DNA of 64,000 nucleotides from Methanonatronarchaeales archaeon (GTDB lineage: Archaea > Halobacteriota > Methanonatronarchaeia > JAANXF01), in NCBI GenBank assembly GCA_018263395.1, contig JAANXF010000004.1, forward strand, positions 3,840 to 67,839. The letters run 5' to 3'. A program made the position numbers and the translations under genes. Below the pieces are notes generated by a model. The model was not told the origin of the DNA, made no database searches, and was given only the letters and a program-made list of their open reading frames with translations. This document shows positions 1-64,000 of this stretch, in pieces (the first letter of the stretch is position 1; each line of letters opens with the position of its first letter).

Positions 1-1
1 C

Positions 2-214
2 GAGCGGTCGAGCCTCCTCGTCGTCCACCCCCCGGGCGACGACGGGATGTGTGGGTACCGCGTGGTCCTGCAGAGGGGCGGCCTCGTGGCGGTGGTCAGC
101 GTGAGGACGCAGTGTGCGTCGCTTACCGGAGGTTCCGGGGGCGTCAGGAGTTACGCGCTGGAGCTGGCCAGGAGGCAGGAGACCCTCCTCAGGGGTTACC
201 CCTCCGCGGCGTAG
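2..214 (+). CDS. 3' end of a hypothetical protein (partial, runs off window start)
   Basis: Open frame from base 2 to TAG at 212-214 (ERSSLLVVHPPGDDGMCGYRVVLQRGG...GYPSAA*) with GC-rich coding-like codon use; read manually, no family recognised. Confidence 0.4.
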   Translation, partial: ERSSLLVVHPPGDDGMCGYRVVLQRGGLVAVVSVRTQCASLTGGSGGVRSYALELARRQETLLRGYPSAA

Positions 215-246
215 GTGTCTCCCCCGGCGCGCTCAGGGCCGCCCCC

Positions 247-453
247 TCACTCCAGGTAACCGAGGTCCCTCAGCCGCTCGGCCACCTCCATCATCTCGGC
301 CTCGGTGAGGCGACCCCTCTCCTCGTAGCTCGCCGTGAGGCTTCTCAGCAGGAACTTGACCAGGTCGGAGACCCCGGTGAACGAGGTGTCCTCGAGGGTG
401 TCCTCGACCCGCTCCGCGAGTTCCCGGGGTATCGAGACCGTCGTGTACTCCAA
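247..453 (-). CDS. CopG/ribbon-helix-helix protein
   Basis: N-terminal YTTVSIPRELAERVE beta-strand + helix-helix pattern; resembles a small haloarchaeal RHH family ending LRDLGYLE. Confidence 0.8.
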   Translation of the reverse strand: MEYTTVSIPRELAERVEDTLEDTSFTGVSDLVKFLLRSLTASYEERGRLTEAEMMEVAERLRDLGYLE

Positions 454-480
454 GGCGCGGTTACGTACAATTACGCGGAT

Positions 481-1803
481 TTATACCTGACGGACGAGCG
501 AGGTCCCGTACACGTCCCCGGGCCGGAGGCCGAGGAGCTCCATCACGGTCGGGAAGACGTCCCACACCTCGGCGCCGCCGTCGAGCTCCGCTGTGGACAG
601 CAGGGAGGCGTCGTCCAGCGTGTGCATCCCCGTCCTCGGGCCCTCGCTGGTGAGCGGGCCCTCCCCGAAGGAGGCCTTGAGGTCGTATCCGTCCACCGGG
701 TGGGCCACGAGGTCGGGCCCCGATTCGACGCGGGGGCCCTCGTAGAGCTCCTCCCTGGTGTGGACGGAGTCTATGACGCTCTCGCCGGTTTCCGGGTCCT
801 CGAGCCCCTCGATGAACTCCGCCAGGTCGGACCGAACATCGAGGTAGTCCTCCCCGTCGACGGAGCCGCCCGGACGCCGGGACTTCAGGTCGACGTAGAC
901 CCTTCCCGGGGTGAGGCTGTAGGCGCTGCCGCTGACGCCCCTGAGGGAGTTATCCTCCTCCCTGGACCTGTTTTCGAGAAAGCCCTCGCTCTCGAGCCAC
1001 GCGTTGACGTCCACCTCCCTCTCGACCGAGGTGAACCCGTGGTCGCTCATGACGACGAGTTCCGTGTCCTCCGGTAGGAGGGACTCGACCTCGCCGATGA
1101 AGCTGTCGACCTTCCGGTACACGTCGAGGAAGTCCTCCAGGTACTCCCCCTCCTCGGCGTAGTCCCTCCAGTAGAAGTGGTTGAGCCGGTCCGTCTCCAT
1201 CACCACGCCGAAGAAGAGGTGCCACCCCCCGTCCCCTATGAGGTTTTTGAACGCCCTCAGCCGGGCGTCCAGGGTTTCGTGAATGTTTTTCATAAATCGG
1301 TCCCGTTCGCCGTGCAGCGACACGTCCGCGTCGACCCTGTAGTCCAGTTTTTTCAGCCTCTCGGCCGTGGCGGACGAGGTGCAGGCCGAGTCCACGTCCG
1401 GGGAGAGGAATCCGCTGACCAGGGTCCCCCTCGTCTCCCCGGGTGGGAACGTCACCGGCACGTTGAGCACGAGGGAGCTCCTGCCCTCCCTCCCCGCCGC
1501 GTCCCACAGCCGCTCACCGTGCACGTCGGTCGACAGGGGTACGTGTAGGCCGTCGCCGTCGTCGGTGCGCTCCTGGAACCCGTATACCCCGGTTCCCCCG
1601 GGGTTAAGCCCGGTCGTGGCGCAGGGCCAGCAGACGCTGCTGACGACGGGCAGGGCGGCCCGCATCCTGTCCGACGACCGCATCGCCAAGAGGTTCTCCA
1701 TCCAGCCCTCCTCCGTGCCCCTCTCCACGAGGCCGTACGGGACGCCGTCTATCCCTATCACCGCGACCCTTTTCCTGGAGCGAACTCTGTCGAGGAGACC
1801 CAT
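481..1803 (-). CDS. Alkaline phosphatase-superfamily (type I phosphodiesterase/nucleotide pyrophosphatase) protein
   Basis: VIGIDGVP metal-binding motif, nucleophile region VSSVCWPCATTG, DRLNH, VMSDHGF, terminal GMH. Confidence 0.85.
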   Translation of the reverse strand: MGLLDRVRSRKRVAVIGIDGVPYGLVERGTEEGWMENLLAMRSSDRMRAALPVVSSVCWPCATTGLNPGGTGVYGFQERTDDGDGLHVPLSTDVHGERLWDAAGREGRSSLVLNVPVTFPPGETRGTLVSGFLSPDVDSACTSSATAERLKKLDYRVDADVSLHGERDRFMKNIHETLDARLRAFKNLIGDGGWHLFFGVVMETDRLNHFYWRDYAEEGEYLEDFLDVYRKVDSFIGEVESLLPEDTELVVMSDHGFTSVEREVDVNAWLESEGFLENRSREEDNSLRGVSGSAYSLTPGRVYVDLKSRRPGGSVDGEDYLDVRSDLAEFIEGLEDPETGESVIDSVHTREELYEGPRVESGPDLVAHPVDGYDLKASFGEGPLTSEGPRTGMHTLDDASLLSTAELDGGAEVWDVFPTVMELLGLRPGDVYGTSLVRQV

Positions 1804-1893
1804 CTCAGGCTAGTCGCGGCGAGGGGTAAAAAGGGGTCCCAGTGGCGTCGAGCCCTCCGCATCCGGGAGGTCCCTCCCGGACCTCTCCCGGGG

Positions 1894-2205
1894 TCAGCCT
1901 TCCAGCACCAGCTCGATGTTTACGCCCCTGGGAACCTGAACCCGCATCAGGCCGCGCAGGGCGCGTTCGTCGCTCTCCATGTCGATGAGGCGCTTGTGTA
2001 TACGGAGCTCCCAGTGCTCCCACGTCGCCGTGCCCTCGCCGTCGGGGCTCTTCCGGATGGGGACCTCCAGTTTCTCAGTCGGCAGAGGGACGGGGGAGCC
2101 GATTTCTACGTCGGTGCGCTCCGCGATCCCCTCGATTTCGTCGTAGACCTTTTGCAGCTCCCCGGGTTCGGTGCCGGTCAGTGTTATCCGCGCATACCTC
2201 TCCAC
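1894..2205 (-). CDS. rpsJ: 30S ribosomal protein S10 (uS10)
   Basis: [33 protein letters not shown]; directly downstream of EF-1alpha. Confidence 0.97.
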
Positions 2206-2214
2206 TATATCCCT

Positions 2215-3480
2215 CTACTTCGGTTTTACGTCGATACACTGGCCCGCGGCCACCGTCTGACCCATGTCCCGTATCGCGAAGCGCCCAATCTGCGGGATCT
2301 CGTCCACCCTCTCTATGACCAGGGACCTCTGCGGCTTCACCTGGATCACCGCGGCGTCTCCGGTCTTCAGGAAGTCGGGGTTCTCCTCCTCCACTTCGCC
2401 GGTCCGGGGGTCCAGCTTCTGCTTCAGCTCGGTGATCGTGCAGGCGACCTGGGCCGTGTGGGCGTGGAACACCGGGGTGTACCCCGCGGTTATGGCGGAG
2501 GGGTGCTCGAGGACGATTATTCGGGCGGTGAACTCGTCCGCGACCGTGGGCGGGTCGTCGGCCGGTCCACAGACGTCGCCGCGCTTGATGTCGTCCTTTC
2601 CCACCCCGCGGACGTTGAAACCGATGTTGGCCCCGGGCCCCGCCTCCGGAACCTCCTCGTGGTGCATCTCGATCGTCTTGATTTCCCCGGAGGCGTCGGA
2701 CGGGTTGAACACCACCTTGTCCCCCGGCCTCGCGACCCCGGTCTCCACTCGACCGACCGGTACCGTTCCGATTCCGCTTATGGAGTAGACGTCCTGTATC
2801 GGGATCCTGAGAGGGAGCTCCGTGGGTTTCTCCGGTTCGTGGAGGGCGTCCATCTCGTCGAGCAGAGTGGGTCCGTCGTACCACGGGGTTTCGTCCGATT
2901 CCCCGGAGACATTTCCGCCCTGCAGGGCCGAAACGGGTACGTACTGCACCCGGTCCGGTTTGAAGCCGACCATCTTGAGGAGCTTGTCGACCTCCCCCTC
3001 GACCTCCTCGTATCTGGACTCGTCCCAGTCCACGAGGTCCATCTTGTTGACGGCGACTATGAGTTCCTCCACGCCCAGCGTCTTGGCCAGGAAGACGTGC
3101 TCCTTCGTCTGGGCCATTACGCCGTCCGGCGCGGCGACCACGAGAACGGCCGCGTCGGCCTGACTGGCCCCGGTTATCATGTTCTTCACGAAGTCCCGGT
3201 GACCCGGTGCGTCGATAATAGTGAAGTAGTAATTGTCCGTGGTAAACTCACGGTGAGCTATATCGATGGTTACGCCCCTCTCCCGCTCCTCCTTCAGGTT
3301 GTCCATAACCCACGCGAATTCGAAGGTGCCCTTCCCCTTCTCCTCCGCCTCTTCCCTGTACTGCTCTATTATGTGCTCCGGAACCGCTCCTGTCTCGTAG
3401 AGTAGTCTCCCCACGAGCGTGGACTTACCGTGATCGACGTGTCCTATGATTGCCAGGTTCATGTGCGGCTTGTCCGCCAT
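2215..3480 (-). CDS. tuf: Translation elongation factor EF-1alpha
   Basis: [30 protein letters not shown] GTPase motifs; 421 aa. Confidence 0.99.
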
Positions 3481-3529
3481 TACAGATTCACCTCGCCCTT
3501 AATCGTTCAGACATATAATCAACTTTCGC

Positions 3530-6500
3530 CTATTCATAGAGCTTCAGGCCCTTCCTTTCCCGGATTTCCCTGACTATCTCGTCCTGCAGGTTGCCGGGCA
3601 GCTCGTCGAAGCCGGCGTGCTCCGTGGACCAGACGGCCCTGCCCTCCGTGGCACTCCTCAGGTCCCCTGCGAACCCGAACATCTCCGCGACGGGGGCCTT
3701 CGCCTCTATCTCCACGGTGTCGCCCTCCTGCTCCATGTCGAGAATGGTTCCACGTCGTCCCTGTACCTCCCTAGAGGCGCCCCCCATCACCTCCTGCGGC
3801 GACGTGATGAAGACGCGCTGAACAGGTTCGAGGAGGACCGGGTCCCCCCGCACTATGGCGCCCTTTACGGCGTCCCTGACGGCCGGGATGACCTGTGCGG
3901 GCCCCCTGTGTATGGCGTCCTCGTGCAGCTTCACGTCCTCGAGCCTTACGACGAGTCCCTGGCAGGGCTCGTCCGCCATTGGTCCGCCCTGCATCACCTC
4001 CTCGAAGCCCTCCTCGATCAGCTCCATGGTCTCCCGGAGGTACTGGACTCCCTTAGTGGCGTCGACCAGCAGGTTGGGTCCCTCCGCCATCTGGACGTCC
4101 GAGGCGTCGTCCTTCTCCATCCCGGCCTCCACGAGGGCGTCCCTCCTCTCCGTCTTCTGCATGTTCATGGAGATTTCGCCCTGACGCAGTCCCTCGACGA
4201 CGCCGTCCGGGAGCGGTTCGACGGTGAAGTAGAACCTGTTGTGCTTGTTCGGGGACTTGCCCTCGACTGTGGGGCTGCCATCACGGACCGTTTCGCGGTA
4301 GACCACGATCGGTTCGCTGGTAACGATGGGTACGCCCTTGTCCCGCTCTATCCTGTGACCTATGACTTCGAGGTGCAGCTCCCCCATCCCGCTGATGAGG
4401 TGTTCCCCCGTCTCCTCGTCGATCGTCACCTGGATGGTGGGGTCCTCCTTGCCCACCTGGCGCAGGACCTCCACCAGTTTGGGCAGGTCGTTCATCTTCT
4501 CGGCCTCGACCGCCACCGTTACGACGGGTTCCGCGAGGTGCTGGATGGATTCGAAGGGCGTGAAGTCCTCGACCTGCGTAACGGTTGAGCCCGCGATCGC
4601 CTCCCAGAGACCGGTCGCGGCGGCTATGTTTCCGGCCGGGACCTCGTCCACGTTGATCCTCTCCGCCCCCATGAAGATGCCAACGTTCTGCAGGCGGTGC
4701 TTCCCGGCCACGTCGCTGATGAAGACGTTGTCGCCCTGCCGAAGCGTTCCGCCGAACAGCCTCCCGGCAGCGACCTCCCCGGCGTGCGGGTCGACGCTTA
4801 TGTCGGTTACCATGAAGGCGAGTGGGCCGCCGGGGTCGCACTCCATCATGGCCCTGCCCGCCTCCGACTCCGTGTCTCCGCACCAGATGGTCGGGACCCT
4901 GTACCTCTGGGCCCGGTTCGGGTTGGGGAGGTGCCTGATAACCATGTTCAGCACGACGCGGTGGAGAGGGGCCTTCTCGTAAAGCTCCCTGTGCTCCTGC
5001 TCCGATGCGTGGTCGATTATGTCCTCGAAGGTGATTCCGGACCTCTCCATATGGGGCACGGACAGGGCCCAGTTGTAGAGCGCGCTTCCGAACGCGACGG
5101 AGCCGTCCTGGACGCTCACACTCCACTTCTCGGCCAGTCCCTCGTTCTCTATCTGGCCCTCGATGTACCTGTTGACCTCCCCGATTACGTCCACGAACTT
5201 CTGCTGCATCTCCCCTGGACCCAGCTTCAGCTCGTTTATGAGGCGGTCGATCTTGTTTATGAAGAGCGTGGGCTTCACGTTCTCGCGAAGGGCCTGGCGG
5301 AGCACCTGCTCCGTCTGCGGCATCACCCCCTCGACGGCGTCCACGACCACCACGCCGCCGTCGACTGCACGCATCGCCCTGGTCACGTCCCCGCCGAAGT
5401 CGACGTGGCCCGGCGTGTCTATCAGGTTGATCAGGAAGCTGTCGTCGTCGAACTCGTGGACCATGGAGACGTTCGCGGCGTCTATGGTTATTCCGCGCTC
5501 CTGCTCCTCCTCGTCGAAGTCCATGAACAGCTGCTGCCCCGCCAGCTCCTCGCTTATCATGCCGGCTCCGGCGAGCAGGTTGTCCGTCAGAGTGGTGTTG
5601 TGGACAATGATTCCTTCGCAGACGAAGTTGCGGTGCTCCTCCACTCCGAAGTCGTAGACGTGGTCCCTATCCTCGGTATCGACCGAAACGACCTCGACGA
5701 AAGAGGTATCACCTTTGGCCAGGTTTCTGAGGCGCGAAATCCTCTGTCGAGCGGAGTTTTCAGAGTCGAGGGACTCGAATCTCTCGGTTATTCGGCGGAG
5801 CGAGTTCTTGGAGAGGCCGACTTCTCCGTTCTCGTAGTTGGAGTAGGAGGGGGTCAGGTCGCTCTGAGCCGCTCCAACGTCCTGCCTGATTCCTCTCAGC
5901 GTTTCTCCGGATATTGGTACACTGTCCACTTTCGCCGGAGCAGCCCTGGAGAGAAGCTCTTCGTACTTTTCCAGTTTCTCCGTGAGCGAGAACCCTATGT
6001 CCCGATAGTTCTCCAGGGATAGCTCCCCTAAAACGTACAGGGTGGAGTTCTCTCTGTTGAGCTTGGACGCAACGTCGAACCTGTAGAGAAGGAGCTGGAG
6101 GGAGTCCAGCATCCCCGTGCTTTTCGACGAAACGGATACGGCGGACCTCGATTCCTCGACGCCTCCGTCGGCGTCCATGTACCCCCTTACGAAGGAGGCT
6201 GCGAGCCTGTCAGAGGAGACGTACACGATTTTCGGTACATCGATGCTTCCCGACTTATCCTTCTCTGGATAGGCAAAACCGTTCTGCAATACTTTTAGCA
6301 GGGTTTTTCCTCCGAGCTCCACCCTGTCTCCCCGGTCCTCGAACTCCCTCACCGTCGTGTCGAACCCGAGGGATTTAGCCTTCTCCTCTAGGAGGGCTTT
6401 CATTTCTCCCGAGTTGCTGGTCACGTTCCCCTCCAGGTCGCCGTCGCCGAAGTATACGCCTGCGAGGTAGAACAGGGGTTCGAGGTCCTCCGGTAGCTCC

Positions 6501-7288
6501 ATGTCGAGTGACGACTTGGAGCCCCTCGACTCGGCTCCCCGGTAGTTCATCCGCCCTATGTTCGAATGAAGTTCTTCGAGAGGGATATCGAGTCCCTTGC
6601 AGACGTTCACCGCGTCCCGGAGACGAAACCCTCCTCTCCAGACCGCGTGCTTGAATGACCCTTCCTTCAGTTCGCTGCCGGATATCTCGTACAGCTCTTC
6701 CCTCGGATACTCCTTTAGCTTCGAGGAGAGCGGTTCCTCTAGTTCTACGTAGAATCCGTAATCCTTCGAGAGTTCTTCGAGCAGGATGGCCTCCACGGAG
6801 TCGGAAGCTCGGCAGGGCACTCTCCTCGCACCGACGATTACATCTCCCTCACCCAGAGAGTCCGCCCGCTCGAACTCCATGACTCCGTCGTCGCTGAGGG
6901 TTAGGTACCTGTGCTCCGGAGTCGTTTCCAGGACGCGCCCGTTGGACGTCTCTACCTTCACCAGGGGCTCGTCGGCCTCCAGTCTACAGGCGTGTGTAAC
7001 CTTTCCCTCGACAGTTTCTCCCTCCCCCCTGTCGAGCGAAGCGGCGTAAACGTCAAACCCGGGGCGGAAGGCCTTTCCCTCCCTGTACTCGAACGCCTCA
7101 CCTCCGGATCTTATCCTTTCGTAGAGGTCTTCCGCTTTCAGTACGCTACCGTCCGCCAGAGATACTCTGGCATCTCCACTGACACACTTGCCGTGGTCGA
7201 TGTGGGCTACGATTCCTATGTTCCGTATGTGGGACGGCCTGTCCATGAGGGCCTTTACCCTCTCGGCCATCCTGCTTCTCCTGCCCAT
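3530..7288 (-). CDS. fusA: Translation elongation factor EF-2 precursor containing an intein (1252 aa; ~722 aa after splicing)
   Basis: AHIDHGK|TT P-loop split by insertion; [18 protein letters not shown]; diphthamide loop LHEDAIHRG intact. Confidence 0.98.
5597..7186 (-). mobile_element. Intein with LAGLIDADG homing endonuclease (530 aa) in EF-2
   Basis: Starts Cys (K|[13 protein letters not shown]), block B TTPEH, endonuclease motifs [10 protein letters not shown] and [10 protein letters not shown], ends [21 protein letters not shown] followed by +1 Thr; removal restores DHGKTTLTD. Confidence 0.96.
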
Positions 7289-7291
7289 TCC

Positions 7292-7852
7292 CTACCTCGC
7301 CGCCGAGGCTACCCGCTCCGTCTCCTCCTTCTTCTTGACGGCGTAGCTCTCCATGTCGTAGTCGCTGGCCCTCGCAACCTCATCCGCCATTGCCTCGGAT
7401 ACGCCCTCCCCGCTCTTGTGGGACCTGCTGTAGACCGCTTCGGCCAGGTGCTTCAGCGCCGTGTTGACCCTCCTCTGGGGCGAGGCGTCGACGGGCTTCT
7501 GCACCGCTATCCCCCCGTACTTCAGCCTGACCGTCTCCTCGCGGGGACCGGAGTTCTCGACCGCCTGGACGAACACCTGCACCGGGTTCTCCCCGGTACT
7601 CTCCGCTATCCGGTCGAAGGCGTCCTCTACGGCCCTGAACATCTTGGCCTTCTTGCCGGTGTTCCTGCCTCCGCGCATCAGTTTGTTGACGAAGCGCTCC
7701 ACGACCGGGACCTCGTCCCTGAACCGCTCGTTCGAGGGGGCGCTTCCGCTGGGGGCCCTGACGGCGTCGACGTTTATGTATCGCGCCATCCCCCGGTCCC
7801 TGAACTCTACCCCGGACGTGTCCCACTTGGCAAAGACCTTCAGCTCGCTCAT
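7292..7852 (-). CDS. rpsG: 30S ribosomal protein S7 (uS7)
   Basis: VERFVNKLM, ENSGPREET, VDASPQRRV, KKEETERVA; between S12 and EF-2. Confidence 0.96.
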   Translation of the reverse strand: MSELKVFAKWDTSGVEFRDRGMARYINVDAVRAPSGSAPSNERFRDEVPVVERFVNKLMRGGRNTGKKAKMFRAVEDAFDRIAESTGENPVQVFVQAVENSGPREETVRLKYGGIAVQKPVDASPQRRVNTALKHLAEAVYSRSHKSGEGVSEAMADEVARASDYDMESYAVKKKEETERVASAAR

Positions 7853-7856
7853 CCCT

Positions 7857-8285
7857 CTACCTCATCGGTTTCTCTACGTTTCCCCTCACCAGCTCCTCGA
7901 GGGAAACCCCGTTTACGTGAATGACCTTGAAACGAACGCCCGGGATGTCACCCATCGAACGCCCCATCCTTCCGCCGATTCTCTCTATCAGCACCTCGTC
8001 GTGCTCGTCGATTACCCCTATCGCGCCGTCCCCGGGGCAGAACGCCGTGACCTGCCGACCGTTCTTGATGAGCTGGACCCTGACGCACTTCCTTATCGCG
8101 GAGTTGGGCTGCTTGGCCTCTATCCCCACCTTCTCCAGTACTATCCCGCGGCCCTGGGGACTCCCCTCCAGCGGGTCCGCCTTCTCGTCCAGGCGGAGCA
8201 TCCTCCTCTGGTAGCCGGTGTCGCTCCACCTGTGCTTCTGCCTGTCCTTCTTTAGCTTTCTAGCCGCAAACTTGCCCTTGCCCAT
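7857..8285 (-). CDS. rpsL: 30S ribosomal protein S12 (uS12)
   Basis: [29 protein letters not shown]. Confidence 0.99.
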
Positions 8286-8334
8286 CGTTTCTCCTGTGGA
8301 GATGTGTGGCCCCCGGAAAGGAAGGCACCCCTCT

Positions 8335-12439
<4,105 letters not shown>

Positions 12440-12440
12440 T

Positions 12441-14258
12441 TTAGAAGGGGTCCTCCACGCTCAGCCGGGGCGCCACGAGCATGCTCTTCATCTCGTCGAG
12501 CAGTATCTTGAAGGCGTAACTCATCTCCACGGCGTGAATGGGCGAGTTCTCACCGCACACCGTGCAGTACTCCACGTCCCGCTTCTTGTCGTACACGGCG
12601 ATGTTTCCGCAGTCGGCGCACACCAGTTCCGTGACCTTGTCGCTCTCCTCGAGGAGGCGCTCCTGCAGCGCCATGGCGGCGCCGTGCGCCACGATGACAT
12701 CGCGCTCCATCTCGCCGAACCGCAGACCTCCCTCCCTGGCGCGGCCCTCCGTGGGCTGCCGGGTGAGGACCTGAACCGGTCCACGGCTCCTCGCGTGCAT
12801 CTTGCCGCTGACCATGTGGTACAGCTTCTGGTAGTATATGGCTCCGGTGTAGATATCGGCGGAAAGTTTCTTTCCGGTTCGCCCGTCGTACATGGTTTCC
12901 TTACCCGACGGATCGAAACCGTGCTCCCCGAGCTGGTCCCTGAGTTCGTACTCCTCTTCGCCTTCGAAAGCGGTGCCGTCCACCCGCTCACCTCGAAGGG
13001 ACGCGACCTTTCCGCCCACCATCTCCAGGATGTGGCCGACGGTCATCCTCGAGGGAATGGCGTGGGGGTTCACTATCAGGTCGGGGGTCACGCCGTCCTC
13101 GGTAACCGGCATGTCCTCCTGCGGAACTATCATCCCGATTACGCCCTTCTGGCCGTGCCTTGACGCGAGCTTGTCCCCGAGCTCCGGGAGCCGCAGGTCC
13201 CGTACCTTCACCTTCGCCATCCGCTGACCCTCGTCGGTAACGGTGAGCGTCACGGAGTCCACCGCGCCCCTCTCGTTGTTTCGCATCGTTTCGGACGTCT
13301 CCTTCCTGCGCTGAGGGGTGAGGCCCAGCTCTCCGGTGGGTTCGTCGAGGAACCTCGGGGGCGAAGTCCTGCCGATCAGCACCTCTCCCCCGTCCACCTC
13401 CGTCTCGGGGTTGACGAGACCGTCGTCGTCCAGGTGTGCGTAGTCCTCGGAGCCGCGAGCACCCCTCACGTCCGTGCTCGGTATCTCGAACCTGTCCTCC
13501 TGCCCGCCCGGGTACCTAGACTCCTCGGCATCGTACACCCTGAAGAAGAAGGAGCGTCCTATCCCCCTCTCCAGCGACGCCCTGTTCACTATCAGGGCGT
13601 CCTCGATGTTGTACCCGTCGTAGCTCAGGACCGCCACCACGAAGTTCTCGCCTCCGGGCCTGCTGTCGAAGTTGACGTTGTCGAGGACCCTCGTGGTGAC
13701 CAGCGGCCTCTGAGGATAGTGAAGGAAGTGTCCCCTCGTATCGGGCCTTATACGGTAGTTGGACTGTGGAAAGCCCAGGGCCTGCTTGACCATGCCGGCC
13801 CCCATCGTGTTACGGGGAGACGAGTTGTGCTCCGGGTAGGGTACGGCGGAAGTCGAGAGGCTCAGAATCAGCGACGGGTCGACCTCCAGGTGGGTGTGTC
13901 TCTCGGAGACCTCCTCCGGGTCGACCGCGATGTAGCATCCCTCCTCCTCCTGGGCGTCTATGTACTCGACCACGCCACGGTCCTCCAGGTCCTCCCACGT
14001 CAGCTCGCCGTCGGCGAGCTTCTCTGCGTGCTCCTCGTCGAGCAGGGGCTCCCCGTCCTCGACGACCAGCAGGGGCCTCCTCACCCTGCCGCCGTCGCTG
14101 TACACCATGACCTGACGGGACTCCTCGTCGTAGTGGACGTTGACCTCTCCCGGGAACGCGTTGCTGCGCCTCCTCTCCCTCACGGCCTCCACGAGTTCCT
14201 CCGGGTCCCCGTGGGTACCCACGTGTGAGCCGTTGAGGTACACGTCGACGACCATCAC
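12441..14258 (-). CDS. rpoB1: RNA polymerase subunit B' (Rpo2C)
   Basis: [34 protein letters not shown]-terminal CxxC..CxxC. Confidence 0.98.
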
Positions 14259-15781
14259 GCGCCCCTCCCCTTGGGGTTTACGCCCAGCTCGAAGAGGTCC
14301 ATGTCCACCGGGTCCCTCCCCCTGGTGACGTCCGCCATCATCGCGAAGTTCTTGACCAGTCCACAGTTCGGCCCCTCAGGGGTCTCGCTGGGACAGATCC
14401 GCCCCCAGTGGGTCGCGTGGAGGTCACGGGCCTCGAAGTGCGGCTGGCTCCTCGAAAGGGGTGAGACCACGCGCCTGGTGTGGGTCAGTGTCGCCATGTG
14501 GTCCGTGCGATCGAGCAGCTGCGCGACGCCGCTCCTGCCTCCGGGCCAGTTGCCCGTCGCCATTGCGCTCCTCAGCCGCTGGCTTAGCACGTCGGGACGC
14601 ACGGCCGTCTTCACGTTGAGGTCTCTGTTCCTCGTATTCGCCCTCTCGAGCTGGTACTTCACGTCCCTGCAGATGCGGAAAAACGCGACCCTGAACAGCT
14701 GCTCCATCAGGTCGCCGCTCAGGTTCACTCGCTTGTTTGCGTAGTGGTCCTTGTCGTCCTCCTGCCTCTTGCCCGCTGCCATCGCCAGGCAGGCCTCCGC
14801 CATTCGCCCCAGGTACCTCGCCTTCTGGACCCTGTCCTCCTCGTCGTTGCCGAGGTGGGGTAGCAGGTGCCTGTCGATTACGTACTGCGCCCTCTTCGAC
14901 TGGAACTCGGCAGCCTGGCCGGCCGCTATCTTTTTTCCGACCTTCCCGAACGCCTCACCCTCAGTCAGGGACTCGGCGACCTCCAGGTTCTCCAAAACGT
15001 AACTTCTCAGATCCGAGTCGTCGGTTATGGCCTGCATGAGCTCCTCGTCGCTCGGAATCCCGAGGGCCCGCATCATGTCCAGCAGGTTGATTCTTCCCGA
15101 GATGCTGGGGAAGCTGACCTCGAGGATACCCTTCCTGTTTCTCTCGACCACGACCAGGGCCCGGTAGCCCTGTCGCTGGGAGAACACCTTTGCGACCTCT
15201 ATAGGCGTGCCGTAGCGGTCGCCCCGCTCCGTCATTATCTGGTTGGGGGCGAGGTCCTCGACGGTTACCAGGATCCGTTCGCTTCCGTTTACTATGAAGT
15301 AGCCGCCGGGGTCCATCGGGTCCTCCCCGGCCTCCCTGAGCTCGTCGTCACTCAGACCGTAAAGGTTGCACGCCCTGCTCTTCAGCATGACGGGGACCTG
15401 ACCCACCTCGACCTCCCTTATCTCCCGCTCCCCGTCGGCGTCGACCTCCGCCATCTCGAGGTATATCGGTGCGGCGTACGTCAGGCCCCTGATGCGCGCC
15501 TCCATGGGGAAAAGCGGCGAGGTGGAGCCATCGGCCTCCTTCACCACCGGGTCCCCGACCCGTATCCTCCCCAGCCTGACGTAGAACTCCTCCCGCTCAT
15601 CCTCTTCCTCTTCCTCTTCTTCCTCGGGTTCCTCGCCGACCCGGATATCGGTCTCCACGACCTCCTGGGAATCGACTATCGCCTGCAGCTTGTTCTCCAG
15701 AAAGTCGTCGTACGAGTCTATGTGGTGACGTACGGGGTCGTTGCTCTCGAGGAACGCCTCGGAAATGAGCTCTCTATCCAT
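14255..15781 (-). CDS. rpoB2: RNA polymerase subunit B'' (Rpo2N)
   Basis: [47 protein letters not shown]. Confidence 0.98.
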
Positions 15782-15804
15782 TTATACACCGCCTCTCAAC
15801 ACGT

Positions 15805-16047
15805 CTATCTCTCGATTACCAGGCGATAGGAGACTGCGACCCCCGCCGTAGGGCTTTTGCGAACCACGCGAAGTACGTCTCCGGGCTCCGTCTCCATCTC
15901 CTTTGCCACGGGGTCGTTGACGAGGATTTTCGGCAGCTGCCTCACGTCTATCTCGTAAGTTTCGAGCAGCTCCTCGACCTTCTCCCCGGGGATCACCTCG
16001 TGCTCGGGGACCATGTCGTGCCTCGACACCTCGTAATTCTTACCCAT
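15805..16047 (-). CDS. rpoH: RNA polymerase subunit H (Rpo5)
   Basis: HDMVPEHEV, QLPKILVNDPV, RKSPTAG; first gene of the RNAP operon. Confidence 0.97.
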   Translation of the reverse strand: MGKNYEVSRHDMVPEHEVIPGEKVEELLETYEIDVRQLPKILVNDPVAKEMETEPGDVLRVVRKSPTAGVAVSYRLVIER

Positions 16048-16080
16048 AGAGAAAACTCCCCCAATCCTGCAGAGGCGCAG

Positions 16081-16186
16081 CGGGCTCGGAGGGATTTGAA
16101 CCCCCGGCCATCTGGTGTCCTCCCGGCGAGTGTTCCCACGTTCGAGGGTAAAAGCCAGATGCTCTGCCGGACTGAGCTACGAGCCC
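16081..16186 (-). tRNA. tRNA-Lys(UUU) with 32-nt intron at 37/38 (intron 16117-16148)
   Basis: Minus strand GGGCTCG..CGAGCCCG acceptor, D-arm TAGCTCAG..GGCAGAGC, anticodon stem TCTGG/CCAGA, loop CT-TTT-A, T-loop TTCAAAT; removing 32 nt gives a 74-nt cloverleaf; CCA not encoded. Confidence 0.93.
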
Positions 16187-16371
16187 ATTCGTTAGGGACG
16201 GCTCCTTCCCAAGCAACGACGCCTTCACTTTAGAATGAGCCCCCGCATATGCGGCCATCCTATTCGAATCCCGTACGGATAAATCTTGCGCAGACCGTCA
16301 TTTTTAACCGGCCCCGGCGTGGTGCGGACGGCTCCACGGGCCACAGGCCCTGACCCCCATCGGCACAGTAA

Positions 16372-18102
16372 TCAGTAGTAGTACTCGCCCCTCGACCTCC
16401 TCTCCCTGTCCACGCGTGAACCCGGCTTGTTTATCCGTGGCCGCCCCGAGTCCTCGTCCCTCCTGAACGTTATGCCCAGCCCTTCCAGGAACCTGTTCAT
16501 TCCCTCTCCCTTCTCCATCGGTCCCTCCCCGACGCCCCGTCTCCCCGGCTCCCCCGAGAACACCATCAGTCTGTCGGCCAGAAGGTCGACCATGTACATA
16601 TCGTGGTCCACCACCAGCGTGGGGAGGCCCCCGGAGGCGGCGTGCCTCTTTATCGCCCTGCTGGCGGCGAGCCTCTGCTCCACGTCGAGGTGGGCGGAGG
16701 GCTCGTCGAGCAGGTAGATGTCCGCCTCCCTGGACAGGCAGGCCGCGATGGCCACTCGCTGAAGCTCCCCGCCGCTGAGGTGCGAAAGCTCCCTGTCCAT
16801 TAGTCCCACGAGGTCGAGGGGTCGTACGATCCGGGACCGGTACATCGAGGTCCCGAAGTCCTTCCCGGCCCTCACAAGGAGCTGCTCCACCGTTCCGTAG
16901 AAGTCGGCCTCTATGTACTGTGGCTTGTAAGAGGTCGTCAGCCCGGGGGCGGCTTCCCCCTCGGGCTCGACTGCTCCCGCCAGCATCTTGACGAAGGTGG
17001 ATTTGCCCGTGGCGTTGGGTCCCACTACGCAGACCGTTTCTCCCTCCCGCAGCTCTCCCTCCCGGACCTCCATCGAGAACTCGCCGTAGTCCTTCGACAG
17101 CTCCGGGAACTCGTGCAGCACGCGCCCCCGCGTCCTGCCCGGGTCCCTCTCGAAGGTAACCGGTTCGTCACGTATCCTCACGTTCTCGTCGGTGAGGAAA
17201 CCCTCCAAGTACTGGTTGATTCCCCGCCTGGTCGACTTGGGCGGCGTAATCACTCCGTACGCGCCCGGCTCCCCGAACCCTACGTGGACCGCGTCGGATA
17301 GCAGGTCCAGGATGGCCATGTCGTGGTCCACGACGAGTGGGCTCAGTTCGTCGGACAGCTCCTTCATCAGCCGGGCGACCGCCACCCTCTGCCTGATGTC
17401 CAGAAAGGGGGTAACCTCGTCGAGGAAGTGAAAGTCGGCCTCCCTGGACAGGCAGGCCGCGATGGCCACTCGCTGAAGCTCCCCGCCGCTGAGGTGCGAA
17501 AGCTCCCTGTCCAGCAGGTGGTCTATCTCGAGCCTCTCGAGGAGGTCCCGGTCCACCCCGGAGACCCGCTCCAGCAGGTCGCGCGCGGTTCCGCTCACGT
17601 CGGATAGGGCGTCGACGTACTGGGGCTTGCGTGAGAAGGTCACCTCGCCGTCCCTCAGCCTTTTGAAGTGGGCGCCGAGCTCGGTGCCGCCGAACTTCTC
17701 GACCACTTCCTCGATGGAGCCGGCCCCGCCGCCGAGGTTTGGCGTAAGGTTTCCGGACAGAATCTCCATGGAGGTGGTTTTCCCTATGCCGTTCGGGCCG
17801 AGGATGCCGACGACCCTCCCCGCCGGAGGCCGCGGCACGCCGTAGAGGGCGAAGCCGTTTCTCCCGTATCGGTGCAGCGGCTCCTCCAGCTCCTCGGGCA
17901 GGTTTACTATCCGTATCGCGTCGAAGGGACACTTCCTTACGCAGATGTTGCAGCCGACGCAGAGCTCCTCGTCTATTACGGGCTTGCCCTCCGCGAGCTC
18001 GAAAACCTCCTCCCCCGTTCGCTGGGGCGGGCAGAAGTTGACGCACTCGTGGTTGCACCTCTCCGGCTGACACCGGTCCCTGTCCACCACTGCTATACGC
18101 AC
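16372..18102 (-). CDS. rli: ABCE1/RLI ribosome recycling ATPase
   Basis: N-terminal 2x[4Fe-4S] Cys pattern (CQPERCNHECVNFCP, CVGCNICVRKCP), two Walker A (GPNGIGKT, GPNATGKS), two LSGGELQR signatures. Confidence 0.98.
   Translation of the reverse strand: MRIAVVDRDRCQPERCNHECVNFCPPQRTGEEVFELAEGKPVIDEELCVGCNICVRKCPFDAIRIVNLPEELEEPLHRYGRNGFALYGVPRPPAGRVVGILGPNGIGKTTSMEILSGNLTPNLGGGAGSIEEVVEKFGGTELGAHFKRLRDGEVTFSRKPQYVDALSDVSGTARDLLERVSGVDRDLLERLEIDHLLDRELSHLSGGELQRVAIAACLSREADFHFLDEVTPFLDIRQRVAVARLMKELSDELSPLVVDHDMAILDLLSDAVHVGFGEPGAYGVITPPKSTRRGINQYLEGFLTDENVRIRDEPVTFERDPGRTRGRVLHEFPELSKDYGEFSMEVREGELREGETVCVVGPNATGKSTFVKMLAGAVEPEGEAAPGLTTSYKPQYIEADFYGTVEQLLVRAGKDFGTSMYRSRIVRPLDLVGLMDRELSHLSGGELQRVAIAACLSREADIYLLDEPSAHLDVEQRLAASRAIKRHAASGGLPTLVVDHDMYMVDLLADRLMVFSGEPGRRGVGEGPMEKGEGMNRFLEGLGITFRRDEDSGRPRINKPGSRVDRERRSRGEYYY
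16724..16799. repeat. 76-bp perfect direct repeat, copy in ABCE1 NBD2
   Basis: Identical to 17438-17513 (gcctccctggacaggcaggcc...agctccctgtcca). Confidence 0.95.
17438..17513. repeat. 76-bp perfect direct repeat, copy in ABCE1 NBD1
   Basis: Identical to 16724-16799. Confidence 0.95.
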
Positions 18103-18132
18103 GGTCCTTAATCTCCCCCCTTCATTGAGGGT

Positions 18133-18459
18133 CTAACGGTATATGGGGTTGACCGGGATGAGGAGGGTCCACGTGGTTATCGCGAAAGTCACGGTCATGA
18201 ACCCCAGAAAGAGCCAGTCCTTGGAATCGAATTCGGAGGGGTCTACGCCGATGTATGGGAAAAGCGGTCCCTGGAGCCATATGGCGAACAGTATCAGCAT
18301 CAGGGCGAACGGCTCCCTTATGAGTCCATCCGCCTCCTGACTCCAGGTAAGCTCGAAGGAGAGGGCTCCGGAGAGTATGCCCAAGAGCGTCGAGAGGAGC
18401 GTTTTCTTTATTCCCCTCATGTACTCCTCGCGTTCGTCTCCCTCGGGAAGCAGACCCAT
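18133..18459 (-). CDS. Small three-TM membrane protein, probably EMC6-like
   Basis: Three hydrophobic segments; KDWLFLGFMTVTFAITTWTLL C-terminus; sits upstream of rli, as I recall for haloarchaeal EMC6-like genes. Confidence 0.65.
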   Translation of the reverse strand: MGLLPEGDEREEYMRGIKKTLLSTLLGILSGALSFELTWSQEADGLIREPFALMLILFAIWLQGPLFPYIGVDPSEFDSKDWLFLGFMTVTFAITTWTLLIPVNPIYR

Positions 18460-18650
18460 TGCCCGGCTTCTTGTCGGTCCTGCGACAATAAGTCTTGCCG
18501 GGACCGGAGCGGTGGGGGCCTCCCGTCACAGGTGGCGGCCCGGCCCCCGTCTCCACGCGTCCTCGACGGGGCCCCTTCCTCCGAAATAAACCCGGCATAG
18601 ACGGCCGTTCGACAGGTTGAATGTAATACGGAGAGCACTTTACGGAGGCG

Positions 18651-20627
18651 ATGAAGGAGAGGCTCACGAGCTTCGACGTGGCAGCGGTGACGGGGGAGCT
18701 GGACGGGGCGCTGGAGGGCGCCAGCGTGCAGAAGACGTACCAGGTCGACGAGGAGGAGCTGAGGGTCCGCCTGTACAGGGAGGGGCGGCTGGACCTCGTG
18801 GTCTCTCCCGAGAGGGTGCACCTCACCCGGTACCCGAAGCCTGCTCCGAGGGTCGCCTCCAACCTCTCCATGGCGATGCGAAAGAGGACCCGGGGCGGCT
18901 TCGTCAGGGCGGTCGAACAGCACGGCTTCGACAGGGTTCTCTCCGTGCGTATAGGCACGGGTGACGGCGAGGTGCTGCTGGTCGTGGAGATGTTCGGCGA
19001 AGGCAACGTGGTCCTGGTGCGGGACGGGGTGACGGAGGTGTGCCTCAACTCGAGGAGCTTCAGGGACAGGAAGGTCGTACCGGGCGAGGTTTACGGATTT
19101 CCTCCCTCCAGGGTGGACCCCTCCGATATGGGGGTCGAGGAGCTGGGGGGAGTTCTCCGGAATTCCGGAAAAGACCTGGTACGGGGCCTGGCGACCGAGC
19201 TGGGCCTCGGCGGGCTGTACGCGGAGGAGACCGTGTCGAGGTCGGGTCTGGAGAAGCACCTCGACGCAGCCGAGATGTCGGACGAAGACGTCGAGTCCGT
19301 CCACGGCGCGCTGCGGGAGCTGTTCGACGAGCTGGACGGGGACGGCTCCCCGCAGGTGGTTTACCGCGAGGGGGAGCCGGTCGACGCAGTTCCGCTCGAC
19401 CTGGAGAGGTACGGCTCACTCGACAGCGAGGGGTTCGATTCCTTCAACGAAGCACTTGACGCGTTCTTCTCGCAGGTCGAGATGGAGAGGGTCGGCGAGG
19501 CCGAGGAGGCCTGGAACGAAGAGACGGCATCGCTGGAGGAGAGGCTGGAGCACCAGGAGGAGGCGATCGCGAGCTTCGAGGAGGAGGCGGAGGAGATGCG
19601 GAGAATGGGCGACGCCCTGTACGAGCACTACGGCGAGGCCTCGCAGGTCCTCGAGGCTGTCCGGAGGGGCAGGGACGAGGGCCACTCCTTCGACGAGATA
19701 GCGGAGGCGATCGAGGGCTCCGGGTCGGACGCGGTCTCCACGTTCGAGGATATACGGGGGGACAGGTGCGAGGTTATTCTCCGGCTCGACGGCGAGAGCG
19801 TCGGGGTCGACTTCCGGGTCGACGTCCCTGAGAACGCTGAGAGGCTGTACGAGAGGGGGAAGAGGGCGAGGGAGAAGATGGAGGGGGCCAGGAGGGCGGC
19901 CCTGGTCACGAGAGAGAGGATCGGGGAACTGAAAGAGCGGGGCTTCGAGGCCGACGAGGGGGTTCCCCGACGCCCGGTCAGGGCCCCGGAGAGGTGGTAC
20001 CACCGCTTCAGGTGGTTCCGAACGTCCAGCGGGGACCTGGTGGTCGCCGGCAGGGACGCCTCGCAGAACGAGGAGCTCGTGAAGAGGCACCTGGAGAAGG
20101 AGGACCTTTTCCTGCACACCGAGGTGGAGGGGGCACCCGTAACGATTCTGAAGGGCGGGCAGGGTGCCCCCGGGACTGCGGTGGAGGAGGCAGCCGTTTT
20201 CGCGCTGTCGAACTCCGCCATCTGGAAAGGGGGTGCCTTCTCCGGCGACGTATACGCCGTCGGGCCGGAGCAGGTGAGCAAGACTCCGGAGAGCGGCGAG
20301 TACCTCCCGAAAGGCAGCTTCGCTGTAAGAGGAAAGAGGCGGTACTTCCGCAATCTCGGTGTCTCACACTGCGTCGGCCTCACGGTCGAGGACGAGACCC
20401 GGGTGATGGGTGGCCCGTGCTCCGCAGTGAGGGAGCGCTGCAGGTACTGGGTGGAGCTGGAGCCCGGGGACCTGGAAAAGTCCTCGGCCGCGAACGAGGT
20501 GCGAGGTATTTTCGACGAGGGATGCGCCGATGAGGACGCGCTGGTGGTAGAGAAAGTGGCGACTCAGGAGGAGGTGGCGAGAGCCCTGCCTCCGGGCGGA
20601 AGCAGGGTGGTGGGTTCTTGGAGATAG
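18651..20627 (+). CDS. rqcH: RqcH/Rqc2 (NFACT) ribosome quality-control protein
   Basis: LTSFDVAA N-terminus, EQHGFDRV, VVEMFGEGNVVL, coiled coil, NFACT-R WYHRFRWF..GRDASQNE, SKTPESGEYLPKGSF. Confidence 0.95.
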   Translation: MKERLTSFDVAAVTGELDGALEGASVQKTYQVDEEELRVRLYREGRLDLVVSPERVHLTRYPKPAPRVASNLSMAMRKRTRGGFVRAVEQHGFDRVLSVRIGTGDGEVLLVVEMFGEGNVVLVRDGVTEVCLNSRSFRDRKVVPGEVYGFPPSRVDPSDMGVEELGGVLRNSGKDLVRGLATELGLGGLYAEETVSRSGLEKHLDAAEMSDEDVESVHGALRELFDELDGDGSPQVVYREGEPVDAVPLDLERYGSLDSEGFDSFNEALDAFFSQVEMERVGEAEEAWNEETASLEERLEHQEEAIASFEEEAEEMRRMGDALYEHYGEASQVLEAVRRGRDEGHSFDEIAEAIEGSGSDAVSTFEDIRGDRCEVILRLDGESVGVDFRVDVPENAERLYERGKRAREKMEGARRAALVTRERIGELKERGFEADEGVPRRPVRAPERWYHRFRWFRTSSGDLVVAGRDASQNEELVKRHLEKEDLFLHTEVEGAPVTILKGGQGAPGTAVEEAAVFALSNSAIWKGGAFSGDVYAVGPEQVSKTPESGEYLPKGSFAVRGKRRYFRNLGVSHCVGLTVEDETRVMGGPCSAVRERCRYWVELEPGDLEKSSAANEVRGIFDEGCADEDALVVEKVATQEEVARALPPGGSRVVGSWR

Positions 20628-21658
20628 TTCACAGGGACGAACGGGAGGGACTGGTCGAAGTCAGGGTCACGAACCTCGACGACCTGTGGGTCCTGAAGAG
20701 CGTCGTGGAGCCGGGGGACCGGGTCCGGGCCCGGACGTTCAGGAGGGAGTCCTCCGACACGGACATGGTGAGGGCCAGGAGGGGCGAGCGCAGGCCCGTT
20801 ACACTCACGGTGCGGGTGGAGAGCGTTGAGTTCCACAGGCACAGCGAGAGGCTGAGGCTGCTGGGCATCGTGCTATCGGGTGACGAGGAGGCCTCGGGTA
20901 GGCACCACACGATCAACGTCGAGGTCGGGGAGAGCTTTTCGATTTACAAGGATCGGTGGCGGAGCGACCAGCTCGAGAGGCTGGAGGATTCCGTGGTGGA
21001 GGGGCCGTCGGTGGGCATCCTGACCATCGAGGAGGGGGAGGCGTTCTACGGACTCGTCAGGGAGTTCGGGGTGGACAGGACGTTTACGGTGAAGGGGGGT
21101 ACGGGGAAGAGGTACGGGGAGTCATCGCGCGAAGAGTTCTTCGGAGAGGTGGCGGTGGCCCTGTCGCGGGCGGCAGAAACGCAGGACCTCGACGCCGTGA
21201 TAGTGGCGGGTCCAGGTTTCACGAGGGACGACCTGGTGAGCTTCATCTCGGAGAGGCACCCGGAGCTCTCCGAGTCGGTGTACACGGAGACCTGCTCGGG
21301 CGCCGGCCCCGGCGGGGTTCAGGAGGTGATAAGGAGGGGCGCCGTGGACAGGGTGGGGAGGGAGAGCAGGCTATCACGGGAGTCGAGGGCCGTGGAGCGT
21401 CTGTTGAAGGAGATCGCGACCCGGGGAAGGGCGGCCTACGGCCCGGACGAGGTCGACAGGTCCCTCGAGATGGGGGCCGTTGAGGAACTGCTGATAACCG
21501 ACGAGAGGCTCAGGAGCGGAGAGGAGTGGAGCGACCTGGTGGAGAGGGCCGAGCAGACGGGTGGCGAGTACCTCGTCGTCAGCAGCGAGCACGAGCCCGG
21601 GGTAAAGCTCGACGCGCTCGGAGGCGTGGCGGCACTCCTGCGGTTCAGGATCGAGTAG
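20618..21658 (+). CDS. pelA: Pelota (aDom34) ribosome rescue factor, TTG start
   Basis: NLDDLWVL, GRHHTINV, IVAGPGF, AAYGPDEV, LGGVAALLRF. Confidence 0.95.
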   Translation: MEIVHRDEREGLVEVRVTNLDDLWVLKSVVEPGDRVRARTFRRESSDTDMVRARRGERRPVTLTVRVESVEFHRHSERLRLLGIVLSGDEEASGRHHTINVEVGESFSIYKDRWRSDQLERLEDSVVEGPSVGILTIEEGEAFYGLVREFGVDRTFTVKGGTGKRYGESSREEFFGEVAVALSRAAETQDLDAVIVAGPGFTRDDLVSFISERHPELSESVYTETCSGAGPGGVQEVIRRGAVDRVGRESRLSRESRAVERLLKEIATRGRAAYGPDEVDRSLEMGAVEELLITDERLRSGEEWSDLVERAEQTGGEYLVVSSEHEPGVKLDALGGVAALLRFRIE

Positions 21659-22302
21659 GTTTCCCGGTTCGCGGGGAGCCACTGGATAGAACTCCGCCCC
21701 GAGTGGGTAAGGTGGTCAGGTCCGCGTACGTAGGGTCCCCAGTACCCGGATTCTGGACGTCCCCCTCGGCGAGGACGCGGGGAATCCGGCGGCGTGTGTG
21801 GATGAGGCGGTTGAGCCTGAACCGCGTGAATCCTCGACGTCGCTGAAGGTTCGGAACCGCGCCCCGGGTACAGTGTTCACCGAAGGAGATTTGTCAGTGC
21901 CCCCGTTGGTATGCCTCGCCCTTCTCCACTGGGCCATGGGGGAGCCTTTCACAGACCCCTATATAGTGACTGTTGGAGATGTGGAGTGATTTTTCATGGA
22001 GGAAGGAACCCTTCAAACATGCCTTTTTCTCTCCCGATCTGGTGGAGAGATAGGTCCCCTCAGGAAGGACCGTTTCACCAGTCGCCTCCGATAATCGTTA
22101 GGACACTCCTTCACTCACGGGAAGAGTCATAAAATATCGCCAAGAACCACTATAGCCACGGAGAGCGTCGACCCTACGCCCGGTTTTCGTTATGGTGGTA
22201 TCCCGGCAGGCAGGTGGGCAGACAGGTGGTAGCCTGTGTACCCTGCTTGTGCACCTTACTCCCCGTCGCGGCCTCACGCTCCTGCGATTCAGGCCCGCGC
22301 GG

Positions 22303-22578
22303 CTAACCCGACTGTTCCAGCTCCGATCCCCTGGTGCAGTAGTATCCGTGCTCCAGGTCGTTCTCCAGGTAAACAGGGCAGTTTCCGCATATACATCCCG
22401 CCTCATTTGAGATGCTTTCGCTGCTTCCAATGGTCGGGAAGCAGTAACCGACCAGCCAGTCTCCATCGAGGTGCGTGGGACATCCGGGACAGGTGCAGAG
22501 GTCCAGAGTTTTTTCCCTGCTCTCACTCACCTCCTCGCTGAGACCGCCTGTCTCGTCCACCGTCTGCGCGAAGTCCAT
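22303..22578 (-). CDS. Cys-rich DUF2769-like protein
   Basis: CTCPGCPT..YC...GCICGNCPV..YYC pattern typical of this methanogen-associated family. Confidence 0.75.
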   Translation of the reverse strand: MDFAQTVDETGGLSEEVSESREKTLDLCTCPGCPTHLDGDWLVGYCFPTIGSSESISNEAGCICGNCPVYLENDLEHGYYCTRGSELEQSG

Positions 22579-22977
22579 GCGGTACGCCTCGGGGCAATTC
22601 GGGCGAACGTAACGTTAAGCCTTTCCCCGAGGTTTCGGGACCCCGCGGTTTCGGTCCGAATCGGAGGGGTGGCGGGACCCGCGGGGTACGTAGACTTGGG
22701 GGTCGACCGTTACGGGACGGCCCTCAGGATTCGGCCTGTCCCCCCAGAATCGGCAGGGACCGTACGGCGCGTGGGCAGAAGGAGGCGGCGCTTTCGCGTG
22801 GATGGGGAGGCGGGCGGGTGATAACCGGGGGTTCAGTCGCTTTATGGGAGAGAATAAAGGATAAGCGACGTCAACCCGCCCACCTTAACAGTGTTATGTA
22901 CCTCGCGCTATTTAAATGTTTGTGTGCCGTGGGTGGGTACTGTGGACCCGGCCCAGCGTCACCGGGCCTGAAACGGA

Positions 22978-23052
22978 TGGGGTCGCCCGGATTTGAACCG
23001 GGGTCCACACGTCCCAAACGTGCGAGGATGGACCAGGCTACCCAACGACCCC
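22978..23052 (-). tRNA. tRNA-Pro(UGG)
   Basis: Minus strand GGGGTCG..CGACCCCA acceptor, anticodon stem GCACG/CGTGT with loop TT-TGG-GA, T-loop TTCAAAT. Confidence 0.95.
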
Positions 23053-23137
23053 TCTCCCGTAGTTGGGTTCCCCCGATATTTAGGCTTCCCTGGAAACCGG
23101 GTAAAAAAATGGAGGCGGCCGCGCTCAGGCGGCCTCT

Positions 23138-23320
23138 TTACGTCTCCACGAGCACGGGCCGGAGAACCACTTCGAACTCTCCTCCGCACTCGTCACACGT
23201 GACCGGCACTGAGCCCCTGTTCTGCAGCGCCAGCTCCCTCCGGGAGCCACACATCGGGCAGACCAGGTCTGACCCCGCCACGCTCTGAAGGGTGGCGGCC
23301 GGTTTTGTCTCTGTAGCCAT
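23138..23320 (-). CDS. Small CPxCG-type zinc-finger protein
   Basis: CPMCG...CDECG in 60 aa. Confidence 0.65.
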   Translation of the reverse strand: MATETKPAATLQSVAGSDLVCPMCGSRRELALQNRGSVPVTCDECGGEFEVVLRPVLVET

Positions 23321-23446
23321 CTCTCTCCTCCGAACCGCTTGCCTCGGTCCCCGTAGGGAGGGACCGGTCCTCCGGCCCGGTAGGGCAGGCCGGTACGCGG
23401 TGAGCTAGAAGTTCCGGGACAGGTATTAAAAGTTAACTGTGGCCGG

Positions 23447-24427
23447 CTACAGCTCCCCGATTCCCTCGACGGTGACGCCGCTTCCCCCCTCGACGTACCC
23501 TATTACGGACGCTTCGTGCCCGGTCTCCCCCGCAATCCGTACGACGTCGCCGGGCGTACTGGTCGCCATCACAATCCCGGCACCCATGTTGAAGGTCCGG
23601 TACATCTCCCCGCTCGACACCGCGCCGGCGTCCTGCACGGTGTCGAAGATCGCGTGGGGCTCCGGGGGATCGACGATTCGGTAGGAGTTGGGCCCCATGC
23701 GCTCCAGGTTGAGCAGGCCTCCGCCGGTTATGTGGGCCGCCGCACGGGAGTGCCCCTCGCGGTAGCACCGCAGCACCGGCTCCGCGTACACCTCCGTGGG
23801 CCTCAATAGGGCCTCCCCCACCGTCGAGTTCCCGAGCTCCTCGTCCAGAGCCACGCCTGCGTCCTCAACGGACCTCCGTGCGAGGGTGAGGCCGTTGCTG
23901 TGGATCCCCGAGCTCGCCAGCGCCACTAGGGTATCCCCCGGCTGTGCCCTCGACGTAACGACGTCTTCCCCCTCTCCAAACCCGATGCAGCACCCCACCA
24001 GGTCGATACCCCGCACCACTTCCGGCAGGGTGGCCGTCTCGCCGGCGACCAGATCGACGTCCGCGATTTCACAGCCCCTGGCGAGGCCCTCCCCGAGCTG
24101 CTCCGCGGCCTCCCTGTCGAGGTGTTCCACCGCGACGTAATCCACGAACGCCACCGGCTCCACCCCGGTACATACCACGTCGTTCACGTTCATGGCGACA
24201 CAGTCGACCCCGACCGTGTCGAGCCTGCCGAGTGCCTCTGCCACGAGCAGCTTTGTTCCGACGCCGTCCACGGAGAGGGCCATCGCTTTATCGCCGAGCC
24301 GGAGGATGCCGGCGTAGCCGCCGAGCGCCTCGACGCTTTCTCCTCTCACGGGGCCCAGCCGGGACGTGAGCGCCTCGACGAAGGCGGCCTCCTCGTCTAT
24401 GTCCACTCCGGCTTCCGCGTAGTCCAT
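23447..24427 (-). CDS. purM: Phosphoribosylformylglycinamidine cyclo-ligase
   Basis: MDYAEAGVDI start (ATG 24427), DGVGTK, GETA, SSGIHSNG, HITGGG, MYRTFNMG. Confidence 0.97.
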   Translation of the reverse strand: MDYAEAGVDIDEEAAFVEALTSRLGPVRGESVEALGGYAGILRLGDKAMALSVDGVGTKLLVAEALGRLDTVGVDCVAMNVNDVVCTGVEPVAFVDYVAVEHLDREAAEQLGEGLARGCEIADVDLVAGETATLPEVVRGIDLVGCCIGFGEGEDVVTSRAQPGDTLVALASSGIHSNGLTLARRSVEDAGVALDEELGNSTVGEALLRPTEVYAEPVLRCYREGHSRAAAHITGGGLLNLERMGPNSYRIVDPPEPHAIFDTVQDAGAVSSGEMYRTFNMGAGIVMATSTPGDVVRIAGETGHEASVIGYVEGGSGVTVEGIGEL

Positions 24428-24502
24428 GCCCCACCTTCGGTTTGCGGCGACATGTGGGTTTCTACGCCCCAAGTTATTTAGAGGGGTCCCCATCTTAGGT
24501 GG

Positions 24503-25393
24503 ATGCCCGACATGGAGGTCCTATCGGAGGCGCTTCGCTACATACGGAGGTTCCAGGGCCTGAGCGTGGTCGTGAAGAGCGGCGGCCACGCTATGGTCGA
24601 CGGTTCCACCATGGAGAACATCGCGAGGGACCTGGTCCTCACGAGGAACGTAGGCATACGGCCCGTCCTCGTACACGGGGGAGGACCAGAGATCAGCCGC
24701 GTGATGGACCGGATGGGGAAGGAGCCCCGAGTGGTGGAGGGGCTGAGGGTTACGGACGAGGAGACGCTGGAGATAGCCAAGATGGCGCTGATAGGGAACG
24801 TGGGGACCCGCATGGTGGCCAACATCTGGACCGGTGGCGGGAGGGGGGTGGGCCTCACCGGGAAGGACGGAGGACTCTTCATCGCCAGGAGGAAGGGCTC
24901 GAAGCGGGTAAGGGTCGGCGGAGAGGAGCGCGAGGTGGACCTCGGATTCGTCGGTGAGATAGTCTCCATCGACACCGACGTCGTCGAGACGGTAGCAGAG
25001 AGGGGGTACATTCCCGTGATTTCCCCCATAGCTATGGACGAGGACGGCGGCTCCCTCAACGTGAACGCAGACGAGGTCGCCGGCGAGCTGGCGGGGGCCC
25101 TGGGCGCCAGCAAGCTAATCATGGTAACGGACGTTCCCGGCGTACTCCGCGACCGGGAGGACCCCTCGTCACTCGTCTCGGAGATGTCGGTGCCCGAGGT
25201 GAGGAGGGCAATCGAGGACGGCGTGGTCTCCGGCGGGATGGTGCCCAAACTGGAGGCCTGCACGGGGGCGATTACCTCGAGCACCGTGGACAGGGCCCAC
25301 ATAATAGATGGAACCAGACCCCACAGCATCCTCGAAGAGCTTTTCACCGACAGGGGTTCCGGGACCATGATAACCCTGGGGGAGAAGATTTAA
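24503..25393 (+). CDS. argB: Acetylglutamate kinase
   Basis: VVKSGG, VHGGGPEI, GLRVTD, NVNAD, GGMVPK, ELFTDRGSGT. Confidence 0.96.
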   Translation: MPDMEVLSEALRYIRRFQGLSVVVKSGGHAMVDGSTMENIARDLVLTRNVGIRPVLVHGGGPEISRVMDRMGKEPRVVEGLRVTDEETLEIAKMALIGNVGTRMVANIWTGGGRGVGLTGKDGGLFIARRKGSKRVRVGGEEREVDLGFVGEIVSIDTDVVETVAERGYIPVISPIAMDEDGGSLNVNADEVAGELAGALGASKLIMVTDVPGVLRDREDPSSLVSEMSVPEVRRAIEDGVVSGGMVPKLEACTGAITSSTVDRAHIIDGTRPHSILEELFTDRGSGTMITLGEKI

Positions 25394-25456
25394 GTCCACA
25401 AAGGGGCAAGAGAACAAACCACAAAAAGCCAGAAAATGCTAGAGGTGTGCAAATAA

Positions 25457-25666
25457 ATGGAAGAAGGTTTCCGAATGCCCCCATCCCCCGTAGAGGTGGG
25501 CGAGACGTACGAGGTAGAGATCACGGACACAGGCAAGGAGGGGGACGGGATCGGCCGCGTGGACAACTTCGTCCTGTTCGTCCAGGGTGCCGACGTGGGG
25601 GATACTGTGGAGGTAGAGGTCACCGACGTAAAGAAGACGTTCGGCATCGCCACGGTAGCGGAGTAA
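25457..25666 (+). CDS. Single TRAM-domain RNA-binding protein
   Basis: [37 protein letters not shown]. Confidence 0.9.
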
Positions 25667-25685
25667 CGCTTTCTCAGGAGGCCCT

Positions 25686-26897
25686 ATGTCCGCCGTGAGG
25701 GAGATAGAGCTGGAGGGCCACATCATCGACTCCCTCGTACTTACCAGGGTATTTGACACGATAATGGACATGGAGGGCTCCTTCGAGGTCCTCGACTTCC
25801 ACATCGGTGAGCACAAGGAGGACGCCAGCTACAGCCGCATCCTGGTCGAGGGCAGGGACGAGGAACACCTGGACGAGGTGCTCAGCCGGCTCCACAGGTT
25901 CGGTGCAAACCTCCCCGAAATCAGGGACGCGGAGTGGGTAGAGGCGCCGGCGGACCGCGTGGTGCCGGAGGGTTTCTACTCCACGACGAACCACCGCACT
26001 TACGTGAGGGTCGACGGGCAGTGGACCGAAGTCGAGGGGATGGAGATGGACTGTACGGTCGTAGTTGACGGGGACGGAGCCGTGTGCAAGCCCGTCGGTG
26101 ACGTCGAGGTCGGCGACCGGGTCGTAACCGGCGAGGTCGGGATAAGGGTGGTTCCGCCCGAGAGACCGAGGAGGCACAGTGTCTTCGAGTTCATGGGGTC
26201 GAAGGTCTCCAGCGAAAAGCCCTCGGAGACGATGGTGGAGCAGGTCGCCTCGGAAATCGACCGCGTGAGGTCGGAGGGAGGTAAAATCGTGGTGGTGGCC
26301 GGGCCGGCGGTCGTGCACACCGGCGCCGCCGACGAGCTCGCTAGAATGGTCAGAGCGGGCTACGTGGATGCCCTCCTCACCGGAAACGGGTTCGCCGTAC
26401 ACGACATCGAGCGGTCGCTCTACGGAACCTCCCTCGGCATCGACCTCGACGAGAACGAGGCGGTGGGTGGAGGACACAAGCACCATATATACGCGATAAG
26501 CAATATGGTGCGCCACGGCTCCATAGAGGGGGCGGTCGAGGCCGGCGCCCTAGAGGAGGGGGTCATGTACGAGTGCGTCAGTAACGGAGTTCCCTTCGTC
26601 CTCGCGGGCTCCATACGTGACGACGGCCCGCTCCCCGACACGGTGACGGACGCGATGGAGGCACAGGACGCCATAAGGGAGCAGGTGAGGGACGCCGACA
26701 TGGTCGTAATGTTGGCCTCGATGCTTCACTCGATAGCTACGGGCAACGTCCTGCCGTCCTGGGTGAAGATCGTCTGCGTCGACATAAATCAGGCCACTGT
26801 CACGAAGCTGATGGACAGGGGGACTGCTCAGGCGATAGGTGTGGTGACGGACGTCGGCGTCTTCCTGCCCGAGCTGGCGGAGAGGCTTCTGGAATAG
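25686..26897 (+). CDS. TIGR00300-family (LOR/SDH-like) protein, probable ornithine cyclodeaminase
   Basis: [67 protein letters not shown]. Confidence 0.85.
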
Positions 26898-26909
26898 ACA
26901 GGGGGAGAG

Positions 26910-27059
26910 CTACCGTCCGTGTACGGACGCCCTGAACTGGCTCCTTCGAAGGACGGTCGCGTGGCCGGAGGCCTCCTCAGCTATGAACGAGAATGTCTCT
27001 CCCGGGGCAGCGTCCTTCTCCCGCCTGTCCAGCAATTCGTCGACCTCGATTACGTCCAT
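26910..27059 (-). CDS. Possible 49-aa hypothetical protein
   Basis: MDVIEVDELLDRREKD..; GGAGG-like sequence upstream; no family recognised. Confidence 0.3.
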   Translation of the reverse strand: MDVIEVDELLDRREKDAAPGETFSFIAEEASGHATVLRRSQFRASVHGR

Positions 27060-27186
27060 GGGTGGATGTCCCTCCCGGCGATGAAGCGGCTTTCCGGGAG
27101 GGATAAGCGAAAGTAAAAGATATTGCGGGCAGAGAGGAGGGCTCGGCAGAAGACTTAAACCGGTCTGAATGCCTTTTCCAAGGGGG

Positions 27187-27651
27187 ATGACTGAGTTCGA
27201 GAGGGACCTGGTCAGGAGCTTCAACGACTTCTTCGAGGAGAGGGACCTGAAAGCGGTCGCGTACCGGAGGAAGCAGCACAGGTTCTCATCACAGGTGGTG
27301 GACGTGCTCGTGGACTCCCTGAACCCGGACTTCTACCTGGCCATCGAGAACAAGTCGATATCTACGGCGAAGGGCGCGGGGGCTCTCTACTTCTCTCAGC
27401 ACTTCACCGAGTCCCAGATCCCGAGGCTATCGGGATTTCTGGAGAGAAGCGGCAGGAGGGGTTTTCTCGCCGTCGAGTTAAAGAGAGGTACCGGGCGCAA
27501 ACGCAGGGCCTTCGTAGTCCCGTGGAGCGACGTTGAGGCGCGGTGGAGCTCGGACGAACCGGGTTTTCCCGTCGACCGATTGAAGGGGTACAGCGAGCTG
27601 GAGAGGGTCGGGGGGAGGTACGAGGTGGGGAATGCCTTCGAAGCGGACTGA
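27187..27651 (+). CDS. PD-(D/E)xK nuclease, Holliday junction resolvase-like
   Basis: MTEFER..., VDVLVD, IENKS, FLAVEL motif order. Confidence 0.7.
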
Positions 27652-28603
27652 GGAGCTCGAGAGGAGGCTGGCGCGGGTGGACGGGGAGTCCATGAGGCGC
27701 CACGTCGAGGGGTTCCCTGAGTACCTGTCGGACGCGGCGCGGCTGTCAGAGCGGGTTCCCGACCCGTCGGGCAAAAGCGGAATAGCCGTGGCCGGAATGG
27801 GCGGCTCGGGGATAGGGGCGGAGATAATGAGGGCGCTCTGCTCTACGGAGCTGGATCTCCCTGTGGTGCCCGTACACGACTGCAAGCCTCCGCGGTTCGT
27901 CGACGGGGACTACCTATTCGTATCGGTGAGCTACTCCGGGGACACCGGGGAAACGATATCGGCACACCGGAGGGCCGTGGCCAGGGGGTGCGACACACTC
28001 GCGGTTACGTCCGGAGGCAGATTGGGCGGAGAAGAGTGGGACCACCTGGTAGAGGTCCCAAGAGGAATCCCCCCACGCGCAGCACTGCCGTACCTCCTCG
28101 CCCCCCTGCTGGGGCTGGCGAACCGCCTCGGAGCCGACCTCGACGTAGAGGACGCGGCCTCCCGGCTGGAGAATCCACGGGAGCCGGCGACGGAGACCGC
28201 GCTCGGCATCCACGGCTCCATTCCGGTGATCTACGGCTACGGCGCGCTGGCGCCGGCGGCCTATCGATGGAAGTGCCAGCTCAACGAGAACTCGGGGTCC
28301 TCCGCGTTCTGGAACTACTTTCCGGAGCTGAACCACAACGAGGTGGAAGGATGGAGCGACGACGGCATGTCCTGCGTTGTGCTTCGCTCCACCGACGACG
28401 AGATGGAGAGACGGGTCGACGCGGCCCTGGAGGCGGTGGTTCCCGCCGAAGTGGTCCACGAGCACGAATTCGGAGACGGACTCCCGGGGGTGCTCTCCGC
28501 GATACACCTCGGGGACTGGGTCAGCCTCTACCTCGCAGGCCTAAAAGGGGTGGACCCAACCCCCGTGAACGACATCGAGAAGGTCAAAGGGCTTCTGAGT
28601 TGA
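27632..28603 (+). CDS. Bifunctional phosphoglucose/phosphomannose isomerase (SIS)
   Basis: [50 protein letters not shown]. Confidence 0.9.
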
Positions 28604-29931
28604 TCGCTCCTGCAGAGGTCGTTCTCTTCGCGTCTGCAGGCTTCTCCATAGGCGTTTTTACCGGGTTAATCCCGGGGCTGCACGTCAACAACGCCGCCCT
28701 GCTCCTCGCCTCCTCCGTCCCCGCGCTCGCCTCCGCGTCGGTGCCGCCTGAGGCCATCGCTGTGATGATAGTCGCCGCCGCCGTAAGCCACACGTTCCTC
28801 GACATAGTTCCCTCCGTCCTGGTAGGTGCTCCGGAACCCTCGACCGCGCTCGCTGTTCTGCCCGGCCACCGCCTCCTGATGGAGGGTCGAGCCTCCGAGG
28901 CGATACGGCTCTCTGCTCTCGGGAGCGGGGCAGCGGTCTTTCTGGCACTCCTGTTGGCCCTTCCCATAAAATTGCTCTTCGAGGAGATCTACCCGGAGAT
29001 CCTGCCGTACCTGGGCTGGTTGCTGCTCCTCGTAAGCGCGATAATGGTGGTGTCAGAAACCGGGGACCCGGGGCCCTTCGAGGTCCCGTCCAGGTCCTCG
29101 GCCCTGAAGGCCCGGGGCTGGGCCCTGGGCCTGTTCCTCCTGTCGGGCTGCCTCGGGTACGTGGCGCTCAGAGGGGACTCCCTCGGGGCGCCCCAGCCAC
29201 TCCTGGGGGTCGACGCATCGATCCTGTTTCCACTCCTGACCGGGCTATTCGGGACGTCGACCGTGGTCCTCAGCCTGGCGTCAGACACCGACCCCCCAAA
29301 CCAGTCCGCCGACCCCGTCGGATTACCCCGGCGGGTCGCCGCGAGGTCGATAGCGGGTGGAACGCTATCCGGGACCCTGGTGGGATGGCTTCCCGGCGTG
29401 ACCTCTGCCCAGGCCGCCGTGCTCGCGGGTGAGCTCTCGGGCGAGAAGCTCACTCCGAACGCTCCGGAGGGCGCGAGGAGCTACATCGTCTCGGTCTCCG
29501 CCGTAAATTCTTCCAACGCGGTTTTTACGCTCGTGGCCCTGTACACGATAGGCAGGGCGAGGAGCGGAGCGATGGTGGCCTTCGAGGACGTCGTCCCCGT
29601 GTCCGCCTGGGCCGGAGGCCTGCCGCCCCTGCTGGGTGCGAGCCTGATGGTCGTGGCCGTAAGCGGGTTCCTGTCCTACATTACGCTGGTCGGGGCCTCG
29701 GACCCCCTGTCGAGAACCATGTCGTCCCTCAACTACCGCTACCTGTCCCTGGCCGTGCTGGTGGCGCTCTCGTCCGCGGCGTTTCTCCTGACAGGGTTCT
29801 TCGGTCTACAGGTCCTCGCCGTGGCCACGGCCATGGGTCTGCTTCCGCCGAAGCTCGGGGTCAGGAGAACGCACCTCATGGGGTGCCTCCTGCTGCCCAT
29901 CATGATGTTCTTCTTCGGCCTGAGGGGGTGA
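28600..29931 (+). CDS. TctA-like (DUF112) tripartite tricarboxylate transporter-family permease
   Basis: GLIPGLHVN, HTFLDIVPS.L.GAP, VLPGH, LPGVTSAQ; highly hydrophobic; TTG overlapping upstream stop. Confidence 0.85.
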   Translation: MIAPAEVVLFASAGFSIGVFTGLIPGLHVNNAALLLASSVPALASASVPPEAIAVMIVAAAVSHTFLDIVPSVLVGAPEPSTALAVLPGHRLLMEGRASEAIRLSALGSGAAVFLALLLALPIKLLFEEIYPEILPYLGWLLLLVSAIMVVSETGDPGPFEVPSRSSALKARGWALGLFLLSGCLGYVALRGDSLGAPQPLLGVDASILFPLLTGLFGTSTVVLSLASDTDPPNQSADPVGLPRRVAARSIAGGTLSGTLVGWLPGVTSAQAAVLAGELSGEKLTPNAPEGARSYIVSVSAVNSSNAVFTLVALYTIGRARSGAMVAFEDVVPVSAWAGGLPPLLGASLMVVAVSGFLSYITLVGASDPLSRTMSSLNYRYLSLAVLVALSSAAFLLTGFFGLQVLAVATAMGLLPPKLGVRRTHLMGCLLLPIMMFFFGLRG

Positions 29932-30129
29932 CCTCTGGAAGTGGCTGGCGCTTCTCTTCGGGAACTGGTGACGGTCGTAAAGCGGTTTTCCTACGTGTAC
30001 AGGTTTCTGTGTCGAACAGCGGTTACCGGAGAGTGAGCGGTTGACCAGTACTCCCCGACCATCGCCGCACTTCCCCCGCTCCCGGCCATTTGTGCTCCGC
30101 CCGGTGGAGTGGACCGGGGATAGCTGCGT

Positions 30130-30885
30130 CTAAGGGTGGGCAGGCGCGTGCATCGTGCCGGAGTCCTCAGAAGCGAGTATCTGGACGGGGTACGCGGATC
30201 CCCCGTACTTTATCACCAGCACGTCGTTCGCGCTGGCCTCCTCCGCCTGGAAGACCGCCCTCGTGCCGTTCCGCAGGGTGGATTCGCCGGGCGTCGGGCC
30301 CTTGACGGTCACCTGCGAACCGTTCCTTGTACCCCTCACCGTGTACTCGTACTCCCCCTGAGGTATACTCGACGGGTACAGGTCTGAGGGCACGAAGACG
30401 ACGCCCCCCTCGCCGTCGAGGAACGCCCTCCCCGATATCCGCACGAGGTACCCATTCCAGGTGTCCAGCTCGCCCTCCACTAGCACCGCCAGGGTCCTCG
30501 AGGATTCGGGCAGCCCGAGTTGCTCCTTCGGAAGCTGCTCCGTGGAGAACAGCGCGACCCCCAGACCCCTCTCCCCACTTCTCCAGACCGTCATACTGCC
30601 CGCCTTCCTGACCTTCTCCCAGCCGTTCTCCTCCAACTGCTCGCCGTACGCGGACCCCAGCTCATCGATGGAAGCGTTCGTGGAGTACGCCGTCACGCTG
30701 GCATTGCGGGATACGTCCCTCTTCACGTTCTCGACCACCTGTCCGGGAAGCTCCACCTCCTCCCCGCCCAGCGGTTCCGGGACCACGGCCTCCGTACCCG
30801 CGCAACCTCCGATGGTGACCGTTAAAGCCAGCAATAGGAACAGAAGTATCGATTTCGATGGCACCCCTGTGTCCCCCTCCCTCAT
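30130..30885 (-). CDS. Hypothetical lipoprotein
   Basis: N-terminal hydrophobic segment with lipobox-like TIGGC. Confidence 0.6.
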   Translation of the reverse strand: MREGDTGVPSKSILLFLLLALTVTIGGCAGTEAVVPEPLGGEEVELPGQVVENVKRDVSRNASVTAYSTNASIDELGSAYGEQLEENGWEKVRKAGSMTVWRSGERGLGVALFSTEQLPKEQLGLPESSRTLAVLVEGELDTWNGYLVRISGRAFLDGEGGVVFVPSDLYPSSIPQGEYEYTVRGTRNGSQVTVKGPTPGESTLRNGTRAVFQAEEASANDVLVIKYGGSAYPVQILASEDSGTMHAPAHP

Positions 30886-30998
30886 CCCGTTGTGGTTCTC
30901 TGTCCCGAAACTTAACTCTTGTCGAAACCTCCCCTGCTGTGGAGGGGGTGGGCCGGGTTTAACTGCCCTCGACGATAGTTCTCCAAGAGGTATGGTCC

Positions 30999-31388
30999 TT
31001 GGCTGTGCTGGTCGCCCACGCGCTTTACGGTTCCGCCGTTTACTGCATGTTCGCCGGCTTCGGTGAGGGGTGCTTCGCCGCCGGTCTCTCCGCGGTCCTT
31101 CTGGACGCGGACAGGCCCGGTGTCTCCCTCCTTCACTCGCCGCTCGTCCTCGCCGCCCCGGCCGTGCTGCTACCGACGGAGTGGAGCCGCTTTTTCCTGC
31201 CGGCCGTGGTGGGCCTCGCGTCTCACCTCTTCCTGGACGGCCTGACCAGGGACGGGATTCTGCTGTACCCCGGAGGGAGGTTCCCGGACAGGGAGACCCG
31301 CAGCGGCCTTCCGTCCGGAAACGACGCGGCCCTGAACCTCGGTGTATCCGTGCTGTCGCTGGGGGCCGTGCTGTACTTCCTCCTCTGA
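30999..31388 (+). CDS. YdjM-like membrane metal-dependent hydrolase
   Basis: H..., LLDAD, LLHS, ASHLFLD..T..G motif series in a hydrophobic protein. Confidence 0.65.
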   Translation: MAVLVAHALYGSAVYCMFAGFGEGCFAAGLSAVLLDADRPGVSLLHSPLVLAAPAVLLPTEWSRFFLPAVVGLASHLFLDGLTRDGILLYPGGRFPDRETRSGLPSGNDAALNLGVSVLSLGAVLYFLL

Positions 31389-31429
31389 GCAGGTTTTAAC
31401 CCGGCTGGCCGCAAACTAATTCCCCACTG

Positions 31430-34400
31430 ATGAAGAGGGTCGGGAGCTACGTCGCGGAGGACGTCGAGGAGCGCGTTTTCGAAATCTGGAGAGAGCGCTC
31501 CGCCCACAGCAGGGCGAGGGCTGAAGCCCGGGGCGGGGAGAGGTTCTACTTCCTGGACGGTCCTCCCTACACCACGGGCCGCATCCACCTCGGCACGACC
31601 TGGAACAAGATACTGAAGGACGCGGTGCTGCGTCACAGGCGGATGAAGGGCCTCGACGTGATGGATCGCCCCGGCTGGGACATGCACGGCCTGCCCATCG
31701 AGGTAAAGGTGGAGGAGAGCCTCGGCCTCAGCAACAAGAAGGAAATCGAGGAGCTCGGCGTCGACAGGTTCGTGGAGGAGTGCAGGTCCTTCGCGCTCCG
31801 CTTCAAGGACCAGATGACGGAGCAGTTCAGGAACCTCGGCGTATGGTTAACCTGGGAGGACCCCTACATGACCGTCACGGACGAGTACATCGAGGCAGCC
31901 TGGTGGGCCCTGAAAAGGGGGCACGAAAGGGACCTCCTGGAGAGGGGGCAGCGGGTGGTCAACTGGTGTCCGCGGTGCGAGACGGCGCTGGCCGACTCGG
32001 AGGTGGACTACAGGGAGGTCAGCGACCCGTCGATCTACGTCAAACTTCCGGTGGAGGGTCGCGAGGACGAGTACGTCCTGGTGTGGACCACGACCCCCTG
32101 GACGGTTCCCTCAAACGTGGCCGTCGCCGTGCACCCCGGTTACGGTTACGCCAGGGTGCGGATAGGGGAGGAGGTCTTCATCGTAGCGGAGCAGGTCGCG
32201 GAGGACGTCGCGGAGCTCGCCGGGGCAGAGGAGCACGACGTGCTCGATACCTTTCTCGGGGAGGACCTCCGGGGCCTGAGGTACCGGCACCCTCTGGAGG
32301 ACCTCGTTCCGGGGCAGGCCGAGATGCACGACAGGGACGAGGTGCACAGGGTGTACCTCGCGGACTTCGTGACCGTGGAGAAGACCGGATGCGTCCACGT
32401 GGCGCCGGGGCACGGCCCCGAGGACTTCGACCTGGCTCAGGAGCACGGGCTGCCGGTGTTCTCACCGGTCGACGAGGAGGGGCGCTTCACGGATGAGGCC
32501 GGTAGGTACTCGGGTAAGAAGGTGATGGAGTCCAACGAGGAGATAATCAGGGACCTGGACGAGAGGGGCGCCCTCATGTCCGGCTCGACCGTCAGCCACA
32601 GGTACGGCCACTGCTGGAGGTGCGACACCGCCCTGGTATTCATCGCGACGGAGCAGTGGTTCCTGAAGATTTCCAGCCTTACGGACGGGATGCTGGAGGA
32701 GATCGACCGCGTGGACTGGACCCCGGAGTGGGCAGGGTCGTCGAGATTCCGTGACTGGGTGGAGGGAGGCAGGGACTGGTGCATATCGAGGCAGCGTTAC
32801 TGGGGAATACCCCTGCCGGTCTGGGTCTGCGAGGAGTGCGGGAAGGAGACGGTCGTGGGAACCGTGGAGGAGCTCGAGGAGCGCGGTGGCTCCGTGGAGG
32901 GGCTGCACAGGCCCCACGTGGACGACGTGGTTATCGAATGCGGCGAGTGCGGGGGAGGTGCGCGCCGCGTGGAGGACGTGCTCGACGTGTGGTTCGACTC
33001 GGCCGTGGCGTCCTGGGCCAACCTGGATTACCCGCGCAGGACCGACCTCTTCGAGAAGTGGTGGCCTGCCGACCTCGTAATCGAGGGACACGACCAGGCC
33101 CGAGGCTGGTTCTACTCCCAGCTCGGGGCGGGGTCCGTGGCCATGGACAGGGCACCGTACGAGGCCGTCATGATGCACGGCTTCACTCTGGACGAGGAGG
33201 GGCACAAGATGTCCAAGTCCGAGGGCAACGTCGTGAGTCCCGAGGAGGTGATCGAGCGTTACGGTCGCGACACTCTGCGTCTGTACCTGATGGGCGCTTG
33301 CGCGCCCTGGGCGGACCTTCACTTCGACTGGGACGAGTGCGGAAACGTCTACCGGGCCCTCAACGTGTTCTGGAACGTGCACCGATTCGCCTCGACGTAC
33401 ATGTCGATGGACGACTTCGAACCGTCAAAGCATCCGCTCCAGGGTCAGGACCTTGAACCGGAGGACCGGTGGATTCTCTCCCGGGCGCAGAGCGTGGCAG
33501 CCGAGGTGGACGGTGCAATGGACCGGCTCGAGCCCCACGTCGCAGCCAGGGCGCTGAAGGCGTTCGTCCTCGACGACCTGTCCAGGTGGTACGTCCGCAT
33601 CATTCGGGACAGGACCTGGATGGAGGACGAAGACCCCTCCAAGCTCGCCGCCTACTCGGCGCTGCACAGCGTTCTCATGGACACGGCCAGAATCGCGGCT
33701 CCATTCGTGCCATTCGTGGCGGAGGAGATATACCAGAGCCTCGCGCCGGAGCCCCTCGAAACCCTGCACCTGGAGGAATTTCCTTCATCCAGAGGCCGGA
33801 TCGACACGGAGCTCGAGGGGGACATGTCGACGGTGAGGTCGGCAGTAAACCTCGTGTCCAACGCGAGGCAGAAGGCCGGGGTTAGCCTGAGGTGGCCGGT
33901 GAGGCGGGTCGTGGTCGAGGGGGAGGGCGGCGGATGCGTGAAGAGGCTGGAGGAGCTCTTCACCAAGATGACCAACGCGAAGGGGGTGACGGTCACGGAC
34001 GAGTGGAGCGGGCTCGATGAGAGGGTCGAGCCCGACATGTCGGTCCTCGGTCCGGCCTTCGGGGAAGACGCGCCGCGGGTGGCGGAGGCCGTCAGGTCGT
34101 CCGAGTCCCGGGTGGAGGCCGTCGAGGTCGACGGAGAACCAATCGAACTCCCTGAGGGGGCGTACGGCGTGGTGGAGGAGGTTCCCGAGGGTTACGCGTC
34201 CTCGGCGTCCGAAGGGCTGAGGGTCTTCGTGGACTGCAGGCTCGACGACGAGCTGAGGTCCGAGGGTTACGCCGCAGAGCTGATTCGCAGAACCCAGGAG
34301 ACGAGGAAGGAGATGGAGCTGGAGGAGGACAGGCGCATCGCCGTAACTGTGGACACCGACGAGAAGTTCGAGGAACTCGTCTCACCGAGGAGTGATTACG

Positions 34401-34510
34401 TCATGGACGAGACGAGGGCCGACGAACTCTCGTTCGGTGAGGTGCGGGGGCACATGACGGAGTGGGAGGTGGAGGGCCATCCACTCAGAGTGGGCGTAGA
34501 ACCGCTATGA
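31430..34510 (+). CDS. ileS: Isoleucyl-tRNA synthetase
   Basis: DGPPY..HLGT (HIGH), GWDMHGLPIE, WTTTPWT, DWCISRQRYWG, KMSKS. Confidence 0.98.
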   Translation: MKRVGSYVAEDVEERVFEIWRERSAHSRARAEARGGERFYFLDGPPYTTGRIHLGTTWNKILKDAVLRHRRMKGLDVMDRPGWDMHGLPIEVKVEESLGLSNKKEIEELGVDRFVEECRSFALRFKDQMTEQFRNLGVWLTWEDPYMTVTDEYIEAAWWALKRGHERDLLERGQRVVNWCPRCETALADSEVDYREVSDPSIYVKLPVEGREDEYVLVWTTTPWTVPSNVAVAVHPGYGYARVRIGEEVFIVAEQVAEDVAELAGAEEHDVLDTFLGEDLRGLRYRHPLEDLVPGQAEMHDRDEVHRVYLADFVTVEKTGCVHVAPGHGPEDFDLAQEHGLPVFSPVDEEGRFTDEAGRYSGKKVMESNEEIIRDLDERGALMSGSTVSHRYGHCWRCDTALVFIATEQWFLKISSLTDGMLEEIDRVDWTPEWAGSSRFRDWVEGGRDWCISRQRYWGIPLPVWVCEECGKETVVGTVEELEERGGSVEGLHRPHVDDVVIECGECGGGARRVEDVLDVWFDSAVASWANLDYPRRTDLFEKWWPADLVIEGHDQARGWFYSQLGAGSVAMDRAPYEAVMMHGFTLDEEGHKMSKSEGNVVSPEEVIERYGRDTLRLYLMGACAPWADLHFDWDECGNVYRALNVFWNVHRFASTYMSMDDFEPSKHPLQGQDLEPEDRWILSRAQSVAAEVDGAMDRLEPHVAARALKAFVLDDLSRWYVRIIRDRTWMEDEDPSKLAAYSALHSVLMDTARIAAPFVPFVAEEIYQSLAPEPLETLHLEEFPSSRGRIDTELEGDMSTVRSAVNLVSNARQKAGVSLRWPVRRVVVEGEGGGCVKRLEELFTKMTNAKGVTVTDEWSGLDERVEPDMSVLGPAFGEDAPRVAEAVRSSESRVEAVEVDGEPIELPEGAYGVVEEVPEGYASSASEGLRVFVDCRLDDELRSEGYAAELIRRTQETRKEMELEEDRRIAVTVDTDEKFEELVSPRSDYVMDETRADELSFGEVRGHMTEWEVEGHPLRVGVEPL

Positions 34511-35139
34511 GGTACAGGGAGTGGGAGCCTTACTACCACGAAATCCTCGAGGAGTTCGGCTACTCCGAGGACGAGGATAGGCGAAGCGCTGAGCACCTGG
34601 CCCGGATGACCGCCGGGAAGAGGATAGCCGCCTCGGACGTCAGGAGGGTCCTGCGTGGAGATCGCGTAACGGTCGTGGGAGACGCACCCTCCCTCCCCCG
34701 CGAACTCGACTCGACCGAGCCCCCCGGTGTCCTCGTGGCGGCCGACGGCGCTACGACGCACCTGCTCGCCAGGGGAATCGTTCCCGAAGTGGTGGTGACC
34801 GACCTGGACGGTGACCCCGTGCGTCTGGCGGACGCGGAGGAGCGGGGCTCGATAATCAACGTGCACGCCCACGGGGACAACCGGGAGCCGGTGGACACAT
34901 GGGTTCCGACGCTGGAGGCCGTGCTTCCGACGTGCCAGTGCAGGCCCTTCGACGGTCTCTACAACTTCGGCGGATTTACCGACGGCGACAGGGCAGCGTT
35001 CATGGCCGACGAGCTCGGTGCCGCATCGATAGGTCTGTTTGGATTCGATTTCGATGACTATCCGTCGGAGGAGAAGGGGCGGAAACTCGCCTGGGCGAGA
35101 CGCCTGCTCGGGCTACTGGAACCGGATAACCTCGGGTGA
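34507..35139 (+). CDS. mptE: 6-hydroxymethyl-7,8-dihydropterin pyrophosphokinase (DUF115)
   Basis: WEPYY.EI, AADGA, VTDLDG, VHAHGDN, NFGGFTDGDRA, GFDF, KL.WA. Confidence 0.92.
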   Translation: MRYREWEPYYHEILEEFGYSEDEDRRSAEHLARMTAGKRIAASDVRRVLRGDRVTVVGDAPSLPRELDSTEPPGVLVAADGATTHLLARGIVPEVVVTDLDGDPVRLADAEERGSIINVHAHGDNREPVDTWVPTLEAVLPTCQCRPFDGLYNFGGFTDGDRAAFMADELGAASIGLFGFDFDDYPSEEKGRKLAWARRLLGLLEPDNLG

Positions 35140-35763
35140 CGCGGCCGCGTCGAGCCTGCGCGCCAGCAGGGTGCCCATATCGGTGAGGTTGTCGGTTGGG
35201 AGGTAGTTGGCCGCCCTCCTCTGGAAGTGCACCGAGCAGTTCGGCGGGAACTCTCCCCTCCTGGGAGAGATGCTCACCATCAGCCTGATTTCGGGTAGCG
35301 TCGGCACTTCGACCCTTCCCTCCTCGACCACCCTCCCTCCGAGGGCATCGGCCGCTGATTCCAGCGCCCCGACACGTGGGGCAAAGGAACTCCCTATCCT
35401 GCTCACCGTCCTCCTCTTGAACGCCGTTTCCTTCGCACCGCCTCTCGGTAACTGCCAGAGGTTCACCCACTCGTCTCCCCTCTCCGTCACCCGCCTCGCC
35501 ACGCGGTCCGACATAGAGTAGTACGCGAGGACGCAGATCATCCCAGGGCTAAGGTCGACCTCCCCATCTGAGAACTCGTCTATCAGGACATCGCCTTCCA
35601 GGCGGTAACCCAGGAACTCCAGCTCGTCACCGAAGCCGAGCCTGTTTCTGAGGGAGCGTATCTCCTCGCCGAAGTTTTCAGGGCTCCAGAGCTCTTCGGC
35701 CGACGAATAATCGTGGCTGTCCCTCACGTGGTCAACGGCCTCGTGCCAGGATGAGAACTCCAT
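35113..35763 (-). CDS. DUF3786-like hypothetical protein
   Basis: W...LPRGG..AF, ALGG, LP.I.L, DEF-like GEFPPNCSVHF, LPTD.L pattern. Confidence 0.65.
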   Translation of the reverse strand: MEFSSWHEAVDHVRDSHDYSSAEELWSPENFGEEIRSLRNRLGFGDELEFLGYRLEGDVLIDEFSDGEVDLSPGMICVLAYYSMSDRVARRVTERGDEWVNLWQLPRGGAKETAFKRRTVSRIGSSFAPRVGALESAADALGGRVVEEGRVEVPTLPEIRLMVSISPRRGEFPPNCSVHFQRRAANYLPTDNLTDMGTLLARRLDAAASPEVIRFQ

Positions 35764-35808
35764 TCTGGACCTACTCGACCTGCGTCAAAAAGAGAGTTTC
35801 GTTCGCCG

Positions 35809-36351
35809 CTACCTGCACAGTTCCGCAAAGTTTTTCAGCATCCTGGTCCCCTCCTCGGTGTGGTGGACCTCCGGGTGGAACTGTACGCCGAAAGCCGGTT
35901 TTTCGAGGTGCCTCATCGCCTCGACGTCGCACATTTCGGAGCGTGCCGTCACCCGGAACCCCGACGGCACATCCTTCACCTCGTCGGCGTGAGACGCCCA
36001 GACCCGTGTACCACCGCCGATTCCCTCGAAGAGCGAGTCTCCAAGCAGCTCTACCTCCACCTCGGCGTATCCACCTCTTTCGCCCGGACCGACCCTCCCG
36101 CCGAATTCCTCGGCCATTACCTGGTGCCCCAGACAGATGCCGAGGACCGGCACCTCTACCCCCCTCGAGTAGAGGCCGCTGTTTCCGGCCCCATCCAGGC
36201 TGGGGCCTCCGCTCAGGATAATTCCATCCGCCTCCCGGATTTCCTCGAGTGGAAGCTGGTTCGACACCAGGCGGCTGCGTACACCCGCGTCCCGCAGGGC
36301 CCTGCCTATCAGGTGGGTGTACTGTCCACCGTTATTCACCACTAAAATCAT
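35809..36351 (-). CDS. guaAA: GMP synthase glutamine amidotransferase subunit A
   Basis: NNGGQYTH, LSGGP, LGICLGHQ, SHADEV, GVQFHPEV.HT. Confidence 0.95.
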   Translation of the reverse strand: MILVVNNGGQYTHLIGRALRDAGVRSRLVSNQLPLEEIREADGIILSGGPSLDGAGNSGLYSRGVEVPVLGICLGHQVMAEEFGGRVGPGERGGYAEVEVELLGDSLFEGIGGGTRVWASHADEVKDVPSGFRVTARSEMCDVEAMRHLEKPAFGVQFHPEVHHTEEGTRMLKNFAELCR

Positions 36352-36361
36352 CCATTTTTAA

Positions 36362-36703
36362 TTGTCTTCGAGAAAAATCAAGCTTGCCTTGGGGGACGAA
36401 TCCGAAATCGAGAAGGGGGTCGCCCTGCTGAGATATTTCCTCGACGACCGGGAGGACAAAAAGGCGGCTCTCGACCTGGCCGAGCTGGTCACGGGGCGGC
36501 CGGACCTTCAGAGGGAGATACTCCGGGCGGCCGGCAGATACAGACCGGTCGAAAGTTCGAGGGATGTCTCCCCCGTAGAGCGGGAGGTGGAAGGGAGCTG
36601 TTTGAGGTGCGGGAGACAGATCAGCAGGGGTTACTTCCTGGACACGCCCGGGGGAGAGATAGGTCCCTTCGGCTCGACCTGTATAGAGCGGGTCAAGAGC
36701 TAG
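36362..36703 (+). CDS. Hypothetical protein with C-terminal Zn ribbon (resembles haloarchaeal DUF5830)
   Basis: CLRCGRQISRGYF...GPFGSTCIERV. Confidence 0.65.
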   Translation: MSSRKIKLALGDESEIEKGVALLRYFLDDREDKKAALDLAELVTGRPDLQREILRAAGRYRPVESSRDVSPVEREVEGSCLRCGRQISRGYFLDTPGGEIGPFGSTCIERVKS

Positions 36704-37149
36704 GCGCCCTGCGGCTCCCTGCCCGGCAGAGCGCCCTCTATGTACCACGCGAGGTGTTTGAAGAAGGACGACACCCTTTCTAGCAAAGGGGCCTTATCCA
36801 TAAAGGTCCCTCCGTCCGGGAGATACATCTCGACCGTGGGAGGCACGCCGGAAACGTCCTCGACCAAGATGCTTCGGTGCCTATCGAAACCGCCCTCCCT
36901 GTCGTAGAGGTATATCAGACGCGTTCCGTCCTCGACCCTCCTCGTGGAGTTCTCCAGCTCGGTGTCTATGCGGATCGTGGCCCTGTCACCGGATTCGTCA
37001 ACGGATAGTAGCGTGAACCTCTCAACGGAGCCCCCTACCTCCACGGCCGCGGAGTCCCCCTCCCAGAGAGATACCTTCTGGATGGCCAGGGCGGCGGCCG
37101 GCGCGGAGAGGAGTAGCGCGGTTGCCATTACAGCGGACAGGTACCTCAC
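36700..37149 (-). CDS. Hypothetical secreted/membrane protein
   Basis: Signal-peptide-like N-terminus ending ..AAALA, beta-rich middle. Confidence 0.55.
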   Translation of the reverse strand: MRYLSAVMATALLLSAPAAALAIQKVSLWEGDSAAVEVGGSVERFTLLSVDESGDRATIRIDTELENSTRRVEDGTRLIYLYDREGGFDRHRSILVEDVSGVPPTVEMYLPDGGTFMDKAPLLERVSSFFKHLAWYIEGALPGREPQGA

Positions 37150-37403
37150 CCTCGGCGGTCCCCCTTACCATCAGCATCGGTATGTTGTGTCGACGGGTAT
37201 TAAGTGGCATCGTGAACGGGCTACGGGTAGAACGGGGGTCCTCGGGAGCAAACGTCCGCCCCTCCCCCGCGGGGGACCACGCCGGCCCCATCCCGGGGCC
37301 CTCAACGGCAAGTTCTACCGCCCGGGAGCGTCGGGGCCGCGGCGCCGACGGGCGCGTTCCGCCCGGGAAAAAGGCCGCACCTCAAACCTCGTGATTTCCG
37401 CTG

Positions 37404-38942
37404 CTACAGGACGGTGAGCTCCCCGAGGTCCTCGAACCCCTCCACGTCCTTCATGTCTGATAATTGCTCCGGGTCCACCCGCTCCAGCACCATGGACTCT
37501 GCCGCCTCGACCTGGTTCCTCGTAAGCACGCCGTAGCTGTCCTGCGACTTGAGCACCTGCATCCGTCTGTACAGCCTGCCCAGCTTCCTGGGCGGGAGTT
37601 CCTCCAGTATAGAGTCGCCGCTAGATATGAGCATCACGAGTGCGGTGGAGGACTCTTGGAAGAGGTCGACGCAGGCCCCGAACAGCTCGTCCCTCTGCTC
37701 CTTCACCTTGAGGTACAGAGTGTCCAGGTCCGCGTCCACGGAGCCCTCTCTGGCCGTTTCCAGGTCCTCTATAACTTCCCGGAGCTCCTTCTCCCGCTCC
37801 TCCAGCGCCTTTATATCCTTCACGAGGCTCTGCGAGGCCGCGAGCTCCTCGACCCTTTCCTCCATCGCCTCGACCTCTTCGGACCTCTCCTCCACCCTGG
37901 CCTTCAGCTGGACCTCCCGGTCGAGGAGTTGCTCCCTCCTTTCGTCAAGACGCGAGGTTTCCTCCTGGACGGACGACACCTCGTTTTCGAGCGCCCCCAC
38001 CGATTCCTCCAGCTCCTCGACCCTGACGCGCAGATTTTCCCTCCTGTCCCTCAGCTCCGCGAGCTGTTTTTCCAGGAGCTCCGATTCCCTGAATCGTCCC
38101 GCGAGCTTGGCTGCCGCCTCGCCCGGGTCGCTTTCGAGTTCGTTCAGCCTCTCGGCCAGAATCGACGCGGTTTCGATCGTAAAGCCGAGGTCGTCCAGCT
38201 TGGCGTTTCTCCGCAGGTACGTGGATATGTCCGAGGGGTCGGCCCCGAACTTGGATATACGGGAATGGAGGTCCACCATTCGGCTGACAGTCCTCGGTTC
38301 GAACCCCATCTCCTCACAGCTGTCGAAGAAAACGGCCAGTTCCTCGAGGTCCTCCAGGTCGTTTCCACGGACCTCGAGCTCCTCGCGCAGATTCTCCACC
38401 TGACGTAACCTGTCGAGGGTCATGCCGGTTTCCTCGAGCCTTCGCTCCAGGCGCTCCTCCACGCCGCCGACCTCCTCCTCGAGTTCGGCCCTCTGGTCCC
38501 TCAGTTTGTCGAGCTGGTCCCTCAGGCTCTCGACCTCCACGATAAGGGTCTGGTACCTGTCCAGCATCTCGTCGTAAGGCACGCCGGTCTCGTCCTCGAG
38601 ATCCGAGAAGCGAACGGCGTCCTCGATTATTTCCGGCGAGCCGCTGGAGACCTTGTCACAGAACTCGATGTAGCTCTCCAGGTCCGAGGCGTCCAGTCCG
38701 AATCTGGATAGTTCCGTGCTCAGCTGCGCGCCCTCCATCGCGTCCATGAGGGCCGGGGTATCGTCGAACTCGGACGAGAGTTCGCGGAACGAGCGAAGGG
38801 TTCCCAGCACCTCGTCGTCGAAACCGTTCAGGAAAGCGCGTACGGTGGACAGGCTTAAGCCGGTCTCCTTCTCTATTTCCCCCAGCTCCAAGCCGTTCAT
38901 ATAAAGGCCCAGAATCTGGGAGGCCTCTCTGGCAAGTACCAT
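37404..38942 (-). CDS. HTH + long coiled-coil protein
   Basis: N-terminal GLELGEIEKETGLSLSTVRAFL helix-turn-helix followed by ~350 aa of E/L/R-rich heptads. Confidence 0.8.
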   Translation of the reverse strand: MVLAREASQILGLYMNGLELGEIEKETGLSLSTVRAFLNGFDDEVLGTLRSFRELSSEFDDTPALMDAMEGAQLSTELSRFGLDASDLESYIEFCDKVSSGSPEIIEDAVRFSDLEDETGVPYDEMLDRYQTLIVEVESLRDQLDKLRDQRAELEEEVGGVEERLERRLEETGMTLDRLRQVENLREELEVRGNDLEDLEELAVFFDSCEEMGFEPRTVSRMVDLHSRISKFGADPSDISTYLRRNAKLDDLGFTIETASILAERLNELESDPGEAAAKLAGRFRESELLEKQLAELRDRRENLRVRVEELEESVGALENEVSSVQEETSRLDERREQLLDREVQLKARVEERSEEVEAMEERVEELAASQSLVKDIKALEEREKELREVIEDLETAREGSVDADLDTLYLKVKEQRDELFGACVDLFQESSTALVMLISSGDSILEELPPRKLGRLYRRMQVLKSQDSYGVLTRNQVEAAESMVLERVDPEQLSDMKDVEGFEDLGELTVL

Positions 38943-38943
38943 C

Positions 38944-40032
38944 TCAGTACTCTGGCTCTAGGCCATCGAGCCTCGAGAACGCCTTGCTCCCGCTCTTCCG
39001 CCTATCCTTCTCCTGCTGCACGGCCTGGACCGCCCTCTCGTAAAGCCTGTCGAGTTCCTCCGACTCGGAGAGGGACAGAACAGAGAGTACCTGTGGTTCC
39101 GCTCCCTTCTCGACCACGACGCCCTTGAACACCTGCCCAACCTGGCTCGAAAGGGTGTCGAGTTCCTCCTTGATTTTGGAGAGGTTCAGCACGTTCCGGT
39201 CCCCCTTGATTACGAGCATGGCCCTCGCAGCCTCGTCGTACACGTCCGCAGGGAACAGCAGCCCGGCGCGAGAGATGGCGCGCTTAATCGCGTTACTTAT
39301 CGCGCCCTCTCCGGTCGACTCCGCGAACCCCATCGTGGCTATTTTGTCCCCGCCCCGCATGGTGGTCTTGAAGTCCCCCAAGTCAGTAACCAGCAGCATC
39401 TCGCTGTCCAGCGCGTTCATCAGGAAGAGGACGCGCCTCGCGACCTGTTTGTTTATGCCGTCGTAGGCTGCCTTGATGTTGTCCCCGGCCGAGCCGAGGT
39501 ACGCGTTGTCGACGAGAATCATTGAATCGGCGCTCGACTCGCGCAGCTCCCTCAGGCAGAACGCCGAGTTCTGCATGTATATCGAGCCTTCCTCCCTGAA
39601 CGGCAGAACCGTGAACACGTAAATCGGGATATCGTACAGGTACTTCAGCTTGTCCGCCAGAAGTGGCGTGAACGAGGACCCCGTTCCACCGCCGACGCTG
39701 GTGAAGACGAAACCCACGTCGAAGTTGCCCCTCCTCTCGATTGCGTCCATCACGACCCTCTCATTCTCCCGGAAGGTGTTCTTGCCCTCTTCCCTGTTGG
39801 CTCCCACGCCGTGAAGGTGGGGTATGTGTATCCTGTCCTTGGCCTTGGTGAAGCGGAGTTCTTTCAGGTCGTTAACGGCGGTGTTGATGACGATCGTCTC
39901 GACGTTTGAGGGCCAGTTCTGCTTGGAGACGTATCTGCCGAGGTTTGAGGATCGGCCGAAGGCCTGCTTGTTGATCTGGTCCAGTATCCGGCCTCCGCAC
40001 TGCCCCACTCCTACCATCAAGACGTCAAGCAT
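38944..40032 (-). CDS. cetZ: Tubulin/FtsZ-family GTPase, CetZ-like
   Basis: GVGQCGGRI, INTA..DL, GVG, VGGGTGS signature, T7-loop VTDLGD; lacks FtsZ GGGG.NA and the C-terminal tail. Confidence 0.88.
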   Translation of the reverse strand: MLDVLMVGVGQCGGRILDQINKQAFGRSSNLGRYVSKQNWPSNVETIVINTAVNDLKELRFTKAKDRIHIPHLHGVGANREEGKNTFRENERVVMDAIERRGNFDVGFVFTSVGGGTGSSFTPLLADKLKYLYDIPIYVFTVLPFREEGSIYMQNSAFCLRELRESSADSMILVDNAYLGSAGDNIKAAYDGINKQVARRVLFLMNALDSEMLLVTDLGDFKTTMRGGDKIATMGFAESTGEGAISNAIKRAISRAGLLFPADVYDEAARAMLVIKGDRNVLNLSKIKEELDTLSSQVGQVFKGVVVEKGAEPQVLSVLSLSESEELDRLYERAVQAVQQEKDRRKSGSKAFSRLDGLEPEY

Positions 40033-40052
40033 CCTTGCCGTTCACCTCGTTT

Positions 40053-41408
40053 TCAGAACTTATATTGTTGCCTCCGGTACAGCACCCAGCCCAATATCCC
40101 CGCAAACACCAGGACCGGCGTGGCGTAGACGTGCACGGGCTGGTGCGTGGCGGTGTAGGCCATCGTCTCCCCGACCCGGAGGTCGTTTTCCCCGAGGTCC
40201 ACCGTGGCCTTACCCGTGAACCGGTTGCCCGTGTCGTAGACGACCTCTCCCCCGAATTTGTACTCCCCGGGCTCGTCCATGGAGAACTCCACGAGCAGCT
40301 CCCTCTGCTCGCCGACCCCCACGGCCTGCGGCAGGGATATCTGGGGATTGTTTCCACCGATAGTGTCGACGGTCGGTCCCCCGTCGTCGGGTTCCTCCTC
40401 GCCGACGAGGCCTACGTACCCCGCTCCCTCCGGGGCGTCGATTTTGACCGTGATCTCGTCGGCGTCTTTCTCTCCCCTGGACTCCAGCAGGACCCTCACC
40501 CGAACCGTTTCGCCGGTCTGAATCGACTCGTCGTCCAGCTCCATGCTTGCGGCCAGCTTCGCCTCCGTCGGATTTATGAATACAGAGGGCTCAGTGGAAG
40601 TTCTAGAGCTGTACGTCTCGTCATCGGCCTCCCTTCCGTAATTCACGACCACCTCGGAGAAGTTTTTGTTTCCGGTCCCGACGGCCTTGAGCCTGTACTT
40701 CAGGAGGGTCTCCATATCGTTCTTCCCTATCTCGGGAGGGGTCATGGATTCGTCCACTCTCCACTCCTCGAGCTGAAACCCCTCGTCCAGGGGGTTCTTG
40801 ACGCTGATGTCTGTGGCCTTGACGCCCCCGGCGTTCCTAGCTTTCACCGTTACCGTCACCATCTCCCCTGAGTCCACTTCGTCCCTGTCCACCTCCTTCG
40901 TCACTACGAGGCTCGGTTCGTCGATGTAGCTGGCCTTTTCGGGGCTGTCGATGTACTGCGTGAACTCCGTGCTCCACGACGTCTCGACATTCAAGATAGC
41001 CCAGCTGCGGTGGCTCGCGTCGACGTAACTGACCGTGACCTCGCCATCAGGTATCCCGTCGGAGACGGTGAACGAACTCCTTGAGGAGTCGTAGTCGGGG
41101 TTCTTAAGCCGCCACGTGCCGGAGGAGTATGCCCCGTGGTCCGGGTCCTTTACGTCTTCGAGGTCCCCCTTCTCGTTCACCCTGTAAAGCTTCAGGTTCA
41201 CGTTCATCTGGGTCTCGTTTATTTCATCGCTGTACGCTGAGAGGTCGGTGACGCTGTCTACCTCCAGGACGTAGTTGTCGAACTGGTACGCCTCCCCTTC
41301 GTCGATTTTGTCCGTCTCCACGGTTTCAGCGCTCGCGGCGGAGGAGGCAAAGATCAGCATCAGCATCAGGACGGCGGGGACCGTCGCCGCTGTCAGGCGT
41401 TTAACCAA
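40053..41408 (-). CDS. Secreted, membrane-anchored Ig-fold (DUF11/BatD-like) surface protein
   Basis: Signal peptide, LVVTKEVD..V..GE.VTVTV.ARN.G repeats, C-terminal TM + RRQQ. Confidence 0.8.
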   Translation of the reverse strand: MVKRLTAATVPAVLMLMLIFASSAASAETVETDKIDEGEAYQFDNYVLEVDSVTDLSAYSDEINETQMNVNLKLYRVNEKGDLEDVKDPDHGAYSSGTWRLKNPDYDSSRSSFTVSDGIPDGEVTVSYVDASHRSWAILNVETSWSTEFTQYIDSPEKASYIDEPSLVVTKEVDRDEVDSGEMVTVTVKARNAGGVKATDISVKNPLDEGFQLEEWRVDESMTPPEIGKNDMETLLKYRLKAVGTGNKNFSEVVVNYGREADDETYSSRTSTEPSVFINPTEAKLAASMELDDESIQTGETVRVRVLLESRGEKDADEITVKIDAPEGAGYVGLVGEEEPDDGGPTVDTIGGNNPQISLPQAVGVGEQRELLVEFSMDEPGEYKFGGEVVYDTGNRFTGKATVDLGENDLRVGETMAYTATHQPVHVYATPVLVFAGILGWVLYRRQQYKF

Positions 41409-41601
41409 AATGTTCAGAGGCCCCTCCGGTTTCCCCGGATTCTCCGTACCTCGTCCGTACCCTTTTCGGCATCAAATTCCGCATCCCCTCGGAGCCGGGT
41501 CGCCCCCGTTCCCCGGTCGACACCTACATCGATTTCTAAATTTAATAAGTCTGTCGGGGAGAGGGCAACCTTATCCGGGCACGGTTCGACCTTCCCCCCC
41601 G

Positions 41602-42480
41602 ATGCGCGTAAGGGCCCCAGCCTCCACCGCGAACCTCGGTCCGGGGTTCGACTGCTTCGGCCTCGCTCTCGAAGACCCCTTCGACGTCGTCGAGGTGGAG
41701 CGCTCCAGCGAGCTGACCGTGGAGGTGAGCGGCCCAGGCGCAGAAAGCATCCCGACCAGGCCGGAGGCCAACACCGCGGGCGTGGTGGCCACGGAGATGC
41801 TTCGAGGAGAGGGGGTCCACGTCTCGGTGGAGAAGGGGATACGTCCCTCGTCCGGTCTGGGCAGCAGCGCGGCATCCGCTGCCGGTGCCGCGGTCGCCAT
41901 AAACGAGGAGTTCGGGCTGGGCCACTCCCGGGAGGAGCTCGTGGCGTTCGCTGCCCGCGGCGAGGCCGCATCGGCCGGTGCGCCACACCCAGACAATGTC
42001 GCGCCGTCGGTAATGGGCGGGTTCACGGTGGTGAGGGACGGTGAGGTCGTGTGCCTAGAGCCCCCGGAGATGGACCTCGCGGTGGCGCTCCCCGACCTTG
42101 AGCTTTCCACGGAGGAGTCGCGCTCCGTGCTGCCCGATTCCGTTGCGCTCGGCGACGCGGTGGAGAACGTGGCCTCTGCCTCCCTCCTCGTGGCGGGCAT
42201 GGCCGCCGGAGACGCGTCGATGGTCGGGAGGGGCATGCGGGACGCGTTGGTGGAGCCGGTGCGCGCGGAGCTGGTGCCGGGATACCGGGCCGTCAGGGAG
42301 GCCGCGCTCGGCGCCGGGGCCCTCGGGGTTGCCCTCAGCGGAGCCGGCCCCTCGGTGGTGGCGATCTGCGAGGTCGGCGATGCAGCGGCGTCCGCGATGG
42401 AGTGCGCCTTCGCGGAGCACGGCGTCGCCGCGGAGGGCTTCGTCACGGAGCCGGGCAACGGAGCAGAGGTACTGGAATAG
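41602..42480 (+). CDS. thrB: Homoserine kinase
   Basis: APASTANLGPGFD, SGLGSSAAS, HPDNVAP, LSGAGPS. Confidence 0.96.
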   Translation: MRVRAPASTANLGPGFDCFGLALEDPFDVVEVERSSELTVEVSGPGAESIPTRPEANTAGVVATEMLRGEGVHVSVEKGIRPSSGLGSSAASAAGAAVAINEEFGLGHSREELVAFAARGEAASAGAPHPDNVAPSVMGGFTVVRDGEVVCLEPPEMDLAVALPDLELSTEESRSVLPDSVALGDAVENVASASLLVAGMAAGDASMVGRGMRDALVEPVRAELVPGYRAVREAALGAGALGVALSGAGPSVVAICEVGDAAASAMECAFAEHGVAAEGFVTEPGNGAEVLE

Positions 42481-42523
42481 CCCGGACCGGTCCTTAGAAC
42501 TGACGGGCGTATGGACGGGGCAC

Positions 42524-43903
42524 TCACGTCATGCTCGAGGGGTCGAGGAGCTCGGCGGCCTCCTCCTCCCCCATGATACCTCTCTCGACGACCACCTCGA
42601 GGACGGTTCGTCCATCCCGGTGGGCCTCCCTAGCGATTTCCGCGGCCTCCTCGTACCCGAAGACCGGGTTCAGGGCCGTAGCGAGTGCGAGTGTCATCTC
42701 GGCCATTTCGGAGCAGCGCTCCACGTCCGGCTCCAGGCCCCTCACAAACCCTGCGAGGGCACCGGCGGCCCCGGCGAGCAGCCCGATTTCCCTCAGCAGG
42801 TTTGCCGCCATCAGGGGCTTCATGAGGTTCAGCTCCAGCTCCCCGGCGCCCGGGACAGAGACGGCGGCGTCGAGGCCGTGCACCTGCGATGCTGCCTGCA
42901 CCACCGCCTCCGGCACCACGGGATTGATCTTTCCGGGCATAATGGAGGAACCGGGCTGGTCCCGTGGCTGCCTCAGCTCCCCTATCGCTGTCCTCGGCCC
43001 GCTCACCAGCAGCCTCAGGTCGTTCGCTATCTTCATGAGCGAGGACGCGGTCCTTCGGAACGAGCCGCTGACCTCCAGCAGGGCGTCGTGTGCCGCCTGT
43101 GCCGCGAAGTGGTTCCCGGCCTCCCGTAGCTCGAGGCCGGTCTCGACCCGGAGGTGCTTCAGCGCCCTCTCCGTAAAGCCCTCGGGACAGTTCAGGCCAG
43201 TGCCCACCGCGGTGCCCCCCAGCGCAACCCCCTTTAATTCGTCCAGGTTTCTGAGGCACGCCTCCATCGAGGCAGAAACCTGTGTCGAGTGGCCGGAGAG
43301 CTCCTGGCCCAGGGTAACCGGCGCCGCGTCCTGGAGATGGGTCCTTCCGGGCTTGACCACGTCCTCCGTCCCCGAAGACAGCTCGTCCAGCGCCTCTCTC
43401 AGCGACCTCAGCGCGGGAAACAGGCGGTCCCTAGCCGCCAGCAGCACCGACAGGTGGATCGCCGTGGGTATGACGTCGTTGCTGGACTGGGAGGCGTTGA
43501 CGTCGTCGTTCGGATGCACCTCGTTTTTACCGACCGGCAGCCCGAGTATCTGGGCGGACCTGTTGGCAATCACTTCGTTCACGTTCATGTTGGTGGAGGT
43601 GCCGCTGCCGGTCTGGTACGCTCCGAGGGGAAACTGTTCGTCGTGCTCCCCGTCGACGATTTCCCCGGCGGCCTCCTCTATCGCGCCTGCGATTCTCCCG
43701 TCGACTGCGTCGAGTTCAGAGTTGGCCCTCGCGGCGGCGAGCTTCACCATGGCCACGGCCCTGATAAAGCCGGGCGGCAGCCTCCCGTCCGTTATTCGGT
43801 GCCTCAGGGCACGGACCGTGTGGGAGCCGTACAGGGCGCCCTCGGGAACCTCCACCTCGCCGAGGCTGTCCTCCTCAGTCCTGGTGCTCTCTCCCGAGGC
43901 CAT
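42524..43903 (-). CDS. fumC: Class II fumarate hydratase
   Basis: QTGSGTSTNMNVNEV, HPNDDVNASQSSND, GRTHLQDA, GSSIMPGKINP. Confidence 0.9.
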   Translation of the reverse strand: MASGESTRTEEDSLGEVEVPEGALYGSHTVRALRHRITDGRLPPGFIRAVAMVKLAAARANSELDAVDGRIAGAIEEAAGEIVDGEHDEQFPLGAYQTGSGTSTNMNVNEVIANRSAQILGLPVGKNEVHPNDDVNASQSSNDVIPTAIHLSVLLAARDRLFPALRSLREALDELSSGTEDVVKPGRTHLQDAAPVTLGQELSGHSTQVSASMEACLRNLDELKGVALGGTAVGTGLNCPEGFTERALKHLRVETGLELREAGNHFAAQAAHDALLEVSGSFRRTASSLMKIANDLRLLVSGPRTAIGELRQPRDQPGSSIMPGKINPVVPEAVVQAASQVHGLDAAVSVPGAGELELNLMKPLMAANLLREIGLLAGAAGALAGFVRGLEPDVERCSEMAEMTLALATALNPVFGYEEAAEIAREAHRDGRTVLEVVVERGIMGEEEAAELLDPSSMT

Positions 43904-44185
43904 GCGTGACCCTGCTACCTCTCCTCCTCACCGGCGTCCCGACAGGAGGTGGTCCGACGGCGGGTACGGCCCTCCCTCCCGCTCCACGGCGTCCCCGGTT
44001 CCTGCCGGCTCCATAATCCAGACTCGGGCGAGAAGCTGAAAACCCTTCCCCCTAACCGGGGGAGGAACCGTCCGGTCAACTGCCCCGAGGGTCGTACCCG
44101 GGGAGCGGCTCGAGCCCCTGTACCCTGCGCGCCGACCAGGCGCTTAACACAACCTTCAAGCAACGGTGGGCAGATGCAACTCCGG

Positions 44186-44257
44186 GTCCCGGTAGGGTAG
44201 CGGACATCCTGTGGGCTTGCGGAGCCCGCGACCCGGGTTCAAATCCCGGCCGGGACA
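44186..44257 (+). tRNA. tRNA-Arg(GCG)
   Basis: GTCCCGG/CCGGGAC acceptor, anticodon stem TGGGC/GCCCG with loop TT-GCG-GA, T-arm CCGGG-TTCAAAT-CCCGG; 72 nt. Confidence 0.94.
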
Positions 44258-44570
44258 TGGGGAGCGGGGTTTCGTGCGGTTCTTTTCCGGGACGCGCCCT
44301 GCCCGTCTCGACACCCGCTCGCTCCACTCTCTTTTTCGTGGTAGAGAGTGCCCTGAACGGGCGTATAACGATGCGGTTCGTATCCGTTCCCTGCCCGCGC
44401 CGGGGAGTCCCTCCGGTCGAACCGGTTACCGCCTCCGTCGGCCCTCCCCGGTGTCCATACCGTGATGGGTGCCGCCGAGGGGGCACGGGGAATTCCCGTG
44501 CCTCCCCCCCCGCACCTCGACACGGGAACCGGACGGTGGACGCGGCGTAATCGCGCGTCGTCTGCGCGGC

Positions 44571-45407
44571 TCAGGTCCCCTTCCCCCGCCTACCCCGGGG
44601 CGCTGCCCTCGACTCGTGCTCCCAGACCATGTCGAGGTATCTCTTCATGCCGGCTACGAGGCTCGGGTTCCTAGTGACAGCGGCGTCCCGGAGCCTGAGG
44701 GGCACCCCTCTCTCCTCGACCACGAATATCGCGGCCCCGGACTCGTAGTCCATCGAGGCGTCGACCACGGAGCCCCGGAGCGGGAGCGGCGCGGTGCTGT
44801 ACCTGACCTCGGCGCCGAGTTCCCCGAGGGCCTCGCTGGAATTCCCCTGCACCCTCGCCGAGTTCTTCGAGAGGCTCTCAGGGTTAAGCATCAGGGCCCT
44901 CACGCTCACGCCGCGCTCCGCCGCCTCCGCGAGTTCCTCCTCGACCTCCCCCAGGTACTCCATCGCCTTGCTGACGACCGCGATCTCGGCCTCGGCCTCG
45001 CGGTACAGTCCCCGGGTCTCGTTTAGCGAGGGTTCGCCCACGCCTACGATGTGGAGGAGCTCCCGGCGCTTCTCCCGCATGGACCTCTCCATCTTGCGGA
45101 GCTCGTTTCTGGCGTCGTTGACGTGGGCGAGGCTGTCTTCGAACTCCTCGCGCACTCTCCTCTCCAGCGTCCCCCTCACCTCCCCCGCCGACTTCGTCCT
45201 GTAGAGCGTCGGTCGGCCCGGTATCTTCTCTACCAGACCCAGCTCCACGAGTGTCGAGAGGGCGCCGTATACCTTGGGTCGTGGGACGCCGCTCAGCTCC
45301 GCCACGTCCGACGCCTTCAGCTCCCCCGCCGAGTAGAGGTGGGCAAAAGCCTTCGCCTCGTACTCCGTCAGTCCGAGTGCCCCGAGCTTCTCTATGAGCC
45401 GCCGCAT
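44571..45407 (-). CDS. TrmB-family transcriptional regulator
   Basis: LGLTEYEAK, ASDVAELSGVPRPKVYGAL..L..GLV wHTH plus C-terminal PLD-like effector domain; likely start ATG 45407. Confidence 0.92.
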   Translation of the reverse strand: MRRLIEKLGALGLTEYEAKAFAHLYSAGELKASDVAELSGVPRPKVYGALSTLVELGLVEKIPGRPTLYRTKSAGEVRGTLERRVREEFEDSLAHVNDARNELRKMERSMREKRRELLHIVGVGEPSLNETRGLYREAEAEIAVVSKAMEYLGEVEEELAEAAERGVSVRALMLNPESLSKNSARVQGNSSEALGELGAEVRYSTAPLPLRGSVVDASMDYESGAAIFVVEERGVPLRLRDAAVTRNPSLVAGMKRYLDMVWEHESRAAPRGRRGKGT

Positions 45408-45471
45408 GGGCGTTAAGTAGAAAGCTTTAAATATAACTGTTACCACCCTTCGTAGTGACAGGTGAGTTGGT
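45408..45471. promoter_or_regulatory. Divergent promoter region trmB/sqdB
   Basis: 64-bp AT-rich gap containing TTTAAATA TATA-like box and AAAGCTTT palindrome. Confidence 0.45.
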
Positions 45472-46632
45472 ATGGCTGTGATCCTTACTGGAGGTGACGG
45501 GTACGTGGGGTGGCCCACGGCGCTCCGGATGGCGTCCGAACTCGACGAGCGAGTCGTGGCAGTGGACGACCTCTCGAGGCGTCGATGGGTGGAGGAGTGT
45601 GGCTCGGTCTCAGCGGTGCCCGTGGCGCCGCCCGGGGAGAGGACGGCTGCGGCCAAGGAGCGGTACGGCAACCTGAGCTTCGTGGCGGGCGACCTGACGG
45701 ACAGGGACTTCGTGAAGAGCCTTATGGATATTTACGAGCCCTCCGCCGTGGTCCACCTCGCGGCCCAACCGAGCGCCCCATACAGCCAGATCAACGGCGA
45801 GCGGGCCCTGGACACTCAGACGGGCAACGTCTCCATGACCCTCAACCTTCTCTGGGCCTTGAGGGAGGCGGGGCTGGAGAACTCCCACTTCGTGGAGACC
45901 ACGACGATGGGAGTCTACGGCGCGCCGGAGTTCCCGGTCCCGGAAGGCGAGTTCGAGGTGGAGTACAGAGGGGGCCGGGACACCATCCCGTACCCCGCTA
46001 TGGCGGGTAGCTGGTACCACATGACGAAAACGATGGACGCCGCCAACATGCGGCTCGCCAACAGGCAGTGGGGCCAGCCGTGCAGCGACCTCCGCACCGC
46101 CATCGTGTACGGGACCGAGACGGAGGAGACCCGCGGCAGCGACACACTGAAGACCCGGTTCGACTTCGACTACTACTTCGGAACCGTGGTGAACCGGTTC
46201 TGCGCCCAGGCCGTCGCCGGATACCCCGTCACGGTGTACGGAAAGGGGGAGCAGCGGAAGCCGATGATAAGTCTGGAGGACACGGTGCAGTCCACCGTGA
46301 ACGCGGTGACGGCCGGGGCGCCGGGGGGCGTCGAGGTCTACAACCAGGCCACTAGACCCATCGCAATCGTGGAGCTCGCGGACACCATCGCGGAGGTCGG
46401 GACGGAGTTCGACCTGGACGTGGAGGTGAAGCACTTCGAGAACCCGAGGGAGGAGAAGGAGGAGCACGAGATGGTCGTGGAGAACGACAGGTTCACGAAG
46501 CTCCTGGGCGAACAGCGGCAGGACCTGGAGGAGGGCGTAAGGGACGTCCTCGGCACGCTCGTGAGGTACGGGGACGCCCTGCGGGGCCACGAGGACAGGT
46601 TCCTGCCCGGCGTCCTGAAAGGGCAGAGTTGA
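45472..46632 (+). CDS. UDP-sulfoquinovose synthase (SqdB/Agl3-like)
   Basis: GGDGYVGWPTA, VHLAAQPSAPYS, ETTTMGVYG, SWYHMTK, RFDFDYYFGTVVNRF. Confidence 0.88.
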   Translation: MAVILTGGDGYVGWPTALRMASELDERVVAVDDLSRRRWVEECGSVSAVPVAPPGERTAAAKERYGNLSFVAGDLTDRDFVKSLMDIYEPSAVVHLAAQPSAPYSQINGERALDTQTGNVSMTLNLLWALREAGLENSHFVETTTMGVYGAPEFPVPEGEFEVEYRGGRDTIPYPAMAGSWYHMTKTMDAANMRLANRQWGQPCSDLRTAIVYGTETEETRGSDTLKTRFDFDYYFGTVVNRFCAQAVAGYPVTVYGKGEQRKPMISLEDTVQSTVNAVTAGAPGGVEVYNQATRPIAIVELADTIAEVGTEFDLDVEVKHFENPREEKEEHEMVVENDRFTKLLGEQRQDLEEGVRDVLGTLVRYGDALRGHEDRFLPGVLKGQS

Positions 46633-47603
46633 GGATCCTCGTCACCGGGGCCGGGGGCTACCTGGGCTCCGCCCTCGCCCGGAGACTCGCGGACGAGGGG
46701 CACGGCGTCACAGGGCTGGAGAACGACCACCGGGGACTCGAGGTGGTCCGAGACCTGCGGGGCGTCGAGGCGGTGGAAGGAGACGTCACCTGCGAAGAGG
46801 ACGTCGCCGCGGCGGCGCGCGGGGCTTCCGCGGTCTTCCACATGGCCGGCGTCTCCAGCGTCGATGCGTGCAGGGATAACCCGAGGCTGGCGCTGGAGGT
46901 GAACGGGTACGCCGTCAGGACCCTTCTGGAGCACTCCATGGACGACGTGCAGCTATTCGCGTACCCCTCCAGCGTGGCCGGTATGTACACCATCCCAAGA
47001 GGGGCGGTGTACAAGCATCGCTCCGGAGGAGGCGATGCGGTCTACACCCGTCCGAGCGGGGGAGCCGTAACCGAGGAGGACCCGGTGGTGCCGGTGAACG
47101 ACTACGGCGTCTCCAAGTTCCTCGGCGAGACCTACGCCCGGGCCTACCGGGAACTCCACGGTGCACCGACCCTGGTGTTCAGGCAGTCCAACGTGTACGG
47201 CCCCTCCCCTGCCGGCCCGGGGGACGGCGTGGCGAGGATTTTCGTGGAGAGGGCCCTCCGCGGGGAGCCGCTGGAGGTGCACGGCCCGGGCGAGCAGACC
47301 AGGGACTTCCTCTTCGTGGACGACCTGCTCGACGCCTACGTCGCTGCCCTTGAGGGGCAGCCCTCCGGGGAGACGCTCAACCTCTCGTCCGGAGCCAGCA
47401 CCAGCGTGAACCGCCTGGCTGAAAAAGTGAGTGGACTGGTCGGCGAAGCCGGGGTGAACCACGTCGGTAGCAGGGAGGAAGAACTGGAAATCAAGAAGTA
47501 CACTGTATCGAACGAGAGGGCGAGAGGGGTGTTAGGGTGGGAACCTAAAACCTCATTAGATGACGGACTGAAGAGGCTCATCGACGCGATGGAGGACGAA
47601 TAG
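46629..47603 (+). CDS. NAD-dependent epimerase/dehydratase
   Basis: TGAGGYLG, YGVSK catalytic motif, SNVYG, QTRDFLFVDD. Confidence 0.9.
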   Translation: MRILVTGAGGYLGSALARRLADEGHGVTGLENDHRGLEVVRDLRGVEAVEGDVTCEEDVAAAARGASAVFHMAGVSSVDACRDNPRLALEVNGYAVRTLLEHSMDDVQLFAYPSSVAGMYTIPRGAVYKHRSGGGDAVYTRPSGGAVTEEDPVVPVNDYGVSKFLGETYARAYRELHGAPTLVFRQSNVYGPSPAGPGDGVARIFVERALRGEPLEVHGPGEQTRDFLFVDDLLDAYVAALEGQPSGETLNLSSGASTSVNRLAEKVSGLVGEAGVNHVGSREEELEIKKYTVSNERARGVLGWEPKTSLDDGLKRLIDAMEDE

Positions 47604-48548
47604 GTGGCGAAAATCGGGGTGACAGGTGCGGCGGGCTACATAGGCTCCAGGGTGATGAAGAGGCTCCTGGAGGAGGGCTATGGGGTCGACGCTATCGATG
47701 ACTTTTCGAACAACCAGGTTGACTCGGTGCAGGGCGTGGATATCCGCCACGGCGACGTGGAGAACTTGGAAGACGTCGAGACCCTGTCGGACAGCGACGT
47801 CCTGCTGCACCTCGCCGCCGTCAGCGGCGCGGACGACTGCGAGGAGGACCCGGAGGAGGCGTACGCCTCCAACGTCGTGGGGACCGAGAACGTGGCACGG
47901 CTCTGCAGGGAGGAGGGGATCCCGCTCGTGTTTCCGTGCAGCATGGCCATAATCGGCGACCCGGTGGAGTTTCCCGTCACGAGGAACCATCCGAGGAACC
48001 CGCTGAACCTGTACGGCTTCACGAAGCGCGTGGGGGAGAGCAACGTGGAGCTCTTCGCGGAGGACGAATTCCCGGCCCACGTCTACATGAAGAGCAACGT
48101 CTACGGCCACCACGCAGTGGACGGACGGACGGTGGGCAAGTCCACGGTAATCAACTTCTTCATCGACCGGGCCAGTAGCGGGGAGCCGCTCACCGTCTAC
48201 GAGCCCGGGACACAGGCCCGGGACTTCGTTCACGTGAGGGACGTCGCGGAGGCCTACGTGGAGTCGGTGGAGAGGCTGCTCGGCACGGACGAAACTGGTG
48301 TCGAAACGTTCGAGGTGGCGAGCGGCCGCTCCACCTCCATCCTGGAGGTAGCAGAGATGGTGGCCGACGGGTTCGAGAGGGTGGAGGGAGGGAGGCCCGG
48401 TGTAGAGGTGGTGGAGAACCCCAGACCGGGTGAGGCCATGGTCGACCGCTTCGAGGTCTACACGGCCCACACCAGGGAGGCGCTCGGCTGGGAGGCGAGT
48501 ACCTCCCTCGAGGACGCCGTGATCGAGACGATAGAGGCGGACCTGTAG
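47604..48548 (+). CDS. NAD-dependent epimerase/dehydratase
   Basis: TGAAGYIG, HLAA, YGFTK, SNVYG, QARDFVHV.D. Confidence 0.9.
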   Translation: MAKIGVTGAAGYIGSRVMKRLLEEGYGVDAIDDFSNNQVDSVQGVDIRHGDVENLEDVETLSDSDVLLHLAAVSGADDCEEDPEEAYASNVVGTENVARLCREEGIPLVFPCSMAIIGDPVEFPVTRNHPRNPLNLYGFTKRVGESNVELFAEDEFPAHVYMKSNVYGHHAVDGRTVGKSTVINFFIDRASSGEPLTVYEPGTQARDFVHVRDVAEAYVESVERLLGTDETGVETFEVASGRSTSILEVAEMVADGFERVEGGRPGVEVVENPRPGEAMVDRFEVYTAHTREALGWEASTSLEDAVIETIEADL

Positions 48549-48568
48549 CCCCCTCCCCGGTTACCGGG

Positions 48569-48808
48569 TTACGCGGCGCGGCTGTCGGAGCGGGTTCCCG
48601 CCATCGAGAACGGCCCCGGTGCCGTCGCCACCACCGCGACCGAGTTCGCCAGTGCGCCGCTCACGGTCAGGAGGGCGGCCGAGAGGAAGGGGTTAGAGCG
48701 AGGTACCGACCGGTCTCGCCGGGAGGCGTACTCGAGGCCCACTTTCACGACGCCGTAACAGACCATCGCCACGAGAGACGGGTGCATCCGGGTGAGCTTC
48801 AGGGTCAC
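48569..48808 (-). CDS. Possible small membrane protein or remnant
   Basis: Start overlaps glmS stop (GTGA); moderately hydrophobic; no family recognised. Confidence 0.25.
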   Translation of the reverse strand: MTLKLTRMHPSLVAMVCYGVVKVGLEYASRRDRSVPRSNPFLSAALLTVSGALANSVAVVATAPGPFSMAGTRSDSRAA

Positions 48809-50616
48809 TCCACGGTAACGCTCTTTGCGAGGTTCCTCGGCCTGTCTATCGGTCTGCCCAGCTCCCTCGCCACGTGGTACGCGAAAAGCTGCATTACGAC
48901 GGTGGACAGGAGCGGGGAGAGCCGGTGGTCGGCGTCAGGCACCCTCAGCACCTCCTCGCAGAACCTCCCGGTGTCCTCGTCCGACTCGCTGGCCACGGCG
49001 ATTACGGGGCCGTCCCGGGCCTCCACCTCCTTGGCGCTGGAAAGCGTCTTTTCGTAAAGCGGGGACGAGGTCAGCACGGCCACCACCGGCGTCCGCCGGG
49101 TTATCAGGGCGAGTGGTCCGTGCTTGAGTTCGCCGGCGGGGTAGCCCTCTGAGTGCACGTAGCTGATTTCCTTCATCTTGAGGGCCCCCTCCATCGCGAC
49201 GGGGTAGTCCACTCCCCTGCCGATGAAGAAGAAGGCCTCGCTGTCCACGTAGCTCTCCGCGACGCTCTCCACGTCTTCCACCTCGTCGAGAACCCGCTGC
49301 ACCTTGGACGGCATGTCACGCAGCTCGGCGATGAGGTGTTTCGCTTCGGAACGCGGCAGGTCACCGGACTCCCTGCCGAGGGCGATCGCGAGCATCGCCA
49401 CGCAGGCCAGCTGATTCGTGAACGTCTTGGAGGCAGCCACGCCGATTTCGGGACCGCTCCGCAGGTACACGACGTCGTCCGTCATCCGGGTGGCGGTAGA
49501 GCCGACGACGTTGGTGAGAACGAGCACCGCGTGGCCCTCGTCACCCGCCCTCTCTATCGCCCTCAGGGTATCCGCGGTCTCCCCGCTCTGGGTGATTCCG
49601 ACGGTGAGAATGTTTTTCCCGGAGACGGGTCCGTAGCGGTACTCGCTTGCGTGGCGAGCGTTGACGGGCAGGCCCGTAAACTCGCCCGTCAGCCTTGCCC
49701 CGTACAGGGCGGCGTGGTAGGAGGTTCCACACCCCACGAACTCCACTCCTTCGAGTACCTCCATCCCGTCACGGTCCAGCGCCACGCCCGGGTCGACCTC
49801 CCCCATCAATTCGTCGAGCCGTCCACCCATACACTCGGCGAGGGCGCGGGGCTGCTCGTGAATCTCCTTGAGCATGTAGTGCTCGTAGCCGCCCCTCTCC
49901 GCCTCCTCGGCGTCCCACTCGACCACCTCCTCCTCTCTCTCCACCGGTTCGCCGTCGAAGTCCCTCACCTCCACGGAGTCCCTTTTGATCACAGCCATCT
50001 CGCCGTCGAGCAGGTACTTTACCCGCCTCGTGTACGGAAGGATAGCGGGCACGTCGCTCGCGACGAAATTCGCGTCATCGGAGAGCCCTATCACCAGGGG
50101 GCTGCCGTTCCTGGCCGCCACGAGCCCATCCTCGCCGACTGCACAGATGGCGAAGGAGCCCTCCAGCTCCGATACCGTCTCCCGCAGCGCGTGCTCGAGT
50201 GAACCGTCCAGCCGCTCCTCCAGCAGGTGGGGAACCACCTCGGTATCCGTGTAAGAGCTGAAGACGTGCCCCCTCTCCTCGAGCCCCTCCCTGAGCTCCG
50301 CGTAGTTCTCCACGATTCCGTTGTGGACGACCGCCAGGTCCCCGTCGCAGTCCGTGTGCGGATGGGCGTTTCCCTCCGAGGGTTTTCCGTGCGTGGCCCA
50401 CCTCGTGTGTCCCACGCCGGCCCTTCCCTCCATCCCGGAGAGCCCGAGGGCCTCGTCCAGGGTCTCCATCCTGCCGACGCCCTTGGAGACGCTCAGGCTC
50501 CCTGCGTACGTGGCCAGACCTGCCGAGTCGTAGCCCCGGTACTCCAGCCGCTTCAGGGCATCCACGAGAACAGGCGCCACCTCCGAGCCGGAGACGGCTC
50601 CCACTATGCCGCACAT
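48805..50616 (-). CDS. glmS: Glutamine-fructose-6-phosphate aminotransferase
   Basis: MCGIVG, LEYRGYDSAG, GHTRWATHG, QSGETADT, ELKHGP, RPRNLAKSVTVE. Confidence 0.98.
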   Translation of the reverse strand: MCGIVGAVSGSEVAPVLVDALKRLEYRGYDSAGLATYAGSLSVSKGVGRMETLDEALGLSGMEGRAGVGHTRWATHGKPSEGNAHPHTDCDGDLAVVHNGIVENYAELREGLEERGHVFSSYTDTEVVPHLLEERLDGSLEHALRETVSELEGSFAICAVGEDGLVAARNGSPLVIGLSDDANFVASDVPAILPYTRRVKYLLDGEMAVIKRDSVEVRDFDGEPVEREEEVVEWDAEEAERGGYEHYMLKEIHEQPRALAECMGGRLDELMGEVDPGVALDRDGMEVLEGVEFVGCGTSYHAALYGARLTGEFTGLPVNARHASEYRYGPVSGKNILTVGITQSGETADTLRAIERAGDEGHAVLVLTNVVGSTATRMTDDVVYLRSGPEIGVAASKTFTNQLACVAMLAIALGRESGDLPRSEAKHLIAELRDMPSKVQRVLDEVEDVESVAESYVDSEAFFFIGRGVDYPVAMEGALKMKEISYVHSEGYPAGELKHGPLALITRRTPVVAVLTSSPLYEKTLSSAKEVEARDGPVIAVASESDEDTGRFCEEVLRVPDADHRLSPLLSTVVMQLFAYHVARELGRPIDRPRNLAKSVTVE

Positions 50617-51837
50617 CTATCCCGAGAGCCTCGACCCGGAGTCGAGGTCGTCCCTGACCACCGCTCCGGGAAGCACTTCACACTCCCTTCCGACCACTCT
50701 ACCGGGGGACATCGTCACGTTTCCGCCTATCCTGGAACGGTCCGCGATCATCCCGCCTATGCCCTCTATCCTGTGGAGCCTCTCCTTGACCTCCACCCTC
50801 GAGGCGCCCGCCTCCGAGACGAAGTGGCTGCCCAGCCTCACCCCTTCACCCACCACGCAGCCCTCCACGCTCGACGAAGACCCCACCCTTACCCCCCTCA
50901 TCAGCACCGAGTTCCCGACGACCGCCCCCGGACCCACCGACACGTTTTCGCCAACGCTCGTCGAGGGCATGATTGCCGCACCCGGGCCGATGTCGCTGTT
51001 CCTGCCGACGACGCACGGCCCCGCGACGTAGGCACCGCTCCGGATCACCGTTCCCTCACCGACGGAGACGGGGCCCCTCACGACCGCGCCCTCCTCCACC
51101 CTCCCCTCCATCGCGAAGTCGAGGTTGAACGCCTCCTCTCCTTCGAGGACGACGCCGTTCACCCTCACGAGGTCCCAGGGATATACCGCGTCCATCCAGG
51201 TAGCGTCGGTCTCAACGACCCTGACCTCCCTGCCGACGTCCACGAGTTTCTGAATCGAGGCGGTTATCTCGTACTCACCCCGGACGCTCAGCTCCGTGGA
51301 GTCGATGGCGTCGAACACCTCGTCGGTGAACGCGTAGACCCCCAGGTTTACCTCGCGCGTACCCCCCCGGCTGGGCTTCTCCTCCACCCCCGTCAGGAGG
51401 CCCCCCTCCGAGGCAATCGCCCCGTAACCGTCGTCGACCTCCGCCCGCTTCACCAGGACGCCGTTACCCCCTTCGACGGAGTCGATCAGGTCCCTGACGG
51501 CGTCGGGGTGAACGAGGTTGTCCCCGTTGATCACGAGGAAGCGGTCGCCGACCTCCTCCCTGACGCTCTCCACGGCGTGGGCGGTACCCAGCTGCTCCTC
51601 CTGGACGACGTACGTTATGTCCACGTCCCACTCGTCGCCGTCCTCGAAGTACGACTGGACCTTCTCCCTCCTGTAGCCGACCACCATCACCAGGTCGTCC
51701 ACGCCCATGTCGGAGAGCGCCCTGACCTTGTACTCCAGGATGGGCCTGTTCGCCACCGGAAGCATAACCTTCGGCCTCGTCTCGGTGAACGGCCTGAGCC
51801 TGGAGCCCTCGCCCGCGGCGAGTATAACCGCCTTCAT
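50617..51837 (-). CDS. GlmU-like sugar-1-phosphate nucleotidyl/acetyltransferase (paralog 1)
   Basis: LAAGEGSRLRP.T..RPK, LGTAHA, left-handed beta-helix hexapeptides. Confidence 0.92.
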   Translation of the reverse strand: MKAVILAAGEGSRLRPFTETRPKVMLPVANRPILEYKVRALSDMGVDDLVMVVGYRREKVQSYFEDGDEWDVDITYVVQEEQLGTAHAVESVREEVGDRFLVINGDNLVHPDAVRDLIDSVEGGNGVLVKRAEVDDGYGAIASEGGLLTGVEEKPSRGGTREVNLGVYAFTDEVFDAIDSTELSVRGEYEITASIQKLVDVGREVRVVETDATWMDAVYPWDLVRVNGVVLEGEEAFNLDFAMEGRVEEGAVVRGPVSVGEGTVIRSGAYVAGPCVVGRNSDIGPGAAIMPSTSVGENVSVGPGAVVGNSVLMRGVRVGSSSSVEGCVVGEGVRLGSHFVSEAGASRVEVKERLHRIEGIGGMIADRSRIGGNVTMSPGRVVGRECEVLPGAVVRDDLDSGSRLSG

Positions 51838-53018
51838 AGCCTAGTTCCTCTTACGTATTCCCCGGGCTCCGTATAAAGCCCCTCTCCGATGACTGTCCCC
51901 GGGTTCAGCGAGGTGTTCACCCCGGTCTTCGCGTCGTCGCCGAGAACCGCGCCGAGCTTCCTCCTGCCCGTGTCCACGAGCTCCCCCTTCACCTCGACCC
52001 GGACCCTCCCGCCGTCATGCCTGAGGTTCGCGGTCACCGTACCCGCCCCGAGGTTGCACCTCCTCCCGAGCACGCTGTCGCCCACGTAGCTCTGGTGCCC
52101 CACGCTCGCCCCCCCCATCAGTATGCTGTTCTTGACCTCCACCCCGTTCCCGACCCTTGCCCCGCCCCCGATGGAGGTGTAAGGCCTGACGTGGCAGTTC
52201 GGCCCGACGACGCAGTCCCCCCCTATCGCGACCGGCCCCTCGACGTATGCGCCGCTCCGTATCACCGTCCCGCCTCCGACCGAGACCTCTCCCCTCAGCG
52301 TGGCGCCGTCCTCCACCTCCCCCTCCACGGAGGGCTCCAGTCCCTCCAGGGCGCGGGCGTTCGCCTCCAGCAGGTCCCAGGGGTAACCCACGTCGAGCCA
52401 GAACCCCCCGACCTCGACGGCCTCCACCCCGTCCAGCCTCCTCACCGCGTCCGTGAGCTCCACCTCGCCTCGCTCGGACGGCTCCACGCTCTCGAGTGCG
52501 TCGAATACCTCCGGCGTGAACCTGTAGATACCCGCGTTTACCAGGTTCGAGGGAGGGGATGCCGATTTCTCCACGAGGTCGTGAACCGTGCCGTCCCCGA
52601 CCACCACGGAGCCGTAGTGCTCCGGGTCGGCCACCTCCTTCACCGCCACGGCGTTGCCTCCCCTCCCTGCGAGTTCGCGAATCGGTTCCCCCTCCACGAA
52701 CAGGTCGCCGTTTACGACGAGGAAATCGTCGTCGACCTCGTGCCTGGCCGTCCTCACCGCCTCCCCGGTCCCCCTATCCCCGGACTGCTCCACGTACGAG
52801 AGACGCACGCCCCGGAACTCCTCCCCGAGGCTACGGCGGACCGCGTCACCCATGTACTCCACGACGAGGACGGCCTCCTCCACCCCGGCAGAGACCAGCC
52901 CCTCCAGCAGGTGCTGCACCAGGGAGACGTTTGCCACCGGAAAGAGCGGCTTGGGGCGGCCGTCCGTAAGGGGACGCATCCGGGTGCCCCTGCCGGCGGC
53001 CAGCACTACTGCCTTCAT
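51834..53018 (-). CDS. glmU: GlmU-like bifunctional sugar-1-phosphate nucleotidyl/acetyltransferase (paralog 2)
   Basis: MKAVVLAAGRGTRMRPLT..PKP, SERGEVELTD, SYVGDSVLG, GAGTVTANLR, DTGRRKLGA. Confidence 0.92.
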   Translation of the reverse strand: MKAVVLAAGRGTRMRPLTDGRPKPLFPVANVSLVQHLLEGLVSAGVEEAVLVVEYMGDAVRRSLGEEFRGVRLSYVEQSGDRGTGEAVRTARHEVDDDFLVVNGDLFVEGEPIRELAGRGGNAVAVKEVADPEHYGSVVVGDGTVHDLVEKSASPPSNLVNAGIYRFTPEVFDALESVEPSERGEVELTDAVRRLDGVEAVEVGGFWLDVGYPWDLLEANARALEGLEPSVEGEVEDGATLRGEVSVGGGTVIRSGAYVEGPVAIGGDCVVGPNCHVRPYTSIGGGARVGNGVEVKNSILMGGASVGHQSYVGDSVLGRRCNLGAGTVTANLRHDGGRVRVEVKGELVDTGRRKLGAVLGDDAKTGVNTSLNPGTVIGEGLYTEPGEYVRGTRL

Positions 53019-53198
53019 CTCCCCGATATTGTACGTCGCCACCGATAACACTTTTACCCGCGACACTGCTAGGGAGGTTAACCGGTCCGCTCCCCCGGCC
53101 CTTCAACCCCCTCCTTCGCCGGTCGGCGGTGAACCGGTCGACACGTAACGTAGCAAAGTATTATATACGGGCATCCCTATTCTCCAGTTTGAGAGGGG

Positions 53199-53993
53199 AT
53201 GGCCGACGTGGAGCTCAAGAGGCTGCAGGACCTATACGATAACGGGGTTCTGACCGACGAGGAGTACCAGCGGCTCAGGGAGAGGGCCGAAGAGGTGCCC
53301 GAGAGGGAGGTCCTGTCGACCGGCATGCACCTCCTCGACACGAGGCTCAACGGGGGAATCCTCAGCGGCTCCCTGGTTGCGCTTATCGCCGACCCCCTCG
53401 CCATGCCGGGGATGTTTCTCTACCACTTCTGCGAATCGAGGAGGACCGTCTACTTCACAACCGACAGGAAGGCCGAATACGTACGGCAGGACATCGCCTC
53501 GTCCAACTTCGAACCGAAAGAGCTCCAGTTCGTGGACGTGTACAGCCACCACTACCTCGACGACCGCGGTGACCTCCGTACCGGGGGAGATTACGAGGAC
53601 CGCAGGACCCTCGATTTCGTAATGGACCGCCTCAAAAGGATGAGGGTCGAGGAGGAGGGGATAAACATCGTATTCGACAGCTTCTCGTTTTTCGAAAACC
53701 TCGAGCTGCAGACGCGACAGGTACACCTCCTGCTGAACTACATCTACGAGACAAGCAAGGACGTAAACGGCCTCACCTACCTGCTGAGCAACTCCTCGAC
53801 GGAGGATTTCAACAACGCGATGGAGAGCACCTGCGACGTCGTCATGCGCGCAGAGGTCGATGAGGCGGAGAAAGCCATGAAGAAAGTGCTCTACATCCCA
53901 AAGCTCAGGGGCGGCACGCCCCCCGACACCGCGGTCAAGTACGCCGTGGAATCCGACACCGGGATAAAGGTGGACACCAGCAGGCTCGTTTAG
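53199..53993 (+). CDS. SHOCT-fused RecA/KaiC-like (RAD55-type) ATPase, degenerate P-loop
   Basis: N-terminal ELKRLQDLYDNGVLTDEEYQRLR; LSTGMHLLDTRLNGGI..GSLVAL, IVFDSFS, PKLRGG; Walker A replaced by ADPLAMPG. Confidence 0.75.
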   Translation: MADVELKRLQDLYDNGVLTDEEYQRLRERAEEVPEREVLSTGMHLLDTRLNGGILSGSLVALIADPLAMPGMFLYHFCESRRTVYFTTDRKAEYVRQDIASSNFEPKELQFVDVYSHHYLDDRGDLRTGGDYEDRRTLDFVMDRLKRMRVEEEGINIVFDSFSFFENLELQTRQVHLLLNYIYETSKDVNGLTYLLSNSSTEDFNNAMESTCDVVMRAEVDEAEKAMKKVLYIPKLRGGTPPDTAVKYAVESDTGIKVDTSRLV

Positions 53994-54137
53994 GGCCCCG
54001 AGGAACCGGACCGTGGGAGCGGCCTTAAACTTCGCATTGTATCACTTTTTTGTGCCTCTGAAGCGAGAGAGACGGGGATTCACAAGGTGTGGCGGAAGAG
54101 GCATCAAGCGGGAGGCCCTTTTGATTAACCTCCGGGG

Positions 54138-54399
54138 ATGGGGATACGCTACCACAGCTATCGCCTTAGCGGTACTCATAGGCGCGATAGCCACTATCCC
54201 GACGGCCGTGGCCTCCGAGATAGGAGACGTCCGTGGCGAGGTTTAGACCGAGCTGGGGGGGCGTATCCGGACAGACCGTCGTGCTCAAAAAAAACAAGTC
54301 GGCAACTCCTACGTCGAGTACGCCCCGGAGAAGACGGGTGACAGCGGTACGTTCTCGTTCCCTGTAGAGGAACGGAGTAGCTACCTTGTAACGTTCTAA
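54138..54399 (+). pseudogene. Decayed secreted-protein gene
   Basis: Signal-peptide-like YATTAIALAVLIGAIATIPTAVA, in-frame TAG at 54244-46, frame changes at G/A runs; restored reading GEV*TELGGVSGQTVVLK..GDSGTFSF...YLVTF resembles a small beta-sandwich. Confidence 0.5.
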
Positions 54400-54725
54400 C
54401 GTTCGTATGAGACAGCCTGCCCTACTTTAAACACGTGACGTTTAGAGGAACCGATACTGAAGTAAATTTCCAGACAAAGTACGTCGTCATAGACGGCGGG
54501 ACAGGGGGCAGGGTTACCCTCGAAGGGAAGCCCGTAGCGGGGGCGGATGTCACCGTTTTCCGTAGCGGCGAGGTAGTAGACACCGGGCTTATCCTCCATG
54601 AACTCCTCGATTAGCCGCGTCTTCCCGACCCGGCGCCTGCCGTAGACCGGGACGAAACCTCCCGCTGCGTAGGCTTTTTCCAGTGCCTCCATCTCGCTCT
54701 CCCGGTCGAGGAACTTCATACCCAC
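54396..54725 (-). pseudogene. Truncated archaeal AAA ATPase (ATPase_2/DUF234-type)
   Basis: MKFLDRESE..L, VYGRRRVGKTRL then loss of similarity after ~55 aa; full-length family members are several hundred aa. Confidence 0.75.
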
Positions 54726-54845
54726 CCATCAACATCAAACAATTTAAAAGTTGTCAAATATAGAATAAACAACTCAAGCTTGTTATCCGGTAACAATTCG
54801 GCTTCGAGACCGGCTCCTTAAACGCTTTATCGCGTTTCAACCGAT

Positions 54846-54932
54846 GTGGTCGTGGCCAAAACGGAGACAGAGAGCCCGTTCGTGATAACCTCTTTCTTTA
54901 CCGACGAGGTTAAAAGCGGGACACCTGTCTGA
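54846..54932 (+). pseudogene. 3' remnant of the toxin gene that is intact at 60170-60469
   Basis: VVVAKTETESPFVITSFFTDEVKSGTPV* vs LVVVKVEVDSPFVITSFFTDGIKSGAPV*; DNA aligns without gaps to 60383-60469. Confidence 0.85.
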
Positions 54933-55276
54933 GCCGAGGATGATGGAGGCGATTTCACCGGGAAGACTTCTCTCGATGTCACGCCACAACCGGTTCCGGT
55001 AGCTCTTAGGTCGTTTCAAAGCCCTTGAAAGTAGGGAAATCCGCCTCCGCGTTCAGGCGAGAAAGGTTGACGGGTTTCATCTTCTCAGCCCTTTTGAAAC
55101 GGGCTCTCTGATTGGGCAGGACTCACTTTGGAAAGAGGTACATTCACAGATGCTGATCTGGACGACGGAACTCTCGTGACCGTCAAACTCATCGACACCG
55201 AGAGCGAGCAGATAGTCTTCACCAGCGAGGCCACGGCGAAGTAACGAAGAACTCAGACTCAAGGTATCAAAAAAAC

Positions 55277-55354
55277 AAAAACGCAACCCCTTCTATTACT
55301 CACGACGGGACGGTTGGGGCTGCCGCCGCGTGTGGGGGACCGGTGCGCCGGTGA
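55277..55354 (+). repeat. TA-array spacer copy A (5' part)
   Basis: aaaacgcaacccc..ttactcacgacgggacggt..gccgc..gtgggggaccggtgcgccggtg. Confidence 0.75.
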
Positions 55355-55441
55355 TGAGTCTGTCTCGAGAGTCGAAAAGGGTCGGGAGGATGGGCGCAAC
55401 GAACCTCTCTCGCCTCATCGTTCGGGTGGTGATTCCTATCT

Positions 55442-55849
55442 TCAGGGCTTGCCGTTGATGAGGGGTGGGGCGGTTCCTGGGTGGGCCGGTTTAGTAGGAG
55501 ACCTGCTCAGCCCTGCTTCTTCCGGGTCAGGAAAAGTTTCCGGGGCAGGTGGTCCTGGGAGGGGCAGAGTGAGTGAGTTTTTCGCGACGAGCGATGCGAG
55601 GTCGTACGCAAGGGTCCTGTTGTCCGGAAAGTACAGGACTTTCAGGTTCCCGTACTCCTCTTCGTCCAAGAAGTCGGAGTCGTTGGTGGGGAGGACGTAG
55701 TTGTTCTCAGCAGCGTATCGCGCTATCTCTGCGTCGGTCGTTCCGGTGCCGAGTTCGTCTCTTACGTGGACTCCGACGTTTCCCTCTTTTTCGAGGTATC
55801 TGGTCACCTGTGGATCGACGTTCTCGTCGCAAAGCACGCGGTACGCCAT
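55442..55849 (-). CDS. DUF5615 PIN-like toxin, probably frameshifted near its C-terminus
   Basis: LCDENV, D.EI..YA, TNDSDF; removing one A from the run at 55578-55582 gives ..PSQDHLPRKLFLT..* ending 55507. Confidence 0.8.
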   Translation of the reverse strand: MAYRVLCDENVDPQVTRYLEKEGNVGVHVRDELGTGTTDAEIARYAAENNYVLPTNDSDFLDEEEYGNLKVLYFPDNRTLAYDLASLVAKNSLTLPLPGPPAPETFPDPEEAGLSRSPTKPAHPGTAPPLINGKP

Positions 55850-56140
55850 TTACGCGAGGTCTTCCAGCGTCTTGGCTCCCTTCTCTAGGGCTTCTTCCTC
55901 GCGGCGCCGTATCTTCTCCCTCACCTCGGCCATCTCGTCAGGGTGGTCGTGGTAGTAACTGAGTGCCCTGTAGACGTCGGCTATGTCGAGGTCGTAGCGA
56001 TCCGCCACCGTCTTTGCGGACAGGCCTCGCCCCTCTACGAGTTCCGCCACCTGCCGGACGGTGATGCGTCTCCCCTCAAGCCGGGGCTCGCCCCCCATCA
56101 CCTCTTCGCTTTTCACGATCCTCACTACTTTTTGGGGCAT
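55850..56140 (-). CDS. DUF433 antitoxin
   Basis: VMGGEPRLEGRRITV, A..YDL...DVYRALSYY. Confidence 0.9.
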   Translation of the reverse strand: MPQKVVRIVKSEEVMGGEPRLEGRRITVRQVAELVEGRGLSAKTVADRYDLDIADVYRALSYYHDHPDEMAEVREKIRRREEEALEKGAKTLEDLA

Positions 56141-56143
56141 TAT

Positions 56144-56269
56144 CTAGAAGTAGGGCGCTCTTTCCCATAACTCTTCCTCAGAAGTAAGAGGACGGTTGAT
56201 GAATGGCCTCAGCTTCGAAGGGGTGAGGTCGGTGAAGGGGAAGGGTATAAGGACAAATTTGCCCTTCAT
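56144..56269 (-). pseudogene. Truncated MazF/PemK toxin
   Basis: MKGKFVLIPFPFTDLTPSKLRP = PemK N-terminal motif; similarity lost after ~22 aa; ATG overlaps antitoxin stop (ATGA). Confidence 0.75.
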
Positions 56270-56452
56270 CCGGGCCGTGCCTTGATGTCCTCTTCGGAGT
56301 AGAGCTCGGGCTCCTCGCTCAGGAAGTCGTGGAGGGACTCCTCCGATGGTTTCGTGAGTTCCCCTCTCCTCGAGAAGTTCGTCCACCTTGAGGTTGAGCT
56401 CGGCGAGGCCCTTTCGGATTTCCCTTAGCTCCGACTCGATACCCGCCATCAT
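56266..56452 (-). pseudogene. Frameshifted antitoxin partner of MazF
   Basis: Removing one base from the run at 56361-64 gives MAGIESELREIRKGLAELNLKVDELLEERELTKPSEESLHDFLSEEPELYSEEDIKARPG*. Confidence 0.65.
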
Positions 56453-56555
56453 TTACCCTCTTCTTTAAACATGTCCTTAAGCTTTCCAGATGGCGGTTCA
56501 CCGCATTAAAAATAGCCAGCGACAAGCTGATAACCGACACAGACCTCCGGATACA

Positions 56556-56749
56556 GTAAACCCGGAAAAACGAAACCCTTTTTCTTTTTTTAGTCACTCA
56601 TGACGGGACGGTGGAGGGCTGTCGCCCTGGGGAAACCGGTGCGGCGGTGCTGTTTAAGGCGCTGGGGACCCGGGTTCTAACCGTCGTGGGTAGCCTGTCC
56701 GTGTGGTTCGATGGGTGGTGGAGGGACTTCTTCCTGGAGGTCTCGTGAG
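56556..56749 (+). repeat. TA-array spacer copy B (near full length)
   Basis: gtaaa..gaaaaacgaaaccc-T tract-actcatgacgggacggt..gtcgccct..accggtgcggcggtgctgtttaaggcgctgggga..gtgggtagcctgtccgtgtggttcga. Confidence 0.9.
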
Positions 56750-56858
56750 GCGGTTAAGCCCCCATCGCAGCGGGCGGCGGCCAGGCGAAACTACGGTTAA
56801 AAACGATTTAGTGTATCTCCACACTAAGCTATATCTTGGTCGGGCGCGATTGTGGCGT

Positions 56859-57101
56859 ATGTCGGAGGTACGGGTGGTGGGCGAGGGCAAGGTTTCGGGC
56901 AACCAGGCCTCCATACCCGCCCAGGTCAGGAACCGGCTCGACATCCGGGACGGCGACGTCGTGAGGTGGAAGGTGGTGGACGGGGAGCTGGAGGTGGAGG
57001 TAGTGCACCGTCGCCGGGGCGTCTTCGAGGACTTCCGGCCGGGTGAGTCCGAGGAAGAGGTCGACAGCGTGGATGAGCACGACTCCTTCGGTCTGGGTTA
57101 G
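56859..57101 (+). CDS. AbrB/MazE/SpoVT antitoxin (VapB)
   Basis: KVSGNQASIPAQVRNRLDIRDGDVVRW. Confidence 0.88.
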   Translation: MSEVRVVGEGKVSGNQASIPAQVRNRLDIRDGDVVRWKVVDGELEVEVVHRRRGVFEDFRPGESEEEVDSVDEHDSFGLG

Positions 57102-57102
57102 A

Positions 57103-57534
57103 ATGGCGCAATCTGCCACGGTGGACACGACGGTTCTTTACGCCGCGGGAAACAGACGCGCCACGTTCCACGAAGATGCCCTGGAAATCGTGAAGGCCGC
57201 GGACCGTGGAAACCTGCCCGTGCTGCGCATACCCGACGCCGTCCTGCTGGAGACGATGAACGGGCTGCACAGGACCGTCGGGCACGGGAAGGCCGTGGAC
57301 GTGATGAAGCGTCTCCAGGAGGGGGACGGTTTCGGGATTGAGAGGGGCTCCCTGGCCGTACTGACTGCTGGGATCCAGCTCTTCCAAGAAATAGAGAGGC
57401 TCTCCCTCGGGGACGCCCTGGTAGTCGCGGACGCGAGGCACAACGAGGTAGAGTACCTCTACAGTTTCGACGGCGACTTCGACGGAATCGACGGCATAAC
57501 CCGTTTAAACACGCCGGATAACCCTTACCGATGA
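57103..57534 (+). CDS. VapC PIN-domain toxin
   Basis: VDTTVL, LLET, LSLGDALVVA, LYSFDGDFD. Confidence 0.9.
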   Translation: MAQSATVDTTVLYAAGNRRATFHEDALEIVKAADRGNLPVLRIPDAVLLETMNGLHRTVGHGKAVDVMKRLQEGDGFGIERGSLAVLTAGIQLFQEIERLSLGDALVVADARHNEVEYLYSFDGDFDGIDGITRLNTPDNPYR

Positions 57535-57544
57535 TGCGGTAGCC

Positions 57545-57694
57545 GTCGCCCTGTGGGGACGGATGCGCCGGTGCTGTTTGAGGCCCTTGGTGACCCGATT
57601 TCTAACTGTCGCGGGTAGCCCGTCCGTGTGGTTCGACGGGGGGTGGAGGGGGGCTTCCCGGAGGTCGTTGGCGAGGGGAGTGAGGGGCTTCTTC
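57545..57694 (+). repeat. TA-array spacer copy C (3' part)
   Basis: gtcgccctgtggggacggatgcgccggtgctgtttgagg..gggtagcccgtccgtgtggttcgacgg..gaggtcgttggcgagggga..gggcttcttc. Confidence 0.88.
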
Positions 57695-57822
57695 GCGAAG
57701 ATGCTTGCCGATTGATGCGGCCCTGACCACTTATCGCCGGGTTGAGAACCCAGTTAGGCCGATTAAAATTCTCTGAAACGGGTGGGGAAATCTTCTTAAC
57801 GACGTGGAAGGTAGTTAACGTG

Positions 57823-58110
57823 ATGCCTCTGAGCGTGGAGGACGTCGCCAGCGCGACGGGCGAGTCCGAGGAGTCGATTCTGCACAAGGGCCTTGGGTCC
57901 TATCTGGACAGGGAGCTCAGGGAGGCCGGTGTCCGGATAAACGAGTTAAAGAAGAGGTACGGGGTGGAGCGTCCCTCCGAGCTCGAGGAAAAAATCGAGG
58001 GGGGGGGTTCGGTCGATGAGCACCCGGCCTGGGAAGAGCTGATAGAGTGGGAGAACCTGGAGAAGAGAATCAGTCGCCTGAAGGAGCTCTCGGAGTCTAC
58101 GGAGCCCTGA
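57823..58110 (+). CDS. Putative antitoxin (partner of DUF6516/TumE-like toxin)
   Basis: L.KRYGV..PSELEEKI..G...EHPAWEELIEWENL pattern; overlaps the toxin gene. Confidence 0.65.
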   Translation: MPLSVEDVASATGESEESILHKGLGSYLDRELREAGVRINELKKRYGVERPSELEEKIEGGGSVDEHPAWEELIEWENLEKRISRLKELSESTEP

Positions 58111-58447
58111 AGAGAAGGGCACTTGAGGCATTCCCGGGCATCGTGTCCAAGGCAGTCGTGGAGAGGGCTCCCGGAGACACCCCGAGGAACCTCCGTATCT
58201 TCCTTAATGATGGAAGTTTTCTGGACGCGTGGGTTTCAACCTCTTCCGGAAAGTACTCATTTCACTGGCAGTCAGAAGACGGCGTCGTACGGTTCGAAAC
58301 GCGCCGCACCACGACGTGGAGACGTTTCCCCACCACGTCCACATCGACGACGAGGTGGAGGCAAGCCCGTTAAAAGGAAACTTCGTGGAGGACTTAGAGC
58401 AGGTCATGAGTCATCTGGAGAAGAGAAGGACACGAGAATCAAAGTAA
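58090..58447 (+). pseudogene. Frameshifted DUF6516/TumE-like toxin (start approximate)
   Basis: LRIFLNDGSFLDAW..GKYSFHWQ..VVRF then, one base missing at ~58297, NAPHH..TFPHHVH..; restores the R.DNAPHH..FPHH.H motif. Confidence 0.75.
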
Positions 58448-58642
58448 AACATCGGTAATGTGGCCGGGAGAAACGAAACCCCTTCTTTTTTTTTAATTAC
58501 TCATGACGGGGCGGTGAGAGGTGTCGCCCTATGGGGACCGGGGCGCCGGTGCTGTTTAGAGGAACCGGTGACCGGGTTCTGGCCGGGTCCTAACCGTCAT
58601 GGGTAAACTGTCCGTCTGGTTCGACGGGTGGTGAAAGGGACT
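58444..58642 (+). repeat. TA-array spacer copy D (full length)
   Basis: gtaaaacatcggtaat..gaaacgaaacccc-T tract-aattactcatgacggggcggt..gtcgccct..accggggcgccggtgctgttta..atgggtaaactgtccgtctggttcga. Confidence 0.9.
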
Positions 58643-58767
58643 GGATGTGTCGGTGCGTGGAGACGTGATTCGAGGAATTTGAGCTGTCGGGCCGGCTGCG
58701 AGGTGGTAGGGGGAGGCGTATTTATTGTTTGCCGTGTCAAGTTTGGGTTAGAGCGGTGCCGGGGTCG

Positions 58768-59079
58768 ATGATGCACGAAGAGGTGTTCGAGGAATTCGTC
58801 GAGGAGGCGAAGGCCGAGCTCGGCGAGGGCCTCGAGAGACTGGTCCTCTACGGCTCCGTGGGGAGGGGAGAGGCGACTCCTCACTCGGACATAGACATCT
58901 ACGCCGTCGTGCGGGACGAGGAGGAGAAGGAGAGGCTGCTGGACCTCGCCTACGAGGTCGGTATCCTGAGGCACGGTACGCCGATAATGCTCGTCGTCAG
59001 GACCGGGGAGGAGGAGGCCGATGCGGGCGACACATCCTTCCGGAGAGAGGTGGAACGTACCGGGAAGGCACATGTCTGA
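58768..59079 (+). CDS. Minimal nucleotidyltransferase (MNT) antitoxin
   Basis: LYGSVGRGEATPHSDIDI. Confidence 0.9.
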   Translation: MMHEEVFEEFVEEAKAELGEGLERLVLYGSVGRGEATPHSDIDIYAVVRDEEEKERLLDLAYEVGILRHGTPIMLVVRTGEEEADAGDTSFRREVERTGKAHV

Positions 59080-59461
59080 GATCAAGGACCTGTTCGAGCT
59101 CAGCGAGCAGGCGCTCGACGACGCCGTCCTGCTGAGCGGGAGAGGTTCGTTGAGGGCCGCTCAGAACAGGATTTACTACGCCCTGTTCTACGCGGCGAAG
59201 GCGGCTCTGTTGTCACTCGGCGAGGAGCCGGTGACCCACAGAGGCGTCGTGGCCCTTTTCGGTCAAAAGGTCGTTAAGAGCGGTCTGGCGAGCAGGGAGG
59301 ACGGGAGGTTCCTCGCCGATGAACAGAGGAAAAGATACGAGGCGGACTACGAGCCAGAAACCGCCTTCGAACCCGAAGAGATAGAGACATCCATAGAGAG
59401 GGTGCAGGCATTTATCGGAGGAATGGAGGACCTCGTTAATGAAGGGAAAGGAGACACGTAA
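59072..59461 (+). CDS. HEPN-domain (UPF0332-like) toxin
   Basis: NRIYYALFYAAKAALL..TH.GV..F, R..ADY. Confidence 0.88.
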   Translation: MSEIKDLFELSEQALDDAVLLSGRGSLRAAQNRIYYALFYAAKAALLSLGEEPVTHRGVVALFGQKVVKSGLASREDGRFLADEQRKRYEADYEPETAFEPEEIETSIERVQAFIGGMEDLVNEGKGDT

Positions 59462-59505
59462 ACTCGAAGCGGGGACTTCCACTCGAAGAAGGAGCGTGAA
59501 GCAGG

Positions 59506-59598
59506 GTAAAACATCGGTAATATGACTGGGAAAAAACCTTATCCCTTTCTTTTTTTTTTAAATTACTCACGACATGACGGGACGGTGAGGGGTGTCGC
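59506..59598 (+). repeat. TA-array spacer copy E (5' half)
   Basis: gtaaaacatcggtaat..gggaaaaa..ccc-T tract-aattactca..tgacgggacggtgaggggtgtcgc. Confidence 0.88.
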
Positions 59599-59689
59599 TG
59601 GAGGATTGACGACGTGCTCACGGGCCTCGACGCCTGCACGAGGCCAACGCGTACCCCGGGAGGCGTAGGCGGGCCATCAGGGAGGAGAG

Positions 59690-59742
59690 AAGTCGGTTCA
59701 CCGACTTACTGGAGTCGCCGTTAACGGCGTGGATTTTTTTTT
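59690..59742 (+). terminator. Hairpin + palindrome + T9 tract
   Basis: AAGTCGG-TTCA-CCGACTT (59690-707), CGCCGTTAACGGCG (59716-729), T9 (59734-742). Confidence 0.5.
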
Positions 59743-59922
59743 GTCGAGGGAGGGGTTTAGGGTTGCGTTCAGGTCTTTTTTGGTGTGGGGGTTCGAGGAG
59801 GGAGTGTGGGCGGTCTTTCACCGTTTTATGACGGAGTGCTTACCGATAGGTGGGGGGGCCGAGGAGGCCGGTATGTTGATTTGTGAGGGGGCTTGGGGAT
59901 ACGGGATTCAGGACGCAAGTGA

Positions 59923-60035
59923 TGTTTAAGGCGCTGGGGACTCAAGTCTTAATTGTTATGGGCAGCCTATCCGTCTGGTTCGACGAAGAAGGGGACTTTC
60001 TGGAGGTCGTGAGCGAGGGGAGGAAGGGCTTCTTC
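59923..60035 (+). repeat. Spacer copy F = promoter and 5' end of the intact DUF2283 gene
   Basis: tgtttaaggcgctgggga..atgggcagcctatccgtctggttcga..ctggaggtcgtgagcgaggggaggaagggcttcttc; TTTAAG 33 nt before ATG. Confidence 0.9.
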
Positions 60036-60170
60036 CGCGACCTCGGGAACGGCGTTTTCGAGAGGGTGGATGAAGAAGGCAACACGATAGGCTTCGCTCT
60101 TCTAAACGTCAAGGAGAGAAAGGAGAGGGACATCCCGTTCGATGCCAAGTTTGAGAAGGCGGTTTCTTAG
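59958..60170 (+). CDS. DUF2283 antitoxin-like protein
   Basis: LSVWFDEEGDFLEV, D..G..IGF..LN. Confidence 0.85.
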   Translation: MGSLSVWFDEEGDFLEVVSEGRKGFFRDLGNGVFERVDEEGNTIGFALLNVKERKERDIPFDAKFEKAVS

Positions 60171-60469
60171 TGCAGGTCCTGAGGGATTTCAGCGGGAGAG
60201 ACATCCGTTTGACCGATGAGAGGCGGGAACACATCGAGCGCCGGCCAGAGATGGAAGGCCAGGTTCGGAGAATCGAGGAAACCTTGGTACAGCCTGACGA
60301 GGTTAGGAAAAGCGATCAAGACCCATCCGTCTACCTGTACCACAAGAGGTATGGGGAAACCCCTGTAACTGAGAAGTACCTTCTGGTCGTGGTCAAAGTG
60401 GAGGTAGATAGCCCGTTCGTGATAACCTCTTTCTTCACAGACGGGATTAAAAGCGGGGCACCCGTCTAA
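60170..60469 (+). CDS. Putative RNase toxin (PBECR/DUF4258-like), GTG start
   Basis: IRLTDER.EHI...P, I.ETL..PDEV, LLVVVK, FVITSF; coupled to DUF2283. Confidence 0.75.
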   Translation: MQVLRDFSGRDIRLTDERREHIERRPEMEGQVRRIEETLVQPDEVRKSDQDPSVYLYHKRYGETPVTEKYLLVVVKVEVDSPFVITSFFTDGIKSGAPV

Positions 60470-60512
60470 ATCTCGCCCTAGTGAGGTCGGTCAGGCCCGA
60501 GGCATCGTACAT

Positions 60513-60917
60513 TCAGGTTTTCGCCAGCAACTGCTCATTGAACCATTTGAGGGTTTCCCTGTAATCGAGGAACTCGGTTATCACTCGGGCCTCGTAGCTC
60601 GCCCTGTCCACGTCGCCCTCGTAAACCAGCCGCCCCGTCTTCACGACCTCGTACCTCAGCTGGGGCGGCGAGTGGTTCAGGGCCTTTACGTCGAACTCGA
60701 ATCCGTAGCCGAATTTTTTCTCCAGCTCCCTCGCGAGCTCCATGCAGAGCTTCATCGCGGCGTAGCTGTCCGGCTCCCCTGAGAGCAGCGCGGCCACGTC
60801 CACGTCCTCGAAGCTTCCGCGAAGGGAGGAGCCGTAAACGTAGCCCAGCTCGACCTCGTCGAACCCGGAGAGCACCTCGCCAATCTGCTGCAGCTCCTCC
60901 TCCGAGAGCCCGTCCAT
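60513..60917 (-). CDS. MNT nucleotidyltransferase (MntA-like), orphan
   Basis: YVYGS....EDVDVA, DVK.LN.SPP.LRYEVV..G. Confidence 0.85.
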   Translation of the reverse strand: MDGLSEEELQQIGEVLSGFDEVELGYVYGSSLRGSFEDVDVAALLSGEPDSYAAMKLCMELARELEKKFGYGFEFDVKALNHSPPQLRYEVVKTGRLVYEGDVDRASYEARVITEFLDYRETLKWFNEQLLAKT

Positions 60918-60986
60918 GAACCCAAGTGGTTCAGAACCGTCTTAGTTCTTACCTTTCCCCTCAGACTCGCCCGGAAAACGGCAGTG

Positions 60987-61958
60987 CTACAGCCTCTCCA
61001 TCTCCTCGAAGGGAACGAGGCCGCTGATTTCCTCGGTGGGTGCGTCTATCCCCCTCTCGTTGAGCGCAGCGGCCGTGTTTATACCGGCGCTCATCGCCAC
61101 GCCGAAACGGTCCATGCCGACGGGGATGCCCAGGACGGACCGGTTCGGGAGGCCCACGTCCATCACCCCCCCAATTCCCAGGGCCTCGAGCTCCTCGACG
61201 ACCCGCACGACCTCCTCCTGCGCCGAGCGGGGGATGACCCTGAGGTTCCCGAGCAACCTCCCGTCCCCCTCCATCGCCTCGCCGACCGAGGTCATGCCGG
61301 TCTCCATGAAGACCTCCACGGGGTCGACCGACGAGCCTTCGTAGCTTATGGCGTCGGTGAACCGGCTGAACTCGCCTCCGGAAACCTCCACGACCCCGCC
61401 GAACCTCGGCGTTATAGGTACCCCCCTCTTCAGCAGCACGCCGTCCATGGTCATCGAGCAGAGGGTGGCGATTCCCACCCTCCCCGCCGACACCGGTCTG
61501 CCCGCGAGCAGCTCCCCCTCCCTCCTGACGGAGACGTGGGGACTCACCGCCATCCCCGACTCGAAGACCTCCCGAATCGTGGAGAGCGCCTCGTCCTCGT
61601 CCTCCTCCCCCACGAAGGTCGTGTTGACCACCGCCTCGCCCCTGCCCGTGGAGGGGTCGAAGCGCGAGCTGTATATTTTCTCCTCGACCCTGCTTATCAC
61701 GAAACCGATTCTCCGGCTCACGAGGCCGCGTGAGAGCTCCTCGACGCCCCTCTCCGTGATAGTGCGGCCGGCGTACCCGTGCTTCTCGGTCAGGCCCCTC
61801 TCGTCCATTATCCGGAAGTAGTACCTGACCGCCCGCTCGCCTATGGTGACCCCGGCCCTCCTCAGTGAGTCGGCCACCCGCTTGGCGCCGAGGGGTTCCT
61901 CGGAGTCCCTCAGTATGCGGAGTATCTCGATAATTTTTCGCTGATTCCCCTCGGCCAC
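60987..61958 (-). CDS. nrpR: NrpR-like regulator (wHTH + one DUF128 domain)
   Basis: EILRIL..S.EPLGA, ERAVRYY, GR.IT..G, TLCSMT.DGVL..GVP, PRFGG, GINTAA; likely GTG start 61958. Confidence 0.85.
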   Translation of the reverse strand: MAEGNQRKIIEILRILRDSEEPLGAKRVADSLRRAGVTIGERAVRYYFRIMDERGLTEKHGYAGRTITERGVEELSRGLVSRRIGFVISRVEEKIYSSRFDPSTGRGEAVVNTTFVGEEDEDEALSTIREVFESGMAVSPHVSVRREGELLAGRPVSAGRVGIATLCSMTMDGVLLKRGVPITPRFGGVVEVSGGEFSRFTDAISYEGSSVDPVEVFMETGMTSVGEAMEGDGRLLGNLRVIPRSAQEEVVRVVEELEALGIGGVMDVGLPNRSVLGIPVGMDRFGVAMSAGINTAAALNERGIDAPTEEISGLVPFEEMERL

Positions 61959-62041
61959 CGGCAATAGGTTGCCTCCAGAAGCCCTTAAATAGTTCCTCTG
62001 CCGCCTCCGGAAACGTTTAAGGGACTGAACCTCTTTTAGAG

Positions 62042-62902
62042 GTGGTTTCAATGCGGCTGCCGGACCTGATGAAGCTCGACGAGAGACTGCTGATCGCGCC
62101 GCCACTGCTCCTCATCCTCTTGGCCGTCTCGCTTCTCGGGTACGGATACGTCACCACAGGCACCCCTCTCGAACTGGGAATGGACTTCAGGGGCGGGGTC
62201 GCGGTGACCGTCACCACGGAGGAGGCCCCGGAACAGGTGGCCGCAGGTTTCGAGGAGTTCGGCGTGGTGGGTGTACGGGATCTCCCCGACGGAGCGCTGA
62301 TACAGTTCGGGCCGATTGACGACGCCCTGAAGGAGGAGCTGGAGAGCTCGGTCTCCGCCCGCTACGATACGTACCAGATAACCGCCGTCAGCGAGGTCTT
62401 TGGCTCCGAGCTGCAGGGTCAGGCACTCACGGCCTCAGTTATCGCGTTCCTGGCCATGGCAGGTATGGTTCTACTCCTTTTCAGAAGGTTGTTCCCCGCG
62501 GGAACCATCGTCGTGGCTGCCCTGGGAGACATCCTCGTGGCGGCCGGATTCGTGAGGCTTTCCGGACTGCAGCTCTCCCTCGGAACGGTGGCCGCTCTCC
62601 TCATGCTCATCGGTTACTCCGTGGACAGCAACGTCCTGCTGACCAGCAGGATGCTGCGGGGGAGGGGGACCGTCAGCAAGAGGTTCAACGGTGCGTTCCG
62701 AACCGGCGCGACGATGGCGGTCACGACCCTGTCGGCGATTCTGGTGCTGGCCACGGTGTCCTACGTTGCGGGCATGACCATCCTGTTCGAAATCACCGCC
62801 GTCCTGTTCGCCGGACTGGTGGCCGACGTGTTAAACACGTGGTTCCTTAATGGCTCGGTTCTCAGGAGCATTCTCGTCAGGGAAGGAGTGGAGGTCAGTT
62901 GA
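62042..62902 (+). CDS. secF: Protein translocase subunit SecF
   Basis: LGMDFRGG, FGSELQ, LMLIGYSVDSNVLLT, multiple TMs. Confidence 0.93.
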   Translation: MVSMRLPDLMKLDERLLIAPPLLLILLAVSLLGYGYVTTGTPLELGMDFRGGVAVTVTTEEAPEQVAAGFEEFGVVGVRDLPDGALIQFGPIDDALKEELESSVSARYDTYQITAVSEVFGSELQGQALTASVIAFLAMAGMVLLLFRRLFPAGTIVVAALGDILVAAGFVRLSGLQLSLGTVAALLMLIGYSVDSNVLLTSRMLRGRGTVSKRFNGAFRTGATMAVTTLSAILVLATVSYVAGMTILFEITAVLFAGLVADVLNTWFLNGSVLRSILVREGVEVS

Positions 62903-64000
62903 AGGGGCTAAGACCCGCGCTGGAGGACAGGCGCGTCCTCCTCCTGCTCGCAGTGGTGGCCGTCTCACTCGTCCTGATAGGGCCGACGTACAGCGACGGC
63001 GAGGTGGAGACGAACCTTCGCTACGGGCTGGAGCTACAGGGCGGGGTGTGGATGCAGCTACAGGTCAAAGGCGCCACGGTCACGGGTTCCGTCGACGTGC
63101 CGGGGCTCCTCCAGGGGAGGGCCTCGGAGGTGCTGGACAGGAACGTAACCGTCAGCGGCCGCGCCGGGGTCTACGAGCTGAGGTTCGAAGACGCGTCAAA
63201 CGAGTCCCTTGAGGCGCTTCGAAGGTTCGGTGAGGCGTCGCTCTCCGACGGAGCGGTGCGTCTAAACGTCAGCGAGACGGCACTCGTATCCGACTACCTC
63301 GGGGACCGGTTGGGCGGAGAGGTGAGGGCCGTCTCCGGCACCAGGGGCTTCTCGTACGAGGTGCGGACCGAGGTCACGCGGGAGGAGGCCGAGGCGGCGT
63401 TCAGGGACGCCGGGGGCGAGCTCTCGGAGTTCGAGCGCGGCGTATCCGACAGGACCCTGGAGACCACGCGGGAGGTTATCGAAAAGAAGGTCAACGCAAT
63501 CGGTCTGAGAGATATCTCGGTCAGGACCGCCGGAAGCAGGTACATCCTGGTCGACATGGCGGGAAACATCACGCTCGACAGGGGACGGGAGGTGGTCTCC
63601 AGGCCGGGCCGCTTCGAGCTCCGGGTCGAAACCGAGGCCGGCGAGGGCGTAAACGAGTCGATCCACGCACTCTGGGGCGACGAGATACTCGGCGTCGATT
63701 TCCCGACCCAGGACAGGGACGACGCGTGGGGGGTTCCCTTCACCCTCTCAGAGCAGGGAGGGGAGGATCTGCGCAGCGCAGTTCTCGAGGCGGGTGCGGC
63801 TGAGCCTGACTCCGGGAAAAACATCCTGATGCTGCTCGACGACGAGGTGGTCTACAGCGCACCGATAGCCACCGACCTGAAGGAGGACTTCAGGCGGGGA
63901 ACCGTGAGGTCGATAAGGGCCAACACCGGCTCTGGCGACGAGGGGCAAGAGGCCGCAAAGAACCTCGAGATTCACCTGAAGGTCGGTGCGCTTCCGGTGG
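62899..64000 (+). CDS. secD: Protein translocase subunit SecD (partial, runs off window end)
   Basis: TTG overlapping secF stop; TNLRYGLELQGG, IEKKVNAIGL, L.IHLKVGALP; read manually (absent from ORF track because it has no stop in the window). Confidence 0.92.
   Translation, partial: MKGLRPALEDRRVLLLLAVVAVSLVLIGPTYSDGEVETNLRYGLELQGGVWMQLQVKGATVTGSVDVPGLLQGRASEVLDRNVTVSGRAGVYELRFEDASNESLEALRRFGEASLSDGAVRLNVSETALVSDYLGDRLGGEVRAVSGTRGFSYEVRTEVTREEAEAAFRDAGGELSEFERGVSDRTLETTREVIEKKVNAIGLRDISVRTAGSRYILVDMAGNITLDRGREVVSRPGRFELRVETEAGEGVNESIHALWGDEILGVDFPTQDRDDAWGVPFTLSEQGGEDLRSAVLEAGAAEPDSGKNILMLLDDEVVYSAPIATDLKEDFRRGTVRSIRANTGSGDEGQEAAKNLEIHLKVGALPV

Follow-up and report, generated by a model that had tools for sequence, protein, structure and literature searches.

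The window analysed here, a stretch of 64,000 nucleotides from an uncultured Methanonatronarchaeales archaeon, contains a low-GC island (52-63% GC, against 65-70% in the flanks) that holds an array of toxin-antitoxin (TA) cassettes (Table 1). Five TA pairs in the array have Pfam support, and their toxicity and neutralisation are predicted from sequence. The sequence-only reading had counted six; the remaining one, an "antitoxin/MazF" pair that included the 102-aa ORF, has no family support, since this ORF gives no Pfam match even at E<=5 and has no paralogue in the genome. The ATPase_2 remnant at the left fringe is matched by Pfam only over its first ~50 residues. A gradient of decay runs along the array, the left-hand toxins being remnants or truncated and the PIN, HEPN and PBECR2 toxins further right looking intact. 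In the DUF5615 toxin only profile positions 2-61 of 110 are matched and the C-terminus is aberrant (Pfam), and the TumE toxin is frameshifted into two ORFs (58047-58373 and 58229-58447). The PBECR2 stub that brackets the array on the left is 86% identical to the end of the intact gene (54847-54930 vs 60384-60467), with the stop codon at the equal position and a pS of 0.15 close to the pN of 0.16. Every plus-strand antitoxin gene is preceded by its own TATA-like box, nearer to the start codon than the repeat described below and, in the AbrB-type gene, ~30 nt upstream.

Table 1. Features of the TA array and its fringes, in window coordinates.
Feature	Position	Strand	Remarks
ATPase_2 gene remnant (archaeal), left fringe of island	54396..54725	-	PF01637 positions 1-54 of 225
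PBECR2 toxin gene 3' stub, left bracket of array	54847..54932	+	last 28 codons and stop
Repeat copy A	55277-55370	+	5' half of DUF2283 upstream region only
Inverted cassette: DUF433 antitoxin (55850-56140), DUF5615/PIN_10 toxin (55442-55849)	55442..56140	-	Pfam
102-aa ORF, abutting DUF433 start	56144..56452	-	no family assignment
Repeat copy B	56561-56749	+	full
AbrB-type MazE_antitoxin (56859-57101), PIN/VapC toxin (57103-57534)	56859..57534	+	Pfam; apparently intact
Repeat copy C	57542-57698	+	3' part, lacking first ~99 nt; frameshifted
DUF7342 antitoxin (57823-58110), TumE (=DUF6516) toxin	57823..58447	+	Pfam
Repeat copy D	58424-58642	+	full, with 5' extension common to D and E
MNT (58768-59079), HEPN (59075-59461)	58768..59461	+	Pfam; apparently intact
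Repeat copy E, split	59487-59598 and 59890/59914-60040	+	runs into intact DUF2283 gene, ATG at 59958
Unrelated insert splitting copy E, ~300 nt	59599..59889	+	contains a T9 run
Live anchor operon: DUF2283 antitoxin (59958-60170, intact), PBECR2 toxin (60170-60469)	59890..60469, including 3' half of copy E	+	Pfam
Orphan MNT (Polbeta nucleotidyltransferase), right fringe of island	60513..60917	-	Pfam

Homologous blocks had been noticed at five junctions, and their presence is confirmed, with starts refined to 55277, 56561, 57542, 58424 and 59487 plus 59890. The repeat is real: its five direct copies, all on the plus strand, show pairwise identities of 72-86%, with BLAST E values of about 1e-7 to 3e-33 within the 7.5-kb region. 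Copy A is 72-73% identical to B and D (E 6e-8 to 2e-7); it points towards the 3' end of a minus-strand gene. Copy B displays in order a T-run, CTCATGACGGGACGGTG, the TGTTTAAGG box, a GTG start and a dead head reading GSLSVWFDGWW..., while copy C reaches furthest into the DUF2283 gene, to codon 27 (local alignment with 59988-60040, z=16). The 5' extension of copy D encodes the last eight codons and the stop of TumE, and its dead head reads MGKLSVWFDGW*. The 5' half of copy E is 78% identical to D (E 2e-17), and its 3' half carries the TGTTTAAGG box at 59924; the insert between the halves matches neither a known family nor any repeat. The limits of the copies are ragged. Mapped on DUF2283, the 3' ends fall at ~59998 (D), ~60013 (B) and 60040 (C), a spread of up to 42 nt, the 5' starts are offset by 0, +40 and +99 nt, and the longest stretch common to all full copies is ~8-12 nt, with no longer identical core. 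The dead heads stop or frameshift after 10-31 codons; between each of them and the next complete antitoxin-toxin operon lie 110-125 nt of unrelated DNA.

Rather than a dedicated spacer, the repeat represents a degraded version of the beginning of the terminal DUF2283 antitoxin gene: its upstream region, its TATA-like box, the start codon and the first 10-27 codons. Copies B to D align with the start of the intact gene and carry GSLSVWFD; DUF2283 homologues begin MG.LSVWFDEEGDFLE, which is invariant in 30 of them, and the TGTTTAAGG box also lies upstream of DUF2283 genes at foreign loci. The blocks, previously read as non-coding, are not purely so, their 3' third consisting of the first part of the DUF2283 reading frame (GSLSVWFD...). 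Over head codons 2-9, copies B and E differ by four synonymous and no non-synonymous changes, and the head copies compared with the live gene give synonymous to non-synonymous ratios of 4:0, 3:1 and 2:2, on very small codon counts. Copies B, C and D have in common a derived frame-breaking change after WFD, GGGKGGTGRAGGG instead of GAAGAAGGGG; they are therefore not each an independent truncation of the live gene, and the stacking model set out below must also allow for a head that was duplicated, or spread by gene conversion, when it was already dead. Repeated heads are found at none of 18 other DUF2283 loci, and haloarchaeal AbrB/PIN loci have gained cassettes without flanking duplication, which indicates that such cassettes do not in general have this layout.

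Neither the remainder of the 1.17-Mb assembly nor any of 60 related genomes contains the repeat, which is thus no dispersed MITE; the collections searched include no close relative. An origin as a plain MITE scattered through the genome, which had been named as the finding that would overturn the cassette-array idea, is excluded by this confinement to one locus, and terminal inverted repeats are likewise missing. By contrast, a true MITE of this genome occurs in at least nine dispersed copies, with the terminal inverted repeat TATAGTGATTGTC and the target sequence TA; this terminal repeat is absent from the array. In run SRR10589502 a MITE is inserted at 59563/59564, inside the 5' half of copy E.

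Small TA-rich cassettes separated by one repeat family are a trait of chromosomal integrons and CALINs, which are also known from Archaea (PMC9668308), and the only three occurrences of the 9-mer CATCGGTAA within the 64-kb window all lie at junction edges. The repeat might accordingly be conceived as a site at which an unlinked site-specific recombinase excises and inserts cassettes; we regard this as extremely improbable. Genome-wide, CATCGGTAA occurs at the chance rate (9 found vs 8.9 expected). The attC criterion was a pair of core sites, R'' (RYYYAAC) and R' (GTTRRRY), at a distance of 55-141 nt on one strand; between 54700 and 61000 the plus strand has three GTTRRRY and no RYYYAAC, the minus strand is the mirror image, and no pair is possible, nor do the three GTTRRRY sites fall at corresponding positions of the repeat copies. 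DNA/RNA fold z-scores are inconsistent (B -1.2, D -3.4, C +1.2, A -0.1): copy D is predicted to form a 13-bp stem in which the region after the T-run pairs with the start codon, and copy C lacks one hairpin arm entirely. Precise cassette ends and cassettes that mostly share one orientation and lack promoters, as in integrons, are all contradicted by the ragged limits, the one inverted block and the cassettes' own TATA-like boxes. PF00589 has no match in the window or on contig C17, in line with the earlier remark that no integrase is present there. The listing of recombinases that had been proposed gave, in an assembly that is 78% complete, one tyrosine recombinase of 414 aa (PF00589 match at contig C6:784-1284), no serine recombinase and no integron integrase. 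With no attC core pair, an inconsistent fold, no integron integrase and a lone tyrosine recombinase on another contig, the integron reading is unsupported.

The position of four copies 110-125 nt upstream of plus-strand operons, and the good fold of copy D, would suit a reused functional module, a promoter/operator or a structured leader RNA selected upstream of each such operon. This is highly improbable, given that the TATA-like box has decayed in copies C (TGTTTGAGG) and D (TGTTTAGAGG), that copy C is without the whole 5' half and that the fold is not significant in B, C and A; moreover, each cassette has a nearer TATA-like box, copy A faces the end of a minus-strand gene, and the repeat has no match in Rfam.

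The same layout, with cassettes lying between diverged fragments of a neighbouring host gene, recurs at four or more loci of this genome, with different sequences. At one of them a PIN cassette stands between a DpnI gene and a DpnI C-terminal stub of 359 nt (75% identical), at another a helicase stands between QueD and a QueD N-terminal stub, and at a third a PIN_2 cassette is placed between a GT-like stub and a further stub; on contig C18 a tail-anchor stub is present in five copies between TumE and PIN cassettes. A Halobacteriales MAG contains four GT4 glycosyltransferase heads whose 5' limit lies ~40 nt before the ATG and whose 3' limits are ragged, with MNT, DUF433 and other small cassettes between them, and two dead GT4 copies have a derived stop in common. 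The repeats in arrays of this layout measure 95-360 nt and are 72-94% identical. The DpnI stub compared with the intact gene gives a dN/dS of 0.15 with a dS of 1.45, and the stubs on C18 give 0.17-0.37; since the differences between stub and intact gene are mostly synonymous, the two have diverged under purifying selection, as working genes in separate lineages. The wholly different anchor sequences of these arrays cannot be explained by a single sequence-specific enzyme.

The junction copies have the appearance of scars left by repeated insertion through homology and not that of integron sites; we consider it somewhat probable that the array arose by homology-anchored, recombinase-independent stacking of cassettes, retained because TA addiction blocks loop-out. 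An incoming TA cassette would have arrived on DNA that also bore a homologue of the DUF2283 head, derived either from a divergent allele of this locus or from a circle that had looped out of a comparable array, and joining to the resident head may have proceeded by a crossover, single or unequal, or by a homology-facilitated illegitimate join. The outcome of every event would be a truncated head, a cassette with its own promoter and a head joined to the working DUF2283-PBECR2 operon; copying or homogenisation among the dead heads may have followed later. Such inserts would normally be removed by recombination of the direct repeats around them, but those with an addictive TA pair should resist loss and would therefore accumulate. 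Suppression of repeat-mediated deletions by TA pairs has been demonstrated experimentally (PMC6354349). Against stacking, an identity of 72-86% makes a poor substrate for homologous recombination, and the similar pS and pN of the PBECR2 stub also count against it, as do the frame-breaking change common to B, C and D, the very small codon counts for the head, the single cassette order in nine metagenome runs and the DUF2283 and AbrB/PIN loci that lack such duplicated heads or flanks. That a common block marks repeated recombination at one place, not random accretion, was already the view of the sequence-only reading and is upheld; of the two mechanisms it offered, homologous recombination fits, whereas an attC-like spacer served by a trans-acting site-specific recombinase is not supported, given the ragged limits, the lack of a core pair, the inconsistent folds, the inverted block and the unrelated anchors elsewhere.

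The PBECR2 stub is also relevant to a purely in-situ history, in which the DUF2283-PBECR2 unit or its head was tandemly duplicated and decayed neutrally, and the bodies were replaced by unrelated TA cassettes through illegitimate recombination, with neither exchange between genomes nor cassette mobility. Its pS and pN are as such a history would predict, and the frame-breaking change common to B, C and D fits descent from one dead copy. The array order is identical in contigs from nine metagenome runs (SRR10589500-508), with at most one SNP, and no circles, deletion variants or alternative cassette orders were seen in these runs of one population. Such a fixed arrangement is likewise in keeping with the in-situ history; for strain-level polymorphism, however, nine runs of one population are uninformative, so that the fixed order, which had been proposed as a check among relatives, holds within this population and does not address polymorphism among relatives. 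We judge the in-situ history unlikely, because the differences between heads and live gene lean synonymous, because the stubs at the other loci (dN/dS 0.15-0.37, dS up to 1.45) are unlike neutrally decayed local duplicates, and because four separate replacements would be required, all starting within a 42-nt stretch of one gene.

Insertion by an integrase into gene ends classically leaves a scar made up of a target-gene fragment, the element and the intact gene, the last of these at one end. Archaeal examples of such insertion are on record (PMC4158269). As the layout matches this scar and the genome encodes a tyrosine recombinase, the cassettes could be the remains of larger integrative elements whose integrase recognised an att site in the DUF2283 head, each element bringing a replacement head, with serial integration and later deletion of everything except the TA pair. 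This is very unlikely: an ORF and Pfam scan gave no trace of a non-TA element gene between the heads, the units are uniform in size (~0.8-1.3 kb), the limits are ragged with no identical core above ~12 nt, neither an att core identical at every junction nor an integrase within a unit is present in the island, and each locus would require its own integrase.

If cassette stacking is the right account, a wider but rather doubtful proposal is that a TA cassette with a host-gene stub constitutes a minimal mobile unit, an archaeal, recombinase-free counterpart of the integron. The cassette would then loop out by recombination between its flanking stubs, be transferred from cell to cell and, through the homologous recombination machinery of the host, enter that gene again, with the addictive pair punishing loss of the insert; this array, the four other loci of the genome and the Halobacteriales GT4 array would all be products of one process.

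Among known systems, the arrays of orphan toxin/immunity cassettes in polymorphic toxin loci (CdiA-CT/CdiI, Rhs, MafB; Zhang et al. 2012, PMC3482391) offer a parallel: a row of unrelated cassettes of toxin and protector, each preceded by a conserved fragment of the main gene (here copies A-D, fragments of the DUF2283 operon head), with the fragments read as both scars of and substrates for homologous recombination and with no dedicated recombinase. In those loci, however, the fragment is the region just upstream of the C-terminal toxin tip and runs in frame into the variable tip of a large secreted toxin, followed by the immunity gene, which is not the case here; the fragment instead comprises a promoter and the 5' head of an antitoxin gene, and each cassette is a complete operon with a promoter of its own, so that no new in-frame fusion results from recombination. 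Further differences are the archaeal host, modules of TA types II and VII, and the place of the intact gene, which closes the row on its 3' side. With integron arrays and CALINs, including archaeal ones (Ghaly et al. 2022, PMC9668308), the array shares compact, small, TA-rich cassettes, one repeat family and serial capture at one locus; it differs in having no attC core sites or fold and no IntI or attI, in its imprecise cassette limits, in cassettes with their own promoters and one inverted block, and in a repeat with homology to the head of a host gene, different repeats being used in the other arrays with this layout. Campbell-type insertion-duplication and the tandem accretion of elements (tRNA-gene islands, CIME/ICE) likewise leave an insert flanked by direct copies of a target-gene fragment and one intact gene at the end of the row, and repeated use of the target leads to tandem arrays, but here there is no integrase or other element gene, the cargo amounts to only one or two genes, and the repeats are long, diverged and ragged where accreted elements have short identical cores. 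In-situ xenologous gene displacement (Omelchenko et al. 2003) and homology-facilitated illegitimate recombination (de Vries and Wackernagel 2002) reportedly concern single replacements. In these too foreign DNA enters by way of one homologous anchor, a fragment of the resident homologue is left beside the incoming copy, and stub and intact gene differ mainly at synonymous sites; unlike them, the process here appears to have been iterated at one anchor, with retention biased to addictive TA cassettes.

The toxin-antitoxin array lies in an island of 52-63% GC, against 65-70% in its flanks. The window corresponds to C17:3840-67839 in an archaeal MAG of 1.17 Mb (22 contigs, 78% complete), whose family has no second genome in the collection searched; the class is represented there by four other genomes. 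A synteny check on the flanking NrpR gene found no matches in relatives of the same class. The sequence-only reading had counted six toxin-antitoxin pairs, five of which have Pfam support: DUF433/DUF5615, AbrB-type antitoxin/PIN, DUF7342/TumE, MNT/HEPN and DUF2283/PBECR2. In the DUF5615 toxin, the Pfam match stops at position 61 of a 110-position profile, and a frameshift splits the TumE reading frame. The sixth pair, antitoxin/MazF, found no family support at any threshold tried, and the MazF identity of its ORF (56144-56452) was dropped; the additional orphan MNT gene agrees with Pfam. The genes between repeat copies A and B are on the minus strand, and this block appears nested, the end of ORF 56144-56452 being the exact start of the DUF433 cassette.

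Homologous non-coding blocks had been reported at five junctions of the array, and self-comparison of 54000-61500 indeed recovers five direct copies, A to E, which form a single family with 72-86% identity and E-values from 1e-7 to 3e-33. The repeat was not found in the remaining assembly or in 60 related genomes, and pattern scans of JGI metagenome contigs and GTDB species genomes gave nothing but one chance match in 33%-GC DNA; since the copies are restricted to the array locus, a dispersed MITE is ruled out as the identity of the repeat. A second repeat pair links 60384-60467, the final 28 codons of the PBECR2 toxin gene, with a copy of 86% identity at 54847-54930. With this stub at the left and the intact operon at the right, the array is bracketed by pieces of one DUF2283-PBECR2 operon, here termed the anchor operon.

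Coordinates of the array, of loci with a similar layout and of repeated elements (positions with a C prefix are on contigs of this assembly, the others in the window)
Feature	Position	Strand	Description
Array island			flanked by KaiC-like/DUF7125 gene and NrpR regulator gene
Copy A	55277-55370	+	direct repeat
Copy B	56561-56749	+	direct repeat
Copy C	57542-57698	+	direct repeat
Copy D	58424-58642	+	direct repeat
Copy E	59487-59598 plus 59890/59914-60040	+	direct repeat
Anchor operon	59958-60170, 60170-60469		intact DUF2283 and PBECR2 genes
DpnI locus	C7:12624-15550		intact DpnI-like restriction gene, PIN cassette and small ORF, 100-codon DpnI C-terminal stub (359 nt, 75% identical)
QueD locus	C20:6876-9563		intact QueD (PTPS), XPD/Rad3-like helicase gene (649 aa), QueD N-terminal stub (131 nt, 86% identical)
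GT-like locus	start of C17		GT-like 3' stub, PIN_2 cassette, same stub again; adjoins DUF433/DUF5615 pair
Second toxin-antitoxin array	C18:33600-40500 (locus L021, 2600-9500)		two DUF7342/TumE and three PIN pairs, a ~126-nt block present five times between them
MITE copies	C6:36115-36237, C9:85679-85801, C13:8020-8130, C14:40378-40486, C15:58-167 and 6295-6401, C22:28145-28254, 37840-37947 and 41063-41172
Contig-end family one	C3, C7, C8, C9, C10, C11, C22
Contig-end family two	C4, C9, C11, C12, C13, C18, C20, C21

Copy E continues directly into the intact DUF2283 gene. The N-terminus MG.LSVWFDEEGDFLE is present in all 30 DUF2283 homologues compared (60-78% identical), which places the true start of this gene at the ATG at 59958. 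The same start region can be read in three other copies, as VGSLSVWFD in B, AGSPSVWFD in C and MGKLSVWFD in D, reading being lost afterwards in all three. About 30 nt upstream of the start region lies TGTTTAAGG, preceded by a T-run and the block CTCATGACGGGRCGGTG; because TGTTTAAGG is the sole upstream element common to DUF2283 loci of distant lineages, it is taken as the putative TATA-like box of the operon. Together, the continuation of copy E into a live gene, the start region in B to D and the shared box identify the repeat, from its sequence, as the intergenic region and 5' end of the terminal antitoxin gene (hereafter the head, with its decayed copies as dead heads), and not a free-standing spacer. 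Gene callers start DUF2283 at an ATG within the TGTTTAAGG box (82 aa, 59922-60170), 12 codons upstream of the start supported by the homologues (70 aa), which suggests a leaderless mRNA or one with a very short leader.

The copies do not share common limits. Their 3' homology ends, in DUF2283 coordinates, at ~59998 in D, 60013 in B and 60040 in C, past which local alignments of B, C and D are no better than shuffles, and their 5' limits vary by 0, ~40 and ~99 nt. For D and E, the repeat start falls, in D, within the last eight codons of TumE; homology deeper into the TumE gene is not significant, 73 of 500 shuffles scoring as high. Between every dead head and the next antitoxin gene lies a stretch of 110-125 nt, unrelated in sequence, in which a separate TATA-like box is present. 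Copy E is itself split, between GTCGC and TGGGGA, by an insert of ~300 nt (59599-59889) with a T9 run at 59733-59741, for which family, repeat and Rfam searches gave zero matches.

An integron-like cassette system had been proposed for this array. The plus strand of the array holds three GTTRRRY words and zero RYYYAAC, the minus strand being its mirror image, so that the attC core pair cannot form on either strand. The predicted folds are inconsistent, with z-scores of -3.4 in D (a good fold), -1.2 in B, +1.2 in C, which lacks one arm, and -0.1 in A, in keeping with the earlier remark that the spacer has no convincing attC fold. An Rfam search of 50000-64000 at E<=1 returned no matches. No serine recombinase was found in the whole assembly (78% complete), and its one tyrosine recombinase is a 414-aa ORF at the edge of another contig (C6); neither an integron-like site nor its enzyme is thus upheld. 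The described archaeal integrons comprise IntI, attI and canonical attC sites (PMC9668308), all of which are missing from the array. The junction motif CATCGGTAA/ACATCGGT occurs three times in the window, each time at a junction edge; it was not accepted as a recombination site, since CATCGGTAA is found nine times genome-wide against 8.9 expected and two of the three window sites are homologous copies.

Self-comparison of the whole assembly revealed further local direct repeats around small inserts, each of these repeats consisting of part of an adjacent gene. The DpnI stub keeps an open frame covering only the C-terminal winged-helix domain and may still yield a small DNA-binding protein. The QueD locus shows the stub-cassette-gene layout with cargo other than a toxin-antitoxin pair. 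In the second array, the repeated block encodes a C-terminal membrane anchor (...PENGATFLVAALAGLLVLGGVYAWRRG); two copies retain open frames of ~100 codons and could be real small tail-anchored proteins. The layout also occurs on a Halobacteriales MAG contig (JBDGQL010000234.1) retrieved solely for its DUF2283 homologue, on which the head of a GT4 glycosyltransferase gene is present in four copies (77-94% identical) that start ~40 nt before the ATG and end at varying 3' positions, with an HTH-MNT pair, a DUF433 pair and other small cassettes between them; a derived stop codon is common to two of the dead copies. One GT4 head contains, at 7096-7170 of the retrieved locus (L036), an interrupting element of ~80 nt whose terminal inverted repeats TATACTGTCGGACAG are perfect and which looks like an unrelated MITE.

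The stub layout is not universal: repeated heads were absent from 18 other DUF2283 loci, and three haloarchaeal AbrB/PIN loci had gained cassettes with no flanking duplications. The closest homologue of the PIN toxin, sought as a sign of recent cassette transfer, is 65% identical. Two further candidates were set aside, the repeats of a Natrialbaceae locus resembling paralogous small HTH genes and those of another locus (L048) adjoining an IS. Full-text literature searches found no description of stub-punctuated toxin-antitoxin arrays in archaea, which is weak evidence of absence.

The divergence of the stubs bears on their origin. The DpnI stub and its intact gene differ with a dN/dS of 0.15 and a dS of 1.45, and the C18 stubs with a dN/dS of 0.17-0.37 and a dS of 0.57-0.72. 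For DUF2283 codons 2-9 compared with E, synonymous to non-synonymous changes number 4:0 in B, 3:1 in C and 2:2 in D; the B ratio has a chance of ~0.002 given ~22% synonymous sites. All these counts are very small. The values indicate that most divergence accrued while both copies were working genes, and hence that the copies were united from diverged alleles rather than produced in place and then decayed. Contrary to such an origin, pS is about equal to pN in the PBECR2 stub, and B, C and D have in common a frame-breaking change directly after WFD (GGGKGGTGRAGGG for GAAGAAGGGG), a place where the DUF2283 family invariably has the live state, DEEGD; that segment at least therefore derives from one dead copy, or was homogenised among dead copies.

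The mechanism that we infer, from crossovers and circles to addiction and the direction of growth, would begin with a circle that bears a cassette and a homologous head truncated at its 3' side; one crossover of this circle with the head of a resident gene would leave a truncated head, the cassette and the intact gene. Unequal crossover of two alleles, or a join that relies on homology at one end and is illegitimate at the other, would yield the same product, and repeated rounds of such insertion would build an array. Circles could form from arrays through loop-out between flanking heads, carrying along the limits of their own cassette, which would explain the cassette-specific limits and the mosaic interiors of the heads. 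DNA lying between direct repeats is normally deleted. Such deletion has been shown to be suppressed when a toxin-antitoxin pair is inserted between the repeats (PMC6354349), which may account for the predominance of toxin-antitoxin pairs in the cargo that survives. The left end of the array consists of remnants (the PBECR2 stub, the truncated DUF5615 gene and ORF 56144-56452), and rightward the PIN, HEPN and PBECR2 genes are apparently intact, a gradient of decay consistent with growth at the live, right end. At an identity of 72-86%, the copies may now recombine rarely, and the array may be a fossil. The observation behind the sequence-only reading is confirmed and its interpretation partly supported: of the repeated site-directed acquisition that it read from the shared spacer, serial capture at one place stands, without the integron-like site and enzyme.

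Eight or nine contigs from runs SRR10589500-508 show an identical array order with at most one SNP, and the genome and metagenome collections searched held no close relatives of this lineage. The sole polymorphism seen in the array is a MITE at 59563/59564 within copy E, present in run SRR10589502 only and absent from the window and the other runs, thus a live insertion polymorphism. This MITE is ~110 nt long, with terminal inverted repeats of 13 nt (TATAGTGATTGTC); its target is TA, and it occurs in at least nine copies of two subfamilies. Two inverted matches to its terminal repeat with two mismatches, 180 nt apart at 21962-21974 (+) and 22142-22154 (-), may mark a degenerate copy, the count of such matches being within chance expectation. 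Two AT-rich sequences of ~128 nt recur at the ends of many contigs, and their tips (...CGTCAATAACTATA) are similar to the MITE ends; the two sequences are probably both ends of a multi-copy IS that breaks the assembly, which could also mobilise the MITE. A 6.6-kb match in opposite orientation (C13:906-7502 and C5:4289-10885, 99.86% identical) reflects a large duplication of recent date or else a duplicate created in assembly or binning.

To our knowledge, how toxin-antitoxin modules move and build up in chromosomes is poorly explained beyond integrons, transposons and plasmids. The array locus is a readable record of such accumulation, its junctions being pieces of a neighbouring gene, and the same grammar recurs with different anchor genes elsewhere in this genome and in another archaeal order. 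With the anchor gene mis-started and the stubs missed by gene callers, annotation shows such arrays as hypothetical ORFs with no relation to each other. If stubs not only are left by general recombination as scars but also act as its substrates, islands could grow and shuffle without a dedicated enzyme, and addiction would account for the frequency of toxin-antitoxin pairs among the retained cargo. The nearest described logic is that of the orphan-cassette arrays of polymorphic toxin loci (PMC3482391) combined with Campbell-type insertion-duplication; in contrast to these, the array described here yields no fusion product, its cassettes are complete operons and its anchor is the promoter and head of a host gene.

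Follow-up and report, generated by a model that had tools for sequence, protein, structure and literature searches.

The window, a stretch of 64,000 nucleotides from the genome of an uncultured heat-vent-type archaeon, contains a toxin-antitoxin (TA) island at ~54.8–60.95 kb, bounded by a KaiC-like gene and nrpR, in which five or six unrelated TA pairs are found and the spacers between them are worn copies of the start of a DUF2283 gene. We give about an even chance to the reading that this island is a recombinase-independent accretion array of TA cassettes, which would be gained and lost by recombination between homologous handles. Every Logan contig from the population of the window itself (runs SRR10589498-506) has the same array, and the sole evidence for its turnover comes from three short contigs (L076, L077 and L079) of relatives at ~91% identity. 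The TA genes of the island are the following:

54847–54932, + strand: left-edge remnant of a second PBECR2-type toxin gene, reduced to its ~28 3'-terminal codons, 86% identical, ungapped, to 60384–60467 (3' end of the intact toxin).
55442–56140, − strand: cassette 1, reversed, DUF5615/PIN_10 toxin and DUF433 antitoxin (Pfam, 8e-13 and 1e-13).
56862–57534, + strand: cassette 2, AbrB/MazE-type antitoxin and PIN toxin (Pfam).
57767–58464, + strand: cassette 3, MJ0235/DUF7342-type antitoxin (57826–58110) and frameshifted TumE toxin (58047–58447), including the 3' flank GTAAAACATCGGTAATGTGGCC (Pfam).
58771–59461, + strand: cassette 4, MNT nucleotidyltransferase and HEPN (Pfam).
59597–59883, + strand: decayed cassette 5, 3'-end remnant of an MJ0235-type antitoxin, then T-runs (blastn match).
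59958–60469, + strand: intact DUF2283 antitoxin (59958–60170) and PBECR2 BECR-fold toxin (60170–60469) (Pfam).
60485–60917, − strand: right-edge cassette, Polbeta/MNT nucleotidyltransferase (60513–60917) and ~10 initial codons of its HepT partner, otherwise lost (60485–60512) (Pfam).

The DUF2283 gene scored 22.2 bits against PF10049 (cut-off 23; E 1.6e-4) and has 30 homologs at 60–78% identity, most of them with PF10049, and the overlapping downstream gene matched PF18810 PBECR2 at 1.6e-8; by profile match and toxin pairing, 59958–60469 is a predicted pair of a DUF2283 antitoxin and a BECR-fold toxin. The limits of cassette 3, whose antitoxin gene has a G8 run at 58000, were set by its 81% homology to L089, in which TumE is intact. 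The remnant of cassette 5 was recognised by blastn to C18:35139-35187, encoding ..AIKEEKSRLTDLLESL and a stop (84%, E 1.7e-8), and the HepT remnant at the right edge reads MYDASGLTDL vs MHDYSGPTDHL. Cassettes 2, 3 and 4 each lie between direct repeats of ~100–200 nt and their ORFs are TA components only; the cassettes have their own AT-rich upstream boxes and one of them is inverted.

The spacer copies, named A to F from left to right, have the following anatomy:

55269–55354, + strand: copy A, degenerate T-part, L module (CTCACGACGGGACGG...) and M module (GGGGACCGGTGCGCCGGTG), without promoter or gene part.
56561–56750, + strand: copy B, T-tract (56579–56591), L from 56597, M, TATA-like box (56651–56659), GTG start (56686), WFD, G-rich replacement, remnant to ~codon 20.
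57535–57766, + strand: copy C, M, mutated box TGTTTGAGG (57575–57583), GCG at the start-codon position, WFD, G-rich stretch, remnant to ~codon 28 (57698), then filler as far as 57766.
58465–58673, + strand: copy D, T-tract, L, M, mutated box TGTTTAGAGG (58553–58562), 11-nt internal duplication, ATG (58599), WFD, G-rich stretch, then CTGGATGTGTCGGTGCGTGGAGACGT.
59495–59596, + strand: copy E, scrap of the TumE-cassette 3' flank, T-tract and L module only, homology ending at GGTGTCGC.
59884–59957, + strand: upstream region of F (the intact gene), TATA-like TGTTTAAGG (59923–59931), 33 nt 5' of the ATG (leaderless-type spacing).

The initial annotation had claimed that B, C and D carry a TATA-like box and codons 1–9 matching the DUF2283 gene at 59958, and this was borne out. 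In local alignments against the part of F that extends from its TATA box up to codon 34, B, C and D scored 41, 53 and 24, respectively, against a null of 9.3 ± 1.5 from 1000 dinucleotide shuffles (z = 22, 29 and 10.5), and 0/1000 shuffles reached the observed score. By the same shuffle control, copies A and E gave no significant match to F (z = 2.0 and 0.4), and thus have no gene-derived part. As also claimed, the box is intact in B and F, which have TGTTTAAGG in common, and altered in C and D. At ~27–35 nt 3' of their boxes, B reads GTG GGT AGC CTG TCC GTG TGG TTC GAT (VGSLSVWFD), C reads GCG GGT AGC CCG ... (AGSPSVWFD) and D reads ATG GGT AAA CTG ... (MGKLSVWFD), and the gene F starts with ATG GGC AGC CTA TCC GTC TGG TTC GAC (MGSLSVWFD). 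Copy C can be aligned to the gene as far as GGGCTTCTTC, that is, up to the segment previously reported as KGFF, which however reads RGFF.

The replacement of GAAGAA after WFD, present in F, by a G-rich stretch (GGGTGG in B and D, GGGGGG in C) was equally confirmed. All 30 homologs have WFD(E/K)(E/K/D)G, with D9 and G12 invariant, and because a motif of Glu-Glu-Gly type follows WFD in every one of them, GAAGAA is ancestral and the G-rich stretch derived. The grouping of B, C and D rests on this common replacement and on the L-M upstream flank lacking in F; it does not extend to pairwise identity over TATA..WFD (B-F 79%, B-C 80%, C-F 69%, C-D 73%), by which the three are no closer to one another than to F. 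In the ML tree of the copies, suggested with the same claim, the only groupings resolved were F against all others (96/94) and C together with its ortholog.

The description of the spacers as decayed promoter plus DUF2283 5' end fits their right half; the left ~110 nt (T-tract, L, M) are instead an upstream flank common to A-E and absent from F, whose M region is identical to that of the other copies at only 11–17 of 32 positions. A and B agree at 20/24 (L) and 24/35 (M). The source is not the promoter region of F itself but another, diverged DUF2283 copy with its own T-tract/L/M flank, which survives at full length as a pseudogene in L076. In codons 1–9, the state shared by B, C and D differs from F mostly at synonymous positions (GGC/GGT, CTA/CTG, GTC/GTG), suggesting that the source was a once-working paralog. 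A TTAAG(G/T) box is also located 29–32 nt 5' of the ATG in two diverged homologs (L011 and L084).

The boundaries between repeats and cassettes are ragged: the gene remnant ends at ~codon 12, 20 or 28, or is full length (~70 codons), A ends after M and E after L. The left end of C falls inside the L/M junction, immediately 3' of the PIN stop codon, and this copy has neither T-tract nor L. At the site of copy E, a dispersed repeat is joined between AAATTA and CTCACGAC in SRR10589502.

Comparison with the relatives indicates that cassettes come and go at these repeats, as the initial annotation had anticipated. In L077, cassette 2 (91.5% identical) is followed by a single repeat and cassette 3 is missing, a strain difference that can be read as insertion or as deletion. 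The single repeat resembles C in its left part (R module 97%) and D in its right tail (~88%), with the indel junction within the repeat, immediately 3' of GGGRCT of both C and D; since C and D are only ~73% identical, they are not a fresh duplication. After the single repeat, L077 has an intact HepT-MNT pair, 89% identical to the right-edge cassette, which in the window is a truncated pair at the far right edge; cassette order thus differs among relatives. L076 carries, in one piece, cassette 4 (94–96% identical), T-tract, L, M, promoter and the full-length DUF2283 pseudogene, an ortholog of copy E that continues, with an intermediate post-WFD sequence (GACGAGGAGAGGTTCTTCCTGGAGGTC). In L079, the DUF433 part of cassette 1 adjoins AglB/STT3 instead.

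The repeats are also mosaic between strains. The M module of L077 copy C matches window B at 28/32 positions and its own ortholog at 23/32, and the post-WFD stretch of L077 copy B resembles window C. The repeat segments are 64–81% identical between strains, vs 88–94% at third codon positions of the adjacent genes, and so diverge faster than synonymous sites. Given the variable remnant lengths and the mosaic repeats, gene conversion could have spread the shared G-rich change. Thus, the claim that the spacers spread as a unit from one already decayed copy retains the shared derived change, but with 12, 20, 28 or ~70 codons kept in mosaic repeats it is not the sole reading.

On the accretion reading, the handle would consist of the T-tract (a putative terminator), L, M, the promoter and the first 10–28 codons of a copy of the DUF2283 antitoxin gene, the source copy being a sibling that had diverged from the intact gene at 59958, and recombination between handles would bring about gain, loss and reshuffling of cassettes. 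A cassette excised with one handle could dock at any homologous handle, or at the gene itself, either by a Campbell-type single crossover or by homology-anchored insertion with an illegitimate other end. Each docking would add another gene-start stub, amounting to an iterated 'insertion with long target duplication', and the stubs, neutral after insertion, would decay, be trimmed to varied lengths and exchange patches by gene conversion. We infer a circular or linear intermediate made of cassette plus handle, and a reliance on general homologous recombination; no excised form was seen among the contigs. In favour of this reading are the origin of the spacers, the turnover of cassettes at the repeats, the mosaic make-up of the repeats, the ragged boundaries, the lack of a recombinase in the island, the similar layout with other gene fragments elsewhere in the genome (below) and the precedent of RM units (below). 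On the other hand, the present repeats are only 72–84% identical, with identical runs of at most 15 nt, which makes efficient homologous recombination between them doubtful today, and the single mapped indel junction lies just where the shared stretch ends on its right side, as is also expected of a fixed site.

In fact, the spacers had been interpreted as att-site duplications. In this case an integrase, acting in trans or since lost, would integrate cassettes in circular form at an att core within or close to the 5' end of DUF2283, and the spacers would be attL/attR-type duplications, as in tandem tRNA-gene islands or integron arrays. The cassette 3 junction right after GGGRCT in both flanking copies is in line with this, as are the clustering of breakpoints at the L/M junction GGTGAGGGG(T)GTCGCC (right end of E, left end of C, left limit of F), the position of two independent breakpoints between ATTA and CTCA, and the resemblance of the post-WFD G-rich stretch to the L core in some pairs (p = 0.003–0.02), which is not significant for most pairs. 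However, breakpoints fall at no fewer than four different places (T/L, L/M and M/R junctions, codons 12–28), and an ORF and Pfam search revealed no recombinase within 46–64 kb, hence none in or beside the island. The only tyrosine recombinase (PF00589) of the genome is on a separate contig (C6:784-1284, 411-aa, Zn ribbon), although, as the MAG is 78% complete, one acting in trans may have escaped detection. Copy D folds better than shuffles (z = -2.7) owing to a single 13-bp stem (TTACTCATGACGG / CCGTCATGGGTAA), an inverted repeat that would suit a recombination site but is not kept in L076; for copy B, neither strand gave a better fold than its shuffles (z = -0.46 and 0.03), and no R''/R' pair (RYYYAAC / GTTRRRY) is visible in the spacer sequence.

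The genome holds at least two further TA arrays, whose spacers are fragments of other genes. At C18:35.7-39.3 kb, four copies of ~126 nt of a C-terminal membrane-anchor gene fragment are spaced by 855–1282 nt, with PIN/AbrB-type cassettes between them, and at C17:1763-1885 and 2981-3103 two repeats of 123 nt, 83% identical and each a 3' fragment of a gene, flank an RHH+PIN_2 cassette. One sequence-specific enzyme cannot account for such unrelated spacers and, together with the ragged boundaries and the lack of a recombinase in the island, this makes site-specific integration quite unlikely.

Alternatively, tandem DUF2283-PBECR2 modules could have decayed in situ, with unrelated TA cassettes inserted or substituted independently and 5' stubs left by chance, the repeats having no role in mobility. 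The second toxin 3' end at 54847–54932, the full-length pseudogene copy of L076, the different stub lengths and the mostly synonymous differences of codons 1–9 would all agree with such a history. Nevertheless, every independent insertion would have to delete the remainder of a module and end near the T-tract of the next copy, and neither the cassette 3 difference, bounded by equivalent positions in two repeats, nor the cassette-plus-stub pattern with other genes would be explained; we regard it as unlikely.

Finally, the repeats might be selected elements, terminator-plus-promoter insulators or structured RNA, kept to organise the expression of the array. B, D, E and the L076 copy retain runs of T7–T10, and B, L076 and F have an unaltered TTTAAG box, at the leaderless-promoter distance seen in L011 and L084. 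By contrast, the box mutations of C are also found in its ortholog, and the start codon is lost in C and in L077 copy B; these changes in both strains, with a divergence above that of synonymous sites, argue against selection on promoter function. No consistent fold was observed, no Rfam covariance model matched at E ≤ 1 over 54500–60500, and C has no T-tract. The T-tract alone looks maintained, and we consider selection on the repeats as a whole very improbable.

TA modules are among the most mobile prokaryotic genes, most of them carry no mobility gene, and their movement is largely unexplained. The locus described here is a readable record, as its junction sequence can be traced to a resident antitoxin gene, from whose promoter and 5' end it derives. 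We suggest, only tentatively, that the TA cassettes of this lineage use a general, integrase-free docking, in which a copy of a host gene end serves as a portable homology handle and every genome carrying the gene offers a landing pad. If so, arrays would grow at a gene as integrons do, without attC or IntI, and would form an unrecognised, widespread class of cassette platform, giving a concrete answer to how small addiction modules without mobility genes move.

The pdif (XerC/D) modules of Acinetobacter plasmids are small, with many TA pairs among them, have repeated recombination sites at their borders and vary in order. The island shares with them small TA modules between repeated sites and differing orders, but no 28-bp dif-like site with inverted arms was recognised in its spacers. 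As in tandem integrative elements at the end of a tRNA or protein gene, the array has an intact target gene at one of its ends, with partial copies of the gene end between units; however, the inserts are ~1 kb without integrase, and the partial copies exceed any plausible core and differ in extent. With no integrase and no single fixed crossover core, the island is not assigned to site-specific integrative elements at gene ends.

Chromosomal integrons, CALINs and archaeal integrons (Ghaly et al. 2022, PMC9668308) are similar in their ~1-kb cassettes with a genome-specific repeat between them, TA-rich and varying in order among relatives, and the lack of an adjacent integrase is as in a CALIN. 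An attC site is an imperfect palindrome of 55–140 nt that folds as a single strand and has R'' (RYYYAAC) and R' (GTTRRRY) boxes, whereas the spacers of the island have neither an attC hairpin nor such boxes and are recognisable as the promoter and 5' end of a gene; the cassettes have upstream boxes of their own, one is inverted, boundaries are ragged and the other arrays use other gene fragments. The island, with neither attC nor an adjacent IntI (which may be absent in a CALIN), is not classed with these systems. If the handle model is right, arrays built like integrons can form in the absence of integron machinery, a point that bears on the annotation of such arrays in metagenomes.

Insertion with long target duplication has been described for restriction-modification (RM) gene units (Nobusato et al. 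2000, cited in Furuta, Abe & Kobayashi 2010, PMC2853133): an addiction-type module without mobility genes lies between direct repeats of >30 bp, which are a piece of the target, often over a gene end, and the insert-free related genome has a single repeat copy aligning with both flanking ones. Likewise, cassettes 2, 3 and 4 are small modules without a mobility gene, flanked by direct repeats of >30 bp. Here, instead, the event would be iterated 4–6 times at one site, yielding an array, the cargo is TA pairs and the host is an archaeon; the repeats are ~100–225 nt long, only 72–84% identical and more diverged than the flanks between strains, therefore not fresh target duplications but imported with the cassette or old. 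Should the handle model be true, which a simple integration assay could test, insertion with long target duplication would extend from single bacterial RM insertions to iterated archaeal TA arrays.

The window (C17:3840-67839) is part of a 1.17-Mb, 63% GC archaeal metagenome-assembled genome, 78% complete; among 199,900 species representatives, no other genome falls in its family. A 7-kb island in the window, bordered by a KaiC-like gene (53199-53993) and nrpR (60987-62105, minus strand), consists almost entirely of toxin-antitoxin (TA) modules, as follows:

55442-56140, reversed: DUF5615/PIN_10 + DUF433 (cassette 1)
56862-57534: AbrB/MazE + PIN (cassette 2)
57826-58447: MJ0235/DUF7342 antitoxin + frameshifted TumE (cassette 3)
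58771-59461: MNT + HEPN (cassette 4)
59958-60469: DUF2283 + PBECR2
60513-60917, reversed: lone Polbeta/MNT gene

The island is eroded on both sides. A second copy of the toxin 3' end is present at its left edge (54847-54932; 86% identical to 60384-60467), indicating that at least one further DUF2283-PBECR2 module was formerly in the island. The debris at this edge also includes a truncated archaeal ATPase_2/AAA_16 gene (54396-54725, minus strand), with only the first ~50 domain residues. As for the cassettes, the DUF5615 ORF of cassette 1 (55442-55849, minus strand) matches its profile only to position 61 of 110 and continues as a Pro/Gly-rich tail towards repeat copy A, while an intact paralog at C17:1106-1441 has 111 aa; this toxin is probably 3'-truncated. 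In cassette 3 the toxin appears to be inactivated and the antitoxin kept: TumE (58047-58447) is split into two frames, with Pfam matches to both halves, and its homolog in the related contig L089 (81% identity) is intact, with 101 aa. Within the MJ0235-type antitoxin gene, a G8 run (58000-58007) is G7 in assembly L074, which cuts the protein to 72 aa, and Logan contig L009 breaks at the same run; either on/off variation at a slippage-prone run or an artefact of assembly or sequencing could account for the difference.

The repeats between the cassettes had been described in the initial annotation as a decayed promoter and 5' end of the DUF2283 gene, and its sequence details were all found in place. 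In local alignments to copy F, the upstream region and intact DUF2283 gene (TATA-like box to codon 34), copies B, C and D gave z = 22, 29 and 10.5, respectively, and none of 1000 dinucleotide shuffles reached these scores. In F, as in two homologs (L011, L084; 66-70% DNA identity), the box, TTAAG(G/T), precedes the ATG by 29-33 nt, a spacing that, we presume, fits an archaeal TATA box driving a predicted leaderless mRNA. In the full alignment the spacers consist of five successive modules, and the gene-derived portion is confined to their right part:

T-part: ends in a T7-T10 run + ATTA
L: CTCAYGACGGGRCGGTGRGGG.TGTCGCC
M: ..GGGGACCGGTGCGCCGGTGC
R: box through WFD
X: G-rich stretch + gene remnant

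These modules are distributed among the copies as follows:

A (55269-55354): T, L and M only
B (56561-56750) and D (58465-58673): all five modules
C (57535-57766): begins at the L/M junction, immediately after the PIN stop codon
E (59495-59596): T and L only
F (gene at 59958): R and the intact gene; its upstream sequence agrees with M at 11-17 of 32 positions, not a convincing similarity

Since the modules upstream of R are without a convincing counterpart at F, the spacers were not drawn from the present F promoter region. The description given initially thus holds for the right part, whereas the left T, L and M modules belong to the flank of another copy; we infer that the spacers come from a second DUF2283 copy having its own upstream flank. 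In a relative (contig L076, run SRR31824750), a sequence 91% identical over cassette 4 leads through T-part, L, M and R into a DUF2283 pseudogene of full length (from W7 to the stop, with frameshifts), which adjoins nrpR directly and whose post-WFD sequence, GACGAGGAGAGGTTCTTCCTGGAGGTC, is intermediate in state between F and B. To judge from this arrangement, a source-type copy with its upstream flank survives in L076.

In all 30 DUF2283 homologs, the two residues after WFD are acidic or basic and the next is an invariant Gly, which makes GAAGAA in F the ancestral state and the G-rich stretch in B, C and D a derived one. This replacement, common to the three inner copies and absent from F, L076 and all homologs, bears out the proposal that they share a derived change. 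In pairwise identity over the R module they are not closer to each other than to F, the values being star-like (B-F 79%, B-C 80%, C-D 73%, C-F 69%); a maximum-likelihood tree of TATA..WFD, a segment of insufficient length to separate the three, distinguished only F from the rest (96/94) and joined C with its ortholog. Their grouping rests on the L-M flank, which A, E and L076 also have, and on the G-rich replacement. Moreover, as the repeats exchange patches, gene conversion could equally have spread this change, so that the proposed descent from one already-decayed copy keeps the shared change in its favour, but not exclusively. The post-WFD stretch is also similar to the L core of the repeat to which it belongs (56610-56630 vs 56716-56736; 58505-58521 vs 58622-58638), with p = 0.0035 in copy B (GGTGGAGGGCTGTCGCCCTGG vs GGTGGAGGGACTTCTTCCTGG); this could be due to intra-repeat conversion or to chance in G-rich DNA. 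As a candidate att core, the similarity was discarded, being significant for few pairs only.

Contigs of relatives (0.9-3.3 kb, from other samples) were found by exact-protein look-ups through 90% clusters. In two of them, L077/L078 (SRR11308165/4), the last part of B and cassette 2 (91.5% identity) precede a single repeat, which corresponds to window C up to ..GGGGGCT and, starting with GGATG.., to window D; they lack cassette 3. The predicted turnover of cassettes at the repeats is therefore observed, with one repeat where the window has C, cassette 3 and D. After the single repeat comes a HepT-MNT pair, intact in these contigs; in the window this pair lies at the far right, with HepT reduced to ~10 codons. 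Beyond the intact pair are cassettes located in this genome on C9 and at C17:1651-1840. In L079, cassette 1 adjoins AglB; L089, with its intact TumE, sets the limits of cassette 3 at 57767-58464, including GTAAAACATCGGTAAT, and a scrap of the 3' flank of this cassette precedes copy E. The repeats themselves are mosaic: the M module of L077 copy C agrees with window B at 28/32 positions vs 23/32 with its own ortholog, and the X module of L077 copy B resembles window C. Strain-to-strain identity is 64-81% for the T, L, M and X parts vs 88-94% at third codon positions of the adjacent genes, so the repeats change faster than neutral point divergence, as would be expected of recombination substrates and not of selected regulatory elements.

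The contigs of the source runs (SRR10589498-506) are all 99.85-100% identical to the window, and differ from it only by the G7/G8 run and one dispersed-repeat junction. At the latter, contig L010:1-28 (SRR10589502) joins window 59566/59567 in copy E, exactly between AAATTA and CTCACGAC, with AATATTAAAGAAGTTTCGTCAACCACTAT replacing the T-tract. The start of L010 corresponds to the end of a dispersed repeat of ~120 nt without Rfam match, which has at least nine genome copies (C6:36115-36237, also on C9, C13, C14, C15 and C22), all ending ..CACTATA.

Regarding the insulator/promoter role proposed in the initial annotation, copies B, D, E and L076 keep their T-runs, which could act as terminators for upstream transcripts. 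On the evidence of the aligned copies, maintenance does not extend to the promoter part: the mutated box of C recurs in its ortholog, C and L077 copy B have lost their start codons, the mini-ORFs end after 11-34 codons, and every cassette has its own AT-rich box upstream. An RNA gene or riboswitch was also considered and rejected (no Rfam match at gathering score or E <= 1; inconsistent folds).

A self-comparison of the genome revealed further arrays with a similar layout and unrelated spacers. In the TA array at C18:35696-39238 (locus L086:3216-6739), four ~126-nt copies (62-90% identical, spacing 855-1282 nt) represent the terminal ~40 codons of a gene for a membrane-anchored protein (..GKDGKYDPENGATFLVAALAGLLVLGGVYAWRRGG*), and PIN, PIN_3+AbrB and HTH+PIN-like cassettes lie between them; upstream, two TumE-type cassettes are flanked by another 70-nt repeat (L086:1145, 2188). 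Some 2 kb before the window begins, an RHH+PIN_2 cassette beside a DUF433+DUF5615 pair lies between direct repeats of 123 nt (C17:1763-1885 and 2981-3103, locus L082; 83% identical), each a 3' fragment of a gene (..CVDRVPVRMETGGWIEGRV..), and the same fragment travels with TA cassettes in L077 (2240-2428).

The initial annotation had likened the spacers to att-site duplications. Against such a site-specific system, the repeat limits are ragged, with several distinct breakpoints, no recombinase gene is present in the island (the one tyrosine recombinase in this 78% complete genome is on another contig), and folding gave no consistent hairpin. An inverted repeat of 13 bp in copy D (TTACTCATGACGG / CCGTCATGGGTAA, 58497-58509 and 58594-58606; fold z = -2.7) would let L base-pair with the sequence around the start codon; its counterpart in B is weaker, and that in L076 is disrupted. 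TTACCGAT or its complement is found at 57525, 58451, 59513 and 59840, in each case near a cassette-repeat boundary, and ACCGATGT at 54840. Although 4 of the 22 copies of TTACCGAT in the 1.17-Mb genome fall in the 7-kb island (expected 0.13), it was rejected as a boundary motif: two copies are homologous by descent, one lies in the TumE flank (L089), and no extended consensus was seen elsewhere. Since one sequence-specific enzyme cannot serve all these unrelated spacers, while homology can, we favour a mechanism in which cassette-plus-handle units, the handle being the upstream flank, promoter and first codons of a DUF2283 copy, would recombine repeat by repeat. Three points weaken this reading: the present repeats are only 72-84% identical, the sole mapped junction is at the edge of the shared stretch, and a recombination intermediate was not seen.

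In the genome, blastn (word size 7) located the repeat at this locus alone, and none of 30 GTDB relatives had it, the genome being alone in its family. Of the 61 loci obtained when JGI metagenome contigs were scanned with a DUF2283 profile, none had the L/M flank or repeated stubs; two candidate parallels were dismissed as a frameshifted gene (L070) and a chance match (L071). A protein-based scan of genome contigs gave no matches. A scan for CTCAYGACGGGRCGGTG, the L motif, gave over 119 single matches in high-GC bacteria and was uninformative, as an estimated ~280 are expected by chance in 596 Gb. Literature searches turned up no account of TA arrays in which gene-end stubs form the spacers.

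The defining features of archaeal integrons are attC sites and IntI (PMC9668308), neither of which was found in the TA island; CALINs are similar in architecture, yet the island does not qualify as one. Rather, 'insertion with long target duplication' is known for RM addiction modules (PMC2853133), and in the favoured repeat-by-repeat recombination the TA array would have grown by its iterated form.
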